This document shows, piece by piece, positions 1 to 40,400 of a DNA stretch of 40,400 nt. Positions within the stretch are counted from its first letter, which is position 1, and each line of letters opens with the position of its first letter. The DNA comes from Minisyncoccota bacterium. GTDB lineage: Bacteria; Patescibacteriota; Minisyncoccia; Phycocordibacterales; UBA918. The notes below the pieces were generated by a model. That model was not told the origin of the DNA and did not search any database. It saw only the letters and a program-made list of their open reading frames with translations. The translations under genes and the position numbers were made by a program. The stretch lies in NCBI GenBank assembly GCA_018062385.1, contig JAGOSI010000002.1, positions 1 to 40,400 of the forward strand. Direction: 5' to 3'.

Positions 1-3000
1 GTATATCCTTGTGCAAATATTCCACCATTTACTAGTACTCCATCTAGTCTCACTCGGCCAAGCACACTCTGCTGAGCAGTGTCACCAGTCAGTGGCACAT
101 TTACCGTTACCATATAAGTACCAGCATTGGCAATAATAATATTTTCTGGATTCACTGAGTCAGAGTGAGTAAAACCAGAGTCCTGACGAGTTTCTGTCCA
201 CTCAAGTGAGTAAGCGGTAGTTTGGTTTAAATTTGTAGAGTTGGTAGTGCGAGTTGAAGTAGCCGAGAATACATCTCTAGTTGAAGAAATATATTCCAAA
301 TATAATCCAGCCTTGCCGGTCACATTAACCACATCACCCGCATCTATAGTAGTTAAACCTTCAGTATAGACCTCTACATAATCATTTGGTGATATATCTT
401 TAAGTAAGAAACTGGTATGTGACGATGATTCAGAGTGAGTGGTAGCATTTCTAATATAACCACTACGGCCAAGACCTTCTGGTACAGTCACTCCATTCAC
501 CTTGACCTCTACTCCAATACGGGTACGACTACTGTTTCCATCAGTTCGTTGCTGAGGCAAAGTAACTGCCAATAAATAGTCCCCACTTTGCTTTAGTGTA
601 ACTTTATGTGAATCAGTGGTAGTTGAATGCGTAAAATAATATGAATCAACCGTAGAAGTACTCCACTGCAATGGACTTGGTGTTGCGTTTAGATTGGTAC
701 CACCTACTGTTCTAGTACCAGTAAACCAACCAATACCAGTCAGAGCATCGGACGCAATCTGCCATTGTCTAAGCTCTCTAAATCCGCCCATATCAAGTGG
801 CCCTAAAAGATACATATATGGACTAATATCTGGTGCATCAAACTTATACTTAAGTTCAATCGACTGTCCTTCTTCAAGTTTAATACCACGCCAAATTAAC
901 TCGGTGTAGTCTGGCAGTGTGACAGTCTCCATTCCTTCGCTCTCTACAATCACAAAACCACGCGGTATCCGCTCGACAATATCACCATCATAAACGCGAT
1001 TAGCTTTAATATTTAATTTCACTTCATACGGAGCCGGTGGATAGATACGCGTCGGTGCTGTTCTCTCTATATCGTATGGAATATAATCACGCACCTCAAA
1101 AGTATCTCGGATTTTATGCACCACCTCACCGCCAGTATTTAGATGCTGTAACTGCACAGTATAAACACCCAACTTATCGGTTTTATCAAAATCTGCTAAA
1201 TAATCTGGAATGTCAGTAACGTTGTTTTTACCACAATGACCCGACTGATTGACCGGGACTTCATAGATATTATTTTCTGGATCAATAACTTTCAACTGCA
1301 AATTCGCATCACAAATCGTATCACCTTTGTCAGTCAAAGCTGCCAAATTTAATTTCACTTTTTCGTTTGGTGAGTACATGGTTTTGGTAGTATTTACCGC
1401 CAAAACACCCCAATAAAATTCAAAAGTATCGGTATATAAAGTTTCGTTTTCATTAATTACCACTTCGACCTTGTATTTACCAGGTAGTAATTTTTGTGGC
1501 TGCTCCAAAAACTTTATCGTCCAAGTTTTATCATCTTGATACACAAAATCTACGGGTACTGTTACTGTTACACCGTTTTGATCTATCACCCTAACTGCAT
1601 CCACCTTATAAACATTTTCTTTAAAAATAAAATTGAAAACACGCTTAAAGAAATTTTGTTGAGGTGAATAATTTAAAGTAAAAACAGGTAGTGAACTTAA
1701 AGTAAAATCTAATTCTGTGTCATTCAATTCATGGAATTTTGGCTCTAAGAGATCACGCTCATAACTTATTTGATTGGTTAAATCATTTGCATCTGGTTTT
1801 TCAAAGAAGGAAGATGCTTCAAGCTCAAGCCACATCCCTTCTACGTAAGCTCGTTGTAAATTGGCAATATTTCCTTGATATGAAATTCTTACTTGTAAAT
1901 TGGCAATATTTCCTTGATTAGCAGGCTGTTCAAGTGACACCAAAAAATAATCACCATTAATACTATTGGAAATTTCATCACCAATATCAATCACTGTAGC
2001 AGTCTGCCAACCTTTACCATCAGCATAATCATACTCAACTACGAAGCGTTGCAATTCATCTGGATCATATGAAGCTGTGCGTCCAGCCAAAGACAAGCGC
2101 AGCTGGGCTGAAGTAATAAATTTACCAGTTTCAAGCTCCGGTATAGTAAAACCAGAAAAGATCATGTCGTAAGTCTGACATCCTGGACTAGCATTACATT
2201 CCTCCTTAACAGTTGGTGGCGGAACATAATCATCTTCAGTCAAAATCTCTTCTTCTGGTGTTTCATTTTCAATTTCAGTTTCAATCACCTCATCTAGCAC
2301 TGGCAAATTATCATTTTCAGTAAACCCATCCCCTTCTTCACCACTTACTGATTCCTCGGATGACACATTATCAGTTGAAGATTGATCTATAACAGACTCT
2401 TCATCAGTAATTATTTCTTCTGTTTCAATATTTTCACTTTGCACTACATCTACAGAAGTAGAGTCATTTTCCTCATCACTCCCGTCTGGGGTCGTTGTCA
2501 CAATAGTGGTTATCGTTTCCTGTAAAAACGGATAACTTTTTTGTGACTTAGCAAAAACTCCCCATCTGATACTGTCTTTAATATTTAAATTGGTATTAAG
2601 TGAAGTCTCTACAGCTGGCGCTTCTGCATTATCAGGTGCCGGGTCTTTTTCAGGTGATGATGATTCCTCAATCACTTCTTCAACAGTCGACTCTTCCACA
2701 ACAGCTTCTTCAGAAGATTCTTGCACATCTGTTACAACATCAGCAGAAGCCTCCACCTCAACAACCGGATCAACATTTACATCTCCAGAACTTTCACCTG
2801 ACTCAGGATCGATATTTCCTGTACCAGCCTCATTAGTGGAAGTTGCAGCATTCTCCGATTCTGAATTACTTTGATTTTCAATTACTTGTTCTACAGCTCC
2901 AACTCCGCTTGTAGAAGTGGCTACATTTTTAGGAGCATTAATAGCTTCACTGTCAATATAAGCGGAATTAACTGATGAGAAATTTTGAAACAAAGATTCA

Positions 3001-3194
3001 GAAGAAATATCTTGCCCAAGAGTCTGTTCAATCCCGATCCAAGTATTTGAAATGACAGAATCAGGAATAATTACCAACTGTTCGGAAACAATCTCAGTAC
3101 GATCAACAGTTGCATACACAAAAATACCAACCAGCAATACAAAAATTGCCAGTATCCACAATGATATCTTTTGGAAAAAAGCCTTATAAATCAT
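1..3194 (-). CDS. Large cell-surface protein, 3' end cut by window edge (1064 codons in window)
   Basis: Minus-strand frame from ATG 3194-3192 to the window edge. No stop found where hand-translated (3-59, 1860-1925, 2590-3194). Missing from the ORF track because it has no stop in the window. N-terminus MIYKAFFQKISLWILAIFVLLVGIFVYA is a signal anchor. A long Asp/Glu/Ser-rich acidic region follows, then beta-rich repeated modules. Confidence 0.8.
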   Translation of the reverse strand, partial: MIYKAFFQKISLWILAIFVLLVGIFVYATVDRTEIVSEQLVIIPDSVISNTWIGIEQTLGQDISSESLFQNFSSVNSAYIDSEAINAPKNVATSTSGVGAVEQVIENQSNSESENAATSTNEAGTGNIDPESGESSGDVNVDPVVEVEASADVVTDVQESSEEAVVEESTVEEVIEESSSPEKDPAPDNAEAPAVETSLNTNLNIKDSIRWGVFAKSQKSYPFLQETITTIVTTTPDGSDEENDSTSVDVVQSENIETEEIITDEESVIDQSSTDNVSSEESVSGEEGDGFTENDNLPVLDEVIETEIENETPEEEILTEDDYVPPPTVKEECNASPGCQTYDMIFSGFTIPELETGKFITSAQLRLSLAGRTASYDPDELQRFVVEYDYADGKGWQTATVIDIGDEISNSINGDYFLVSLEQPANQGNIANLQVRISYQGNIANLQRAYVEGMWLELEASSFFEKPDANDLTNQISYERDLLEPKFHELNDTELDFTLSSLPVFTLNYSPQQNFFKRVFNFIFKENVYKVDAVRVIDQNGVTVTVPVDFVYQDDKTWTIKFLEQPQKLLPGKYKVEVVINENETLYTDTFEFYWGVLAVNTTKTMYSPNEKVKLNLAALTDKGDTICDANLQLKVIDPENNIYEVPVNQSGHCGKNNVTDIPDYLADFDKTDKLGVYTVQLQHLNTGGEVVHKIRDTFEVRDYIPYDIERTAPTRIYPPAPYEVKLNIKANRVYDGDIVERIPRGFVIVESEGMETVTLPDYTELIWRGIKLEEGQSIELKYKFDAPDISPYMYLLGPLDMGGFRELRQWQIASDALTGIGWFTGTRTVGGTNLNATPSPLQWSTSTVDSYYFTHSTTTDSHKVTLKQSGDYLLAVTLPQQRTDGNSSRTRIGVEVKVNGVTVPEGLGRSGYIRNATTHSESSSHTSFLLKDISPNDYVEVYTEGLTTIDAGDVVNVTGKAGLYLEYISSTRDVFSATSTRTTNSTNLNQTTAYSLEWTETRQDSGFTHSDSVNPENIIIANAGTYMVTVNVPLTGDTAQQSVLGRVRLDGVLVNGGIFAQGY
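1854..1918 (-). repeat. Perfect 26-nt direct repeat (1854-1879 and 1893-1918), 39-nt period, in frame
   Basis: ttgtaaattggcaatatttccttgat occurs twice. It encodes QGNIANLQ twice (..NQGNIANLQVRISYQGNIANLQRAY..) inside the large surface protein. Confidence 0.9.
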
Positions 3195-3246
3195 TACATA
3201 ACAACCCGTCCACTAAAATTTGGTAGAAAAGGGTTCATGATATTAT

Positions 3247-3274
3247 AACCCGCAGACTGTTAAGTCTGCGGGTT
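3247..3274 (-). terminator. Hairpin downstream of the cohesin-protein gene
   Basis: aacccgcagact-gtta-agtctgcgggtt is a 12-bp perfect stem. The flanking U-tract is weak and AT-rich. Confidence 0.45.
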
Positions 3275-3304
3275 ATATCTTTAAATTATGTGGATTCAGA
3301 CTTC

Positions 3305-4852
3305 CTATTTCAGAATCGCTTTGACATCATTGATTTCCTTTTCAATTAGGGTTTCTGAAACCTCTAAAGCTTGATTTAGTCCTTCTACAGCATCCTTTTC
3401 ATTCTTCGATAAGCGCTTGCGCTTAGTGATCATATTTATCTGATCATAAATTTCATCCCGTAAAGCTGAAAAGATCTTCTCCATCTGATCTTGCACCTCT
3501 CGCGTTTCCCGTCTCAACTTCTCTTCCTTTTGTTTAATTTGTTTTCGCTCGTACCAAATATATACAAATTGTAGCAGAATAATGACAATTAGGAAAAAGA
3601 TAAAGATGTTGATTGGATTAATGAAACTCCAAAACGACTTTTCTTCAGTTTCCTCAACCGGTTTGATCCAACCTGCTGTAATCAATACCGCTTTGCTACT
3701 TTCTCTTAGATTTCCAGCTTTATCGTAAGCAACAACCTTAACCGTATAAGTACCATCTTCCAACTCTTTTAATAGATAGCCCAACTTTGCTTCATCTGGT
3801 GTAACTTTGAGTGGTTCGTTATCGGCAATGGTTAGTTCATAATAATCAATCCCTGAAGTTTTATCTTTAGCTTCAAAGGCAACTAATGGAAAGGATGATG
3901 GAGTGGTTCCAGTTTTTACCACAACTTCAAACTGTTCTGGTGCCGTGGTATCAATTTGGATCTTTCTATTTAGAACTGCCCCCCATCCTACCTGATTCTT
4001 AAATTTAATACTCAAGTATTGTACCCCATCTTGTACTAGGTCTTTAGTAATTCTAAATTCATCTACCGGCGGTTCAAGGATCGCTTTTTTATTTAACTCC
4101 GGTTTATTTTCACTTGAGGTCGAGATCTCGATCGCCACTGCATTTACATCAAATGGCAAGGTCCAATTAAAAACTCCCTCTGTTGACTTATACCAAATTT
4201 CAGGATCTAAAAACACTTGTGATCCAACTTCGGGCGCACGAGGAGGGTCTCCAAAAACTAGCGCCTCTTCAGTTTTCGGCTTCTCTTCTGGTTTACTTTC
4301 TACAGCGGGTGTTGGCGTTGGAGTGGGAGCAGGTGCCGGAGCCACCGCTGGAGAAATCGTATAATTAGCTCCAGCAGAAGTCTGATAAACATCAGTTCCT
4401 TGTCCATCATTCAACAAAACAGAAGCGTTAGTAAATGATACTGCTCCCGCACCATCTTTTACTGCCCTCCAAGTAACAGAGAATAAATTTGAAGCTGCAG
4501 AAAAAGGAGTTTGACTACCACCACCAAAAGTAACAGTACCTGCAGAATTTGAAAAGGTTGGCTCAACTGTCCATAATGAAAAAGCTGATCCTGTCTTACT
4601 AATACTCACCACCGTCATAACTGCTGGATCAAATTTCAAAGTCGCTTCGACAGCGTTAATGCTTTTACCATCAGGTTGCACTCTAACACTGGTGGTAAAA
4701 GTCTGACCATTACTATAAGAACCACTTCCTGGATTTAGTTGCAAAGTAGCAGCGCTAACTACAGTGGCTGAAAAAACAAAAAGTAGCAGTGCTGACAGCA
4801 ATAAAACCATCTTGATGACTAACTGGGTGATTTGTATTTTCTTGACGAACAT
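3305..4852 (-). CDS. Membrane-anchored surface protein with N-terminal cohesin-like domain
   Basis: Signal peptide (..LLFVFSATVVSAAT). Cohesin-like block: LQLNPGSGSYSNGQTFTTSVRVQPDGKSINAVEATLKFDPAVMTVVSISKTGSAFSLW..AGTVTFGGG..VSFTNASVLLNDGQGTD. Then a PAPAPTPTPTP linker, Ig-like region, C-terminal TM (FIFFLIVIILLQFVYIWY) and a charged coiled-coil tail. Confidence 0.75.
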   Translation of the reverse strand: MFVKKIQITQLVIKMVLLLSALLLFVFSATVVSAATLQLNPGSGSYSNGQTFTTSVRVQPDGKSINAVEATLKFDPAVMTVVSISKTGSAFSLWTVEPTFSNSAGTVTFGGGSQTPFSAASNLFSVTWRAVKDGAGAVSFTNASVLLNDGQGTDVYQTSAGANYTISPAVAPAPAPTPTPTPAVESKPEEKPKTEEALVFGDPPRAPEVGSQVFLDPEIWYKSTEGVFNWTLPFDVNAVAIEISTSSENKPELNKKAILEPPVDEFRITKDLVQDGVQYLSIKFKNQVGWGAVLNRKIQIDTTAPEQFEVVVKTGTTPSSFPLVAFEAKDKTSGIDYYELTIADNEPLKVTPDEAKLGYLLKELEDGTYTVKVVAYDKAGNLRESSKAVLITAGWIKPVEETEEKSFWSFINPINIFIFFLIVIILLQFVYIWYERKQIKQKEEKLRRETREVQDQMEKIFSALRDEIYDQINMITKRKRLSKNEKDAVEGLNQALEVSETLIEKEINDVKAILK

Positions 4853-4869
4853 AATGAACTTTTATAAAA

Positions 4870-5337
4870 CTATTTACTACTTGGCTTACGATCCTGCTTT
4901 ACCCTCAATCTAACTCTTTCCTTTTCCGATGATTTTAATAATGGAAGAATAAGTATTAAAACTCCATTCTTTATTTTTGCCTCCGCTTTTTCTATATCAA
5001 CACTTTCTGGTAAAATAATTCTACGGTAAAAATCACCCCATACGCACTCCTGCGCAAAGTAGGCACCTTGCTCTTTCTTTTTTGAAAAAACCAAATAATC
5101 AGGACGAATCCTCCTACCCTCAATCAAAACAATATCTGCATCACCTTCAATTGAAACATTAACATCGTTCATATCTGCACCTGATGACTGAGCATAGATA
5201 ACAATCATTTTCTCAGTTTGATACACATCAACATCAAGTTGAGCAACTTTATCTACAGCTGTCTCTTCAGAATCTGACTGCAAAGACGCTTGTCCAGATC
5301 TCACCCCTCTATTTTTTAATCTCTGTAGAAATGACAT
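4870..5337 (-). CDS. Small heat-shock protein, Hsp20/alpha-crystallin family
   Basis: Alpha-crystallin-like core (VDVYQTEKMIVIYAQSSGADMNDVNVSIEGD..LIEGRR) and the C-terminal KNGVLILILP motif typical of sHSPs. 155 aa. Confidence 0.8.
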   Translation of the reverse strand: MSFLQRLKNRGVRSGQASLQSDSEETAVDKVAQLDVDVYQTEKMIVIYAQSSGADMNDVNVSIEGDADIVLIEGRRIRPDYLVFSKKKEQGAYFAQECVWGDFYRRIILPESVDIEKAEAKIKNGVLILILPLLKSSEKERVRLRVKQDRKPSSK

Positions 5338-5391
5338 ATTACATATATTATATAGTCTCTTTATTATTTTTTATTGCTTATACCCACAATT

Positions 5392-7305
5392 TTAGCCAGT
5401 CCAGTTAAAGAGCAAGATTGAAAAGTCAGTAAGATTAACTTTTTTGTCACCATTAATATCAGCCGATGGATCTGAAGTACCTCCATCAGTGTTCCACCAG
5501 AAAAGTAAAATTGAAAAGTCAGTAAGATTAACTTTTCCATCTCGATTAAGATCAGCCGTGGTAGGCTTTGTTGCTTTTTCGCCAACTCCATAAAGTAAGT
5601 AATTGGAAAAATTTGTCGCGATAAAACCAGTGGTTTGCTTTGATTTTGCTCTAATTTTATATGTACCATTAGAGAAACCAGCTGTGCTAATGGTTGTACT
5701 CCAAACCCCACCACCGTCAGCACTAGCAGAAAAATTTTTTAAACTAGCGGCCGAATTTTCCTTTAGATTTTCAATGGTAACTTCAGAATTTGGGATTGCA
5801 TATCCACTAGCCGTTAGAGTTTGTCCCGGATTTACCGGATCAGGAGAAACAGTAACAGTTGGTGAAATATTGATATTGGATAAAGCTGATGTTCTAGCTC
5901 CAGCCACAGTGAAAGATGTGCTGAAGGTTGAAGACTTATTTTTGTTAGCATCAACAGCATACACTCCAAAGGTATACGCTCCTCTGGCAATTTCATCAAT
6001 CGTAATCGAATACTCACCGTCATTTCCAGCCCTACTTTTCTCACTTTCTTTTCCATCCACCAATGACACAACCTCACTGTTTGGAAAAGCATAACCAGTA
6101 ATAACCACTCGCCCGTCACCACTTCGATATGGCGCATCAGTAGATTCAAATCCTCCGCCACTAGTACTTCCACTTCCGCCACCACTTCCGCCACCACCTC
6201 CACCTCCACTTCCCCCACCACCAGACGCCCCCCCCTCTGAAGGAGCTTCACCGTCAGAAGAACCTGAGGTCCCCCCTCCACCCGATCCTGATCCAGAGCC
6301 ATCATTTCCCGATCCGGTACCATCTCCGGAAACATCACCTTCAGTATTTGAAGTTCCCGTTGGTGTGGCGCTGACCGAAAATTCAATTAGATAATCATCT
6401 GGGTTAAAGTTTCCTTCATCATCAATACAGCGTACGTAAAATTGTTGCACTGAATTAGGTACTACCGGCACATTTTTAGAATGATAAATCAAACCTGTAT
6501 TGGTAAAAGTGTAAGGCATAGATTGATATGAGGTACCAGCCACCGTGTCGTACTTACAAGTAGCAAACTCGTCTGTCTGTAAGAATATTTCTACATTCAA
6601 AGTAACACCCGTAATAGTACCTGTAGGTGAACCCCCAAACCGAAGCGGGGGGATTTCTTCAGTAGTATCAATTGGCCCCACACCTACTCTTTCTAAAATA
6701 GCAATCATAAAATTGGCATCTGCCACCAAGGTTCCATCATATATTTTTACAGCAATTTTTTTACTCCCAGTACCAAGACCATTGATAATTGGTTTTATAT
6801 CGGCCTCGATGGTTGTTGTACCAGTGGTAGTACTATAACTTTCGCTAAAAAAATTAGTCTTGGAGGTATGGTTACCAATTTTTATCTGTATCTCCGAACC
6901 TGCAGGTATACCCTCTGTGGAATTTAAAGTGTATTTAATAGAACCAGGCATACCTGAAAAAATCTCAACCATATCTTCGGAAGCACTTAATGTGGATGAG
7001 GAATTTCTAACTACATCATCCACATACAGCTCAACGTTTCTATCGGCCGAAAATGTGCTGGTACTCAAAATCTCAAAGTCTGCAGGTGGCAGAATCTCTA
7101 TATAAGCTCCAGGTGAAATAGCAGTTTGTAAAATAAAACTAAAAGTATGATTAGAGCCTGTATTTGGATTGGAATCAGAAATCACATCACTGTAGCTCAT
7201 AATATTTCTCGCTTCCGAAAAACTGGTTGAAATATATGACCATACAAAAAATGACGCAATTATTATTGCAACAAAAACTACCCACGACCGAAAAACCGTT
7301 TGCAT
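5392..7305 (-). CDS. Secreted protein with Gly/Ser-rich linker and C-terminal type-I dockerin-like duplicated EF-hand
   Basis: N-terminal signal anchor. Long G/S low-complexity linker (~6140-6340). The C-terminus holds two dockerin-like segments, DLNRDGKVNLTDFSILLFWW and DINGDKKVNLTDFSILLFNW. They correspond to an identical 27-nt DNA repeat at 5417-5443 and 5510-5536. Confidence 0.75.
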   Translation of the reverse strand: MQTVFRSWVVFVAIIIASFFVWSYISTSFSEARNIMSYSDVISDSNPNTGSNHTFSFILQTAISPGAYIEILPPADFEILSTSTFSADRNVELYVDDVVRNSSSTLSASEDMVEIFSGMPGSIKYTLNSTEGIPAGSEIQIKIGNHTSKTNFFSESYSTTTGTTTIEADIKPIINGLGTGSKKIAVKIYDGTLVADANFMIAILERVGVGPIDTTEEIPPLRFGGSPTGTITGVTLNVEIFLQTDEFATCKYDTVAGTSYQSMPYTFTNTGLIYHSKNVPVVPNSVQQFYVRCIDDEGNFNPDDYLIEFSVSATPTGTSNTEGDVSGDGTGSGNDGSGSGSGGGGTSGSSDGEAPSEGGASGGGGSGGGGGGGSGGGSGSTSGGGFESTDAPYRSGDGRVVITGYAFPNSEVVSLVDGKESEKSRAGNDGEYSITIDEIARGAYTFGVYAVDANKNKSSTFSTSFTVAGARTSALSNINISPTVTVSPDPVNPGQTLTASGYAIPNSEVTIENLKENSAASLKNFSASADGGGVWSTTISTAGFSNGTYKIRAKSKQTTGFIATNFSNYLLYGVGEKATKPTTADLNRDGKVNLTDFSILLFWWNTDGGTSDPSADINGDKKVNLTDFSILLFNWTG

Positions 7306-7362
7306 TTCCTTTCCATTATACCTTGTACATATATATGTATAATGGATTCGTACACACTTTAT

Positions 7363-9129
7363 TTACTCAAGCAGAAATCCTCCAGATTGATGACTCCATA
7401 ACTTAGCATAAACACCACCCTTATCTTTTAGAGTATTATGATCTCCATCTTCCACTACCACCCCAGAATCAAGCACAACAATGCGGTCCATTTCCCGTAA
7501 GGTTGACAGACGATGAGCAATAGCTATCACAGTCTTCCCTTCCATTAAAGTATGCAAGGCTTTTTGAATTAACATTTCACTCTCACTATCAAGCGCAGAG
7601 GTAGCTTCGTCCAAAATAAGAATTGGCGCATTTTTCAACATCGCTCTTGCTATAGCTACTCGCTGCTTTTGGCCACCCGACAATTTAACCCCACGCTCAC
7701 CCACCAAGGTATCATAGCCTTGAGGTAATTTTTCGATAAACTCATGCGCGTGAGCCTGTTTTGCTACCGCCACTACCTCATCATGACTAGCTTCTGGTTT
7801 GCTATATGCAATATTTTCTCTAATTGTTCTGTGAAATAAAGCCGGCTCTTGTGGCACTACAGCAATTGCTTGCCTTAGAGAATCCTGAGTCACAGAGGCA
7901 ATGTCTTGACCATCAATAAATATCCGACCTCCATTTAGCTCATGTTGCCTTAACAAAAGCGACACAAAAGTAGTTTTTCCAGCTCCTGAAGTCCCAACCA
8001 ATCCCACTCTCTGACCAGCTGGGATATTTAAATTGAACTTTGAAAAAACTTGATTATCCTCAAAACCAAAATCAACAGACCTCCAATCAATGCTACCGTT
8101 TTTTATTTTTAATGATTTTGCTTCCTCATTATCAACAATCTCATAATCTACTAGCAAATCATCTAATCCTTCTCTAAGTTCACCTACGGTTTTAGCCATA
8201 GCATTAAAAGCTCTACCTATAAATACAAGTGAGCCAGAAATATTAAACATCAATGCCACCACCATAATAAAATCACCACTAGTTATCAATCCTCCTTCCC
8301 ACTTATTTAATATCAACCAAAACATCCCTAAAGAAAACGCAAATAAAATAAAAATATTAAGTAACAGCAGTTTTTCGGTATAGAACCAATTATTTCTGTG
8401 AGCAATTCTTCGTTTTTCAGTTAATATAGCCAAACCGTTCAACTCTTGTTTAAATTTAGCATATTGTCTAACAGCACTGATATTAGAAAAGGTATCAACA
8501 GTTCTACCTGTTAAAATAGTGTTGGCTTCAGAGCTAATTTTTGACAACTCAGCTTTCTTTGGTGCTAAATATTTATTTACAAAAAATAAAACTATTAGCA
8601 AAAGTACAAAAAGCGAAGCTACTATCATATCAACCAACCAAAGAAGGATGAAGGTAGCCAAAAATCCAACAAACGACGCCAATTGTGCCCACAAAAAATC
8701 TGGGATAATTTCCTCAACTGCACCAATTACATTTCTTTGTTTACTAAGAACCGAACCAGCAAAACGATTAATAAAATAAGTATGACTGTGTTGCAAAACG
8801 TGACGGTTTAAATTATCAGTCGCAGTTTTAGCTGCTCGCGTTGTCCAGTTAGCTGCCGCGAATCCGCTAATTCGATACATAAGCTGGGCAAACAACAGAA
8901 CCACGGGGAAAAGCAGACCCCAAAACAAGACTGTATTCATTTCACCAGCTTCCACTGCGTCAACCACCAATTTAAATAGATAGCTAGAACCTGATCCAAC
9001 CGAAGCTGCAACAATCACCGCAAAAATAGCCAGAAAAGACCACCATTTATGGGGAGCTGAGGCATGAATAAAAAAAGCCAAAGGAGTGTTGGGAATTACT
9101 TTTTCTTTTGTTTTATTATTATCACTCAT
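7363..9129 (-). CDS. ABC exporter, fused permease/ATPase (MsbA/ABCB-like)
   Basis: Hydrophobic (multi-TM) N-terminal half. Walker A GTSGAGKTT, signature LSGGQKQRVAIARA, Walker B ILILDEATSALD, H-loop IAHRLST. Confidence 0.9.
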   Translation of the reverse strand: MSDNNKTKEKVIPNTPLAFFIHASAPHKWWSFLAIFAVIVAASVGSGSSYLFKLVVDAVEAGEMNTVLFWGLLFPVVLLFAQLMYRISGFAAANWTTRAAKTATDNLNRHVLQHSHTYFINRFAGSVLSKQRNVIGAVEEIIPDFLWAQLASFVGFLATFILLWLVDMIVASLFVLLLIVLFFVNKYLAPKKAELSKISSEANTILTGRTVDTFSNISAVRQYAKFKQELNGLAILTEKRRIAHRNNWFYTEKLLLLNIFILFAFSLGMFWLILNKWEGGLITSGDFIMVVALMFNISGSLVFIGRAFNAMAKTVGELREGLDDLLVDYEIVDNEEAKSLKIKNGSIDWRSVDFGFEDNQVFSKFNLNIPAGQRVGLVGTSGAGKTTFVSLLLRQHELNGGRIFIDGQDIASVTQDSLRQAIAVVPQEPALFHRTIRENIAYSKPEASHDEVVAVAKQAHAHEFIEKLPQGYDTLVGERGVKLSGGQKQRVAIARAMLKNAPILILDEATSALDSESEMLIQKALHTLMEGKTVIAIAHRLSTLREMDRIVVLDSGVVVEDGDHNTLKDKGGVYAKLWSHQSGGFLLE

Positions 9130-9248
9130 ATTAAAATCACAGGAAAAATAACTTGAAATAAGCTGGTAATTATAGCTAAAATCAAGACTTCAAACAAGTT
9201 AGCTGGAAATGTCTTATACTTTTGTAACAGGCACGGCAATTGTAAGTC

Positions 9249-9653
9249 TTAGCTAGTTTGCAAAACTGACATTTTACGCATGCGAATGAAATCCAGAATA
9301 TAGTTTAGTAAAATCAAAACTAATAATATAAATACAATCACACTCAGAATTAAAGTTGATTTATCCATGGTCGCAGAGGTGTTTTCTGATAAGTTAATTG
9401 CTATCAAACGTTCTTTAGCAGCCAGATCCCCTTCCAGTTCAGTAATTCTAGCCGTGAGCTGGTTTACCTCTGTTGGCGTTACACCCACCTGCACAGAAAC
9501 AGCATTGGCTAAATATTGCTGAGTTGAGATTGATAAAATCTTACTTTGATCCGAAACTAATCCGCTATCAAAAACCAGAAGCAAAGCAAAAACCAAGACA
9601 CTGACCCGTAAAAAACTATGATAAATGGAGTATCTCAATGAAGTGTTCATCAC
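9249..9653 (-). CDS. Small membrane protein (two TM segments flanking a coiled coil)
   Basis: Hydrophobic N-terminal (VSVLVFALLLVF) and C-terminal (LILSVIVFILLVLILLNYIL) segments. Central QLTARITELEGDLAAKERL. No recognisable family. Confidence 0.55.
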   Translation of the reverse strand: MMNTSLRYSIYHSFLRVSVLVFALLLVFDSGLVSDQSKILSISTQQYLANAVSVQVGVTPTEVNQLTARITELEGDLAAKERLIAINLSENTSATMDKSTLILSVIVFILLVLILLNYILDFIRMRKMSVLQTS

Positions 9654-9667
9654 CTAACATTGTATCA

Positions 9668-10741
9668 TTAAGAAAATAGCAAGAGAAGAATTACCCCAAA
9701 TAAGGCTGTGATTATAGACATCGTGGCAAAGACCATCAAAACTGGAAACTCATTTTGTTTTCGACTGCGAACTAATCGACGACTAGAACCAGAAGTCATA
9801 ATTGTAACCGTACGTTTTATGTACATTTTTACACCAAAGTAAATAATCAAAAACAACACCACCAATGCACCAAAGGCTGGACCAACAATATTCATTGGTA
9901 GGACCCAAAAATTTACAGTGCTTGAAATTGTACTTTTTCTTCCATCATCACCATAACCCGCACTCAAAATAGCTTCATAACGACCAAATCCAGGCTGATC
10001 ATCGGTCCATTCAATAGTAAAATTCTCAGTGGCTTTTGGAAACACTCCAGACAAATCTTGATTAAATTGCAGAGTTGCCACTTTTTTACCAAACATATTA
10101 TATATCTCAAGAGGACCAGTTGGTTTTATCAAAGTATTACCCTCATTTTCTATTCTAACTAGAAAATCAATATCGATAGCTGAGTGAATAAAATCTTCAG
10201 TCGAAAATTGTCTAATCTGAGCTGACTCCAATACGTCTCCAGAAATTCTGATACTAATAATATTAGCTACCTCATAACCAATACTCGCTCCACTGGTTTT
10301 CATTTCTGGCGGTTCAACCGAAACCACAATTCCACCAAAGTGTCCTCCTGGTACAGCATTTTCTGGCACATTGAGAATGAAAGACACACTATGACTCATA
10401 CCCGCCGGAATCATTACCGAATCCTTTTCCAAAGTAATCCAATCACTAAGTTCATATCCTGTTTTCTGTGAGCTTGCACTCGCAAAAACAGGAACTCCTC
10501 CCTCCTTCACATCAATTATATCTCGCTTTGATAAATAAAAAGTTTGATCAACTGGACTCAAGTTCCTAAGCTCCACCGTATAAGTTTTTGTCGTATTTGG
10601 ATCAAGCTTATCCTCGACAATGGCTGGCCTAATACCTACACCGGCTACATCTTGAGCTAAAGATAAATTAAGGGTGAATAAAAAAAATAAACTAATTAAT
10701 AATAACTTAATAATTGGAACTGGGATTGATGCAAAATTCAT
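9668..10741 (-). CDS. Cell-surface protein resembling DUF916/DUF3324 (WxL-interacting) proteins
   Basis: Signal peptide, two beta-sandwich-like halves (..TYTVELRNLSPVDQTFYLSKRDI.. and ..FLVRIENEGNTLIKPTGPLEIYNMFGKKV..GRYEAILSAGYG) and C-terminal TM segments. Same size and topology as Firmicute DUF916 proteins. Motif-level resemblance only. Confidence 0.5.
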   Translation of the reverse strand: MNFASIPVPIIKLLLISLFFLFTLNLSLAQDVAGVGIRPAIVEDKLDPNTTKTYTVELRNLSPVDQTFYLSKRDIIDVKEGGVPVFASASSQKTGYELSDWITLEKDSVMIPAGMSHSVSFILNVPENAVPGGHFGGIVVSVEPPEMKTSGASIGYEVANIISIRISGDVLESAQIRQFSTEDFIHSAIDIDFLVRIENEGNTLIKPTGPLEIYNMFGKKVATLQFNQDLSGVFPKATENFTIEWTDDQPGFGRYEAILSAGYGDDGRKSTISSTVNFWVLPMNIVGPAFGALVVLFLIIYFGVKMYIKRTVTIMTSGSSRRLVRSRKQNEFPVLMVFATMSIITALFGVILLLLFS

Positions 10742-10839
10742 AAATTAACTAAATCATCATAGCATTTAGTGAAATCACTATTCATTTATATCAACAACAA
10801 AACTTAAATTTTGTAAGAAATGATTTCCAAGAAATAAAT

Positions 10840-10863
10840 AAAACACCCGCATGGGGTGTTTTA
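10840..10863. terminator. Rho-independent terminator after the WxL-like gene
   Basis: aaaacaccc-gcat-ggggtgtttt hairpin with T-rich runs on both strands (tttatttattt). Confidence 0.6.
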
Positions 10864-10881
10864 TTTATTTTAGAATCTTAA

Positions 10882-11970
10882 TTAGAAAGTCGGTGTAGCG
10901 ATGTACATCAATGTTGTATTGTAGTCATCAGCCGCTTCCTGTAGTGGTGTTACCTGTACTCGATAACCAACCTTTGCCAAACCATAATCTTGAGTGGTTC
11001 CATCAGCTGGACCTGTGTGTGAAAAGATCTGCCTTGGAGTAGTACTTGCCGCGACCCATCTATCCCCGCCCGAACCAACATTAAACTCATTACCAGCAGT
11101 GAGGCTTGAGTCGTCGGAAGTAAGACCCCAGTGTCCCCAAGTGTTTTCCAACAACAGAGATTCTGTAGGTACTGCCCATGCAGTCGGAGTATTGGTGTAA
11201 GCACCATCAATGAAACCATCAATATCTGCTCCAGTTGATGATTGTAAGTTTCCATCTTGTTGAACTGTTACCACAAAGCCATTTCTTGCATTAGTTGTTA
11301 CATTAAGCTGTTGAGCGAGAGTGTAAACTTCATCTGCATTTAACGTACCGAAGTCTAATGCTGTTGGAGTTGAAGCTCCTGTTGTTGAAGTACTGTTTAC
11401 TGATGTTGATGTAGCAAGACCAGAAACAACGAAATCAAAAGTTGTATCTATAACAGCAGTAACCTCTACGTAATCAACAATTGCAACTCGTGTCTTTCCA
11501 GTGTCTGCTGGAGTAGAAATAACGATTTCGTATGAAGTTGAGGCTGTTGCAGGATTGGTAATTTTACCATCAGCAATAATAACTCGTACGTCATCTGTAG
11601 CTGCAGCTGTTACTCCTGAAAAAGAGATAACTTGTCCTACTGCAGTAAATCCACTAATTGCATCTGGTGTTCCATTTACAGTAACTGTTAGGTCACCTGA
11701 AACTGTTGTTGTCACACCCGTGAACTCTACCGGGAAGGTAATAGTTGTAGTGGCAGCATCAGCAAGTGACGAAGCTGTTGGTATTGAAAACTCAATATCA
11801 TGAGCTGAAGTCACACTTGGACCAGAATCTGATAATGTATCACTAACGTCTGTTAGGTTAGCTGCTTGTGCGGTTGAATAAACTCCGAGTGACCAGAGTA
11901 TAGTTGCACACGCAACGAGCATCGCGACTACCCGGTGCGTAAAGCCAACTTGTGTTGGTATTACGAACAT
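10882..11970 (-). CDS. Secreted surface protein with WxL-like C-terminal domain
   Basis: Signal peptide ending AQA. Thr/Ser-rich beta N-terminal half. C-terminal half reads ALDFGTL..NARNGFVVTVQQ..TWGHWGL..DDYNTTLMYIATPTF, echoing the two-motif WxL domain and its ..Y..TLTWTL..P C-terminus. Confidence 0.5.
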   Translation of the reverse strand: MFVIPTQVGFTHRVVAMLVACATILWSLGVYSTAQAANLTDVSDTLSDSGPSVTSAHDIEFSIPTASSLADAATTTITFPVEFTGVTTTVSGDLTVTVNGTPDAISGFTAVGQVISFSGVTAAATDDVRVIIADGKITNPATASTSYEIVISTPADTGKTRVAIVDYVEVTAVIDTTFDFVVSGLATSTSVNSTSTTGASTPTALDFGTLNADEVYTLAQQLNVTTNARNGFVVTVQQDGNLQSSTGADIDGFIDGAYTNTPTAWAVPTESLLLENTWGHWGLTSDDSSLTAGNEFNVGSGGDRWVAASTTPRQIFSHTGPADGTTQDYGLAKVGYRVQVTPLQEAADDYNTTLMYIATPTF

Positions 11971-12180
11971 GTTTTATTTTTATTGATTTATTAAATAACT
12001 AAGATTTTGTATTCATTGATAAGGTGAAACAAAACCGTCCAGTTGAAGTTTCTGTGGAGACGGTGCGTAGGAAATTTTTTGAAAAACTCAGCCAATTTTT
12101 ACGACACCACTTCAACTGTCTATCTATATTATACATTTAACTAAGACAAAACGTCTTAGATCGGATGTTGATAACCTCTT

Positions 12181-12205
12181 AGTTTTGAGACAGTGTCTCA
12201 AAACT
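12181..12205 (-). terminator. Perfect 11-bp-stem hairpin downstream of umuC (with further hairpins at 12141-12159 and ~12243-12282)
   Basis: agttttgagac-agt-gtctcaaaact. No strong U-tract, so function is uncertain. Confidence 0.35.
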
Positions 12206-12294
12206 CATCCTTAAAAATAAAGAGTTTATGAAGTAATTTCAGACAAGCCTCTAAAAGTACATAAGATACACTTGTCTGTAAGCTAAATATTCTC

Positions 12295-13536
12295 CTAAGC
12301 CTTCACTGTTTTAAGCTCTGTCCATTTAGTCGTATAGGCTGGAGATAGATGTTTTTTATTAATCATTCTACTCTCGAAACCTTTGGGTAACCGTCCTAAT
12401 TCTAAACCCTTTTTGTATTTGGTATTAATAGCAAAAATTAAATCAGACAACTCTTGCGTTTTTTTACTACTTTTATCAGAAAATAGAGTTTCGGATACAG
12501 AGTCTGACGGTCTCAAACCAGAGACAATCACTCCGATTTTCTTATACGGGACACCATTTTTATAGGTATCTTTCAATAACTTGATCCCCTCTTTGGTCAA
12601 TAAAAATAAATCGTTAGTTGCTAAATCAAAGCTTACTTCCCTACTAAAACCTTGCATGAGAAAGTCGCCATATCGGCTAGGATACACATAAACACATAAA
12701 GTTTTAGCTACTAGATTTGAACCCAACAAATCCGTCGCTACCGAATGAATATGGCCAATTATCTCAGATTCAACAATTTCGTATTTATCAGTAGCAGTAG
12801 CCAACGATCTTGAACTCATAAGGCTTTTTTGTTGCTTGATTGAGCTGTCTACTGCCAAAGCTGAGACCCCCTTCAGTTCCCAGTACAGACGCTCACCATT
12901 TACACCAAAATTAACTCTAATGAAATTTTCTGGTAAATTTATATAATCCTCTACTGTTTGCAAGCCCAGCTTGATAAAGCTCTGCATATGACTTCGGCCC
13001 ACACCCCAGATTTCTGACAGCCTTATATTTTTAACCTCTCTACACCACTTTTCCTGATTCCAAACCTCAATTTTATGTGTCCTTTTAGCTACACGATTTA
13101 CATATTTTGCTTGTGTCTTTGAAGCGGCTACTCCAACCGAAACCGGTATACCAACTTCTTTTTCTATCCTTACTTTTAGTTTCGATAATCTATCTAATTC
13201 ATTTTCTGACGTTAAAAAGAAACATTCATCTATAGAATAGGGTTCTATATTATCAATTTCTGATTTAATGATTTCAAAGACACGAAATGAAATATCTCTA
13301 TACAAGGCAAAGTTTGAGGAAAAAACCGTTGCTCCAGCTTCTTTTAGTATGTCCTTTATCTGAAAATAAGGGACACCCATAGCAATACCCATGTCTTTTA
13401 TCTCCTGTGACCGTGCCACAACACAACCATCGTTGCCTGACAAAACTACGACTGGTTTATTTTTCAAATCAGCTCGAAACACCCGCTCACAGGATACAAA
13501 GAAATTATTACAATCTAATACCCCAATTTTCATCAT
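12295..13536 (-). CDS. umuC: Y-family translesion DNA polymerase, UmuC-like
   Basis: MMKIGVLDCNNFFVSCERVFRADLKNKPVVVLSGNDGCVVARSQE..FSSNFALYRD..YSIDECF closely parallels the UmuC N-terminus. The track start 13581 is a TTG inside a terminator hairpin, so ATG 13536 (or 13533) is preferred. Confidence 0.85.
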   Translation of the reverse strand: MMKIGVLDCNNFFVSCERVFRADLKNKPVVVLSGNDGCVVARSQEIKDMGIAMGVPYFQIKDILKEAGATVFSSNFALYRDISFRVFEIIKSEIDNIEPYSIDECFFLTSENELDRLSKLKVRIEKEVGIPVSVGVAASKTQAKYVNRVAKRTHKIEVWNQEKWCREVKNIRLSEIWGVGRSHMQSFIKLGLQTVEDYINLPENFIRVNFGVNGERLYWELKGVSALAVDSSIKQQKSLMSSRSLATATDKYEIVESEIIGHIHSVATDLLGSNLVAKTLCVYVYPSRYGDFLMQGFSREVSFDLATNDLFLLTKEGIKLLKDTYKNGVPYKKIGVIVSGLRPSDSVSETLFSDKSSKKTQELSDLIFAINTKYKKGLELGRLPKGFESRMINKKHLSPAYTTKWTELKTVKA

Positions 13537-13571
13537 AATACAATTATATCTCACTTGTAGATATTTATAAT

Positions 13572-13602
13572 AAAACCACAACCTTAAAGTGGTTGTGGTT
13601 TT
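13572..13602 (-). terminator. Rho-independent terminator after the GH18 gene
   Basis: aaaaccacaacc-loop-ggttgtggtttt, a 12-bp stem with a U-run on the minus strand. It lies between the GH18 stop (13621) and the umuC start. Confidence 0.65.
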
Positions 13603-13620
13603 ATTATAAATATTTAATTC

Positions 13621-14844
13621 TTATTTCAGATCCCATATTCCTTGGTCTTCCTCCCCGTCAATCTTAAAGAAGGCCACGCCACCAATTTTATACTTTTTTG
13701 CTAGAATGATTTTGTCTTTAGCTGCTTCAGCATCTGAAAAAGTAGCAAATCGTACTGTCACTTCCTGCTTAGTAGCATCAGCGAAGGCTAAAGCTTTCCC
13801 GGCATTTTCATAGCCCTTTGGAACATCCTTAGAAGTCGGCATTGCGGTCAAAATTTTGTAGACAGAAGTGGTAGGAAAATATGTGAAGACTTTTTCTCCA
13901 CTAGCTGCTCTACCCTGCTCAGTTTTGTATTCCTTGCTAAGCTCATTCAATCTAGGTAAATTCAATGTCGCGGCTTTGGTATAACCCTTATACCAGTTAG
14001 GAGCCACCTGAACATCCCAAACCCGTCCATAAGTAGGAATACCCAAATACACCTTTTCTTCAGGCAAATCATTCAAAGCCAGCTTTAACACCTTTTCCAC
14101 CCACTCCTTGTCAGCTACAGGCATGTATGGCAAACCAGCTCGCTTCTCGTTTAACTTAATATCCGCCCGTTGTTGATCATAAGCCATAATTTCTACTCGA
14201 TCACAATACTTACCAATCGCCTTATAGTCATTGGCATATTCAAGCTTATCTGGCACCTCCTTCCACAAAGACTCTGGTGGTGTACGAGCCTCAATGGCAC
14301 ACGTCAGCAACTTGGACCCTAGAGCTTTATTTAATTCCTGTAAGAAAACCGAAAAGTCCTTTATAGTTTTTGATTGCTTTTGTTCGTAATCAATATTTAC
14401 ACCATCATATCCACCCTTCTTAACCAAATCAGTAATTTGTTTGATATGGGCTTTTCTTTTACTTTTACTACTTAAGGTTTCATGAATATGCACCCCATCA
14501 AACCAAGCAATAGTAGGAATAACCTCTACCTCTTCTTTTTCAGCCAAACTTATAAATTTTTTCCACTCTTTACTTTTTAAGTCAGTTTTACTAATTATTT
14601 TCCCCTTACTATCAACCTCATAGACAAAAAGATAAGCAGTATCTAATTTTTTGATATTTTTTGTGGCACTGGATATACCTTGTTTATCCTGCCACCAAGG
14701 TATCCAGCCCGACATTTTTAGATTATCTTCAGACGCCTGAGCAAAAGAAGCCGGTGCCGTTAGGCTGATAAAAATTATTACAGTTATTAGAAAATGACCA
14801 ATTTTACTTGGTAGGGTTTGTTGTTTATTCATAATATATGTCAT
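13621..14844 (-). CDS. Secreted glycoside hydrolase family 18-like protein
   Basis: Signal peptide (..[12 protein letters not shown]). GH18 catalytic-type motif [11 protein letters not shown] (DxxDxDxE with N in place of the middle Asp), plus MAYD and [10 protein letters not shown] motifs. Confidence 0.75.
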
Positions 14845-14883
14845 TGTATCACCTATGACGCACTGAAAGTTTTTTTCTTACAC

Positions 14884-15312
14884 CTAAAACACCCTCGCAC
14901 TACCAATTACAGTGCCCCAAATGAAACAATCATCATTATCTGTCAATACTATCGGCTCATAACCTTCTTTTTCAGAAAGTAAAAAAGACCCTTTGGTACC
15001 GGTACTTAATCTCTTTACCACCATCTCACCAAAAACCGCAGCCACCACAATACTTCCTGACACCGGTGTAACCGAGCGATCTACCACCAAAATATCTCCA
15101 GAAAATATCTTTGCTCCTTCCATTGAATCACCAGCCACCTTAACAAAAAAGGTCGCGCTAGGATTATCTACCAAAAGATCGTTAATATTCAAATAACTGT
15201 CAATAGAATCATCCCCAGGGATAGAAAATCCAGCAGCCGGACGTGACAAATAAAGAGGAAGATCTTCACTCAATGATTCTTTTACTGAGAATATTTTTAT
15301 AATTTTTGTCAT
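14884..15312 (-). CDS. umuD: S24 LexA/UmuD-like self-cleaving peptidase
   Basis: RPAAGFSIPGDD..ATFFVKVAGDSMEGAKIFSGDILVVDRSV..GSIVVAAVFGEMVVKRL matches UmuD (AGF cleavage region, Ser in GDSM, Lys in VKRL). ATG 15312 is preferred over TTG 15333, which overlaps the upstream gene. Confidence 0.8.
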   Translation of the reverse strand: MTKIIKIFSVKESLSEDLPLYLSRPAAGFSIPGDDSIDSYLNINDLLVDNPSATFFVKVAGDSMEGAKIFSGDILVVDRSVTPVSGSIVVAAVFGEMVVKRLSTGTKGSFLLSEKEGYEPIVLTDNDDCFIWGTVIGSARVF

Positions 15313-15319
15313 CTTGAGC

Positions 15320-16366
15320 TTAACCACCAGCAATTACGACATTATTGAGCAGAGAATAATGAATATAAAACAAACCGCTCATCAATAACAAAAGAAATAC
15401 TCCATAAGTCACTTGGCGAAAACGTTGCTGATAAAAACCTAAAAGTATTGAAGTAAACAATGCTAAGATCACCAATATTCCTAAAACCAAATATATCGAC
15501 TGTAATACTAAATTCGGTCTAGTGACCACCGAGGCTAACTGCTCACCGGAATTAAGATTATTGGTAGTTGCTAGTTCCTTCTCGGGGGGAGCGGGTAGCA
15601 AATCCGAAGTGGTAGCAATAAAACTTGAATTATCAACCTGTTTTTTTTCATCAATATTTACTCCGGCTACTTCTGGCTTCTCTGACGCTATCTCTCTATC
15701 TATTATCTCTTCGGTTGTAATTACTACTTCTTTTGATGGAATTTCTTCCTCTAAAACCTTTACTTCTTCTGATTTTGATAAAATAGGTGTTACCTTTTCT
15801 ACTCCCGGAGAACCAAAAAGTTGAACTACAAACACGGTTTCATACCCGTCATAAACTCCTCGAGCAGTACCGACGCCAATCTCTGTGAATTTTTGATCGA
15901 CAATGTTGGCTCGGTGTGTCGGTGAATCCATCCAGGCATCAATTACCGCTTTTGAATCTGAGAAATGAATAGCCAAATTTTCACCAGCATGAACATATTT
16001 ATATGAAGCTTGATCAAACCAATACCAAGGGGTAATACCGTCTGGGCTATAGTGAGCAAAATAGCTATTTTTAGCCATATGTTCCGCTTTCAAACGAGCA
16101 GCTTCATCTAATTTAGCATTTTTGGTTAGACTACCAATTGCCAAGTTGTCTCTCTCTTTATTGGTTAGATCTATAACAGTTGCTGGCAAGACTGCTCCCA
16201 CCAACCAATCAGAAGTTTGCCACCACAAGGCTTGGAGATTTGTCACAGCAAATGACATCAGAACTAAACCCACCATCAAACCCATTGCCATTTTTTGTAG
16301 AATGTGTGGGGAATGATTATTTCGTTTTGTTGGTAGTAAAAAATCTTTAATTTTCACACCTAACAT
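15320..16366 (-). CDS. Membrane-anchored CAP/SCP (YkwD-like) domain protein
   Basis: N-terminal TM, then a CAP-like core (LDEAARLKAEHMAKNSYFAHYSPDG..HAGENLA..AVIDAWMDSPTHRANIVDQKFTEIGVG). Acidic linker and C-terminal TM segments. Confidence 0.75.
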   Translation of the reverse strand: MLGVKIKDFLLPTKRNNHSPHILQKMAMGLMVGLVLMSFAVTNLQALWWQTSDWLVGAVLPATVIDLTNKERDNLAIGSLTKNAKLDEAARLKAEHMAKNSYFAHYSPDGITPWYWFDQASYKYVHAGENLAIHFSDSKAVIDAWMDSPTHRANIVDQKFTEIGVGTARGVYDGYETVFVVQLFGSPGVEKVTPILSKSEEVKVLEEEIPSKEVVITTEEIIDREIASEKPEVAGVNIDEKKQVDNSSFIATTSDLLPAPPEKELATTNNLNSGEQLASVVTRPNLVLQSIYLVLGILVILALFTSILLGFYQQRFRQVTYGVFLLLLMSGLFYIHYSLLNNVVIAGG

Positions 16367-16407
16367 TATAACAAATAATAAATCACACAGAACATGACCC
16401 TATATAG

Positions 16408-16445
16408 AAAACCCTCACATTCCAAATTTGGAATGTGAGGGTTTT
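16408..16445 (-). terminator. Rho-independent terminator after 16458-17558
   Basis: aaaaccctcacattcc-aaattt-ggaatgtgagggtttt, a near-perfect long palindrome with a U-run. Confidence 0.75.
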
Positions 16446-16457
16446 AACATTAAATAT

Positions 16458-17558
16458 TTATTTTACACAAACATGAGAAATTTTGTGGAAACGATGATAA
16501 TATCGATCTCCAACTTCCGTAGGTCCAGGAATATATACATGTCGATTTAGACCAAAACTTCGACGACCGTTGTCATTTCGACCAACCAAAATCACGCTTT
16601 TATACACATCATCGGCCTGCCAAACAGCTCCACCGTTAAATTTGTTGACCCAACGCGCATAACCACGTGGACAAACTGATGGTTTAGGATCAGGTTCTGG
16701 TTCTGGTTCTATTACTATTGGAACACAACTACCTGTATTGTCGTGCTTATAATTCGTCGGAACTTCACTTTGCGCTCCTTCTATGTTTGGACAAACATCA
16801 ACTACAGGCGGAGGAATCGGCACGCAATCACCTTCAGTATTTTTTACATACCCCTCTGGTACTACTGTTTGATTACCTTCTAAATTAACACATAAATCTA
16901 TCGGCGCGGGCTCAGTCACAATTTCTGTACAATTACCCGAGGCATCACTTTCATATCCGGTAGGAATTTCAACCTGTACACCTTCCAAATTCAAACACAG
17001 ATCAGGCAGTTCCGGTTCAGGCTCTGGCTCTGGCTCTGGCTCAGGCTCAGGCTCAGGTTCTTGATTTTCTTTTAAATTACCACTAAGGGAAATATTTTTT
17101 ACTTCAACTTTATCACTAGTTGAGGTTGAATTAGCACTAACTTCAATAAATAACACTAAATCAGCCGCTGAAGCGGTTTCAGGTAAAATCACACTCACTA
17201 CTCCATGTTCGTCTGTCGTGCTACCGGAAAGACCGAGGACGGTTCCAAGGATTTGTTTGTCACCACCACCAATTTGCCAGCCATAAGAAAAACTGTCTTG
17301 TCCAGTACTGGTGGCAAAACCATCAAGTGTAGTAGCGTCGTAACTAAAGGAAAAAGTTAAATCTGTATACAACAAAGAATCAACTGATTCGGAAACAAAG
17401 GGTTTATCTTGCTGAATCCGCTTTTCTGCCAATTCCATCAACACTGCGGAGGCCTCAGCCTTAAGAAAAGGAAAAACAACTAAACTAATAACTAAAACCA
17501 ACAAAGACAAAATCCCCAAAGACCATTTAAAAATTTTGGCCTCGAACAATAAAACCAT
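16458..17558 (-). CDS. Secreted protein with (EP)n linker and three ~33-aa Cys-bounded repeats
   Basis: Signal anchor. EPEPEPEPEPEPEPEPE run. Three repeats: LCLNLEGVQVEIPTGYESDASGNCTEI, LCVNLEGNQTVVPEGYVKNTEGDCVPI and VCPNIEGAQSEVPTNYKHDNTGSCVPI. Cys-containing basic C-terminal domain. Confidence 0.7.
   Translation of the reverse strand: MVLLFEAKIFKWSLGILSLLVLVISLVVFPFLKAEASAVLMELAEKRIQQDKPFVSESVDSLLYTDLTFSFSYDATTLDGFATSTGQDSFSYGWQIGGGDKQILGTVLGLSGSTTDEHGVVSVILPETASAADLVLFIEVSANSTSTSDKVEVKNISLSGNLKENQEPEPEPEPEPEPEPEPELPDLCLNLEGVQVEIPTGYESDASGNCTEIVTEPAPIDLCVNLEGNQTVVPEGYVKNTEGDCVPIPPPVVDVCPNIEGAQSEVPTNYKHDNTGSCVPIVIEPEPEPDPKPSVCPRGYARWVNKFNGGAVWQADDVYKSVILVGRNDNGRRSFGLNRHVYIPGPTEVGDRYYHRFHKISHVCVK
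17011..17060 (-). repeat. Hexanucleotide (Glu-Pro) coding microsatellite
   Basis: ggttcaggctctggctctggctctggctcaggctcaggctcaggttc encodes eight consecutive EP dipeptides. A second short EPEPEPDPKP run lies near 16680-16710. Confidence 0.9.
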
Positions 17559-17658
17559 AATTAAAACTTAAAATAATAATGTCGTAGACAGAATGTAACT
17601 ATGATTATAAATTCTAGACTTGATTTGTTTACACAGAGATTTGTGGATAGTTGCAAAA

Positions 17659-18558
17659 TTAGTCTATGAGCCTAATTTTTAAACGTTGAATTGGAGCAAT
17701 ATCAGCACACAAACTTGACCCTACTTTCAAACCTCCTGATCCGTCGTTAATATAAAAATAAGACAAGCGTTCTTCAATCATTTTCCTTTGTTCTCTTAAC
17801 TCATTGCTATTATAGTTGAACTCATACAGTCGAGGAAATACACCGCAAGCATGAAAGTAAGGCGGATTTACAGTCAAGACTTGCCCAATCATCCGAACCG
17901 ATCTTCCAGATTCTAAACTAGATCGCTCTTCCTCGCGTAAATCAGTCAGATTAATACGCCACTCAACCCCCTGCACATCGAGAAAAATCAAACCGTAAGG
18001 AAAAAAGTCTTCATGTTTAACAAAATTACCTACCAATCTCCCATTTTCAGGACTTTGCCATAGACGTTCCTCCATTTTTTCTTGTGACTCATAACCAGAG
18101 ACTGCACCACCAAGCCACTTATCAAAATTAAAACCAACTCCAATCATATGTAAAATCGCTCCACCCGCAAAACTCAAAATCAAACTACTACCTAAAACCT
18201 GCCACAAAGGATAACGGTAACCTCTCTTAGTATGACGTACGTTATAAACCGCAAATATAATCATGACCGTCAAAACCATAAACCACAAAAATGGCAATGC
18301 GTCCTCTACAAAAGTAAACAAATTATCGTGGGTCAATTCATAAAAGGCATACTGTTGATAGGAGACAACAAACAATGTCACAGCGATAGCTAAAGCGCCA
18401 ATAAAAGTACCTAAGAACCACAAACCCCAAGCCGAATAATCTGCCCAAACAAACCAAGACCGAGACGTGGGCGACATATTTTCGCTTTCCAGGCGATTAA
18501 GTACCGTTTGTTTCAGTTCTTTCTCTTCATTTTTCTTATCGTGCTCCATATTTTTCAT
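17659..18558 (-). CDS. Multi-pass membrane protein, candidate anti-sigma partner
   Basis: Start overlaps the sigma-factor stop in ATGA (18555-18558). About four TM segments plus a soluble C-terminal domain. No classical HxxxCxxC zinc anti-sigma motif, so the role is inferred from coupling only. Confidence 0.45.
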   Translation of the reverse strand: MKNMEHDKKNEEKELKQTVLNRLESENMSPTSRSWFVWADYSAWGLWFLGTFIGALAIAVTLFVVSYQQYAFYELTHDNLFTFVEDALPFLWFMVLTVMIIFAVYNVRHTKRGYRYPLWQVLGSSLILSFAGGAILHMIGVGFNFDKWLGGAVSGYESQEKMEERLWQSPENGRLVGNFVKHEDFFPYGLIFLDVQGVEWRINLTDLREEERSSLESGRSVRMIGQVLTVNPPYFHACGVFPRLYEFNYNSNELREQRKMIEERLSYFYINDGSGGLKVGSSLCADIAPIQRLKIRLID

Positions 18559-19166
18559 ATACGTAAAGAATCCTGATTTAATTCATTATAAAGTTGTTTC
18601 TTTCCGCGATGAATCAAAGTCCCGACCGAACCAATTGGAATCTTCAACACATCGGAAATTTCATCATATTCTAAATGTTCAAAATACCGCAAAGTTAAAA
18701 TTTGTCGATATTTTTCATCAAGTTTTGACAAAGCTTTATTAAGTTCTTCAGCATTCACATTTTGATCAAACGCCACATCAGGCGTTTCTTCCTTTGATCT
18801 AATCAAATTCAAAATTTCGGAACTGTCAGCTACCAAATGACCTTCAGGACGCACATTATGTTTCCGGTACCAACTAATGGCCTCATTGTGAGCAATACGA
18901 TAAACCCAGGCCGAAAAAGACATTTGCTTATCAAAACTGTTAAGATTTTTGTAAGCTTTAATAAAAATTTCCTGAAGCACATCCAGTTGATCTTCTTTAT
19001 TTTTTATCCCTAAACGCTCTATATATCGCCCAAGTTTCGCTTCGTAACGTTCAACAATAAAACCGAAAGAACTTCGCTCACGCAAAGTCATACCAACAAT
19101 CTCTTCATCTGATATATGTGGAACCGGATTTTTATCCATAATTGAATCCTTTGTATATGGTGACAT
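18555..19166 (-). CDS. ECF-type sigma-70 family RNA polymerase sigma factor
   Basis: Region 2 (LQEIFIKAYKNLNSFDKQMSFSAWVYRIAHNEAISWYRK) and region 4 (YRQILTLRYFEHLEYDEISDVLKIPIGSVGTLIHRGKKQL). Confidence 0.85.
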   Translation of the reverse strand: MSPYTKDSIMDKNPVPHISDEEIVGMTLRERSSFGFIVERYEAKLGRYIERLGIKNKEDQLDVLQEIFIKAYKNLNSFDKQMSFSAWVYRIAHNEAISWYRKHNVRPEGHLVADSSEILNLIRSKEETPDVAFDQNVNAEELNKALSKLDEKYRQILTLRYFEHLEYDEISDVLKIPIGSVGTLIHRGKKQLYNELNQDSLRI

Positions 19167-19236
19167 AAATACACGAAAAGGTGAAATTATTAGTTAGATC
19201 TTGCATTTTTACCTAATTTATTGCATAGTGTGGGTA

Positions 19237-19947
19237 ATGACTTCAGGTGTACGAATAAATAAATATTTAGCTGACCAAAAAATCGCTTCGAGACGAGAAG
19301 CTGATACTTTGATTAGTAAAAAAAAGGTTTTGGTTAATGGCAAGATTGCTGTCTTAGGACAAATGATTGAGGCCGGTGATAAAGTAGAATTGACTGAGAA
19401 AACCAAAAAGAATCTTTATTTAGCATACTACAAAGGTCGGGGCGTTATTAGTCACTCACCGAACGAACACGAGATTGATATTGCCACTCGTCTTAAACAA
19501 GACTACGGCCTAACCAATCTCTCCCCCATTGGCCGTTTAGACAAAGCTTCTGAAGGATTGATCATTATCACCAATGACGGACGCCTAACCGGCCCCTTAC
19601 TTGACCCAGAAGCCAGTCACGAAAAAGAATATGACGTGACAGTAGACAAAAACATCACTCCCAGTTTTGCTAAGATTATGACTTTAGGGGTAAATATAGA
19701 AGGCTATCAAACTAAACCAACTCAAGTTAAAACTAATTCAAGCAATGACAAGCGTTTTCGACTAACCTTGACTGAAGGCAAGAAACACCAAATTCGTCGC
19801 ATGTGCGCGGCTTTGGGCTACCAAGTACAAAACTTGAAGCGGGTGCGTATTATGAATATTGAACTTGGTAATTTAAAACCAAACCAGTATCGAAAGATTG
19901 TGGGCGAGGAATTGGATACGCTACTAAAGAGTTTGGGATTGAGGTAA
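19237..19947 (+). CDS. rluF: RsuA-family 23S/16S rRNA pseudouridine synthase, RluF-like
   Basis: S4 domain (RINKYLADQKIASRREADTLI..VLVNGK). Catalytic GRLDKASEGLIIITNDG. HEKEYDVTVDK and KKHQIRRMCAALGY..RVRIMNIELG parallel E. coli RluF. ATG 19237 is preferred over TTG 19201. Confidence 0.8.
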   Translation: MTSGVRINKYLADQKIASRREADTLISKKKVLVNGKIAVLGQMIEAGDKVELTEKTKKNLYLAYYKGRGVISHSPNEHEIDIATRLKQDYGLTNLSPIGRLDKASEGLIIITNDGRLTGPLLDPEASHEKEYDVTVDKNITPSFAKIMTLGVNIEGYQTKPTQVKTNSSNDKRFRLTLTEGKKHQIRRMCAALGYQVQNLKRVRIMNIELGNLKPNQYRKIVGEELDTLLKSLGLR

Positions 19948-19966
19948 TTTTAGAGAAAAAATAAAT

Positions 19967-20001
19967 AAAAGCGGGCGGGACCGAAGGTCCCGCCCGCTTT
20001 T
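19967..20001. terminator. Bidirectional rho-independent terminator between convergent rluF-like and typA
   Basis: aaaagcgggcgggacc-gaag-gtcccgcccgctttt, a GC-rich stem flanked by an A-run and a T-run. Confidence 0.9.
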
Positions 20002-20018
20002 ATTTATTTTTTCATCAA

Positions 20019-21803
<1,785 letters not shown>

Positions 21804-21926
21804 AAAACTTTTTAAAAATTATAAAAATTAAACACTCATTTAACCCATCCAAAAGACGAGAAAGGCACACATGCTAAAAGCGAGCGCCCAAAAGTGTCAC
21901 TAGAATACAGATAAAAAGGGGTTTTG

Positions 21927-22178
21927 TCAAAGAAATAAGCGTTGTTTTTCGGATCGGGAGAGTTTTTTTATCTCCGCTTCGCGTTTACTGGATTCGGATC
22001 GATTTTTATAAATTTCTTGATAAACCAAGCGCACCGGACGGCGGATTTTGGTATATTTAGCACCCACTCTAGTCTGATTATGTTCCTCTAGTCGTCTTAT
22101 TAAATCAGTTGTGATACCAGTATAAAGAGTACTGTCAGCACATTTTAATATATAAACGTACCAAACTTGGGCTTTCAT
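21927..22178 (-). CDS. Stand-alone GIY-YIG nuclease-domain protein (YhbQ/UPF0213-like)
   Basis: VYILKCADSTLYTGITTDLIRRLEEHN..GAKYT..RPVRLVY..SESSKREAEIKKLSRSEKQ. ATG 22178 is preferred over TTG 22211. Confidence 0.75.
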   Translation of the reverse strand: MKAQVWYVYILKCADSTLYTGITTDLIRRLEEHNQTRVGAKYTKIRRPVRLVYQEIYKNRSESSKREAEIKKLSRSEKQRLFL

Positions 22179-22247
22179 AATTTTCCCAAAAAAGCCTGAT
22201 TGGCATACCAAGCAAAAACTGCTACAAAAGCTACGATTATCAAAAAT

Positions 22248-22910
22248 TTAAGCATGACTGATTCCTTTAATCTTATTACGTTGTCGCCAAGTAAAGTAGA
22301 AAGCTAAAATAGTTATTGTTATACCTATTGGATAATACACATAGCTAGATCCCAACATCGAAAAAGTTGAACCATTGAAGAAAGTTTGGAAAGTATAGAT
22401 ATCAGAAAGAGTAGCTAAGTATCCTTTGTTTACTGACTGATCGCCGATTACCAATACATACTTTCCATAATTCTCTGGAGTACTAACTTCCACTCGATAA
22501 ATCCCCGTCTTGAGCTCCGCTACAAAAACTTCACTTTTGTTAAAAGCTAACCCCAAAACTGAGTCCTCAACCACCTGCCAATCGGTATTACTGCCATTTA
22601 ATCGACCGACCTCTGAAACACCACCTCGATCTTCATTTTGTCTTACTACAATTAGAGATAACGGAACGATAGTATCAGAATCTAATTGCATTAAAGCCAT
22701 TTTTAGATTGGTTGCTTCACCGACTGCAAATTCATACATATGTGGCTCGCCTTTTAGTTCACCAAGATGCTCAGTTTGAACATTTATTTCACTGATGGTT
22801 TTTACTTCGTAAGGGACCGTTACTTCATTTAGTAATGGATTATAGGCCAAGGTTAGAGCCGGTAGCGTTAAAATGACAAAAGAAAAAATAGTAAATAGAA
22901 GTTGGGGCAT
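22248..22910 (-). CDS. Secreted protein with C-terminal TM anchor, unknown function
   Basis: Signal peptide (FSFVILTLPALTLA), beta-rich ectodomain, C-terminal TM (YYPIGITITILAFYFTW) followed by basic residues. Confidence 0.6.
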   Translation of the reverse strand: MPQLLFTIFSFVILTLPALTLAYNPLLNEVTVPYEVKTISEINVQTEHLGELKGEPHMYEFAVGEATNLKMALMQLDSDTIVPLSLIVVRQNEDRGGVSEVGRLNGSNTDWQVVEDSVLGLAFNKSEVFVAELKTGIYRVEVSTPENYGKYVLVIGDQSVNKGYLATLSDIYTFQTFFNGSTFSMLGSSYVYYPIGITITILAFYFTWRQRNKIKGISHA

Positions 22911-22931
22911 GATAATTTAATCATAACAAAT

Positions 22932-22962
22932 AAACGGTGCGCCCCAAAGGGGCGCACCGTTT
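22932..22962 (-). terminator. Rho-independent terminator after 23003-23371
   Basis: aaacggtgcgcccc-aaa-ggggcgcaccgttt with T-rich sequence on both strands. It ends only ~20 nt before the next start codon (22910). Confidence 0.7.
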
Positions 22963-23002
22963 ATTTTTTTAATAGACTAAATGGCAAAATATTTATTAAC
23001 GA

Positions 23003-23371
23003 CTATTTTACCATTCCCACCTCGTCTAGTATCGCCTGAACAGTTTCATGGTCGTTAGACTGTCTGGCGACCCTAAGAGCGTCGCGTTGCTCATCGGTCA
23101 ATTCAAGCCAATGATGAGACTTGTAATGAGTACGATGAGATATTTTTCGCAACGTATTGAGTTTTTTTTCATCAACTCCAGCATCCAGAAGCACATCTCG
23201 TGCCTTTTCAACTTCACCTTTAGCCCTTAATTCCCTAGCTTCCGAAAAAGCTTCAATTTGATTAGTGGTAAAGCCAGCCCGACTCAATTGTCCTATTCCT
23301 ACGTGAGCCTGCACACCAGTGGCCGTCACCGCAAAGGCTGCTACAGCAATCAACAATGATTTTGATTTCAT
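23003..23371 (-). CDS. Small secreted helical protein, unknown function
   Basis: Signal peptide MKSKSLLIAVAAFAVTATGVQA, then a charged helical sequence. No family recognised. Confidence 0.6.
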   Translation of the reverse strand: MKSKSLLIAVAAFAVTATGVQAHVGIGQLSRAGFTTNQIEAFSEARELRAKGEVEKARDVLLDAGVDEKKLNTLRKISHRTHYKSHHWLELTDEQRDALRVARQSNDHETVQAILDEVGMVK

Positions 23372-23463
23372 AGTTTATCCAATTCTAATTTAAGTAAAAA
23401 CTTAGATATGTGAAGCGTCCTCCACCCTTTTTACTACGGTAAAGTACTTTGGATATTTCATCA

Positions 23464-23970
23464 CTATAAAGTTTCAAAATAATTCCAGAGTTTGGCAAGA
23501 CTCAGCCAAGCCTGACTATTAAAATCAACATTAGTACCACAAGTGTCTAATTCGTACTTTTCACCATCTTTAGTAATGACAAAATTATAATCGGTACCAC
23601 CTTCGTCAGAAGCACAATTGGTTATTGAATTAGTTTTAGATTGTTTAGTTAAGGTTTTACTCTCAAGATTTTTCATTAGTTCGCTACGAAGATCGAGACT
23701 GATCACTCCATTTTTAGCCACCTCACCCACTCTAGATTCAGAGGAAACCATACGATAAGAACCATCAGCCAATAATTGAAAAGACATACAACCTTTCATT
23801 TCGCAACTTCCATAAGCTTGCCCCTCAACTACAAAATCCTCATAAAAATCTTTTTCTGGAACACTTCCCCCAAATTCAAAGGAGAAACCAGTAAAATAAA
23901 AATATACTCCCGCCACAACCCCCACACTAAAAGTGAGAGCCATACTAATTTTGTCCTGATGAGTAATCAT
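23464..23970 (-). CDS. Membrane-anchored Cys-containing protein, unknown function
   Basis: N-terminal TM (ALTFSVGVVAGVYFYFTGF), then a soluble domain with six Cys. Confidence 0.55.
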   Translation of the reverse strand: MITHQDKISMALTFSVGVVAGVYFYFTGFSFEFGGSVPEKDFYEDFVVEGQAYGSCEMKGCMSFQLLADGSYRMVSSESRVGEVAKNGVISLDLRSELMKNLESKTLTKQSKTNSITNCASDEGGTDYNFVITKDGEKYELDTCGTNVDFNSQAWLSLAKLWNYFETL

Positions 23971-24099
23971 TGTCTAAAATTATAGCACTAGATATCACCC
24001 CTCCACTCTTGCACATTCCCCCAAACCACAGTACTCTGCCTTCGGACTTACGACATTCTGTCTAAGTTCTTTTTCAATTAAATAAAGAAGGAGGTTATT

Positions 24100-26922
24100 A
24101 TGGCAACAACGGTTGCTTTCGGTAGTAATCTAGTGGTTGATGAAGGAGGTGGAAACGTCTATCTTGTCGTTAATCGTACAGGAGATTTGACTGGTACTAC
24201 TTTAGTGGTGGTCGATGAAGATTGGTCAAGAAGTTCAGCAGAGACTGACGATGTTATCTTTAACCCGTATGTAGCTGGGGCGAGTATAGTTTACCTACCT
24301 GACACACGTCAAGTATTGTTGAAGTTTAATCCAGGAGTAAAAACTCTAAAGATTCCATACAGTATCAGTAATGATATTGTGAGTGAATTGTCGGAGAGAT
24401 TGTATTTCTCGTTGTCTTATATTACTCCAGTTATAATCGGAGATGATGATGCGAATATCAAAATCAACGCGAGTGATCCAGTCTTAAGTATTCATGGATT
24501 GTGGGTAGATGAAGGCCAGACTACAAATTCATATATTGAACTTAGTCATGCGGTTAATTTTGCAGTGACGGTGAAAGTCTCAACCTACTTCGGTACCTAC
24601 AAACAAGCAAATTACTTAGGTGAGGGTAAAGACTATAAAGGTTTGGTAGATCAATTGGTAACCATACCAGCTGGTCAAACCAAGGCTTATGTACCATTTC
24701 TCACTTATCAAAATGATGATCCAAATGACTGGAAGTATGAGTCAACGGAAATCAGGATTGAAGCAACTTCTATTCCAAACGGAGTATTGGCTGGACAAAT
24801 AAGTGATGTGGTGACTATCATAGATGTGGCAACACCGCCTCCACCACCCACTCTACCAATTCTCACCCTCTACGATGGTGGTTTAGCATTTGAAAATGAG
24901 TCTACTCACTCTTATGCCGAGCTTAGTGATCCAGTAGACCATGATGTTACCTTTAAGGTTAGTACGTATTTCGGTACGTATCAACAAGCTAATTATCTTG
25001 GTGAAGCTGGTGACTATGATGGTTTGATAGATAAATTATTTACCATTCAAGCAGGTCAGACAAGGGTGGATATTCCTGTACAAATAAATCAAAACCCTGA
25101 TCCAGAGGATTGGGAATATGAAGCGTTTGAACTGCGTATCGAAGCCCCAACTGTATTTGGTGCAACACTAGGTGTGGGCAGTGTCATCATTAATATCAAA
25201 GATGTATCAACTTGGGTAGAGCCGCCACCACCAACTGTGACACCACTAACAGCAACAATGTTGGAAAGTCACAAACAAGCTTTTCTCAATCTCGAATCTG
25301 AGGTGGGGACGAGTTCGGCAGTAGCAATTATTGCTGGCAATAAGGAATTATCTAATGTTGGTAAAACTTTAGATGTTTTCGGTCTATTATCAAGTGGTGT
25401 CAAAAACGCCATCACTTGGTTTGCTGGTAGTTCAGCTTATGCAAATCAGGAAGAATTACCGCTATTTACTCTAACTCAAAAGCAAATCAATATTGGTTTG
25501 CGTTTGCAGTCTAGGGTAGATTCTGATCAAGTGGCTACCGATCCAATTGACTGGACTACAGAGGAAGTAAATGACACTGATGGTTTAGGGTTGAGAGTTG
25601 GTGATTATGTTGATGGTAGGGTAGTTATTGCTCAGCCTTTGATTTCACTTTCTTATGCTGATCATGATTGGTATGTATCACAAGGTATGAGTGATGGAAC
25701 TGGAGATATGATTAGTCATTTTACTAAGAATATTATTAATCATCTTGGGGAAAAATCTGTTGGTATTGCTGAGGTGGCTATCGATTATTCTTTGAGAGAT
25801 AAATGGTTAGCAGAATCAGGGACAGAGACATATTTCTATGCTCAAGCTCCAGGAAAAATTATTTCAATTGCAGATAATACGACCGGAGAGGGCCCAGGAA
25901 GTTTTGGTAACTCTATTACTATCCTGTTGGATAAACCAGCTAAGATAAATGGTGGGGATTATCAAGTGTATGTTACTTACGCTCATGCTAAAGCTGGATC
26001 CATTATTTCTACAACGGGTCCAGATTCAGTAGGTGATCATGTTGATGTTGGTACACCACTTGGTATTGTGGGAAATAGTGGTTTTGCTATTGGGAAGCAT
26101 ATACATGCGACCTATGCAACTGGCTACTATGAACCAGATGGATATAAAATTGCTAGTAATGTTGGTAATATATCAAAATCTGATCCTCTTGATTCACCTC
26201 GAGAAGGTGGTGTTTCCATATCACCTGTATACATCATCGGCTTCAATCCAAGCCAAAATGGTTTTCCATCTGGTCCAAATCCAAATGTAGAACCATCGCA
26301 ACTTGGATATAAACCTTTCGGTGCCAGTGGTAATTTTATAGTTCCAGATAATGTAATTATGGGAACTGATGGTAAAGATTACTTTTCTGGTACTGATAGT
26401 GATACTGTCTATTACGGTGGTGACCATTATGATGATCAGATTGATTATGTCGGTATTGGGTCATGGCGAAGCAATTTTGCTGTTACTCAAAACCCCGATA
26501 GCTCAATCAATCTCGACAGTGCCAAATTCGGTTTTGACATCCTAAAAGACGTCGAAGGGGTTTGGTTTGAAGGAGAATGGAAATGGTACACCAAAGCTGA
26601 TCTCCTAAAACCTTTAAATACCAATGTTGTCTTAGGGAAAGAAACCGGTGATGTTCTCTATGGTTCTTCAGACATAGATATGTTTGCTGGTGGAGCTGGT
26701 AATGATCATTTTGTCGGCAGTATTGGCAATGATGTATACAACGGTGGTGATGGTGATGACACGGTAGAATATTATGGCGCCTATGCTTCTCGTGATAATT
26801 TTGTCTTCACACAAAATCCCAATGGCACCATTACAGCCAAGAGTGATTATTTTGGCACTGAAACCTATGTCAGTATTCAAGGTGTATGGTTTGATGGTAG
26901 TCAAGAGTGGCTTTCTTTGTAG
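24100..26922 (+). CDS. Large multidomain protein: three Calx-beta-like domains, M23/LytM-like peptidase domain, two RTX-like Ca-binding modules
   Basis: Strong RBS aaggagg at 24088-24094. Calx-beta-like repeats at about aa 1-123, 126-243 and 252-369, separated by PPPPPT/PPPPT linkers. M23-like block YAHAKAG..VGDHVDVGTPLGIVGNSGFAIGKHIHATY. RTX-like repeats GTDGKDYFSGTDSDTVYYGGD and FAGGAGNDHFVGSIGNDVYNGGDGDD. No N-terminal signal peptide. Confidence 0.8.
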   Translation: MATTVAFGSNLVVDEGGGNVYLVVNRTGDLTGTTLVVVDEDWSRSSAETDDVIFNPYVAGASIVYLPDTRQVLLKFNPGVKTLKIPYSISNDIVSELSERLYFSLSYITPVIIGDDDANIKINASDPVLSIHGLWVDEGQTTNSYIELSHAVNFAVTVKVSTYFGTYKQANYLGEGKDYKGLVDQLVTIPAGQTKAYVPFLTYQNDDPNDWKYESTEIRIEATSIPNGVLAGQISDVVTIIDVATPPPPPTLPILTLYDGGLAFENESTHSYAELSDPVDHDVTFKVSTYFGTYQQANYLGEAGDYDGLIDKLFTIQAGQTRVDIPVQINQNPDPEDWEYEAFELRIEAPTVFGATLGVGSVIINIKDVSTWVEPPPPTVTPLTATMLESHKQAFLNLESEVGTSSAVAIIAGNKELSNVGKTLDVFGLLSSGVKNAITWFAGSSAYANQEELPLFTLTQKQINIGLRLQSRVDSDQVATDPIDWTTEEVNDTDGLGLRVGDYVDGRVVIAQPLISLSYADHDWYVSQGMSDGTGDMISHFTKNIINHLGEKSVGIAEVAIDYSLRDKWLAESGTETYFYAQAPGKIISIADNTTGEGPGSFGNSITILLDKPAKINGGDYQVYVTYAHAKAGSIISTTGPDSVGDHVDVGTPLGIVGNSGFAIGKHIHATYATGYYEPDGYKIASNVGNISKSDPLDSPREGGVSISPVYIIGFNPSQNGFPSGPNPNVEPSQLGYKPFGASGNFIVPDNVIMGTDGKDYFSGTDSDTVYYGGDHYDDQIDYVGIGSWRSNFAVTQNPDSSINLDSAKFGFDILKDVEGVWFEGEWKWYTKADLLKPLNTNVVLGKETGDVLYGSSDIDMFAGGAGNDHFVGSIGNDVYNGGDGDDTVEYYGAYASRDNFVFTQNPNGTITAKSDYFGTETYVSIQGVWFDGSQEWLSL

Positions 26923-27140
26923 TTTAATTTAGTAGTCCTTTTTTGGTTCTTTAAAACCCTAAATCACAATGTGATTTAGGGTTTTCTTTTTACTTATTCT
27001 GTGGTACGGTACGTTTTATGAAAAAGACATTATTTATAACTATATTATTACTACTAACTGCCATAGTGGTCGGACTAGTGATTTTAAATGATAAAAAAGT
27101 ATCGGTTGAGCCAATAGTTAATAATGTTGCGACCACTACT
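26613..27140 (+). repeat. Copy A of ~530-bp mosaic direct repeat (resident cassette)
   Basis: Colinear with 28073-28603 at a constant offset of 1460 bp. 26613-26690 is 78/78 identical. The middle ~200 bp is diverged. 26895-27050 has about 7 mismatches in 156 bp. Confidence 0.9.
26953..26985 (+). terminator. Rho-independent terminator after the large gene
   Basis: aaaaccctaaatcac-aat-gtgatttagggtttt followed by ctttttt. Confidence 0.8.
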
Positions 27141-28055
27141 GAAGGTCTGTCTTTTAAAACTGGTCAAAAAATGATTTTTGTAGAGAATGTTGCGACCACT
27201 ACTGAAGGTCTGTCTTTTAAAACTGGTCAAAAAATGATTTTTGTAGATGATGAAAATGACTCAAGATGTCATGATAAAGATGGTTTTCCGGCTCTAGCTT
27301 TTTTACCAAAAACGGATAGTGTTTTTATTTTTTCTAATTTTGAGACCAGACTTAAAGAATATCCAATATTGAATATTGATGACACTACATTTTTGGTTTG
27401 TTCAAACAGTGAAACAAATAATTATAAAGTAGGGATACTTTACTCCAATAATTATTCAATAGTAGTTGTAAACAACGGTCATCTTACCGTGTTAGTAGAA
27501 GATATTATAGTTGAGTTAAATAAGCAGGGTTTTAATATTACAGAAAATCCAGATGATATTATTTTTAATCCAATGTATTTTTCTAGTAAAAATAATTCAA
27601 TAATTATTGGTAAAAATAGGTATGGAGTTGGTGGGTCATCTTCTAATCCGTTGTATTCTTATTCTTTGGAGACAGGCTCTTTCACGGAGCTTGCGATTTC
27701 AAAATATCATCATGATATGAATGGAATACTAACAAACCCGAACTCACCTTATTCGGTTGAGAGTGGAAAAATTTTAGTTTTACTTAACTTCGAAACTGAT
27801 ACATATAGAGTTATTTATGAGGCACTACCGAACGAAACTTTGACCTCAGAATGTGATATTGGTTGCAAGGTGGAAAATAAATGGTTGAGCGATGACGTTT
27901 TACTTTTCTATGTTTATTATTTTGATAAAAAAGAATATCAAAAAACGGGATATCGAGTAGAGCAATATAGTCTAAAACAGAAAAGAATATTAGATAAAAG
28001 TGAATGGATTGGTAGTGACGAAGACTATGTTAGTAAAGTCACTTTTTTTGATTAG
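27018..28055 (+). CDS. Signal-anchored extracytoplasmic protein, unknown function (cassette partner A)
   Basis: MKKTLFITILLLLTAIVVGLVIL signal anchor. By eye the body is more AT-rich than its neighbours. Contains a 21-aa perfect tandem duplication. No family recognised. Confidence 0.7.
   Translation: MKKTLFITILLLLTAIVVGLVILNDKKVSVEPIVNNVATTTEGLSFKTGQKMIFVENVATTTEGLSFKTGQKMIFVDDENDSRCHDKDGFPALAFLPKTDSVFIFSNFETRLKEYPILNIDDTTFLVCSNSETNNYKVGILYSNNYSIVVVNNGHLTVLVEDIIVELNKQGFNITENPDDIIFNPMYFSSKNNSIIIGKNRYGVGGSSSNPLYSYSLETGSFTELAISKYHHDMNGILTNPNSPYSVESGKILVLLNFETDTYRVIYEALPNETLTSECDIGCKVENKWLSDDVLLFYVYYFDKKEYQKTGYRVEQYSLKQKRILDKSEWIGSDEDYVSKVTFFD
27123..27248 (+). repeat. 63-bp tandem duplication (2 units, 62/63 identical), in frame
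   Basis: aatgttgcgaccactactgaaggtctgtcttttaaaactggtcaaaaaatgatttttgtaga[g/t] occurs twice (27123-27185 and 27186-27248). It encodes NVATTTEGLSFKTGQKMIFV(E/D) twice. Confidence 0.95.
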
Positions 28056-28058
28056 TAG

Positions 28059-28382
28059 TTTGTATGTAGAGATTTAAATACCAATGTTGTCTTAGGGAAA
28101 GAAACCGGTGATGTTCTCTATGGTTCTTCAGACATAGATATGTTTGCTGGCGGTGCTGGTAATGATCATTTTGTCGGTAGTATTGGCAATGACACCTATA
28201 ACGGTGGTGGTGACTATGATACGGTAGAATATTACGGTACTGAAGCCTCGCGTAATAATTTTACTTTTACCTATAATGCAAACGGTTCTATTATTGCAGA
28301 AAGTGATCAGTTCGGAACTGAAATATATGTTGGTATCGAAGGAGTTTGGTTTGGTGGTAGTCAAGAATGGCTTTCTTTGTAG
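28059..28382 (+). pseudogene. Promoterless, 5'-truncated orphan copy of the C-terminal RTX module of the 24100-26922 gene
   Basis: The frame opens directly after TAG 28056-28058. Homology starts at 28073, equivalent to L839 of the large protein. It encodes LNTNVVLGKETGDVLYGSSDIDMFAGGAGNDHFVGSIGNDTYNGGGDYDTVEYYG..GVWFGGSQEWLSL. There is no RBS or start other than the internal Met codon at 28140. Confidence 0.75.
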
Positions 28383-28603
28383 TTTAATTTAGTAGTTCTT
28401 TTTTGGTTCTTTAAAACCCTAAATCACAATGTGATTTAGGGTTTTCTTTTTGTTTGTTGTGTGGTACGGTACGTTTTATGAAAAAGACATTATTTATAAC
28501 TATATTACTATTACTTGCCATTATTGTGGTCGGTTTAGTAATTTGGAGTGACAAACAGTCAGTCATTGAACCTGTGGTTGATACTAATGTGGCTACTACA
28601 AGT
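28073..28603 (+). repeat. Copy B of ~530-bp mosaic direct repeat (orphan cassette)
   Basis: See copy A. Covers the orphan RTX module, the duplicated terminator and the first ~40 codons of the next gene. Confidence 0.9.
28413..28445 (+). terminator. Duplicate of the 26953-26985 terminator
   Basis: Identical hairpin sequence, 1460 bp downstream of copy A. Confidence 0.8.
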
Positions 28604-29164
28604 GCTATTTCTTCTGTTCCTTCACCCCTAACCCTCGCTTCACTCCAAGCTCTACCGGACTGGAACCCCACCATGGAAGTGGAAGGTATGAAAAGAGTGG
28701 AAGATGGTAATCCAGAGTTGGAGGTGAAGAATCTTCCAATTCATACGGAAGAAATAAGATCTAACAATTCTAGTTCTACTTTTGTGATTAAATATCTAGA
28801 ACCAGAGGTTAGTAATGAGGCGTGTGAGAAGTACGGTTTAACTGGAGAACCCTCAGGATATTTACTTAGATATAATTGTTTAATCGCTACACCCGATCTG
28901 TTCAATGAATTGATTGTTCTTTCGGGAAATACTGGTGAAGTGTTGCATAAGTATAGGTTGAAGGAGGGATATTCTTTGGCTGGTGATGTGTATCGAAGAG
29001 AAGGAGGGATTGTAACTATCAATAATTCCGTTGATAAGAAAATTATAGGTATATACATATATAAATGGGATTTTTCAAGTGATGTTCTTGAAAGAACTCC
29101 AGTTCTTCGTGACTATAGAATTAATTTAATTACCGGTGAAATAACCGAAATCAAACCACGTTAA
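28478..29164 (+). CDS. Signal-anchored extracytoplasmic protein, unknown function (cassette partner B)
   Basis: ATG 28478 equals 27018 + 1460. MKKTLFITILLLLAIIVVGLVIW is near-identical to partner A, and the two are unrelated after ..NVATT. The track start 28454 is a non-ATG extension. Confidence 0.7.
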   Translation: MKKTLFITILLLLAIIVVGLVIWSDKQSVIEPVVDTNVATTSAISSVPSPLTLASLQALPDWNPTMEVEGMKRVEDGNPELEVKNLPIHTEEIRSNNSSSTFVIKYLEPEVSNEACEKYGLTGEPSGYLLRYNCLIATPDLFNELIVLSGNTGEVLHKYRLKEGYSLAGDVYRREGGIVTINNSVDKKIIGIYIYKWDFSSDVLERTPVLRDYRINLITGEITEIKPR

Positions 29165-29298
29165 CTCTGTATGACAGGGGGCTAGCTTTTGAAAATGAGC
29201 TATTCATTCTTATGCCGATTTTAGTCAGTCGGTAGACCATGACGTTAATTTCAAGGTGAGTACGTATTTCGGTGCGTACTAGCAAGTCAATTACCTTT
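29165..29298 (+). pseudogene. Decayed fragment homologous to the start of the third Calx-beta repeat of the large gene (24868-24999)
   Basis: Alignable by eye: ..gaaaatgag..cttatgccga..ggtagaccatgacgtt..aaggtgagtacgtatttcggtgcgtac.. It carries +1/-1 indels and an in-frame TAG where the parent has CAA. Confidence 0.7.
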
Positions 29299-29306
29299 AT
29301 TTTCAG

Positions 29307-29335
29307 TTCACAAACCCATAAAATAGTAGTACAAT
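29307..29335 (+). promoter_or_regulatory. Sigma-70-like promoter for 29387-29656
   Basis: ttcaca, 17-nt spacer, tacaat. Followed by direct repeats ctagggtaa at 29342-29350 and 29359-29367, then RBS aggaga at 29375-29380. Confidence 0.4.
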
Positions 29336-29386
29336 ATTCGGCTAGGGTAATATTTACTCTAGGGTAAATTTCACAGGAGACGTTAC

Positions 29387-29656
29387 ATGGTTAATATGGT
29401 GTCCAATTACGAAAATGATCCACTTAGTATTTTGGGCGGAGTAATAAGAAAGCACTGTCGAGAAATTGGAAAAAGTTTTCTCTCCACAATAAATGATACA
29501 GATATAGTGATAAAAAATTTTACCATAGACAGGAAGGCTAAAACGAGAATTTACAAATGCATAGTACATCTTTGTCACAGTCTTATCGTGATAATACCAA
29601 ACAATCCCGAGATGGGCTTGGATGAAATTATCCAAAAATCACATATTAAAACATAG
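29387..29656 (+). CDS. Small protein (89 aa), possibly a Xre-like HTH regulator
   Basis: Good RBS and spacing, with a terminator at 29664-29694. LSILGGVIRKHCREIGKSFLS weakly resembles the start of an Xre HTH. Preferred over the antisense ORF 29354-29635, which lacks these signals. Confidence 0.5.
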   Translation: MVNMVSNYENDPLSILGGVIRKHCREIGKSFLSTINDTDIVIKNFTIDRKAKTRIYKCIVHLCHSLIVIIPNNPEMGLDEIIQKSHIKT

Positions 29657-29663
29657 CTCTACG

Positions 29664-29694
29664 CCGACAATCTTAGATTAGATTGTCGGTTTTT
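29664..29694 (+). terminator. Rho-independent terminator
   Basis: ccgacaatct-tagatt-agattgtcgg followed by ttttt. Confidence 0.75.
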
Positions 29695-29705
29695 ATATAA
29701 AAGTA

Positions 29706-29732
29706 TTTACAAATACAAATATTTGTTGTAAA
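29706..29732 (+). promoter_or_regulatory. Imperfect palindrome upstream of 29791-30090 (operator-like)
   Basis: tttacaa-ata-caaatatttg-ttgtaaa: outer 7-nt inverted arms around a 10-nt perfect palindrome. Confidence 0.3.
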
Positions 29733-29790
29733 TTATTCCAGCAGATTAATTCTGTAAAAGTACTTTAAACAACAACGAGGAGTGGTTAAA

Positions 29791-30090
29791 ATGACACACG
29801 GATTTTGTGTTAAGAAAGCTTTAAATAAAGAAGGTTGGGTTATATGCAATGAGTCATTTAGAACTTTAGTAGCTAATATGGCTCTAGAATTAAGCACTCA
29901 CCTGTGCAGAGACCTAGGTAAAGAAAACTACACACCGGGACAACTTACTGAAGTTCAAGAACCGGAGATAAGTGCCAATGGAATGACACGATTGTTATTT
30001 CGAGTAGGCATTGTCTACTGTGAAATTAAGGCTTTTTTTGACAAAACATTAATGATGTTTACCAATACAAAATTTGGCATCATCCAATAG
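29791..30090 (+). CDS. Small protein (99 aa), unknown function
   Basis: RBS gaggag at 29777-29782, 8 nt before ATG 29791. Terminator immediately downstream. No family recognised. Confidence 0.5.
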   Translation: MTHGFCVKKALNKEGWVICNESFRTLVANMALELSTHLCRDLGKENYTPGQLTEVQEPEISANGMTRLLFRVGIVYCEIKAFFDKTLMMFTNTKFGIIQ

Positions 30091-30097
30091 CTTTTCC

Positions 30098-30137
30098 AAA
30101 AACCCCAACTTATTATTCAATAGTAAGTTGGGGTTTT
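30098..30137. terminator. Bidirectional terminator between convergent 29791-30090 and the sipW-like gene
   Basis: aaaaaccccaactta-loop-taagttggggtttt with T-runs on both strands. Confidence 0.75.
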
Positions 30138-30154
30138 ATTTTTATTGATCAAAC

Positions 30155-31696
30155 CTATACTTCAGGCTCTGTCTCTGGCTGATTTTCATTATCACTTTCT
30201 TCTTCCGTAGTTGTCTCCAACTGATTTTCTGCCTCTTCAACCCCATCAGATTCTACCGATTCATTCTCCGTATCATCAACTTCATTACCAACTGGTTCGT
30301 CTATAGTTTCTGGTGCTGGTGCTGAATTATCTTCAATAACTGTTTCTACTTGCTCTACTGACTTACCAGAGTCTTCTAGCGGTTCTGATTTGGTCACAAG
30401 ATTAGTGAAGTCAGCCTGTGGAGCTGGGATTAAGGTCTTGTTGGCTACAAAGGTTAGCACTATAGTTTCTGCATCAACATAACCCTGATCTTCACTATTA
30501 CCAGCATAACCCTCCATGATTAGATTTATAGTACAAGTATCACCAGAATTATACTCACTCGCTTCAGCCAATGAAAAATTTAAAGACCAAGGATTCAAGA
30601 AAGCAACATTGTTCCCAGTCAAACTAGATAAAGACCCAGAAAATGATAATGGTGAATCCGCACTCACTAAAATATCATCACAAAGTGCAACAGTACCACT
30701 AGCAAAGTTCATTGACACAGCATAATTAAAATTATTTTCGCCATCATTGATATTTACTTCAACTCCATCTTCTCCACTAAATTCACCGTCAAGGATAGAA
30801 AAACTGGCTAGTTCTGGACTAATAGTAAAATCCAAAGCTTGGGCTTTTAGATGATTATCAACACTAGCTTCAACATCGGCTGGATAAGCTAAAGAATATC
30901 CGACTCCGGTCTGCCCCAATAAAGTAATTATCATCACAAAACCAGCTGTAGCCACCACAAATCTTGATTTAATATCATGATTAGCAGCAAACATTGGTGA
31001 TTTATTTTTTAGTTGCAAAGCCGGATTTTCCACTTTCTGCACCTTTGGCTTAATATCCATCATTCTCACTTGAGCAGTAACTAATGGCTTTTTCACCGCC
31101 ACGGTTGGCATATTTAAAGTAGCTAAATTTAATGGATTTGGTTGATACGGCGCAATTACCAAAGGCATAATCATTTCCTTAGTAATTTTCATTTTACGCA
31201 CTCGTCTCACCTCCCGCCCAATATTATCTAATTCATCAATAATAATTAGGAGTGCAGGCAAACCAATCAACAAAGCAAAACCAGCTGGTTGTCGAGCAAA
31301 ATCCAACACAAAACCAAGGTAAGGAACATCTACCATTACCTTACCCAAAATATCACGGACAGAAACCAAATTGGCATCACGCTCTTCGTTGGCGTCACCT
31401 TTGGTGACAAAATATTCTTTCCCCTCAGACATTTCGGTACCTATAATGCGATGAGTAGTTGGAACATCACTATCGCGACTAGAGAATGTAATCACGTCTC
31501 CAACTCCGTAAACAGGCGCCGCTTGCACTACCACCACCGCACCAGTCATAATGGCTGGTTCCATCGATCCAGACTTAACAATCTTCACTTCAAATTCACC
31601 AAGTCCCGGAACTGGTGGGGCAAAGAAAAGTACCACCAGTGCCGCCAGGATTAGAGCATAGAAACTATAGAGAATGAAATTGAATATTTTTTTCAT
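30155..31696 (-). CDS. sipW: SipW-type (archaeal/ER-type S26) signal peptidase I fused to a TasA-like module and an acidic tail
   Basis: Core peptidase motifs: KSGSMEPAIMTGAVVVV, GDVITF, TTHRIIG, VTKGDANEERD, then a second TM. From aa ~244 there is a second signal-peptide-like segment, KSRFVVATAGFVMIITLLGQTGVGYSLAYPADVEASVDNHLKAQALDF. A beta domain ends QGYVDAETIVLTFVA, followed by a Glu/Asp-rich tail. The start is 1 nt after the upstream stop. Confidence 0.75.
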   Translation of the reverse strand: MKKIFNFILYSFYALILAALVVLFFAPPVPGLGEFEVKIVKSGSMEPAIMTGAVVVVQAAPVYGVGDVITFSSRDSDVPTTHRIIGTEMSEGKEYFVTKGDANEERDANLVSVRDILGKVMVDVPYLGFVLDFARQPAGFALLIGLPALLIIIDELDNIGREVRRVRKMKITKEMIMPLVIAPYQPNPLNLATLNMPTVAVKKPLVTAQVRMMDIKPKVQKVENPALQLKNKSPMFAANHDIKSRFVVATAGFVMIITLLGQTGVGYSLAYPADVEASVDNHLKAQALDFTISPELASFSILDGEFSGEDGVEVNINDGENNFNYAVSMNFASGTVALCDDILVSADSPLSFSGSLSSLTGNNVAFLNPWSLNFSLAEASEYNSGDTCTINLIMEGYAGNSEDQGYVDAETIVLTFVANKTLIPAPQADFTNLVTKSEPLEDSGKSVEQVETVIEDNSAPAPETIDEPVGNEVDDTENESVESDGVEEAENQLETTTEEESDNENQPETEPEV

Positions 31697-31697
31697 A

Positions 31698-32735
31698 CTA
31701 GCTATTTCTACCAGTTACTCTACTAATAGTATTACGAACATTATCTCTCAGCCTTTCAGACAAAGTTCTGGTTTCAGACACTCGATAAAAACGATCACTT
31801 TCGATTTGACCTGAAGGCAAACCATCATCATCGGTATAGTCATCTTCATTATTTGAGTGTCCAGGATTGGAGTTATCGTTATGGTCATTATCATTACCGT
31901 GTCCATTATTCCCTTTTGGCTCACAGTTCTTTCCTTTTTTATCTTTACACTCTGGTTTTGGCTTTGGCGGTTTTACTTCCTTTTTACACTTAAATCCTTG
32001 ATTTGAATTGGCTTGTACTGCTCGTAGCACCACATCTACAGTCATTGAGTCTGTTTGCATCACATTTCCCAAACCAGACCCATCACAACTCACATTAGCG
32101 TTACTCAAATTAACCTGCAAATCTCCTGCACACCAAATAATTCCAACATAATTAGTAGAATTAACAGCACAGGAATTACCAGTGTTAGCATCGGCCACAG
32201 CATATGTGGTACTGCTTAAAAGGGTACTGGCTGTTTCGGTGGCACTGCCACCGAAGATCACTTTTTCATTTTTCTCAAACACATTATCGCCGTCATCACG
32301 CCAAGCGAAAAACTCAAGATTTTGTGATAATTCACCACTCGGTAAATTATCAACAATTGATTCTGGTTCGTTCATTCCGTTTTCAAAGTCCTGTAGATTG
32401 TTGAAATCAAGACAAATATAAGCTGGATTTTTCTTCACATGAAGACTTATATTATGTCGTCCCATATCTCCTGGTTTGATGTCGTCAAAATTAAAGAAAT
32501 GATCGACACCTGGCACTAAGTCTTTCAATTTCCAACTTAAAGCCGGTTGTGAAACTCCGTTGTAAACGGCTTTGCTATCAACTTTTAATTCCAAGCCACT
32601 TTGTCCTTGGCCATTTTTTGTAGCAAAGGTATAACCAGTTCCAGCTCCATTCGCCACCAAAACTACCAGCAGGAATCCTAGCACTGCTAAGACTAGCGTG
32701 ATCTTGATTCCTCTGTGGTAGAAAGTTTTTGGCAT
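31698..32735 (-). CDS. TasA/camelysin-like paralog 3 (divergent signal region, His/Asn/Asp-rich tail)
   Basis: Shares FFNFDDIKPGDMGRHNISLHV, NEPES, GELSQNLEFFAWRDDGDNVFE, YVGIIWCAGDL and QTDSMTVDVVL..FKC with the two upstream paralogs. The tail contains HGNDNDHNDNSNPGHSNNEDDY. Confidence 0.65.
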   Translation of the reverse strand: MPKTFYHRGIKITLVLAVLGFLLVVLVANGAGTGYTFATKNGQGQSGLELKVDSKAVYNGVSQPALSWKLKDLVPGVDHFFNFDDIKPGDMGRHNISLHVKKNPAYICLDFNNLQDFENGMNEPESIVDNLPSGELSQNLEFFAWRDDGDNVFEKNEKVIFGGSATETASTLLSSTTYAVADANTGNSCAVNSTNYVGIIWCAGDLQVNLSNANVSCDGSGLGNVMQTDSMTVDVVLRAVQANSNQGFKCKKEVKPPKPKPECKDKKGKNCEPKGNNGHGNDNDHNDNSNPGHSNNEDDYTDDDGLPSGQIESDRFYRVSETRTLSERLRDNVRNTISRVTGRNS

Positions 32736-32771
32736 GAATGAAATTTTAAATTAACCGCCTTTTTCTAATCC

Positions 32772-34160
32772 TTAATCCTGCAATACTCCACAATTTAGGG
32801 CGCTCACGGCATCAAGATCATAACCATCGGCTGTTGCCTCAAACGGTGCTCGAGGAGACACATCGGTAATTCGCACATACTTTGCCCAAGCTAGACCTGA
32901 AGAAGCTAAATCTGCCTCAGTATCCCTGTCGGCACTTGCGGTTACCAAGAACCAATTAGTTCCATTCTGACTAACTTCAATTTTTATCTTTTCAGTTGGA
33001 TAACTAGTTCCTCCTGTCACCTCCCAAGCTCGCAAATCGTTTCCTGGACCATCTACGATATAACCACTTCCAAATTCTAGGACAATAGAGCCACCTTCAA
33101 CAATCGTGGTACTAGAATTGAAACCTAAACTAAAGAAACTGTTGGCTACCACCGGACTATCAAATGGTGTTCCCATACTCTGTGGTGCACCAAGAACAAA
33201 ACTAGGATTTGTTCGGTCAGCTGTTACTGGAGTACCATTCTTTCGCACTCCCTGACTAGAAGTCACAACACTGCTAGCGTAGGTTTGAACTGGCAAAGTA
33301 CAAGCGGTGAAAACTGGCTCAGAATTACACTTAAAGTCAGCATTATGACGAGCTTGAGTTGCAATAAATTGTACATCTGCGGTCAGTGAGTCGGTTTGGC
33401 TTTCATTTCCAAGCAGTGAACCGTTACAAGTCACACCACCGTCTTCTGGAGTACCGATTTCCTGATCATTGTTGTTATCTAAGTTGGGAGCGCGGTTCAC
33501 ACTAGAATTATCTTGAGTTAATGGATCTGTACCCATTTCGCCAAAACACCAAGCCTTACCAATATACATAGTTTCACTACCTGCGAGTGGTCCACCCTCA
33601 TTATTTTCGTTCCAAATATTAGTTTCGGAATCAGCGAGCGTGATTGTATGAGCTTCATTCAAAGTCAGAGCCCCGATGGCTCCAGGACCAGAGATAACCG
33701 TCTCATCATCCTCTAGCACATTATCGCCATCATCTGCCCACCAAATGAAGTTTACTAATGAAGCTAATTCACCCTCATTTTCTCCAGCGGTGTTATCTAC
33801 TTCTGCTTCCGGCTCAGTTTGGCCGTTTTCATTATTGGAGGTTAAGGTTACATCAGCACAGACAAAGGAATCATTGTTGTCGACATGAATCGAAATAGTA
33901 TCTTCACCATAATCACTTGGCTTCAAATCACCAAAATCAAAAAACTTTTCAATAGTCAGATCTTTTTGCTCCCAGGTCGTAGAAGCATTTAAAACACCAT
34001 TATAATAACTCTCATTATCAATCTTTAGATCAATCGCTCCCGCAGTAAAGACGTTGGCGACTGAAGTCTCACTATCGGAGAAAAAGGCTTTGGTTACTCC
34101 AAAAGCGACCGACCCACCAGCCACTACAATCAAAGCTACGCTTAGGAAAATTCGTTGCAT
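32772..34160 (-). CDS. TasA/camelysin-like paralog 2 with extra C-terminal beta-sandwich domain
   Basis: SipW-type signal peptide plus mature N-terminus: ..GSVAFGVTKAFFSDSETSVANVFTAGAIDLKIDN. Also FFDFGDLKPSDYGEDTISIHV and QTDSLTADVQFIATQA. ATG 34160 is preferred over TTG 34205. Confidence 0.75.
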   Translation of the reverse strand: MQRIFLSVALIVVAGGSVAFGVTKAFFSDSETSVANVFTAGAIDLKIDNESYYNGVLNASTTWEQKDLTIEKFFDFGDLKPSDYGEDTISIHVDNNDSFVCADVTLTSNNENGQTEPEAEVDNTAGENEGELASLVNFIWWADDGDNVLEDDETVISGPGAIGALTLNEAHTITLADSETNIWNENNEGGPLAGSETMYIGKAWCFGEMGTDPLTQDNSSVNRAPNLDNNNDQEIGTPEDGGVTCNGSLLGNESQTDSLTADVQFIATQARHNADFKCNSEPVFTACTLPVQTYASSVVTSSQGVRKNGTPVTADRTNPSFVLGAPQSMGTPFDSPVVANSFFSLGFNSSTTIVEGGSIVLEFGSGYIVDGPGNDLRAWEVTGGTSYPTEKIKIEVSQNGTNWFLVTASADRDTEADLASSGLAWAKYVRITDVSPRAPFEATADGYDLDAVSALNCGVLQD

Positions 34161-34286
34161 ATAATATTTATTAAAATCAGAACTTGATAAACTTTTTAAT
34201 AACAATCACGCTGATCCCCTTCAGCCCGCTAAATCCCAGAAACTGAGATTTAGAACGGCTAAATAAGATTATCTTATACGGATTTA

Positions 34287-35480
34287 TTAAGTAGTGTAGG
34301 TATTGGTTGCTTCACAAGTCACAGCTTCGCCAAGAGCGATGGTAACTTGACTACCAACTTCAGGTGTAGCATTTCCAGTACATGACCAAGTCAACACTTC
34401 CCCACCAGGTCCAGCTGGTAATTCACCTAGAGTGTAGACTCCTGGCAACACTACAGCATTGGTAACAGAAAGAGCACCTTCAATTCCAGAAATGGTTGAT
34501 GAACCTGTTGCTGTTAGTGTAAACGCTGAATCTGCAATAACTTCTGCAGGTGTAACTGTCTTAGCTAGTGTAAGAGTAGTAGTTGCTACTGGTTCTGGTT
34601 CTTCAACCACGCCAGGACAACGGAAGTTTTCGTTGTTTCGAGCTTGTTCGATGTAGAAGCTGATATCAGCTTTAAGTGAGTCAGTTTGACTTAGGTTTGT
34701 AACTGATTCTCCACTACATGAAAGAGTTGTACCAGTAACAGTTAGATCACCGTAGCACCAGTAAACTCCTACATATGTCGTTTCAAGAGCTTGAATAGCA
34801 CCAGTTTGTGGTGTGAAAAGTGGATAGGTTCCAGCAATTCCTACACCATCTTCATCATTGGCCAAAACTTGCTCTCCAGTTTCAAAGATATTATCGCCAT
34901 CATCTTCCCAAATAAAGAAGCTTAGTTCTTGGTCTAGTTCACCGGTAGTTGTACCGTTTACATCAACCACAGATTCTGGTTCGGTTTGAGTATTGTCAGC
35001 TGACTCTACATTACTGATAGTAGCGCACATGTAAGCGTCATTATTGACTACATGTAGAGATAGTGTGTTTTCACCATTATCTCCCGGCTTTAGGTCACCA
35101 TAATCGAAGAAAGTATGAGTTGGGCCAAGATCGGTCAGAGCCCAAGTACCTTCACAAGCAGTACCAGCTTGTGGCACATTGGCTGGGTTGGCGGTGTTGT
35201 AAACAATAATTGCAGCTGCGGCATCGCCCGTTAGTTCATTAACTGAACTAGAAGCGTTCCAAGTTACTACTGTTTCTGGTAGCCATTGACTAACTTGTCC
35301 ATCGTCAAAACAAACTAATCCATTAATATGGGCCACGCTATCAACCTTCAGATCAATCGCTCCTGCCGTAAACACGTTAGCTGTTGAAGTCTCCGTGTCA
35401 CTGAAGAAAGCGCCAGTTCCGCCGGCCACCACAGCCCCAGCAAAAACTATCATCCCTACCCCTTTAATAATTCCTTTCAT
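34287..35480 (-). CDS. TasA/camelysin-like paralog 1 (first gene of operon) with C-terminal prealbumin/Cna-B-like domain
   Basis: MKGIIKGVGMIVFAGAVVAGGTGAFFSDTETSTANVFTAGAIDLKVDS parallels B. subtilis TasA (..GGGTWAAFNDIKSKDATFASGTLDL). Also DLKPGD and QTDSLKADISFYIEQA (compare TasA QGNSIKLQFSFEATQ). Confidence 0.8.
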   Translation of the reverse strand: MKGIIKGVGMIVFAGAVVAGGTGAFFSDTETSTANVFTAGAIDLKVDSVAHINGLVCFDDGQVSQWLPETVVTWNASSSVNELTGDAAAAIIVYNTANPANVPQAGTACEGTWALTDLGPTHTFFDYGDLKPGDNGENTLSLHVVNNDAYMCATISNVESADNTQTEPESVVDVNGTTTGELDQELSFFIWEDDGDNIFETGEQVLANDEDGVGIAGTYPLFTPQTGAIQALETTYVGVYWCYGDLTVTGTTLSCSGESVTNLSQTDSLKADISFYIEQARNNENFRCPGVVEEPEPVATTTLTLAKTVTPAEVIADSAFTLTATGSSTISGIEGALSVTNAVVLPGVYTLGELPAGPGGEVLTWSCTGNATPEVGSQVTIALGEAVTCEATNTYTT

Positions 35481-35809
35481 AAAGCAATAAAATTAAAATT
35501 TATAATCACCACATTTAATTTTTAAAAACGCGAGAAGCAAAAGGCTTAATGGTTCGGGTCTTTCGCCACCTCTGTCAATAGTTTAAAACGTATGACCACA
35601 AACTCCTAAAAGTGCCAAATTTGCCAAAATATCCAATTGAAAAATACTAATTCTGGGGAAAACTTTTCAATAATTATTGACAAATAAGCGTTTAACTATC
35701 CACACCTCTTGTTCATAACCTCTGTATAAAGTCTGTATAAAGAGGTGGATTAATTGTGATTGAGGAAAATTACTTGTATCAAGACACAGAAAATGTTTTT
35801 AGGGAAGAG

Positions 35810-35838
35810 AAAAAGCCCGACAGCGAAGCTGTCGGGCT
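35810..35838 (-). terminator. Rho-independent terminator after the desaturase gene
   Basis: Minus strand: agcccgacagc-ttc-gctgtcgggct followed by ttttt. Confidence 0.8.
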
Positions 35839-35854
35839 AAAATTAAACAAAAAA

Positions 35855-36934
35855 CTAAGTGATCTCATTACCATAATGCAAACCTCGAAACCACTTGGCA
35901 AATTGCTGGAGCTCTAAATAACCATATTGATCAACTTTCATCACCCAATGGTATAACTCAAAAGCAGTGGCTTCAGTCGGAAATTCCAACCAATATTGAA
36001 ACTGCTCAATCAAAGATCCAATTCCTCCATCATCAGCAAATGATTGATTCGATACCAAACAATTATTAAACTTCATTCCAATGTAATAAGAATGCTGTTG
36101 AAACAATCTCAACCAGTCATCTTTACTCAAATGTTCTTTATCAGAAGAGAATTTTGGTAAGTAGGCCACTTTTTTAGGATCAAATTTAGCCAGACCCAAG
36201 GATTGTAAAATTTTGATATCTAACCAACCAATATCAAATTCCCACCATTTTAGAGCAAGCCTGGGTGAAGTTTGATAGGCGTGATGATTATTATGCAACT
36301 CTTCTCCACCAATCAAAATCCCAAAAGGTAACAGATTTTGCGAAGCGTCTGGTGTTTCGGCATTACGATAACTTAGAAATTTGTAATGCCCCAAACCATT
36401 AATGACTCCAGCCGCCATGATTGGTATCCAAAACGCTTGAATACCAAAAATAATTAAGCCGGGCCAACCAAAAATAATTGTTTGCACCAAACCCAATAGA
36501 GTCAAACCTAGCCACGGATGTTTTGAATAAAGATTGTGTTCAATCCAATCATCAGGCAAACCTTTGGCCAAATTACCTTGGACATATACTAATATCTCTT
36601 TATCCTTCAAAGCCTGCTTATACAATCTAGCACCATGAGTTAACAGTTTTATAATACCAAGCTGTTGAGGGCTATGCGGATCATCTACCGTCTCACATTT
36701 ATCGTGATGCTTGCGATGAACAGCTACCCATTCGTGAGTTTTCATACCGGTAGTTAGCCAGAGCCAAAACCGGAAGAAATGCTGTACTGAAGGATGAAAT
36801 TCCACAGAACCATGAGTTTTACTGCGATGAAGATATAGAGTTACTGAAACAATAGTGATATGAGTTAGAAATAATGTAATTAAGACATACATCCACCAAG
36901 GTAATTGCCCCAAGAGACCATATAATAAATCCAT
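35855..36934 (-). CDS. Membrane fatty-acid (acyl-CoA/acyl-lipid delta-9-type) desaturase with ~100-aa C-terminal extension
   Basis: Three His boxes: HRSKTH, HRKHHDKCETVDDPHSP and HNNHHAYQ. TM segments. The second ATG (36934) has GGAGG upstream and is preferred over 36946. Confidence 0.85.
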   Translation of the reverse strand: MDLLYGLLGQLPWWMYVLITLFLTHITIVSVTLYLHRSKTHGSVEFHPSVQHFFRFWLWLTTGMKTHEWVAVHRKHHDKCETVDDPHSPQQLGIIKLLTHGARLYKQALKDKEILVYVQGNLAKGLPDDWIEHNLYSKHPWLGLTLLGLVQTIIFGWPGLIIFGIQAFWIPIMAAGVINGLGHYKFLSYRNAETPDASQNLLPFGILIGGEELHNNHHAYQTSPRLALKWWEFDIGWLDIKILQSLGLAKFDPKKVAYLPKFSSDKEHLSKDDWLRLFQQHSYYIGMKFNNCLVSNQSFADDGGIGSLIEQFQYWLEFPTEATAFELYHWVMKVDQYGYLELQQFAKWFRGLHYGNEIT

Positions 36935-37024
36935 TTTAACCTCCATTTTAAATTATGAACGAACAAAAAATAATGAACAATCATTACTGTCTGCATGGTA
37001 CCACATTTTTAGGATGTAGATAGA

Positions 37025-37059
37025 GAAAATGCCCGGCGCCTTCGGCGCCGGGCATTTTC
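37025..37059. terminator. Strong terminator-like hairpin (16-bp stem, UUCG loop) in a divergent intergenic region
   Basis: gaaaatgcccggcgcc-ttcg-gcgccgggcattttc. Symmetric A/U flanks. No annotated gene reads into it from either side. Confidence 0.5.
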
Positions 37060-37180
37060 TACTGCGACCTCTCCCAATACTCCTCAAGCAAAATACTTGT
37101 GTTATATTTACTTTTCCCAAAAATGTTATAATATTTTATCGGCAGTTAGTTATTTCCAAATTCAAAAAAAGGATTGATCG

Positions 37181-37630
37181 ATGATTTTAACAGAGACGGA
37201 CACCAGTCGTGTTGGAGTAACCATTAGGATCAGGAAAAAAATCAAAGCACAACAACTACCTAAATTTAAGCTCCTAAAACCAAAAGTTCCTAAGACTGAA
37301 AAGGAGACAAGAAATTGTAAATCAAAACGCTTATTAAACGATTATGATTTTGAGGAGTTAGAGACCTTACTTAAGCTATTAAGCGAAAATTCAAATTCAT
37401 ACAGAATAGCCCAGGTAGCAAAAGAGTTGACTCGCGAGAAAACGGAATTAGTATTAGTGGAGAAAAAAGATGAACACCATAAACTAATCAAATATATTGT
37501 ACGGATAGCAGGGATGAGGTATGTTATCAATATAGATAAATTAACAATATCCATCTACGATCCAATTTCATTTATAGAATCCTCGGGGGATACTCGAAAA
37601 CGTACATTAATCGGTGGAATTGCCGATTAA
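37181..37630 (+). CDS. Basic protein (149 aa), unknown function
   Basis: Lys/Arg-rich N-terminus. Upstream tataat within aatgttataatatt (~37125-37138). Terminator at 37643-37668. No family recognised. Confidence 0.5.
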   Translation: MILTETDTSRVGVTIRIRKKIKAQQLPKFKLLKPKVPKTEKETRNCKSKRLLNDYDFEELETLLKLLSENSNSYRIAQVAKELTREKTELVLVEKKDEHHKLIKYIVRIAGMRYVINIDKLTISIYDPISFIESSGDTRKRTLIGGIAD

Positions 37631-37642
37631 TCCTTTAAAAAC

Positions 37643-37668
37643 AAAGGGCTGCTATGCAGTCCTTTTTT
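37643..37668 (+). terminator. Rho-independent terminator
   Basis: agggctgc-tat-gcagtcct followed by tttttt. Confidence 0.65.
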
Positions 37669-37762
37669 CTTACCAAAATTCAAAGACCCTAGACATATCT
37701 AAATAATTAGGTACTATCGAACAGGAAATTTGTAAACTTTGACAATTAAATAGGAGGACGTG

Positions 37763-39067
37763 ATGGAAATTAAAGTTGCAAAATTTGGTGGCACTTCATT
37801 ATCTGATCAAGAACAAATCAAGAAGGTTCTCAAGATTGTTCAATCAGATTCCGCACGTAAATACATCGTTGTTTCGGCGCCAGGGAAAAGACATGGCACC
37901 GACCAGAAAATCACCGATCTTCTTTTGGAGTGGCATAAACTTAATGAACTTAACATCCCAGCTTCGGGAATTAAAAAAATTATTTACGATCGCTTTTCAG
38001 AAATAATCCATGGATTAGAAGTGAAATTTGATCTTAAACATGAAATGCGAGAAATTGCGAAAAGTATAAAGTTAGGAGCTTCAGCTGATTACGCAGCTAG
38101 CCGTGGCGAATATCTTAACGGTAAAATTATTGCTCTTGCTCTTAACTTTGAATTTATTGATCCAACTACTTGTATTTCCTTTGATGAAAATGGTAAGTAT
38201 CAAAAAAATGAAGATTTAATTCAAAAGATACTTTCGGGGAAAGTAGCGGTTATTCCCGGATTCTATGGTTCCTTACCTAACGGCTCAGTAAAAACTTTTT
38301 CACGAGGTGGCTCTGATGTTACTGGTGCCATTATAGCTAGCGCAGTTAGGGCCAGTGTTTATGAAAATTGGACTGATGTATCTGGACTACGCATGACTGA
38401 CCCAAGAGTAGTAAGTGTAGCTAAAAAAATAATGACAGTGACTTACCGTGAGTTACGTGAACTTAGCTACATGGGAGCCAATGTTTTTCACGAAGAAGCG
38501 ATGTTTCCAATCCAAGAAACTGGAATCACCACTAATATTCGTAACACAAATGAACCAGAGGATCCCGGTACTTACATAGTTGCTGATATGTCTTCAAAAA
38601 GTAGAGGTATAGTTACCGGTATTGCCGGACGAAAAAACTTTACCGTCATTACTATTGAAAAGAGAATGATGAATCAACAAATTGGTTTTGTTCGCAAAAT
38701 CTTAAGCGTTCTTGAGGCAAACGACATAAGCTTTGAGCATATGCCGAGCGGGATTGATGGTCTAAGTATTATTATTGATGATACAGAGCTTAAGGGAAAG
38801 CACGAAAAAATCTTAGGTGACATCAATGAGACCTGTCGACCTGATAGCATGAAAATGGAGAAGTCAGAAATAGCCATGATTGCCATTGTTGGACAAGCAA
38901 TGAATCACACTCCAGGGGTAGCGGCCATGGTATTTTCAGCTTTAGCAGCTAATGACATCAACATTCGAATGATTAATCAAGGGGCTAGTGAATTAAGTAT
39001 CATAGTTGGTGTTAATAATAATGATTACGATACGGCTATCCGTGTTTTGTATAAATCATTTGCCTAA
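37763..39067 (+). CDS. lysC: Aspartate kinase (monofunctional, with C-terminal ACT domains)
   Basis: KVAKFGGTSL, VVSAPGK..TD.LL, GFYG...G...TFSRGGSD, TDVSG..TDPR. C-terminal ACT-like repeats. RBS aggagg at 37752-37757. Confidence 0.9.
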   Translation: MEIKVAKFGGTSLSDQEQIKKVLKIVQSDSARKYIVVSAPGKRHGTDQKITDLLLEWHKLNELNIPASGIKKIIYDRFSEIIHGLEVKFDLKHEMREIAKSIKLGASADYAASRGEYLNGKIIALALNFEFIDPTTCISFDENGKYQKNEDLIQKILSGKVAVIPGFYGSLPNGSVKTFSRGGSDVTGAIIASAVRASVYENWTDVSGLRMTDPRVVSVAKKIMTVTYRELRELSYMGANVFHEEAMFPIQETGITTNIRNTNEPEDPGTYIVADMSSKSRGIVTGIAGRKNFTVITIEKRMMNQQIGFVRKILSVLEANDISFEHMPSGIDGLSIIIDDTELKGKHEKILGDINETCRPDSMKMEKSEIAMIAIVGQAMNHTPGVAAMVFSALAANDINIRMINQGASELSIIVGVNNNDYDTAIRVLYKSFA

Positions 39068-39090
39068 TATCTGTTCTCAAGTTCTAAATC

Positions 39091-39126
39091 AAAACCGCTC
39101 GTATATAAAATATACGAGCGGTTTTT
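39091..39126. terminator. Bidirectional terminator between lysC and tRNA-Ser
   Basis: aaaaccgctcgtatat-aaaa-tatacgagcggttttt. Confidence 0.85.
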
Positions 39127-39151
39127 CTATTTACCTCAATACGTTCGTCTG

Positions 39152-39238
39152 CGGAGAGGGAGGGATTCGAACCCTCGATACGCTTTCGCGTATACTACCT
39201 TTCCAAGGTAGCGCGTTCAACCGCTCTGCCACCTCTCC
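39152..39238 (-). tRNA. tRNA-Ser (anticodon GGA), type II with long variable arm; CCA not encoded
   Basis: Reverse complement folds by hand as GGAGAGG-TG-GCA-GAGCGGTTGAA-CGC-G-CTACC-TTGGAAA-GGTAG-TATACGCGAAAGCGTATC-GAGGG-TTCGAAT-CCCTC-CCTCTCC-G. Colinear with E. coli tRNA-Ser. One A:C mismatch in the D-stem. Confidence 0.9.
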
Positions 39239-39335
39239 TTATACTTTATTATATTGTAACTCTTTTATTACCTGTAGAGCTTTTGAGTATTAATCATTAA
39301 TTCATAATAGTCGCTTCACTCCTTTCTTCATTGAA

Positions 39336-39352
39336 CGCTCTGCCACCTCTCC
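39336..39352 (-). repeat. Exact 17-nt copy of the 5' end of the tRNA-Ser gene
   Basis: cgctctgccacctctcc is identical to 39222-39238 (tRNA positions 1-17). It lies 97 nt upstream of the tRNA, 8 nt from the htpX stop codon. Confidence 0.85.
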
Positions 39353-39360
39353 ATACACTC

Positions 39361-40257
39361 CTACTTCCCCATCTCCCGTAAAATCCGGATACGGTCAGTG
39401 GCTGGTGGATGCGTAGAAAACAAGCTACTGAGTCTTTGACCAATAGTTTGTTTCTCCTCTGGACCAAAAGGATTAGAGATAAACAAATGAGCAGTAGCAT
39501 GAGAGGCTGAGCGCATTGGTTGCTTATAACCAGAAATTTTTTCTAGCGCTGAAGCCAAACCTTCAGGGTAACGAGTCAAAAGCGCAGCTGAAGCATCCGC
39601 CAAATACTCACGCTTGCGTGATACTGCCATTTGAATCAAATTAGCTGCAATTGGCGCTAAAATAATGCCGATAATGCCGATGATAAGTAAAGCCGGATGA
39701 CGATCTCTGTCTCCCCCACCCATAAATAACATACGAGTGAAAAAATCTGCCAAAATTGCCACAAAACCGGCCAAAACCACCGCCACAGTCATAACCAACA
39801 TATCACGATTTCCAACATGTGAAAGTTCATGTGCCATTACACCTTCAAGCTCATTACGATCTAAAATATTTAACAAACCTGTTGTAGCCGCTACCACAGA
39901 ATGTTCTGGGTTGCGACCAGTCGCAAAGGCGTTTGGCATAGGATCATCCACAATGTAGATCTTTGGCATTGGTAATCCGGCAGTAATCGATAGATTTTCA
40001 ACAATATTGTAAAGCTCTGGTGCATCAGCCTTACTGGCCGGTTTGGCATTGGTCATACTTAAGACTAATTTGTCTGAAAACCAATAACTACCGACATTCA
40101 TCAACAAAGCAAAAATAATGGCACCGTACAAAATTGCCGGACTTTCCATATACCAGCTCACAGCGTAACCAATCGCAATAACAATCGCAAAAAACATCGC
40201 CATCAAAAACCATGTTTTTCGCACATTGCTATCTTGTTGTGTATATAACGTTGCCAT
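39361..40257 (-). CDS. htpX: Membrane zinc metalloprotease HtpX (M48)
   Basis: HELSHVGNRD (HExxH), downstream EYLAD, four TM segments. 298 aa. Confidence 0.9.
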   Translation of the reverse strand: MATLYTQQDSNVRKTWFLMAMFFAIVIAIGYAVSWYMESPAILYGAIIFALLMNVGSYWFSDKLVLSMTNAKPASKADAPELYNIVENLSITAGLPMPKIYIVDDPMPNAFATGRNPEHSVVAATTGLLNILDRNELEGVMAHELSHVGNRDMLVMTVAVVLAGFVAILADFFTRMLFMGGGDRDRHPALLIIGIIGIILAPIAANLIQMAVSRKREYLADASAALLTRYPEGLASALEKISGYKQPMRSASHATAHLFISNPFGPEEKQTIGQRLSSLFSTHPPATDRIRILREMGK

Positions 40258-40274
40258 ATTTAATTGTTTTTTTC

Positions 40275-40400
40275 CTAAATTGGGACTCCTTGTGGACTTT
40301 CATTACTTTGGTAAGTTACATCTTCAGACCATTTTAAGAAATATTTATGCTTAAATCCGCCTTTCTTCAAATAATTATTAGCCTTTGCTTTACTAACCTC
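40275..40400 (-). CDS. 3' end of an unidentified CDS (41 codons plus stop), 5' part outside window
   Basis: Open minus-strand frame ..EVSKAKANNYLKKGGFKHKYFLKWSEDVTYQSNESPQGVPI, with TAG at 40275-40277. It sits 17 nt upstream of the htpX start. Family not recognised. Confidence 0.4.
   Translation of the reverse strand, partial: EVSKAKANNYLKKGGFKHKYFLKWSEDVTYQSNESPQGVPI

Follow-up and report, generated by a model that had tools for sequence, protein, structure and literature searches.

The window analysed here, a stretch of 40,400 nucleotides whose host is probably a member of the Patescibacteria (CPR, Nomurabacteria-like), carries a gene for a large protein whose last module recurs 1460 bp downstream as a second, truncated copy. 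What is this orphan copy, and how does it relate to the expressed gene and to the small genes that follow each copy? The parts of the locus are as follows.

24100-26922, + strand: main gene, 940 aa (open reading frame; strong Shine-Dalgarno GGAGG at 24090-24094)
24100-25239, + strand: Calx-beta/LapA-like repeats, about residues 1-380 (Calx-beta and LapA matched in relatives)
25240-25629, + strand: linker in the main gene
25630-26304, + strand: M23-like metallopeptidase block (Pfam match below cutoff, matches in relatives, motif residues)
26305-26610, + strand: RTX module 1
26611-26919, + strand: RTX module 2
26613-26732, + strand: left arm, expressed copy, encoding LNTNVVLGKETGDVLYGSSDIDMFAGGAGNDHFVGSIGND
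26733-26882, + strand: variable tip, main type (d_m), second half of the last RTX β-roll plus cap
26883-27047, + strand: right arm, first copy
26953-26985 and 28413-28445, + strand: terminator hairpin, 15-bp stem (terminator scan)
27018-28055, + strand: partner 1, signal-anchored, 345 aa, without family assignment
28059-28382, + strand: orphan, a 5'-truncated, start-less copy of RTX module 2 (homology from 28073)
28073-28192, + strand: orphan left arm, a near-copy of the main-gene left arm
28193-28342, + strand: orphan-type tip (d_o), about 69% identical to the main-type tip
28343-28507, + strand: right arm, second copy, with the orphan stop (28380-28382), hairpin (28413-28445), TGGTACGGT spacer and ATG 28478
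28478-29164, + strand: partner 2, signal-anchored, 228 aa, 'P2' family
29164-29297, + strand: dead fragment of a further large-gene copy (second Calx-like repeat), 75-80% identical to 24865-24999

Near-identical arms bracket a divergent tip

The two copies of module 2 share a register of +1460 without indels. In an ungapped comparison at this offset, 26613-26690 and 28073-28150 are identical at 78 of 78 positions, which bears out the identity, register and mosaic pattern described in the initial annotation. No exact direct repeat in the window is longer; in 30 dinucleotide-preserving shuffles of the window the longest repeat had a mean of 15.1 nt and a maximum of 17 nt. Its left edge is abrupt, with 7 of 30 positions identical immediately 5' of it. 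The left arm as a whole is 117/120 identical to 28073-28192 (mismatches at 26691, 26694 and 26718), identity drops to 103/150 (about 68-69%) in the tip, and it recovers to 156/165 (94.5%) in the right arm against 28343-28507; the right block as originally delimited (26895-27050) has 7 mismatches in 156 (95.5%). From 27048 to about 27130 identity falls to 57-73% with the register kept, and past about 27130 it is at chance level.

The first copy of the right arm comprises the last codons of the main gene (..SQEWLSL), its stop (26920-26922), the hairpin, the TGGTACGGT spacer, ATG 27018 and the first codons of partner 1. The hairpin is kept in the related loci L003, L006 and L018, in the last with one compensatory pair change. 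Four differences were scored in the codons of the left arm (26614-26733), all of them synonymous. With pS at 0.77 and pN at 0.19, the tip is saturated at synonymous positions; the divergence of the tips must therefore be old, while the arms around them have stayed near-identical. The two conserved arms proposed at the outset are thus present, and their preservation supports a role as recombination sites.

The locus is rearranged among close strains

Close strains have flanks that are 99.4-99.6% identical, yet they carry different C-terminal halves, first partners or orphan 5' ends, or have no orphan. Between the window and L003 or L006, identity collapses at about 25320 and is back at 100% from 28147. 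The segment exchanged between close strains either begins at about residue 408 and includes the M23 block or, as between L003 and L006, consists of that block alone. From 28147 onwards the orphans of the window and of L003 show 100% identity, but in 28087-28146 they agree at only 40 of 60 positions, and there the window orphan is the same as its own main gene; the left arm of the window has evidently been homogenised with that gene. The L003-type orphan reaches about 97 nt further into module 1; this additional part matches the window main gene at about 95%, and the next about 70 nt differ.

Tip types also change places. In L018, L019 and L020, which represent a more distant population, the orphan position carries the tip type of the window's main gene (91% amino-acid identity). 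In the upstream tail copy of L018 and L019, which the contig end cuts off from the full-length gene to which it may belong, main-type and orphan-type stretches are clustered in a nucleotide mosaic (runs test with permutation, p = 2.5e-4). The initial annotation had called for a search for recombinant alleles. To judge from these alignments, the orphan and the expressed tail exchange sequence, and the locus is a mosaic produced by homologous recombination at short conserved arms, namely the GGxGxD repeat stretch and the block that runs from the CDS end through the terminator and spacer to the signal-anchor start.

The main protein resembles signal-less RTX enzymes

HemolysinCabind (PF00353) matches the main protein above the Pfam cutoff (E=1.5e-5), and profile hits include CyaA and LipA. 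The model of the tail matches the RTX β-rolls of type I secretion (T1SS) substrates: PML lipase and CyaA block V (Foldseek probability 1.0 for both), alkaline protease and the AlgE4 R-module. The protein thus has the C-terminal GGxGxD nonapeptide β-roll by which T1SS RTX proteins are recognised. Its Peptidase_M23 match lies below the cutoff (17.4 bits versus 28.7, E=0.005); six of ten family members match this domain, with a best E of 2.3e-6, and H540, D562, H629 and H667-x-H669 correspond to M23 motifs, the zinc ligands of this LytM/lysostaphin-type family being H-x(n)-D and HxH. A sequence-profile search found no M23 relative in the PDB.

No N-terminal signal peptide was apparent by eye. T1SS RTX substrates are typically encoded together with their own ABC transporter and membrane-fusion protein (MFP); here no ABC or MFP export genes adjoin the locus, the nearest ABC exporter being at 7363-9129, and the window contains no MFP gene. 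Pfam and NCBIfam searches returned only RTX, M23, Calx-beta and LapA, with no CdiA, Rhs, VENN, YD, haemagglutinin or TPS features. We infer that the large protein leaves the cell without a Sec signal, as serralysins, family I.3 lipases and other T1SS RTX enzymes do, and that it cuts peptidoglycan.

The orphan as a probable silent cassette

The frame of the orphan is open from 28059, directly after an in-frame TAG (28056-28058). The interval from 28055 to 28413 contains no terminator, and transcription of partner 1 therefore probably runs on through the orphan, which would form the 3' end of that mRNA; translation of the orphan is improbable. The copy is start-less, truncated at its 5' end and located between conserved arms, in keeping with the silent, promoterless copy that had been suggested. 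Ten contigs, drawn from several samples and produced by several assemblers, carry its ORF, with one orphan per locus seen. In an alignment of orphan copies from 11 contigs, those of the window, L003 and L018 types keep an intact frame. Tail fragments of this kind recur in the window, L003 and L005, and L010 has a partner gene with a tip relic fused to it.

The 54 untranslatable codons of the orphan differ between the L003 and L018 types with pS 0.46 and pN 0.059 (pN/pS 0.13; binomial P for codon-level constraint 4e-6 to 2e-3). Both types have the same illegitimate junction, which must therefore be old. The untranslatable 5' part evidently evolves under codon-level constraint, as coding DNA does.

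We consider it reasonably probable that the orphan is a silent, 5'-truncated spare of the last RTX β-roll module of a secreted Calx/M23-peptidase/RTX protein encoded at a hypervariable, recombining effector locus, where a silent tail cassette stands beside a separate array of immunity-like membrane proteins. The orphan would date from the arrival of a tail-partner segment that pushed aside the resident tail, and would now act as both donor and acceptor in gene conversion with the expressed tail. Conversion would alter the surface of the terminal β-roll, for targeting or export, and leave the remainder of the gene untouched, while extra partner copies would give protection against the variants of neighbours. 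The exchange could take place between strains by DNA uptake instead of within one genome.

Alternatively, the orphan and the N-terminal fragment at 29164-29297 may be decaying remnants of tandem copies, with the identical arms an incidental result of useless gene conversion. This would suit the N-terminal fragment, which is clearly dead (frameshift and stop), and the varying 5' ends of orphans, which abut partner stop codons through illegitimate junctions. It would also suit L005, whose orphan has a nonsense codon, and L006, where the orphan and the second partner are absent; these two loci imply that the orphan is dispensable. However, neutral decay does not readily account for a low pN/pS in an untranslatable part that has persisted since an old common junction, for the intact frames of three orphan types, or for tip types that swap positions and form a mosaic, and we regard it as rather improbable.

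Partner genes reassort separately from the tips

Partners 1 and 2 can be aligned over residues 1-41/42 only (71% identity), in agreement with their initial description as unrelated downstream proteins. Partner 1 has no Pfam or NCBIfam match and finds two weak matches only among 1.84e9 representative proteins; a 63-bp tandem duplication lies inside it (27123-27248). Partner 2 has about 22 relatives, none with a Pfam domain. In its AF2 model (pLDDT 82.7) residues 4-26 form a TM helix, and the fold has no significant match in the PDB. Members of the P2 family have a signal anchor, a β-rich ectodomain and two conserved cysteines, and comparison of partner 2 with its L003 copy indicates purifying selection (pN/pS 0.20). 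Across loci, the partner genes occur as arrays of 1 to 6 paralogues that evidently reassort separately and include fusions, chimeras and truncations. Immunity proteins against wall-targeting toxins are anchored in the membrane and point outward. The position, topology and array behaviour of the signal-anchored partners suggest that these are immunity- or inhibitor-like proteins guarding the producer's own wall.

The initial annotation had taken the variable RTX tip and the next partner gene as a cognate pair swapped as one unit, in the style of CDI/Rhs orphan CT-immunity modules. The anatomy fits, since a start-less copy with upstream homology is followed by a complete gene, exactly the properties of CDI orphans (PMC3150448), and the orphan together with the start of partner 2 is 100% identical between the window and L003. 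Tips and partners nevertheless reassort across the window, L003 and L018: the gene after an orphan-type tip is partner 2 in the window and in L003 and a partnerX-like gene in L018, and the gene after a main-type tip is partner 1 in the window and a P2-type gene in L018. Between L003 and L004, tips are 75% identical and partners 37%. Moreover, the tip is an RTX β-roll with a cap and not a toxin, and the right arm that lies between tip and partner serves as a recombination site too. Partner identity follows M23 identity (rho 0.77) better than tip identity (rho 0.33) in locus pairs that are not phylogenetically independent. A cognate tip-partner unit is therefore unlikely. Strict pairing of enzyme and partner fails as well, because L003 and L006 have different M23 blocks (66.5% amino-acid identity) and the same partner (96.5%).

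It is more doubtful still that the orphan encodes a small expressed RTX protein. The initial annotation had described the second copy as lacking both a start codon and a ribosome-binding site; there is indeed no start before 28140 and no Shine-Dalgarno was found there, in contrast to the GGAGG of the main gene, but the frame opens at 28059 and an internal ATG at 28140 yields an 80-aa ORF (28140-28382). This ORF matches HemolysinCabind, and two lineages that share 79% identity have it at equal length. That agreement is automatic, however, because the ATG sits in a DIDMFAGG motif conserved in every full-length tail, and the ORF leaves unexplained the low pN/pS of the 54 codons upstream of it. 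Finally, an assembly artefact (a collapsed or chimeric repeat), the concern raised initially, is refuted: short-read assemblies often break here (L001 ends 38 nt into the repeat, and L018 and L019 end in a tail copy), but independent assemblies from different samples and assemblers span both junction types (L002, L023, L003, L021, L022 and L024-26), with L001 and L002 (GCA_020047435.1) crossing from the end of partner 1 into the orphan and L023 (GCA_020054605.1) 100% identical to 27502-28526 of the window.

Relation to known systems

CDI and Rhs orphans are 3'-end fragments of the gene for a large secreted protein that lie downstream of it without translation initiation signals, keep variable lengths of upstream homology and are each followed by a complete small gene; one strain's orphan is another's main tail, and recombination at a conserved stretch is the proposed loading mechanism (PMC3150448). 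The present locus shares the start-less 3' fragment, the upstream homology (here the 120-nt left arm), the following gene and the tail/orphan swap. Unlike those systems, it has neither two-partner secretion nor a YD-repeat protein, and the VENN and PxxxxDPxGL motifs are missing. Its tip is an RTX β-roll instead of a toxin, the probable M23-like enzyme is encoded upstream of the cassette, inheritance does not couple the tip to the downstream gene, and the organism is of Patescibacteria type.

Silent-cassette gene conversion diversifies surface proteins in Neisseria (pilE/pilS), Borrelia (vlsE) and Mycoplasma (MgPa). As there, a promoterless, 5'-truncated copy lies near an expressed gene, conserved segments bracket variable ones, and the silent copy has a coding-type substitution pattern; the mosaic tail of L018 and L019 may correspond to the mosaic expressed alleles of those systems. 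Switching of the pilE/pilS type is frequent within a clone, depends on RecA and draws on a repertoire of several silent copies. The differences are that a single silent copy per locus is seen here, that neither high-frequency programmed switching nor a dedicated initiating element is in evidence, and that a probable RTX-tailed enzyme takes the place of a pilin or lipoprotein.

With alkaline protease AprA and other serralysins, their inhibitors (Inh/AprI/LupI) and family I.3 lipases, the locus shares a predicted N-terminal metalloenzyme, a C-terminal RTX β-roll, the lack of a Sec signal and a neighbouring gene for an extracytoplasmic protein, and matches to the predicted tail model include 1kap, 1smp, 6ixx and 2z8x. 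The catalytic domain, however, is M23-like and not M10B, and adjacent ABC, MFP and OMF genes are absent. The partner, a putative inhibitor, is membrane-anchored, much larger and without a known fold relative. Gram-positive T7SS toxins are secreted proteins with arrays of immunity paralogues (EsaD/EsaG, TelC/TipC). The variable number of downstream paralogues, with chimeras and truncations, is similar here, whereas no T7SS or LXG/WXG features occur at the locus and the immunity role of the partners is putative.

The orphan and silent-cassette logic known from CDI, Rhs and pilin systems is thus found on an RTX β-roll module, and it is the protein and the lineage that are new. The coding substitution pattern of an untranslatable silent fragment is direct genomic evidence of traffic between silent and expressed copies. 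Little is known of how ultra-small CPR bacteria attack, attach and compete, and the locus offers a concrete candidate in a putative hydrolase, M23-like and RTX-tailed but without a signal peptide, of which co-existing strains exchange domains and which is encoded beside arrays of membrane proteins with no recognised fold. More tentatively, a CPR episymbiont might use a pilS-like silent cassette to rewrite the terminal RTX β-roll of a secreted cell-wall hydrolase, retargeting it to host or competitor surfaces or altering its export, together with a separately shuffling immunity array of novel-fold membrane proteins. If true, this would be a two-layer variation system of a kind not described for RTX proteins or Patescibacteria, and should the partners turn out to inhibit M23 enzymes, they would form a new family of immunity proteins.

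A third relic

The relic at 29164-29297, not mentioned in the initial annotation, starts at the stop codon of partner 2 and copies the N-terminal repeat region of the main gene with a 1-nt deletion and a TAG stop. It is identical in L003 and L006.

Sequence and structure of the large protein

The 940-aa protein is built from Calx-beta/LapA-like repeats and a linker, then an M23-like block (aa 511-735) and two RTX modules; by eye, it has no N-terminal signal peptide. The M23 block matches Pfam weakly in the window protein and is matched in 6 of 10 relatives, and the residues H540, D562, H629 and H667-x-H669 are present. A sequence-profile search of the PDB returned RTX proteins only, with M23 absent, and an NCBIfam search returned generic RTX and nothing further. 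An AlphaFold model was obtained for the two RTX modules (pLDDT 81.8), and the RTX module model matches T1SS beta-rolls, namely those of the PML and LipA lipases, CyaA block V, alkaline protease/serralysin and the AlgE4 R-module.

Thirteen relatives of the protein were found, one of them in a Candidatus Nomurabacteria genome, and two further relatives lie on MAGs labelled 'uncultured Candidatus Saccharibacteria bacterium'. When further loci were sought, a scan of genome contigs gave two loci already in the set and none new, a first metagenome scan gave zero, and scanning DNA for the pattern of the SQEWLSL terminus with its stop codon gave one contig, already in the set.

A tail repeated at +1460

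The elements of the locus are as follows.

24100..26922 (+): main gene, 940 aa
26883-27047 and its copy at +1460: right-hand block, comprising the end of the coding sequence, the stop codon, the terminator and the ATG that opens the next gene
26953-26985 and 28413-28445: terminator hairpins with a 15-bp stem, from a terminator scan
27018..28055 (+): partner 1, 345 aa, signal-anchored
28059..28382 (+): orphan, a 5′-truncated copy of RTX module 2
28478..29164 (+): partner 2, 228 aa, P2 family, signal-anchored

In a repeat search and ungapped comparison at an offset of +1460, with zero gaps, 26613-26690 is identical to 28073-28150 at 78/78 positions. Identity is 117/120 over 26613-26732, ~69% over 26733-26882 and 94.5% over the right-hand block; it is 57-73% through the signal-anchor codons to ~27130 and at chance level past that point. 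The longest exact repeat is 78 nt in the window, as against 17 nt in 30 dinucleotide shuffles of it. The exact 1460-bp register described in the initial annotation is thus confirmed, as is its statement that the two downstream proteins are unrelated past their starts, the common part being only the first 41-42 residues.

The initial annotation had named an assembly artefact as a finding that would refute its reading. This is ruled out, because both junction types are spanned by independent contigs. Contigs L001 and L002 (GCA_020047435.1) run across the point where partner 1 ends and the orphan starts, contig L023 (GCA_020054605.1) is 100% identical to window 27502-28526, and the 80-aa ORF of the orphan recurs in NCBI, ENA and Logan assemblies, on 10 contigs in all.

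The orphan copy

The orphan frame is open from 28059, directly after an in-frame TAG. The copy had been described as having neither start codon nor ribosome-binding site. The second part stands, since the ATG at 28140 has no Shine-Dalgarno sequence in front of it, unlike the main-gene ATG with its GGAGG six bases earlier; the first part needs amending, as this internal ATG is the earliest start codon.

The 54 codons before the ATG were compared between orphans of L003, a close strain, and L018, from a distant population. Synonymous changes number 16.5 and non-synonymous ones 7.5 (pN/pS 0.13; binomial P 4e-6, rising to 1.6e-3 if the synonymous fraction is set generously). As this part of the orphan is untranslatable in place yet evolves like coding sequence, it must, judging from its substitution pattern, exchange with expressed copies. 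The two tips, main-type (d_m) and orphan-type (d_o), have saturated synonymous sites (pS 0.77, pN 0.19) and are thus long-standing alleles kept under purifying selection. This saturation, with a pN/pS of ~0.25, rules out that selection has diversified the tip in situ. Locus L005 holds a second orphan type, which extends over both RTX modules and contains a single nonsense codon.

Downstream lies a relic overlooked in the initial annotation: 29164-29297, 75-80% identical to 24865-24999, lacks 1 nt and contains a TAG stop. It is a dead internal piece of the second Calx-like repeat of the large gene, begins exactly at the stop codon of partner 2 and is identical in sequence in L003 and L006. The fragment implies that more copies of the large gene formerly lay downstream.

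Natural variants in close strains and in a distant population

L003 and L006 are syntenic loci of very close strains, their flanks being 99.4-99.6% identical to the window. Both are identical to the window up to ~25320 (aa ~408); identity then collapses over the remaining part of the gene as well as the first partner, and returns to 100% at 28147, within the orphan. L003 carries another C-terminal half, from which L006 differs solely in the M23 block, followed by a P2-type first partner (partnerX), the orphan tip of the window and partner 2. L006 has neither the orphan nor the second partner. The L003 orphan contains ~97 nt extra of module 1, ~95% identical to the window main gene. In the ~70 nt that follow, it is unlike the window orphan, which there equals the window main gene exactly, so the 78/78 arm is a local conversion or crossover tract.

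L018, L019 and L020 (ENA ERZ27275022, ENA ERZ27275061 and JGI 3300007363) belong to a more distant population and were reached by a search with the orphan peptide, which the word index confined to two matches. Their orphan shares its illegitimate junction with that of L003 and bears the main-type tip of the window (91% aa identity to main protein residues 861-940). In L018 and L019, the tail copy 5′ of a partnerX-like gene alternates, at the nucleotide level, between main-type and orphan-type tracts (13 runs versus 25.3 expected, permutation p = 2.5e-4); this copy is cut off by the contig edge and is only putatively part of a full-length gene. These natural variants support the proposal of recombination arms and a silent copy.

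Other differences were seen among these contigs. At 29701-29704, the window is without a 1.73-kb segment found there in L003 (9482-11213) and L002 (1771-2091), which encodes an AhpC-like peroxiredoxin, a 219-aa protein and an HxlR regulator. Conversely, 229 bp of the window (29915-30143) are missing in L003, spanning the 3′ part of the first of two features and the second.

29782-30090: weak XisH-like ORF (Pfam E=0.0055)
30099-30137: strong terminator

In L026 (1-920), a contig with low coverage (1.4x), an L003-type orphan comes directly after the 3′ end of a gene of the partner-2 type; this order reflects either one more arrangement or an assembly chimera.

Tips and partners

A cognate unit of tip and partner, as originally suggested, is contradicted by the same tips preceding different partners. 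The d_o tip is followed by partner 2 both in the window and in L003 but by a partnerX-like gene in L018, and the d_m tip by partner 1 in the window but by a P2-type gene in L018. Over 36 locus pairs, which are not independent, the identity of first partners follows that of the M23 block (Spearman 0.77) and of module 1 (0.62) far more closely than that of the tip (0.33), with L003/L006 an exception. A strict rule that M23 type sets the partner family was dropped: L003/L006 violate it, and L013 fuses two partner families.

The P2 family comprises ~22 uncharacterised proteins, including partner 2, that have no Pfam domain and share a TM helix, a disordered linker and a beta-rich ectodomain with two conserved cysteines. 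The AF2 model of the fold is confident, yet no Foldseek match in the PDB lies below E=0.06. For partner 1, an exhaustive HMMER search of 1.84e9 representative proteins gave two weak matches only. A 63-bp tandem duplication in its gene (27123-27248; 62/63 identical) doubles the 21-aa NVATTTEGLSFKTGQKMIFVE directly after the signal anchor.

Partner arrays differ in size. In L014 (10001-14513) and L016, a 1026-aa family member is followed by six partner-like genes; L015 has three (2670-4780). L017 (2230-4004) has the first gene, then a chimera of the second and fifth, and a truncated piece of the sixth. In L010 (14238-15107) the C-terminus of a partner carries a fused RTX-tip relic, L013 (11582-13960) encodes two proteins each joining 'P-alt' and 'P2' partner domains, and L021 (1-1179) has a P2-P2 tandem fusion.

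The terminator-to-ATG spacers (26986-27017 and 28446-28477), TGTGGTACGGTACGTTTT-ATG, are kept also in L003, L006 and L018 and lack a Shine-Dalgarno sequence. Within them, TGGTACGGT is compatible with an extended -10, with the predicted transcription start approximately at the partner ATG; this position suggests that the partner mRNAs may be leaderless. The L018 hairpin at ~260-300, 5′ of the partnerX-like gene, has CCCC..GGGG versus CCCT..AGGG at window 26953-26985, a compensatory change that supports the terminator stem as a real structure. An Rfam scan of window 23900-30200 gave no match at gathering score.

Relation to known systems

The original reading is partly supported. From sequence, we infer that the locus may encode a putative secreted wall hydrolase with putative immunity-like partners and a silent tail cassette. 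In anatomy it comes closest to CDI/Rhs orphan modules (PMC3150448), and in how its tip behaves to silent-cassette gene conversion, but it belongs to neither: it lacks CdiA, Rhs or VENN features and tip-partner pairing, and has one silent copy only. T1SS serralysin/inhibitor systems are the nearest likeness for an enzyme with an RTX tail and an adjoining extracytoplasmic protein, although here export genes are not linked to the locus. Literature searches gave no relevant account of an RTX/M23/Calx system or of polymorphic toxins in Patescibacteria. What is new is that an arrangement of the known orphan/silent-cassette kind occurs in a lineage and a protein family that had not been studied.

Other genes in the window

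On the minus strand, 30155-35480 holds a cluster encoding an S26 signal-peptidase-like 513-aa protein with camelysin/TasA-like (PF12389) and SpaA-like proteins, resembling, by analogy, SipW/TasA fibre operons. Neighbouring genes at 3305-7305, also on the minus strand, specify a protein with a cohesin domain (3305-4852) and one that combines a dockerin domain with Ig-like domains (5392-7305).

Follow-up and report, generated by a model that had tools for sequence, protein, structure and literature searches.

Systems that resemble the locus studied here assemble extracellular fibres by donating a strand from one subunit to the next. TasA of Bacillus is a structural fibre protein with an experimentally defined donor strand (residues 28-38), and TapA has been proposed to supply the first strand of TasA fibres (PMC9674648). 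TapA is described as a chaperone-like initiator in which a V-set Ig domain lies between a disordered N-terminal strand and an acidic tail; its gene ends in a stop codon that overlaps the start codon of sipW (PMC10151520). In the archaeon Pyrobaculum calidifontis, the AbpA/AbpB bundling pili are built from a TasA-like jelly-roll subunit by donor-strand insertion, and the same study noted that PF12389 occurs in Patescibacteria (PMC9245690).

Here, we describe a four-gene operon from a Patescibacterium, an ultrasmall bacterium, within a stretch of 40,400 nucleotides that we call the window. We lean towards reading this operon as the form that SipW-dependent secretion and assembly of the TasA/TapA type takes in Patescibacteria, with five modules carried by four genes; it is probably the Bacillus biofilm-fibre system in a divergent form. 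The fifth module, which we call E, occupies the C-terminal half of gene 4. The features are as follows.

35814..35838, minus strand: terminator-like hairpin of the upstream fatty-acid desaturase gene (11-bp stem with 8 GC pairs, T-run)
34287..35480, minus strand: gene 1 (P1), 397 aa
35409..35480, minus strand: P1 residues 1-24, putative SipW-type signal peptide (hhalign against TasA GGGTWA↓AFNDIK)
35349..35408, minus strand: P1 residues 25-44 (FFSDTETSTANVFTAGAIDL), candidate donor strand (conservation, AF2, TasA alignment)
34311..34580, minus strand: P1 residues 301-390, SpaA_2 prealbumin-like (CnaB-type) domain (Pfam PF19403, E 6.2e-12)
34214..34269, minus strand: stable RNA hairpin without a U-tract, in the gap between genes 1 and 2
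32772..34160, minus strand: gene 2 (P2), 462 aa from ATG
31698..32735, minus strand: gene 3 (P3), 345 aa
30155..31696, minus strand: gene 4, 513 aa
31226..31696, minus strand: gene 4 residues 1-157, SipW/ER-type signal peptidase I (TM1, catalytic domain, TM2; TIGR02228)
30962..31225, minus strand: gene 4 residues 158-245, basic linker, predicted cytoplasmic (charge count)
30887..30961, minus strand: gene 4 residues 246-270, third hydrophobic segment (hydropathy)
30824..30886, minus strand: gene 4 residues 271-291 (YPADVEASVDNHLKAQALDFT), TasA-like N-terminal strand of E (by-eye alignment, hhalign)
30362..30823, minus strand: gene 4 residues 292-445, predicted all-beta Ig-like domain of E (AF2)
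30158..30361, minus strand: gene 4 residues 446-513, acidic tail (charge count, pLDDT)
30099..30137, plus strand: 18-bp inverted repeat just 3' of the gene 4 stop

ORF calling confirmed the original prediction of four genes on one strand (minus, 35480-30155), separated by 126, 36 and 1 nt. The operon is likely flanked on both sides by hairpin terminators: the hairpin of the desaturase gene (35855-36946) forms the 5' boundary, and the inverted repeat after gene 4, likely another terminator, would mark its 3' end. Between genes 1 and 2, a 146-nt stretch that spans the gap has an MFE of -32.9 kcal/mol (z = -2.5 against shuffles), and a function of its hairpin as attenuator or stabiliser is speculation. 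An alternative in-frame TTG start at 34205 is possible for gene 2.

Paralogous subunits and the link to TasA

Judged by sequence, genes 1-3 are paralogs. Pairwise BLASTP matches are far beyond chance (P1-P2 1e-50, P1-P3 3e-40, P2-P3 2e-41), and four core cysteines are invariant in all three proteins, which agrees with the three paralogs and conserved Cys originally proposed; the N-termini and the DLKPGD, GEL..FF.W.DDGDN, WC.G and QTDS blocks quoted with that proposal are also present.

The description of these paralogs as TasA/camelysin-like held in part. P1 passes both PF12389 (26.7 bits, cutoff 22.5) and the SipW-cognate signal model TIGR04088 (25 bits, cutoff 19), P2 falls just under the cutoff in both (19.2 and 17.9 bits, respectively), and P3 matches neither. 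These models cover only the N-terminus, with matches confined to residues 8-51 (signal peptide and first strand), and none of the three paralogs matched PF12389 once the N-terminal segment was removed. A search of PDB sequences with the family profile did not find TasA. Using hhalign, the paralog and TasA families aligned at E 3.4e-10 to 6.4e-10, and the global alignment was collinear, pairing F.DLKPGD with NLKPGD and NLSQTDSLKADISFYIEQ with QNKYQGNSIKLQFSFEATQ, so that the LKPGD and Q(T/G)(D/N)S...F.(F/Y).E..Q motifs occur in the same order as in TasA; restricted to the core, the alignment reached E 4.3e-4 with a probability of 34%. The TasA sequence used was checked against 8AUR, whose chain begins at A28.

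Structural comparison also pointed to TasA. The AF2 model of P1 had a mean pLDDT of 86, and in a Foldseek search against 350,542 PDB chains the TasA fibre 8aur_A was the second-best match (E 2.7e-4, probability 1.00, 197 columns, TM 0.34 normalised to the target, rmsd 9 Å). We note that sequence evidence for TasA homology beyond the first 50 residues is weak, and that the modest Foldseek match and the weak collinear profile-profile alignment give moderate support to a TasA-like beta-sandwich fold of the core. Overall, the tie between the paralogs and TasA is genuine, though thin. Their core far exceeds TasA in size; it has a DDGDN loop and four cysteines that are conserved, and its large, Cys-rich, lineage-specific insertions are absent from TasA.

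The N-terminal segment carries the clearest similarity. Cleavage of P1 is predicted by homology after A24 (GGTGA↓FFSDTE), and the following residues 25-44 show the highest conservation anywhere in the family (mean 0.87, compared with 0.65 in the core). This segment is undocked in the AF2 monomer, with pLDDT below 50, and aligns to TasA 28-46, a range that contains the TasA donor strand. P1 is a TasA-like subunit in which the N-terminal strand is complete and the C-terminal domain is prealbumin-like, with the Mobiluncus adhesin 5u6f as that domain's top Foldseek match. The original prediction had placed this domain on an accessory gene and contrasted gene 1, as major subunit, with domain-carrying accessories, a split that is wrong because gene 1 itself carries the domain. 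P2, likewise a TasA-like subunit, also has a complete N-terminal strand; its C-terminal domain is beta-rich, ends DGYDLDAVSALNCG and matched F5/8 type C only below threshold (E 0.006).

P3 retains the TasA-like core but has no FSDxE donor segment. After the core come a linker rich in Lys and Pro, a stretch rich in His, Asn and Asp, and a C-terminal tail that is conserved in two related loci (L005 and L006) with orthologous g1-g4 gene order. The orthologous class sits directly upstream of sipW, and the donor-segment motif is absent in 51 out of 71 loci. By sequence, P3 therefore belongs to a conserved class that lost the donor-strand segment, a class that had been overlooked.

Gene 4, a signal peptidase fused to a fifth component

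The first half of gene 4 is a signal peptidase. Residues 3-157 match TIGR02228 at 103.5 bits (cutoff 51.85), and PDB matches include SEC11A/C at 1e-9. The predicted SipW motifs SGSMEP, THRI and GDAN were found at residues 42, 81 and 100, and the catalytic residues S44, H82, D101 and D107 are in place; the last three are invariant in alignment A3, and S44 is conserved in all sequences covering that position. These matches uphold the original proposal that a SipW-type peptidase shares its operon with three secreted paralogs. As a description of the whole gene, however, SipW-type peptidase fits only the N-terminal half: at twice the normal size for a peptidase gene, gene 4 exceeds a SipW by about 330 residues, and the additional component E had been missed. 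The two parts are joined by a linker with 17 K/R versus 6 D/E (residues 156-245), in which the motifs PLVIAPY, MDIKP and DI(K/R) are conserved in fused homologs, and the topology is consistent with the positive-inside rule.

E was compared across 82 loci, comprising the window and 81 related Patescibacteria loci. It is fused to sipW in 20 of the 82 (the window and 19 others), follows sipW as a separate gene in 40 of the 81 related loci, often with its start overlapping the sipW stop by 4 nt, and was undetected in 22 of the 82. Since the separate gene in those 40 loci begins with a SipW-type signal, we interpret residues 246-270 of gene 4 as an internal signal peptide of that type, with cleavage predicted after A270 (SLA↓YPADVEAS). 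Residues 271-291 align by eye, without gaps, to P1 residues 25-44, and the E-family consensus N-terminus SYFnDtE.S.gN.f.Ag.LDF is a canonical SipW-cognate motif. In hhalign, E matched the Patescibacteria paralog family (E 5e-12) and the TasA family (E 7.5e-9), both from the N-terminal strand region only. The motif of the window is degenerate (YPADVE versus YFSDTE).

The rest of E resembles TapA in layout. The AF2 model, built from only 7 sequences (mean pLDDT 59.6), shows a domain of about 11 strands at pLDDT 60-85, with PapD-type chaperones and chaperone-usher pilins as top Foldseek matches (E 2e-4 to 3e-3, TM about 0.33); given the low confidence of the model, these Ig/PapD-like matches are only a lead. 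The 68-residue tail contains 26 D/E and 0 K/R, falls below pLDDT 50 over the part that the AF2 model covers (to about residue 450) and is probably disordered. E thus has the architecture of TapA (strand, Ig-like domain, acidic tail) without sequence homology, as hhalign detected no similarity between the two (probability 3.9%). The translational tie to sipW takes different forms: tapA stop with sipW start in Bacillus, sipW stop with E start in split Patescibacteria loci, and a fusion in the window.

Proposed assembly and alternative readings

By analogy with TasA, P1 and P2 would be exported and cut by the SipW-type peptidase after A24 or the equivalent Ala, baring the conserved strand FFSD(T/S)ETS..NVFTAGAIDL. 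Each would then combine a Cys-rich, enlarged TasA-like beta-sandwich core with a C-terminal adhesin-like domain, and the strand of one subunit would slot into its neighbour's sheet, building up a fibre that bears binding domains. P3 could only accept a strand and so would sit at one chain end. In gene 4, the third TM helix would follow the two-helix peptidase and the basic cytoplasmic linker as an internal signal, and the peptidase may cut it in cis or in trans. This self-processing would release E, with its strand, complete Ig-like domain and acidic tail, as a TapA-style starter at a fibre end.

It is possible, if rather doubtful, that nothing polymerises and that an export and scaffold module shows variable C-terminal binding or enzymatic domains singly, on the cell surface or in the medium, with the N-terminal segment as a peptidase recognition element only. 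The C-terminal domains of P1-family homologs are very diverse and unrelated to one another, including enzymes (pectinesterase, vWA, DUF642; also SpaA_2), so that a general display scaffold fits them as well as a fibre does; each of the three paralogs in the window has additional C-terminal parts, and TasA similarity is concentrated in the signal region. However, core-only first-gene homologs (about 280-300 aa) are common, and no part of the mature protein is more conserved than the 20 residues past the predicted cleavage site, as is also the case in TasA, where these residues form the donor strand (PMC9674648). Additionally, the P3 class lost specifically this segment while keeping the core, and E, a conserved, non-homologous partner, bears the same strand. 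Peptidase recognition alone hardly explains either.

We consider it unlikely that E stays attached through the third TM helix as a permanent anchor, with the Ig-like domain acting as a membrane-bound chaperone, docking platform or cell-proximal fibre anchor rather than a free initiator. Retention of the fusion in the window and 19 other loci, the degenerate window motif and the PapD-type matches would suit a tethered E, as would the reported colocalisation of TapA with the membrane (PMC10151520). Yet in 40 loci E is encoded on its own and begins with an ordinary cleavable signal of the SipW type, and the fused homologs P0121 and P0123 retain the canonical SYFSDTE/SYFNDTE motif. ER-type signal peptidases are known to cleave internal signal sequences of viral polyproteins, which also argues for release.

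A sortase-assembled Gram-positive-type pilus, with P1 as an isopeptide-linked SpaA/RrgB-like pilin, is very improbable: the SpaA_2 domain and Foldseek matches to RrgB, Spy0128-type pilins and the Mobiluncus adhesin all stem from the single C-terminal prealbumin-like domain, the LPXTG sorting signal, C-terminal TM anchor and YPKN pilin motif are absent from all four proteins, and no sortase gene was found within the operon. Least probable of all is that the paralogs are camelysin-type (Peptidase_M73) secreted metalloproteases, as the PF12389 name Camelysin metallo-endopeptidase would imply, since no HExxH motif was found in any of the three, the PF12389 match is limited to signal and first strand, and TasA itself is structural (PMC9674648).

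Compared with B. subtilis tapA-sipW-tasA, the TasA/TapA-type system that we favour shares a dedicated ER-type signal peptidase I within the operon and, in its substrates, the SipW-cognate signal with an A↓(F/A)F.D.E...F.(A/S)G.(I/L)DL N-terminus. It differs in gene order (subunits, sipW, E), in having three specialised subunit classes instead of one, in its C-terminal adhesin-like domains and in one class without a donor segment, and the Bacillus equivalog models fail here (TasA 15 vs 450 bits, SipW 99 vs 190 bits). Several TasA-like paralogs also adjoin sipW in B. cereus sipW-tasA-calY and other CalY/TasA-family (PF12389) loci, although PF12389 recognises the Patescibacteria core protein only at its N-terminus. 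We know of no TapA-like partner in B. cereus. AbpA/AbpB likewise have a TapA-like partner, there with distal beta domains, and a relationship to TasA seen only with sensitive methods (PMC9245690), but the archaeal locus has a single pilin and neither a dedicated peptidase gene nor a Cys-rich core. The proposed logic of donor-and-acceptor subunits, an acceptor-only subunit (FimH-like, compare P3) and a donor-only component recalls chaperone-usher pili (Fim/Pap), which also supply the best structural matches of E, weak and from a low-confidence model; unlike these, the Patescibacteria system has no usher, periplasm or sequence relationship.

The operon module is conserved across Patescibacteria, with 2-4 core genes upstream of sipW in most of the 82 loci and a family of more than 1,000 clusters at 50% identity. 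NCBI names the P1 homologs 'CalY family' or 'TasA family' proteins; the Patescibacteria family was thus already annotated in databases but never studied, and the fibres that it would form may play a role in host attachment.

Operon organization and the signal peptidase

Four consecutive genes on the minus strand (35480-30155) encode three secreted TasA-like paralogs, P1, P2 and P3, and a SipW-type signal peptidase gene, P4. The four same-strand ORFs of the original prediction were confirmed with gaps of 126, 36 and 1 nt, and the unit is bracketed by a hairpin on one side and an inverted repeat on the other.

Features of the operon
35838-35814, minus strand: strong hairpin with T-run, after the upstream desaturase gene
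34287-35480, minus strand: P1, ORF of 397 amino acids (aa)
32772-34160, minus strand: P2, ORF of 462 aa counted from ATG, with an alternative in-frame TTG at 34205
31698-32735, minus strand: P3, ORF of 345 aa
30155-31696, minus strand: P4, ORF of 513 aa
30099-30137: 18-bp inverted repeat directly beyond the P4 stop codon

A further stable hairpin (34214-34269, minus strand) lies in the 126 nt that separate genes 1 and 2. It lacks a U-tract (146-nt stretch, MFE -32.9 kcal/mol, z -2.5) and could tune how much of the first subunit is made relative to the products of the downstream genes. Because the exact P1 protein occurs solely on contigs of 2-4 kb, we took locus context from relatives. In two related loci, L005 (operon genes of 401, 468, 345 and 524 aa) and L006 (282, 464, 473 and 475 aa), every gene was closest to its positional counterpart in the window, with order and orthology kept.

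In these syntenic loci, genes for a 168-aa protein, a 220-aa protein and BipA lie closely after the operon. In the window the same genes are separated from the operon by a plus-strand block (24100-29164), which therefore looks like an insertion; GC skew switches sign across it. The block encodes an RTX-repeat protein of 940 aa and a pair of secreted paralogs (27018 and 28454) that both start MKKTLFITILLLL, the one at 27018 containing the exact internal duplication NVATTTEGLSFKTGQKMIFV; it also contains a small RTX ORF (28140-28382). Elsewhere in the window, genes for a cohesin-domain protein and a dockerin-plus-Ig-domain protein (3305-4852 and 5392-7305, minus strand) flank an Hsp20 gene; the two proteins may be a cohesin-dockerin pair at the surface of this Patescibacterium. 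Genes for a UmuC-like polymerase (IMS, 12295-13581) and for an S24 peptidase resembling UmuD/LexA (14884-15333), both on the minus strand, flank a GH18 chitinase-like gene (13621-14844).

Other nearby genes with envelope or secreted functions
9668-10741, minus strand: protein with a WxL-interacting peptidoglycan-binding domain
15320-16366, minus strand: CAP-family protein
18555-19166, minus strand: ECF-type sigma factor

The first part of P4 is a signal peptidase of the SipW type, as originally predicted from the motifs SGSMEP, THRI and GDAN, which we located at residues 42, 81 and 100. Residues 3-157 matched TIGR02228 (archaeal/ER-type signal peptidase I) with 103.5 bits against a cutoff of 51.85, and the catalytic residues S44, H82, D101 and D107 were all present. 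H82, D101 and D107 were invariant in fused homologs, and S44 was conserved wherever the sequence covered it. The equivalog model for Bacillus SipW (NF046067) gave 99.2 bits, below its cutoff of 190. P4 is thus an enzyme of the SipW type but no ortholog of the Bacillus protein. Its sole sequence matches in the PDB were the human catalytic subunits SEC11A and SEC11C.

The secreted paralogs and their relation to TasA

Pairwise comparisons bore out the paralogy of P1, P2 and P3 (BLASTP E-values 1e-50, 3e-40 and 2e-41), and the sequence blocks on which it had been proposed were common to all three. The shared Cys-rich core (in P1, window 34605-35348, minus strand) contains four invariant cysteines and an invariant W.DDGDN loop, which suggest disulfides and a putative Ca2+ site. 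P1 has an additional Cys pair within its insertion.

Family models matched P1 at its N-terminus. P1 exceeded the gathering score of PF12389 (Peptidase_M73; 26.7 versus 22.5 bits) and the 19-bit cutoff of TIGR04088, the model of the SipW-cognate signal (25 bits). These matches were limited to the signal peptide and first strand (P1 residues 8-51), and PF12389 matched none of the three proteins once their N-termini were removed. P2 fell slightly short of both models (19.2 bits for PF12389 and 17.9 bits for TIGR04088), with the signal motif plainly visible, and P3 matched neither; by the TIGR04088 scores the SipW-cognate signal is present in P1, borderline in P2 and undetected in P3. The equivalog model for B. 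subtilis TasA (NF046066) has a cutoff of 450 bits, and the score of 15.1 bits did not indicate TasA orthology. Against PDB sequences, a phmmer search with P1 returned a chance match only, and an hmmsearch with a 120-sequence family profile returned no match.

More sensitive comparisons pointed to a distant relationship. We aligned 120 relatives of B. subtilis TasA, using a query sequence that agreed with 8AUR at every residue, and compared this family with the paralog family. Local hhalign aligned the N-terminus alone (E-value 3.4e-10), and the global alignment of the two families was collinear, pairing F.DLKPGD with NLKPGD and NLSQTDSLKADISFYIEQ with QNKYQGNSIKLQFSFEATQ. Cores alone aligned locally on the NLSQTDSLKADISFYIEQ/QNKYQGNSIKLQFSFEATQ motif, with an E-value of 4.3e-4 and a probability of 34%. 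The AF2 model of P1 (mean pLDDT 86, but under 50 for residues 1-39) had the TasA fibre structure 8aur_A as its second Foldseek match in the PDB (E-value 2.7e-4, probability 1.00, 197 columns, TM only 0.34, rmsd 9.1 Å); the top match was an adhesin, via the C-terminal domain. From this match and the collinear alignment we read the core as probably derived from the TasA fold, much enlarged and rich in Cys, an assignment we regard as moderately supported.

Conservation in P1 and P2 peaked in the 20 residues following the predicted cleavage site (0.87 versus 0.65 in the core), which correspond to P1 residues 25-44 and carry an FSDxE motif. These residues were undocked in the AF2 model of the P1 monomer, which, together with their conservation, is an indirect sign of possible assembly by donor-strand exchange. 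P3 belongs to a different class, encoded directly upstream of sipW, whose members were without the FSDxE segment at 51 of 71 loci. Past their hydrophobic segment, its members read G.TFAT..(I/L)(D/E)LKIDS. Aligned to TasA, they keep the equivalent of residues 38-47 (TFASGTLDLS) and have lost the equivalent of 28-38, the experimentally defined donor strand of TasA (PMC9674648). In the subclade of the window, a Gly/Gln-rich insert (KNGQGQSG) replaces the lost segment in P3. In a donor-strand polymer, a subunit that has an acceptor core and lacks a donor strand would be expected at one end.

The C-terminal domains differed among the paralogs. A prealbumin-like domain had been assigned to an accessory subunit, but we found it on P1 as SpaA_2 (residues 301-390). 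Many members of the P1 class consist of the core alone (about 280-300 aa), in line with the major-subunit role that had been proposed for gene 1, although P1 of the window itself carries SpaA_2. P2 ends in a beta-rich domain with discoidin-like (F5/8 type C) Pfam matches below threshold only. The isolated cores and component E, the C-terminal half of P4, had no match in Pfam.

The tail of P3 (window 31701-31976, minus strand) starts with a Lys/Pro-rich linker containing two Cys, continues with the motifs NPGHSN and DDDG.P.GQI, and ends in a basic C-terminal segment, FY.V.E..TLS..R. It had no Pfam match, and from NPGHSN onward it is conserved in the orthologs of L005 (10761-11798) and L006 (6577-7998).

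A TapA-like component fused to the peptidase

P4 exceeds the length of a SipW by about 330 residues, which was overlooked in the original prediction. A second TM helix (residues 138-156) is followed by a basic linker (17 K/R versus 6 D/E) and a third hydrophobic segment at about residues 246-265. The protein then reads SLA|YPADVEASVDNHLKAQALDF, which by eye matches TGA|FFSDTETSTANVFTAGAIDL of P1 without gaps. An all-beta domain (about 150 residues) comes next, and the chain closes with a tail that contains 26 D/E and 0 K/R. With E fused to sipW, the four window genes therefore hold five functional modules.

We scanned one genome per species with an alignment of the fused protein and recovered 288 relatives, of which 80 loci were kept, nearly all labelled Patescibacteria. 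The best was Parcubacteria OLB19 (50% identity). HMMs of core, peptidase and C-terminal domain were run against the ORFs of these loci, and the survey table comprised 82 loci (the window and 81 relatives). The module was stereotyped, with two to four core genes followed by sipW and an E-carrying protein.

State of E in the 82 surveyed loci
E fused to sipW: 20 loci (window and 19 others)
E as a separate next gene: 40 loci
E undetected or lost at a contig end: 22 loci

The same fused ORF in 19 other loci excludes an assembly or frameshift artefact. Where E is separate, it opens with its own TM segment and the canonical motif, and in many cases the sipW stop and the E start overlap by 4 nt.

Stand-alone E proteins often extend into domains of the Lamin Tail, LamG and surface Ig types and then long acidic or Pro-rich tails. 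The fused E of the window is without these domain extensions. Four loci (L070, L080, L081 and L087) place a Patescibacteria-type sipW module in MAGs labelled Methylomarinum/Gammaproteobacteria, which probably reflects mis-binning and not true distribution.

Stand-alone E proteins with Lamin Tail Domains, sometimes with LamG and surface Ig, downstream of sipW
L025, 7522-9162
L071, 7480-9297
L035, 7519-11358
L045, 7449-10373
L076, 4404-5567

The N-terminal consensus of the E family is SYFnDtE.S.gN.f.Ag.LDF. In hhalign comparisons E matched the Patescibacteria paralog family (E-value 5e-12) and the TasA family (7.5e-9) through this N-terminal region only, and the body of E matched neither the TasA cores nor the Patescibacteria paralog cores. 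An AF2 model of E built from only seven sequences was an all-beta sandwich (mean pLDDT 59.6, 60-85 inside the domain). Its Foldseek matches were nearly all PapD-type chaperones (SfaE, FimC, FaeE, Caf1M, SafB and CsuC) and chaperone-usher pilins, with E-values of 2e-4 to 3e-3 and TM of about 0.33; we take these as a weak lead that may point to an Ig-like fold, no more.

In Bacillus, SipW cleaves the signal of TapA, whose N-terminal strand is disordered and almost the same as the one in the subunit; the protein also has a complete Ig domain and a disordered, acidic tail, and its translation is coupled to that of sipW (Roske et al. 2023, PMC10151520). TapA initiates TasA fibres via N-terminal strand donation (PMC10151520; PMC9674648). 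E likewise begins with a SipW-type signal followed by a subunit-like strand, is coupled to sipW by fusion or adjacency, and has a clear acidic tail; judging from its low-confidence model, it may also have an Ig-like domain. Unlike this architecture, the sequence of E has no detectable relation to TapA: a 60-sequence E alignment compared with TapA (reference residues 44-190 verified against 6QAY) gave an hhalign probability of 3.9% and an E-value of 0.011, insufficient for homology. Since the architecture matches, we call E a putative TapA analogue that may be TapA-like in its working; membership of the TapA family is unsupported.

Possible assembly and distribution in Patescibacteria

ER-type signal peptidases are established to cut internal signal sequences in viral polyproteins. 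With cleavage sites assigned by alignment to A27|A28 of TasA, SipW would cut behind A24 in P1 and behind the equivalent Ala in P2, and would cleave itself after A270. E would then supply the first strand, P1 and P2 would add by strand insertion, displaying their C-terminal binding domains, and P3 would end the chain. We infer every one of these steps, from cleavage and initiation by E to strand insertion of P1 and P2 and termination by P3. The most far-reaching reading, which we consider rather unlikely to hold as a whole, is a polar, usher-free donor-strand fibre in which E, the initiator, is made as part of its own peptidase and released by self-cleavage at an internal signal peptide, P1 and P2 are shaft subunits that carry adhesin domains and P3 caps one end, and which serves host or surface attachment in many Parcubacteria-type Patescibacteria.

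The main alternative is a non-polymerising display scaffold whose conserved N-terminus is there for peptidase recognition only. The highly varied C-terminal domains among homologs favour such a scaffold, but the class without a donor strand and the presence of the strand on E, a non-homologous partner, argue against it. In a variant, E would be kept tethered to the membrane. A sortase pilus fails because the operon genes have no LPXTG, no YPKN pilin motif and no sortase, and a metalloprotease fails because the HExxH motif is missing.

The system is a variant of TasA/TapA/SipW that is widespread in Patescibacteria and already has family-level names in databases. A word-indexed search returned more than 590 relatives of P1 that, where named, came from Patescibacteria and carried the names CalY family, TasA family or SipW-dependent-type signal peptide-containing protein, with diverse C-terminal domains (SpaA_2, vWA, DUF642 and pectinesterase). 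An exhaustive search with the subunit profile found 1,023 clusters (50% identity) at E-value <=1e-30 and 2,253 at <=1e-10. The original reading of a TasA-like family was thus broadly right at the family level, but its assignment of domains to genes was wrong and it missed the fused E and the donor-less class. PF12389 in Patescibacteria was already noted by Wang et al. 2022 (PMC9245690). Our literature search on SipW, TasA and camelysin in Patescibacteria, CPR and Parcubacteria found one sentence on PF12389 distribution and no study of the system, and the Southlakia Tn-seq paper did not mention such genes. Nothing yet shows behaviour beyond the known TasA/TapA/SipW paradigm.

Little has been established on how Patescibacteria other than the cultivated Saccharibacteria attach to hosts or surfaces; among the papers retrieved, studies deal only with type IV pili and a few adhesins (PMC10633639, PMC11623550). 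The module described here is very common in this poorly understood phylum. If confirmed, it would extend donor-strand TasA-type fibres to a third major lineage, beside Bacillota and archaea, and the natural fusion would back the proposed functional association of SipW with TapA. Should polymerisation not occur, the module would still represent a widespread SipW-dependent display system.

What the first reader, a model, noticed from the sequence alone, without database searches (positions are those of the whole stretch)
30155..30967. Signal peptidase fused to a substrate-like module carrying its own SipW-type signal peptide
After the ~165-aa SipW core and its second TM, the same polypeptide continues with a basic n-region, a hydrophobic h-region and a TasA-like mature N-terminus: KSRFVVATAGFVMIITLLGQTGVGYSLAYPADVEASVDNHLKAQALDF. 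Compare AFFSDxExSxxNxFxAGxxDL in the upstream paralogs. Next comes a compact beta domain ending QGYVDAETIVLTFVA (compare QTDSLKADISFYIEQA), then a ~70-aa Glu/Asp-rich tail. An enzyme fused to a copy of its own substrate class suggests one of two things. It may self-process. Or, because AYPAD differs from AFFSD, it may be an uncleaved, membrane-tethered TapA-like anchor or nucleator for the fibre.
Basis: partly seen in the sequence, partly recalled or inferred. Interest (0 to 1): 0.72.

Follow-up and report, generated by a model that had tools for sequence, protein, structure and literature searches.

The report
Signal peptidase fused to its substrate
A real, conserved gene in tiny Patescibacteria joins a fibre-specific signal peptidase (SipW) to a protein carrying that peptidase's own type of cleavage signal, probably so that each enzyme releases one starter or anchor piece for the TasA-like surface fibres encoded just upstream.

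Summary
The 513-aa ORF (30155-31696, minus strand) is real. At least 142 cluster representatives from independent assemblies share the fused architecture. The N-terminal 165 aa are a catalytically intact ER/archaeal-type SipW peptidase. A basic cytoplasmic linker follows. Then come a third hydrophobic helix and the 23-residue pattern SLA|YPADVEASVDNHLKAQALDF, which matches the cleavage-site and N-terminal motif of two upstream TasA/CalY-family genes. Across the family this site reads GST(V/I)S|YFxDxExSxxNxLxAxxLDF. Position -3 is T/S in 99% and -1 is S/A in 98% of fused members.

Only 31 columns (site plus motif) are homologous. The domain itself is an Ig-like sandwich with two invariant Cys, and its nearest solved folds are PapD-like chaperones. 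A 93-aa acidic disordered tail follows.

In most Patescibacteria the same module is a separate gene directly downstream of a short sipW, often with an ATGA stop/start overlap and an ordinary N-terminal signal peptide. The window therefore holds a Rosetta-stone fusion of enzyme and substrate. Other lineages fuse SipW to the same signal and motif with a different passenger domain.

Best reading: a self- or trans-processed TapA/CapP-like fibre initiator or anchor. Cleavage is inferred, not shown. I rate it a new variant of a known system.

The parts
34287..35480 (-). First operon gene, par397: a TasA/CalY-family (PF12389) subunit with a canonical SipW-type signal peptide (GGTGA|FFSDTETSTANVFTAGAIDL) and a C-terminal SpaA_2 prealbumin-like domain.
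   Evidence: Pfam PF12389 26.7 bits and PF19403 46.4 bits. TIGR04088 25 bits, above the 19-bit cut-off. Homologs are named CalY/TasA family.
32772..34205 (-). Second gene, par477: a TasA-like subunit with the canonical motif (VTKA|FFSDSETSVANVFTAGAIDL) and a C-terminal discoidin-like region.
   Evidence: Weak PF12389 and TIGR04088 hits. Pattern hit at 34026-34094. 30 bits against the module-family profile.
31698..32735 (-). Third gene, par345: a divergent TasA-like paralog lacking the canonical D-x-E-x-S-x-x-N motif. Its stop codon lies 1 nt before the start codon of the fusion gene.
   Evidence: The gene at the equivalent position in other loci hits the TasA-like HMM, but in most loci not the module-family profile that carries the motif.
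30155..31696 (-). The 513-aa SipW-module fusion ORF, last gene of the operon.
31616..31687 (-). TM1 (aa 4-27), the N-terminal membrane anchor of the peptidase.
   Evidence: Hydropathy. AF2 helix 2-25.
31289..31615 (-). Extracytoplasmic SPase catalytic domain (aa 28-136), with S44 (SGSMEP), H82 (TTHRI) and D101/D107 (GDANEERD).
   Evidence: TIGR02228 1e-29. H82, D101 and D107 are invariant and S44 is conserved in at least 90% of 55 homologs. Foldseek hit to human SEC11C 7p2q_A, E 3.5e-6, TMt 0.60.
31232..31288 (-). TM2 (aa 137-155), which returns the chain to the cytoplasm.
   Evidence: AF2 helix 137-175.
30962..31231 (-). Basic, disordered cytoplasmic linker (aa 156-245; 17 K+R vs 6 D+E).
31052..31066 (-). 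Conserved linker motif R-M-M-D-I (aa 211-215). It equals the MDD(I/V) / FDG(I/V)(R/K) motif near the N-terminus of many split module proteins. Function unknown.
   Evidence: Column frequencies R68 M67 M55 D86 I84 % in 114 fused proteins. Sequences of the split forms.
30902..30961 (-). TM3, the h-region of the internal SipW-type signal peptide (aa 246-265).
   Evidence: AF2 helix 242-264. The uncharged stretch before the site has median length 25 aa in fused forms, 23 in split modules and 21 in TasA-like substrates.
30827..30895 (-). Predicted cleavage site plus donor-strand-like motif SLA|YPADVEASVDNHLKAQALDF (aa 268-290). The predicted scissile bond is A270|Y271.
   Evidence: Pattern scan. 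Position statistics. hhalign 96.9% over these columns. Low pLDDT, meaning the segment is unstructured in the monomer.
30437..30826 (-). Ig-like beta-sandwich (aa 291-420) with invariant C339 and C388.
   Evidence: pLDDT above 90. The two Cys are invariant in 55, 116 and 47 sequences. Foldseek finds PapD-like chaperones at E 3e-4.
30158..30436 (-). Disordered acidic tail (aa 421-513; 30 D+E, 2 K+R).
30099..30137 (.). A perfect 18-bp hairpin 18 nt beyond the stop codon; a likely operon terminator that could act in both directions.

Best explanation
**What it is.** The gene is a fusion of two neighbouring, normally translationally coupled genes of a patescibacterial TasA-like fibre operon. The first encodes the dedicated ER-type signal peptidase SipW. 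The second, the gene that normally follows it, encodes a secreted accessory protein. That accessory protein consists of a SipW-type signal peptide, a TasA-like N-terminal strand motif, an Ig-like domain and a disordered tail.

**How it probably works.** The protein inserts with three membrane-spanning helices. The catalytic domain and the module both lie outside the cell, with the linker inside. The SipW domain, in cis or from a neighbouring molecule, cuts after A270. This leaves a 29.5-kDa basic three-helix peptidase and releases a 26-kDa very acidic protein whose new N-terminus is YPADVEASVDNHLKAQALDF.

**What the released part probably does.** By analogy with TapA (B. subtilis), CapP (B. 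cereus) and the role proposed for AbpB (archaea), the free N-terminal strand is inserted into the first TasA-like subunit (par397 or par477). This would start the fibre next to the peptidase, and possibly hold it at the cell surface. The Ig domain and acidic tail would serve as cap, spacer or wall attachment. Fusion guarantees one initiator per peptidase at the same place.

**Shown:** the fusion, the topology signals, the shared motif, the separate-gene forms and the synteny.

**Inferred:** the cleavage, the strand donation and the initiator/anchor role.
For: 1. **The fusion is real and conserved.** 142 fused representatives were found. The same four-gene operon occurs in a complete 1.09-Mb genome (L001).
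2. **The peptidase looks active.** It scores above the TIGR02228 cut-off. S44, H82, D101 and D107 are conserved. It has a SEC11-like fold.
3. **The internal site matches real substrates position by position.** This holds from -5 to +20 against 118 PF12389 proteins. In fused modules -3 is T/S in 99% and -1 is S/A in 98%; +4 D, +6 E, +11 N and +19 D are also conserved. hhalign gives E 1.5e-10. Five of 55 fused homologs hit TIGR04088.
4. **Charge distribution places the site outside the cell**, beside the catalytic domain.
5. **The module is usually a separate gene.** In 55 of 80 species-representative loci it sits right after a roughly 180-aa sipW. Thirteen of these have a 4-nt stop/start overlap, and many have ordinary short N-terminal signal peptides. 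The module therefore functions as a separate, secreted polypeptide.
6. **The anatomy parallels TapA.** TapA has a signal peptide, a flexible N-terminal donor strand, an Ig domain with a Cys pair and a disordered C-terminus. It is low in abundance like SipW, and tapA overlaps sipW (PMC10151520).
7. **Only the first 57 residues of TapA are needed** (10.1101/794164). Here, other SipW fusions keep only the TM and motif, followed by a tail or an LTD domain. The motif is therefore the constant functional part.
8. **The motif segment is unstructured** in the monomer model, while the Ig domain folds confidently without it.
Against: - No experiment or proteomic evidence for cleavage was available.
- The -3/-1 residues sit inside a generally conserved motif, so their conservation does not prove cleavage.
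- There is no sequence or fold match to TapA or CapP themselves. The TapA analogy is architectural only.
- The motif could be conserved mainly as a SipW recognition element rather than as a donor strand.
- After cis-cleavage the signal peptide would stay tethered to the enzyme and might block it. How that would be avoided is unknown.
- The window's own segment does not reach TIGR04088.
Confidence: 0.5

Rival explanations
1. **Uncleaved membrane-tethered anchor.** TM3 is a permanent signal-anchor. The motif next to the membrane inserts into the proximal TasA-like subunit, so that the peptidase itself is the base of the fibre.
For: - The hydrophobic stretch is long, with a median uncharged run of 25 aa.
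- The fusion keeps everything in one membrane protein.
- TapA is reported to co-localise with the membrane (PMC10151520).
- The window has the YP variant at +1/+2.
Against: - Undisputed substrates in the same genomes have h-regions of almost the same length (21 aa).
- The -3/-1 rule is kept in 98-99% of fused members, including here.
- Split modules often have ordinary short secretory signal peptides.
- From general knowledge of SPase I: Pro is tolerated at +2 and blocks cleavage only at +1.
Confidence: 0.2
2. **Just another SipW-dependent surface protein.** The passenger would be an adhesin or coat protein with no role in fibre initiation. The shared N-terminal motif would then be only a recognition tag for SipW, and the fusion a by-product of tight gene coupling.
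For: - The beta domain is unrelated to TasA.
- Passengers vary: Ig-like module, LTD, or tail only, with lengths up to 1440 aa.
- TIGR04088 is defined as a signal-peptide class, not as a fibre family.
Against: - In 55 of 80 species-representative loci a module gene directly follows sipW, downstream of 1-4 TasA-like genes.
- There is translational coupling.
- The motif is retained even when the passenger is reduced to a disordered tail (L013, L026). This is hard to explain for a mere cargo protein.
Confidence: 0.2
3. **Pseudo-substrate regulator.** The tethered signal-like segment occupies the SipW groove and gates its activity, or an internal start at M212/M213 produces a separate module protein from the same ORF.
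For: - The R-M-M-D-I motif lies where many split module proteins begin (MDD...).
Against: - The Met residues are only 55-67% conserved.
- The motif is often internal in split proteins.
- No Shine-Dalgarno-like sequence lies upstream of the ATG ATG in the window.
Confidence: 0.06
4. **Assembly or frameshift artefact** joining two genes.
For: - Many relatives are split, with overlapping reading frames.
Against: - Over 100 independent fused homologs, at 31-73% identity and from four data sources, align in frame through the linker.
- A complete genome carries the fusion.
Confidence: 0.02

Closest known systems
B. subtilis tapA-sipW-tasA system: TapA, the accessory/initiator
   Same: - A SipW-processed accessory protein encoded next to, and overlapping, sipW.
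- A flexible N-terminal strand resembling that of the major subunit.
- An Ig-type domain with a conserved Cys pair.
- A disordered C-terminus.
- Only the N-terminal part is essential in TapA; here only the TM and motif are constant across the fusions.
   Different: - No detectable sequence similarity, and no TapA hit among the top 50 Foldseek matches.
- Gene order is sipW then module, not tapA then sipW.
- Here the two proteins are covalently fused in one clade, so the signal peptide is internal.
SipW / Sec11 (ER- and archaeal-type signal peptidase I, MEROPS S26B)
   Same: - Scores above the TIGR02228 cut-off.
- Ser/His/Asp catalytic residues.
- TM helices at the N- and C-terminal ends of the core.
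- SEC11C-like fold.
- Operon with TasA/CalY substrates.
   Different: - Carries a 340-aa C-terminal extension containing a substrate-type signal peptide.
- Scores below the Bacillus SipW equivalog cut-off (99 vs 190 bits).
B. cereus CapP (BC1280)
   Same: - A SipW-processed protein with a structured N-domain and a disordered C-domain.
- It nucleates and controls TasA/CalY filament assembly, and its tail mediates wall retention (PMC13082335).
   Different: - No homology was tested or seen.
- CapP is transcribed separately and is not fused to the peptidase.
Archaeal AbpB of the bundling-pili operon
   Same: - Proposed initiator that gives a complementing strand to the first TasA-like AbpA subunit, with extra domains acting as a possible adhesin (PMC9245690).
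   Different: - No dedicated peptidase in that operon.
- Not fused.
- Relationship untested.
[quoted passage not shown]
   Same: - Nearest solved folds to the beta domain (E 3e-4 to 2e-3).
- They also act by donor-strand complementation.
   Different: - TM-scores are only 0.33-0.41, with 9-14% identity.
- One domain here instead of two.
- The strand presumed to be donated is an N-terminal extension, not the G1 strand.
- This is a generic Ig-like resemblance, not family membership.

Membership tests
ER/archaeal-type signal peptidase I (TIGR02228; SipW-like) | Profile score above the curated cut-off | tested here: met
   103.5 bits against a cut-off of 51.85, over aa 3-157. All 55 homologs match.
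ER/archaeal-type signal peptidase I (TIGR02228; SipW-like) | Catalytic Ser, His and Asp residues (Sec11/SipW type; residue roles taken from the literature, from memory) | tested here: met
   H82, D101 and D107 are invariant. S44 is conserved in at least 90% of 55 sequences.
ER/archaeal-type signal peptidase I (TIGR02228; SipW-like) | SEC11-like fold | tested here: met
   7p2q_A, E 3.5e-6, TMt 0.60.
Bacillus SipW equivalog (NF046067) | Score above the equivalog cut-off (190 bits) | tested here: not met
   99.2 bits. It is a SipW-like protein, not an equivalog.
SipW-dependent-type signal peptide (TIGR04088) | Profile match to h-region, cleavage site and conserved N-terminal motif | tested here: inconclusive
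   - The window segment itself gives no hit at E up to 10.
- 5 of 55 fused homologs hit, best 2.6e-5.
- The family profile against the N-termini of PF12389 proteins gives hhalign 96.9%, E 1.5e-10.
- All 23 pattern positions are present in the window.
SipW-dependent-type signal peptide (TIGR04088) | Actual cleavage by SipW | not testable with these tools
   Needs expression, N-terminal sequencing or proteomics.
TasA/CalY/camelysin (PF12389) mature domain | Homology of the folded core (jelly-roll) | tested here: not met
   - Beta domain against TasA-like core: hhalign probability 0.2%.
- Only 2 of 55 give weak PF12389 hits.
- No TasA structure in the top 50 Foldseek hits, and no PDB sequence hit.
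TapA (YqxM) | Sequence or fold homology to TapA | tested here: not met
   No TIGR04087/TapA hit in NCBIfam scans. No TapA chain in the PDB profile search. Neither 6HQC nor 8AIF appears in the top 50 Foldseek hits.
TapA (YqxM) | Function: donates its N-terminal strand to start TasA filaments | not testable with these tools
   Only architectural parallels are available.
PapD-like chaperone | Two-domain PapD fold with a G1 donor strand | tested here: not met
   A single domain. TM 0.33-0.41 and rmsd 6-7 A.

The most novel reading that the evidence does not exclude
Patescibacteria have repeatedly built self-processing peptidase-substrate fusions. SipW cuts its own C-terminal passenger at an internal signal peptide. 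It keeps that signal peptide as its third membrane helix and releases exactly one fibre-initiating (or fibre-anchoring) strand per enzyme. This would make the signal peptidase itself the assembly platform of TasA-like fibres, a minimal counterpart of chaperone-usher logic in a cell with a single membrane.
Probability: 0.35. Interest if true: 0.75.

Novelty: new variant of a known kind. Interest (0 to 1): 0.6.

Why it matters
- **Open question in TasA fibre biology.** How TasA-type matrix fibres are started and held at the cell surface is still debated. A physical association between the initiator TapA and SipW has only been hinted at, from their overlapping genes. A natural fusion and fission series of SipW with a substrate-type accessory protein is independent genomic evidence that the two act together. 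It is also a compact construct for testing cleavage, cis versus trans action and nucleation.
- **Patescibacteria.** The survey shows that a conserved TasA-like fibre operon (2-4 subunit genes, sipW, accessory gene) is widespread in these bacteria. Their surface structures and host attachment are poorly understood.
- **Annotation.** The accessory-module family has no Pfam or NCBIfam model and is currently hidden under the name 'signal peptidase I'.

Tried and rejected
- **Word-indexed search with the C-terminal 254 aa found nothing, not even the query itself.** This was a false negative. The full-length search and the exhaustive search found hundreds of relatives.
- **Pairwise BLASTP of the C-terminal part against the three paralogs was not significant** (E 0.18-0.74). 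Profiles were needed.
- **TasA-like fold for the beta domain: rejected**.
- **Sequence search of the module profile against PDB** gave only low-complexity tail matches.
- **The search for related loci with the module alignment failed** because no stretch was conserved enough. The full-length alignment was used instead.
- **Internal translation start at M212/M213: considered and judged unlikely**.
- **Frameshift artefact: rejected**.
- **Literature searches** linking SipW/TasA/camelysin with Patescibacteria or CPR found only a remark that PF12389 occurs in Patescibacteria (PMC9245690). No description of the fusion was found. The library does not hold all journals.
- **The neighbour-joining tree of SipW domains is rough and has no support values.** It suggests, but does not prove, more than one fusion or fission event.
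- **Model coordinates were not accessible.** The C339-C388 distance and any docking of TM3 on the active site could not be checked.
Full report
**1.

The minus-strand ORF 30155..31696 encodes 513 aa. Residues 3-157 match the ER/archaeal-type signal peptidase I model TIGR02228 (103.5 bits, cut-off 51.85). They also match the Bacillus SipW model, but below its equivalog cut-off (99 vs 190 bits).

Hydropathy and AlphaFold2 give three helices, at about aa 4-27, 137-155(-175) and 242-265. A disordered linker spans 176-241. A confident beta-sandwich covers 291-419 (pLDDT above 90), and a disordered tail runs from 432 to 513.

The quoted peptide is aa 243-290.

Net charges are +2 for the N-terminus, -6 for the catalytic domain, +11 for the linker and -49 for everything after TM3. 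By the positive-inside rule (general knowledge), this places the catalytic domain and the module on the same, outer side of the membrane.

**2. It is not a frameshift**

A full-length search found 281 clusters. The best 120 are 410-643 aa long and cover 74-100% of the query. They come from NCBI, JGI, ENA and Logan assemblies and, where named, are called only 'signal peptidase I' of Nomura-, Kaiser- or Paceibacteria.

Together with the exhaustive search, 142 representatives are fused and 76 carry the module alone. A complete 1.09-Mb genome (CP060227.1, L001) has the same four-gene operon.

H82, D101 and D107 are invariant and S44 is conserved in at least 90% of sequences. These correspond to the Ser/His/Asp residues of Sec11/SipW (residue roles from memory of the literature). 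Foldseek's best hit is human SEC11C (7p2q_A, E 3.5e-6). The peptidase therefore looks active.

**3. The internal signal peptide and motif are real and specific**

The window sequence alone is only suggestive against the paralogs (BLASTP E 0.18) and does not reach TIGR04088. At family level the signal is clear:
- The aligned fusions read basic residues, a hydrophobic stretch, then G(S/G)T(V/I)S-YFxDxExSxxNxLxAxxLDF.
- A profile of this region scores 30-32 bits on par397 and par477.
- hhalign against 120 PF12389 proteins gives probability 96.9%, E 1.5e-10.
- Five of 55 fused homologs hit TIGR04088 directly.

Position by position, fused modules (n=128), stand-alone modules (n=61) and TasA-like proteins (n=118) share the following:

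| Position | Residue | Frequency |
|---|---|---|
| -3 | T/S or T/G | 96-99% (T alone 85-93%) |
| -1 | S/A or A/G | 92-98% |
| +1 | aromatic | conserved |
| +4 | D | 86-97% |
| +6 | E | 85-98% |
| +8 | S | conserved |
| +11 | N | 86-98% |
| +19/+20 | D-(F/L) | conserved |

In the window the site is S-L-A|Y-P-A-D-V-E. Pro at +2 occurs in 12% of fused members.

A 23-residue pattern built from this motif occurs three times in the six-frame translation of the window: in par397, in par477 and at 30827-30895. It occurs 0 times in 100 shuffles.

In B. subtilis TasA the equivalent stretch begins at the mature N-terminus (residue 28) and forms the strand inserted into the next subunit (PMC10151520).

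**4. The folded part is not TasA-like**

The hhalign match covers only 31 columns. With the motif removed, the beta domain against the TasA-like core gives probability 0.2%. Only 2 of 55 members give weak PF12389 hits. A PDB sequence search with the module profile finds only low-complexity matches.

A module-only model (pLDDT 88) has PapD-like chaperones as its best structural neighbours: FimC, FaeE, SfaE, SafB and Caf1M (E 3e-4 to 2e-3, TM 0.33-0.41). A Bacteroides lipoprotein also matches (4lba, TMt 0.54-0.57). Neither TasA nor TapA appears in the top 50.

I read this as an Ig-like sandwich of uncertain ancestry. C339 and C388 are invariant in all three alignments, so a disulfide is likely.

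**5. The module is normally a separate gene right after sipW**

The exhaustive search returned many proteins of 240-350 aa with the module near the N-terminus. It also returned longer ones in which a lamin-tail domain (LTD) and a low-complexity tail follow the module.

I then examined 80 loci from GTDB species representatives, all named or evidently Patescibacteria. The usual layout is 2-4 TasA-like genes, then a roughly 180-aa sipW, then a module gene:
- 55 loci are split. Their intergenic distances cluster at -4 nt (13 cases, the ATGA stop/start overlap) and mostly fall within about 20 nt.
- 10-12 loci are fused.

Many split module proteins have ordinary short N-terminal signal peptides. One example is MIRKILTITLLFSFTMFFIISNNIGSTISYFSDTETS (L049).

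The window gene is therefore a Rosetta-stone fusion of an enzyme with a member of its own substrate class. A rough neighbour-joining tree places the fused forms in one main clade plus scattered cases among split forms.

**6. Other fusions keep only the signal and the motif**

Several SipW genes in other lineages continue into a TM helix, the motif and a different passenger:
- An LTD domain (PF00932, 51-58 bits) in L020, L063, L071 and L081; L068 shows the same LTD-like sequence but was not scanned against Pfam.
- Only a low-complexity tail in L013 and L026.

The constant partner of SipW is thus the signal peptide plus the N-terminal strand motif. This mirrors TapA, where the first 57 residues (the signal peptide plus about 14 mature residues) suffice for function (10.1101/794164).

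**7. Mechanism I favour (confidence about 0.5)**

The protein inserts as N-in, with TM1, catalytic domain out, TM2, linker in, TM3 and module out. SipW cuts after A270, in cis or in trans. This gives a 29.5-kDa basic peptidase that retains TM3 and a 26-kDa acidic protein (pI 4.05).

The new N-terminal strand then complements the first TasA-like subunit, and so starts or anchors the fibre beside the peptidase.

The parallels with TapA are:
- a long signal peptide;
- a flexible donor N-terminus;
- an Ig domain with a Cys pair;
- a disordered C-terminus;
- low abundance, similar to SipW;

CapP of B. cereus is likewise SipW-processed. It has a structured N-domain and a disordered wall-anchoring C-domain (PMC13082335). 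AbpB has been proposed as an archaeal initiator (PMC9245690).

Steps shown: the architecture, the motif identity, the topology signals, the split forms and the synteny. Steps inferred: cleavage, strand donation and the initiator/anchor role.

**8. Rivals**

- **Uncleaved anchor (0.2).** This is possible, but the site keeps the -3/-1 rule, the h-region is no longer than in true substrates of the same genomes, and split forms look secreted.
- **Unrelated SipW cargo (0.2).** The variable passengers favour this. The strict position after sipW in fibre operons, and the fusions reduced to the motif alone, argue against it.
- **Pseudo-substrate regulation or an internal start at M212/M213 (0.06).** The Met residues are only 55-67% conserved and no Shine-Dalgarno sequence is evident.
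- **Artefact (0.02).**

**9. Operon context**

A terminator-like hairpin at 35838-35814 follows the upstream desaturase gene. The four genes are closely spaced (gaps of 81, 36 and 1 nt). A perfect 18-bp hairpin at 30099-30137 follows the fusion gene.

**10. Novelty**

All the components are known kinds: SipW, TasA/CalY subunits and SipW-processed accessory proteins. What I could not find described is:
- the covalent peptidase-substrate fusion with an internal SipW-type signal peptide;
- its recurrence with different passengers;
- the conserved sipW-module gene pair across Patescibacteria.

The literature searches found no description, and the module has no Pfam or NCBIfam model. I rate it a new variant of a known kind, with interest 0.6.

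Noticed in passing
window 31052-31066 (-), aa 211-215; also the N-termini of split module proteins such as P0152, P0161, P0204 and L010: A conserved cytoplasmic motif R-M-M-D-I (R68 M67 M55 D86 I84 % in 114 fused proteins) sits in an otherwise variable linker. The same motif, as MDD(I/V)xVP or FDG(I/V)(R/K), lies near the N-terminus of many stand-alone module proteins but is absent from those with short signal peptides. Its function is unknown.
   Followed up: partly
L013, L020, L026, L063, L068, L071, L081 (GTDB Patescibacteria loci): These are SipW fusions with a different passenger after the TM and SipW-type motif. The passenger is a lamin-tail domain (PF00932, 51-58 bits; L068 by sequence resemblance only, not scanned) or only a low-complexity tail. 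L063, L068, L071 and L081 form a separate basal clade in the rough tree.
   Followed up: partly
window 31698-32735 (-), par345; equivalent third genes in L001, L004, L006, L009: The TasA-like gene immediately upstream of sipW consistently lacks the canonical D-x-E-x-S-x-x-N N-terminal motif (here GYTFATKNGQGQSGLELKVD). In the window it ends in a basic, then His/Asn/Asp-rich tail. It may be a specialised subunit such as a cap or terminator.
   Followed up: no
window 26613-26912 vs 28073-28372; 24902-24999 vs 29200-29297: The 3' end and an internal segment of the 940-aa RTX-repeat gene (24100-26922) recur downstream as 80-82% identical fragments. One fragment carries an in-frame stop. These look like decayed partial duplicates.
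   Followed up: partly
window 27123-27248 (+): A near-perfect 63-nt tandem duplication lies inside ORF 27018-28055 and repeats a 21-aa peptide (NVATTTEGLSFKTGQKMIFVE/D). This ORF and ORF 28454-29164 share the same signal-peptide-like start, MKKTLFITILLLL.
   Followed up: no
L010, L022, L028, L033, L042, L046, L049, L050, L059, L066, L075, L083, L032: Thirteen split sipW/module gene pairs share a 4-nt ATGA-type stop/start overlap. Two contigs from one ENA sample show an identical 41-nt overlap. This suggests conserved translational coupling.
   Followed up: partly
window 35855-36946 (-), 37760-39067 (+), 39152-39238 (-), 39361-40257 (-): The neighbouring genes are ordinary: a fatty-acid desaturase (PF00487), an aspartokinase-type amino-acid kinase with ACT domains, one tRNA and an M48 (HtpX-like) peptidase.
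   Followed up: yes
The word-indexed protein search with the C-terminal 254 aa returned no hit at all, not even the query's own protein. Homologs clearly exist, so negatives from that tool on divergent, low-complexity-flanked queries are unreliable.
   Followed up: yes
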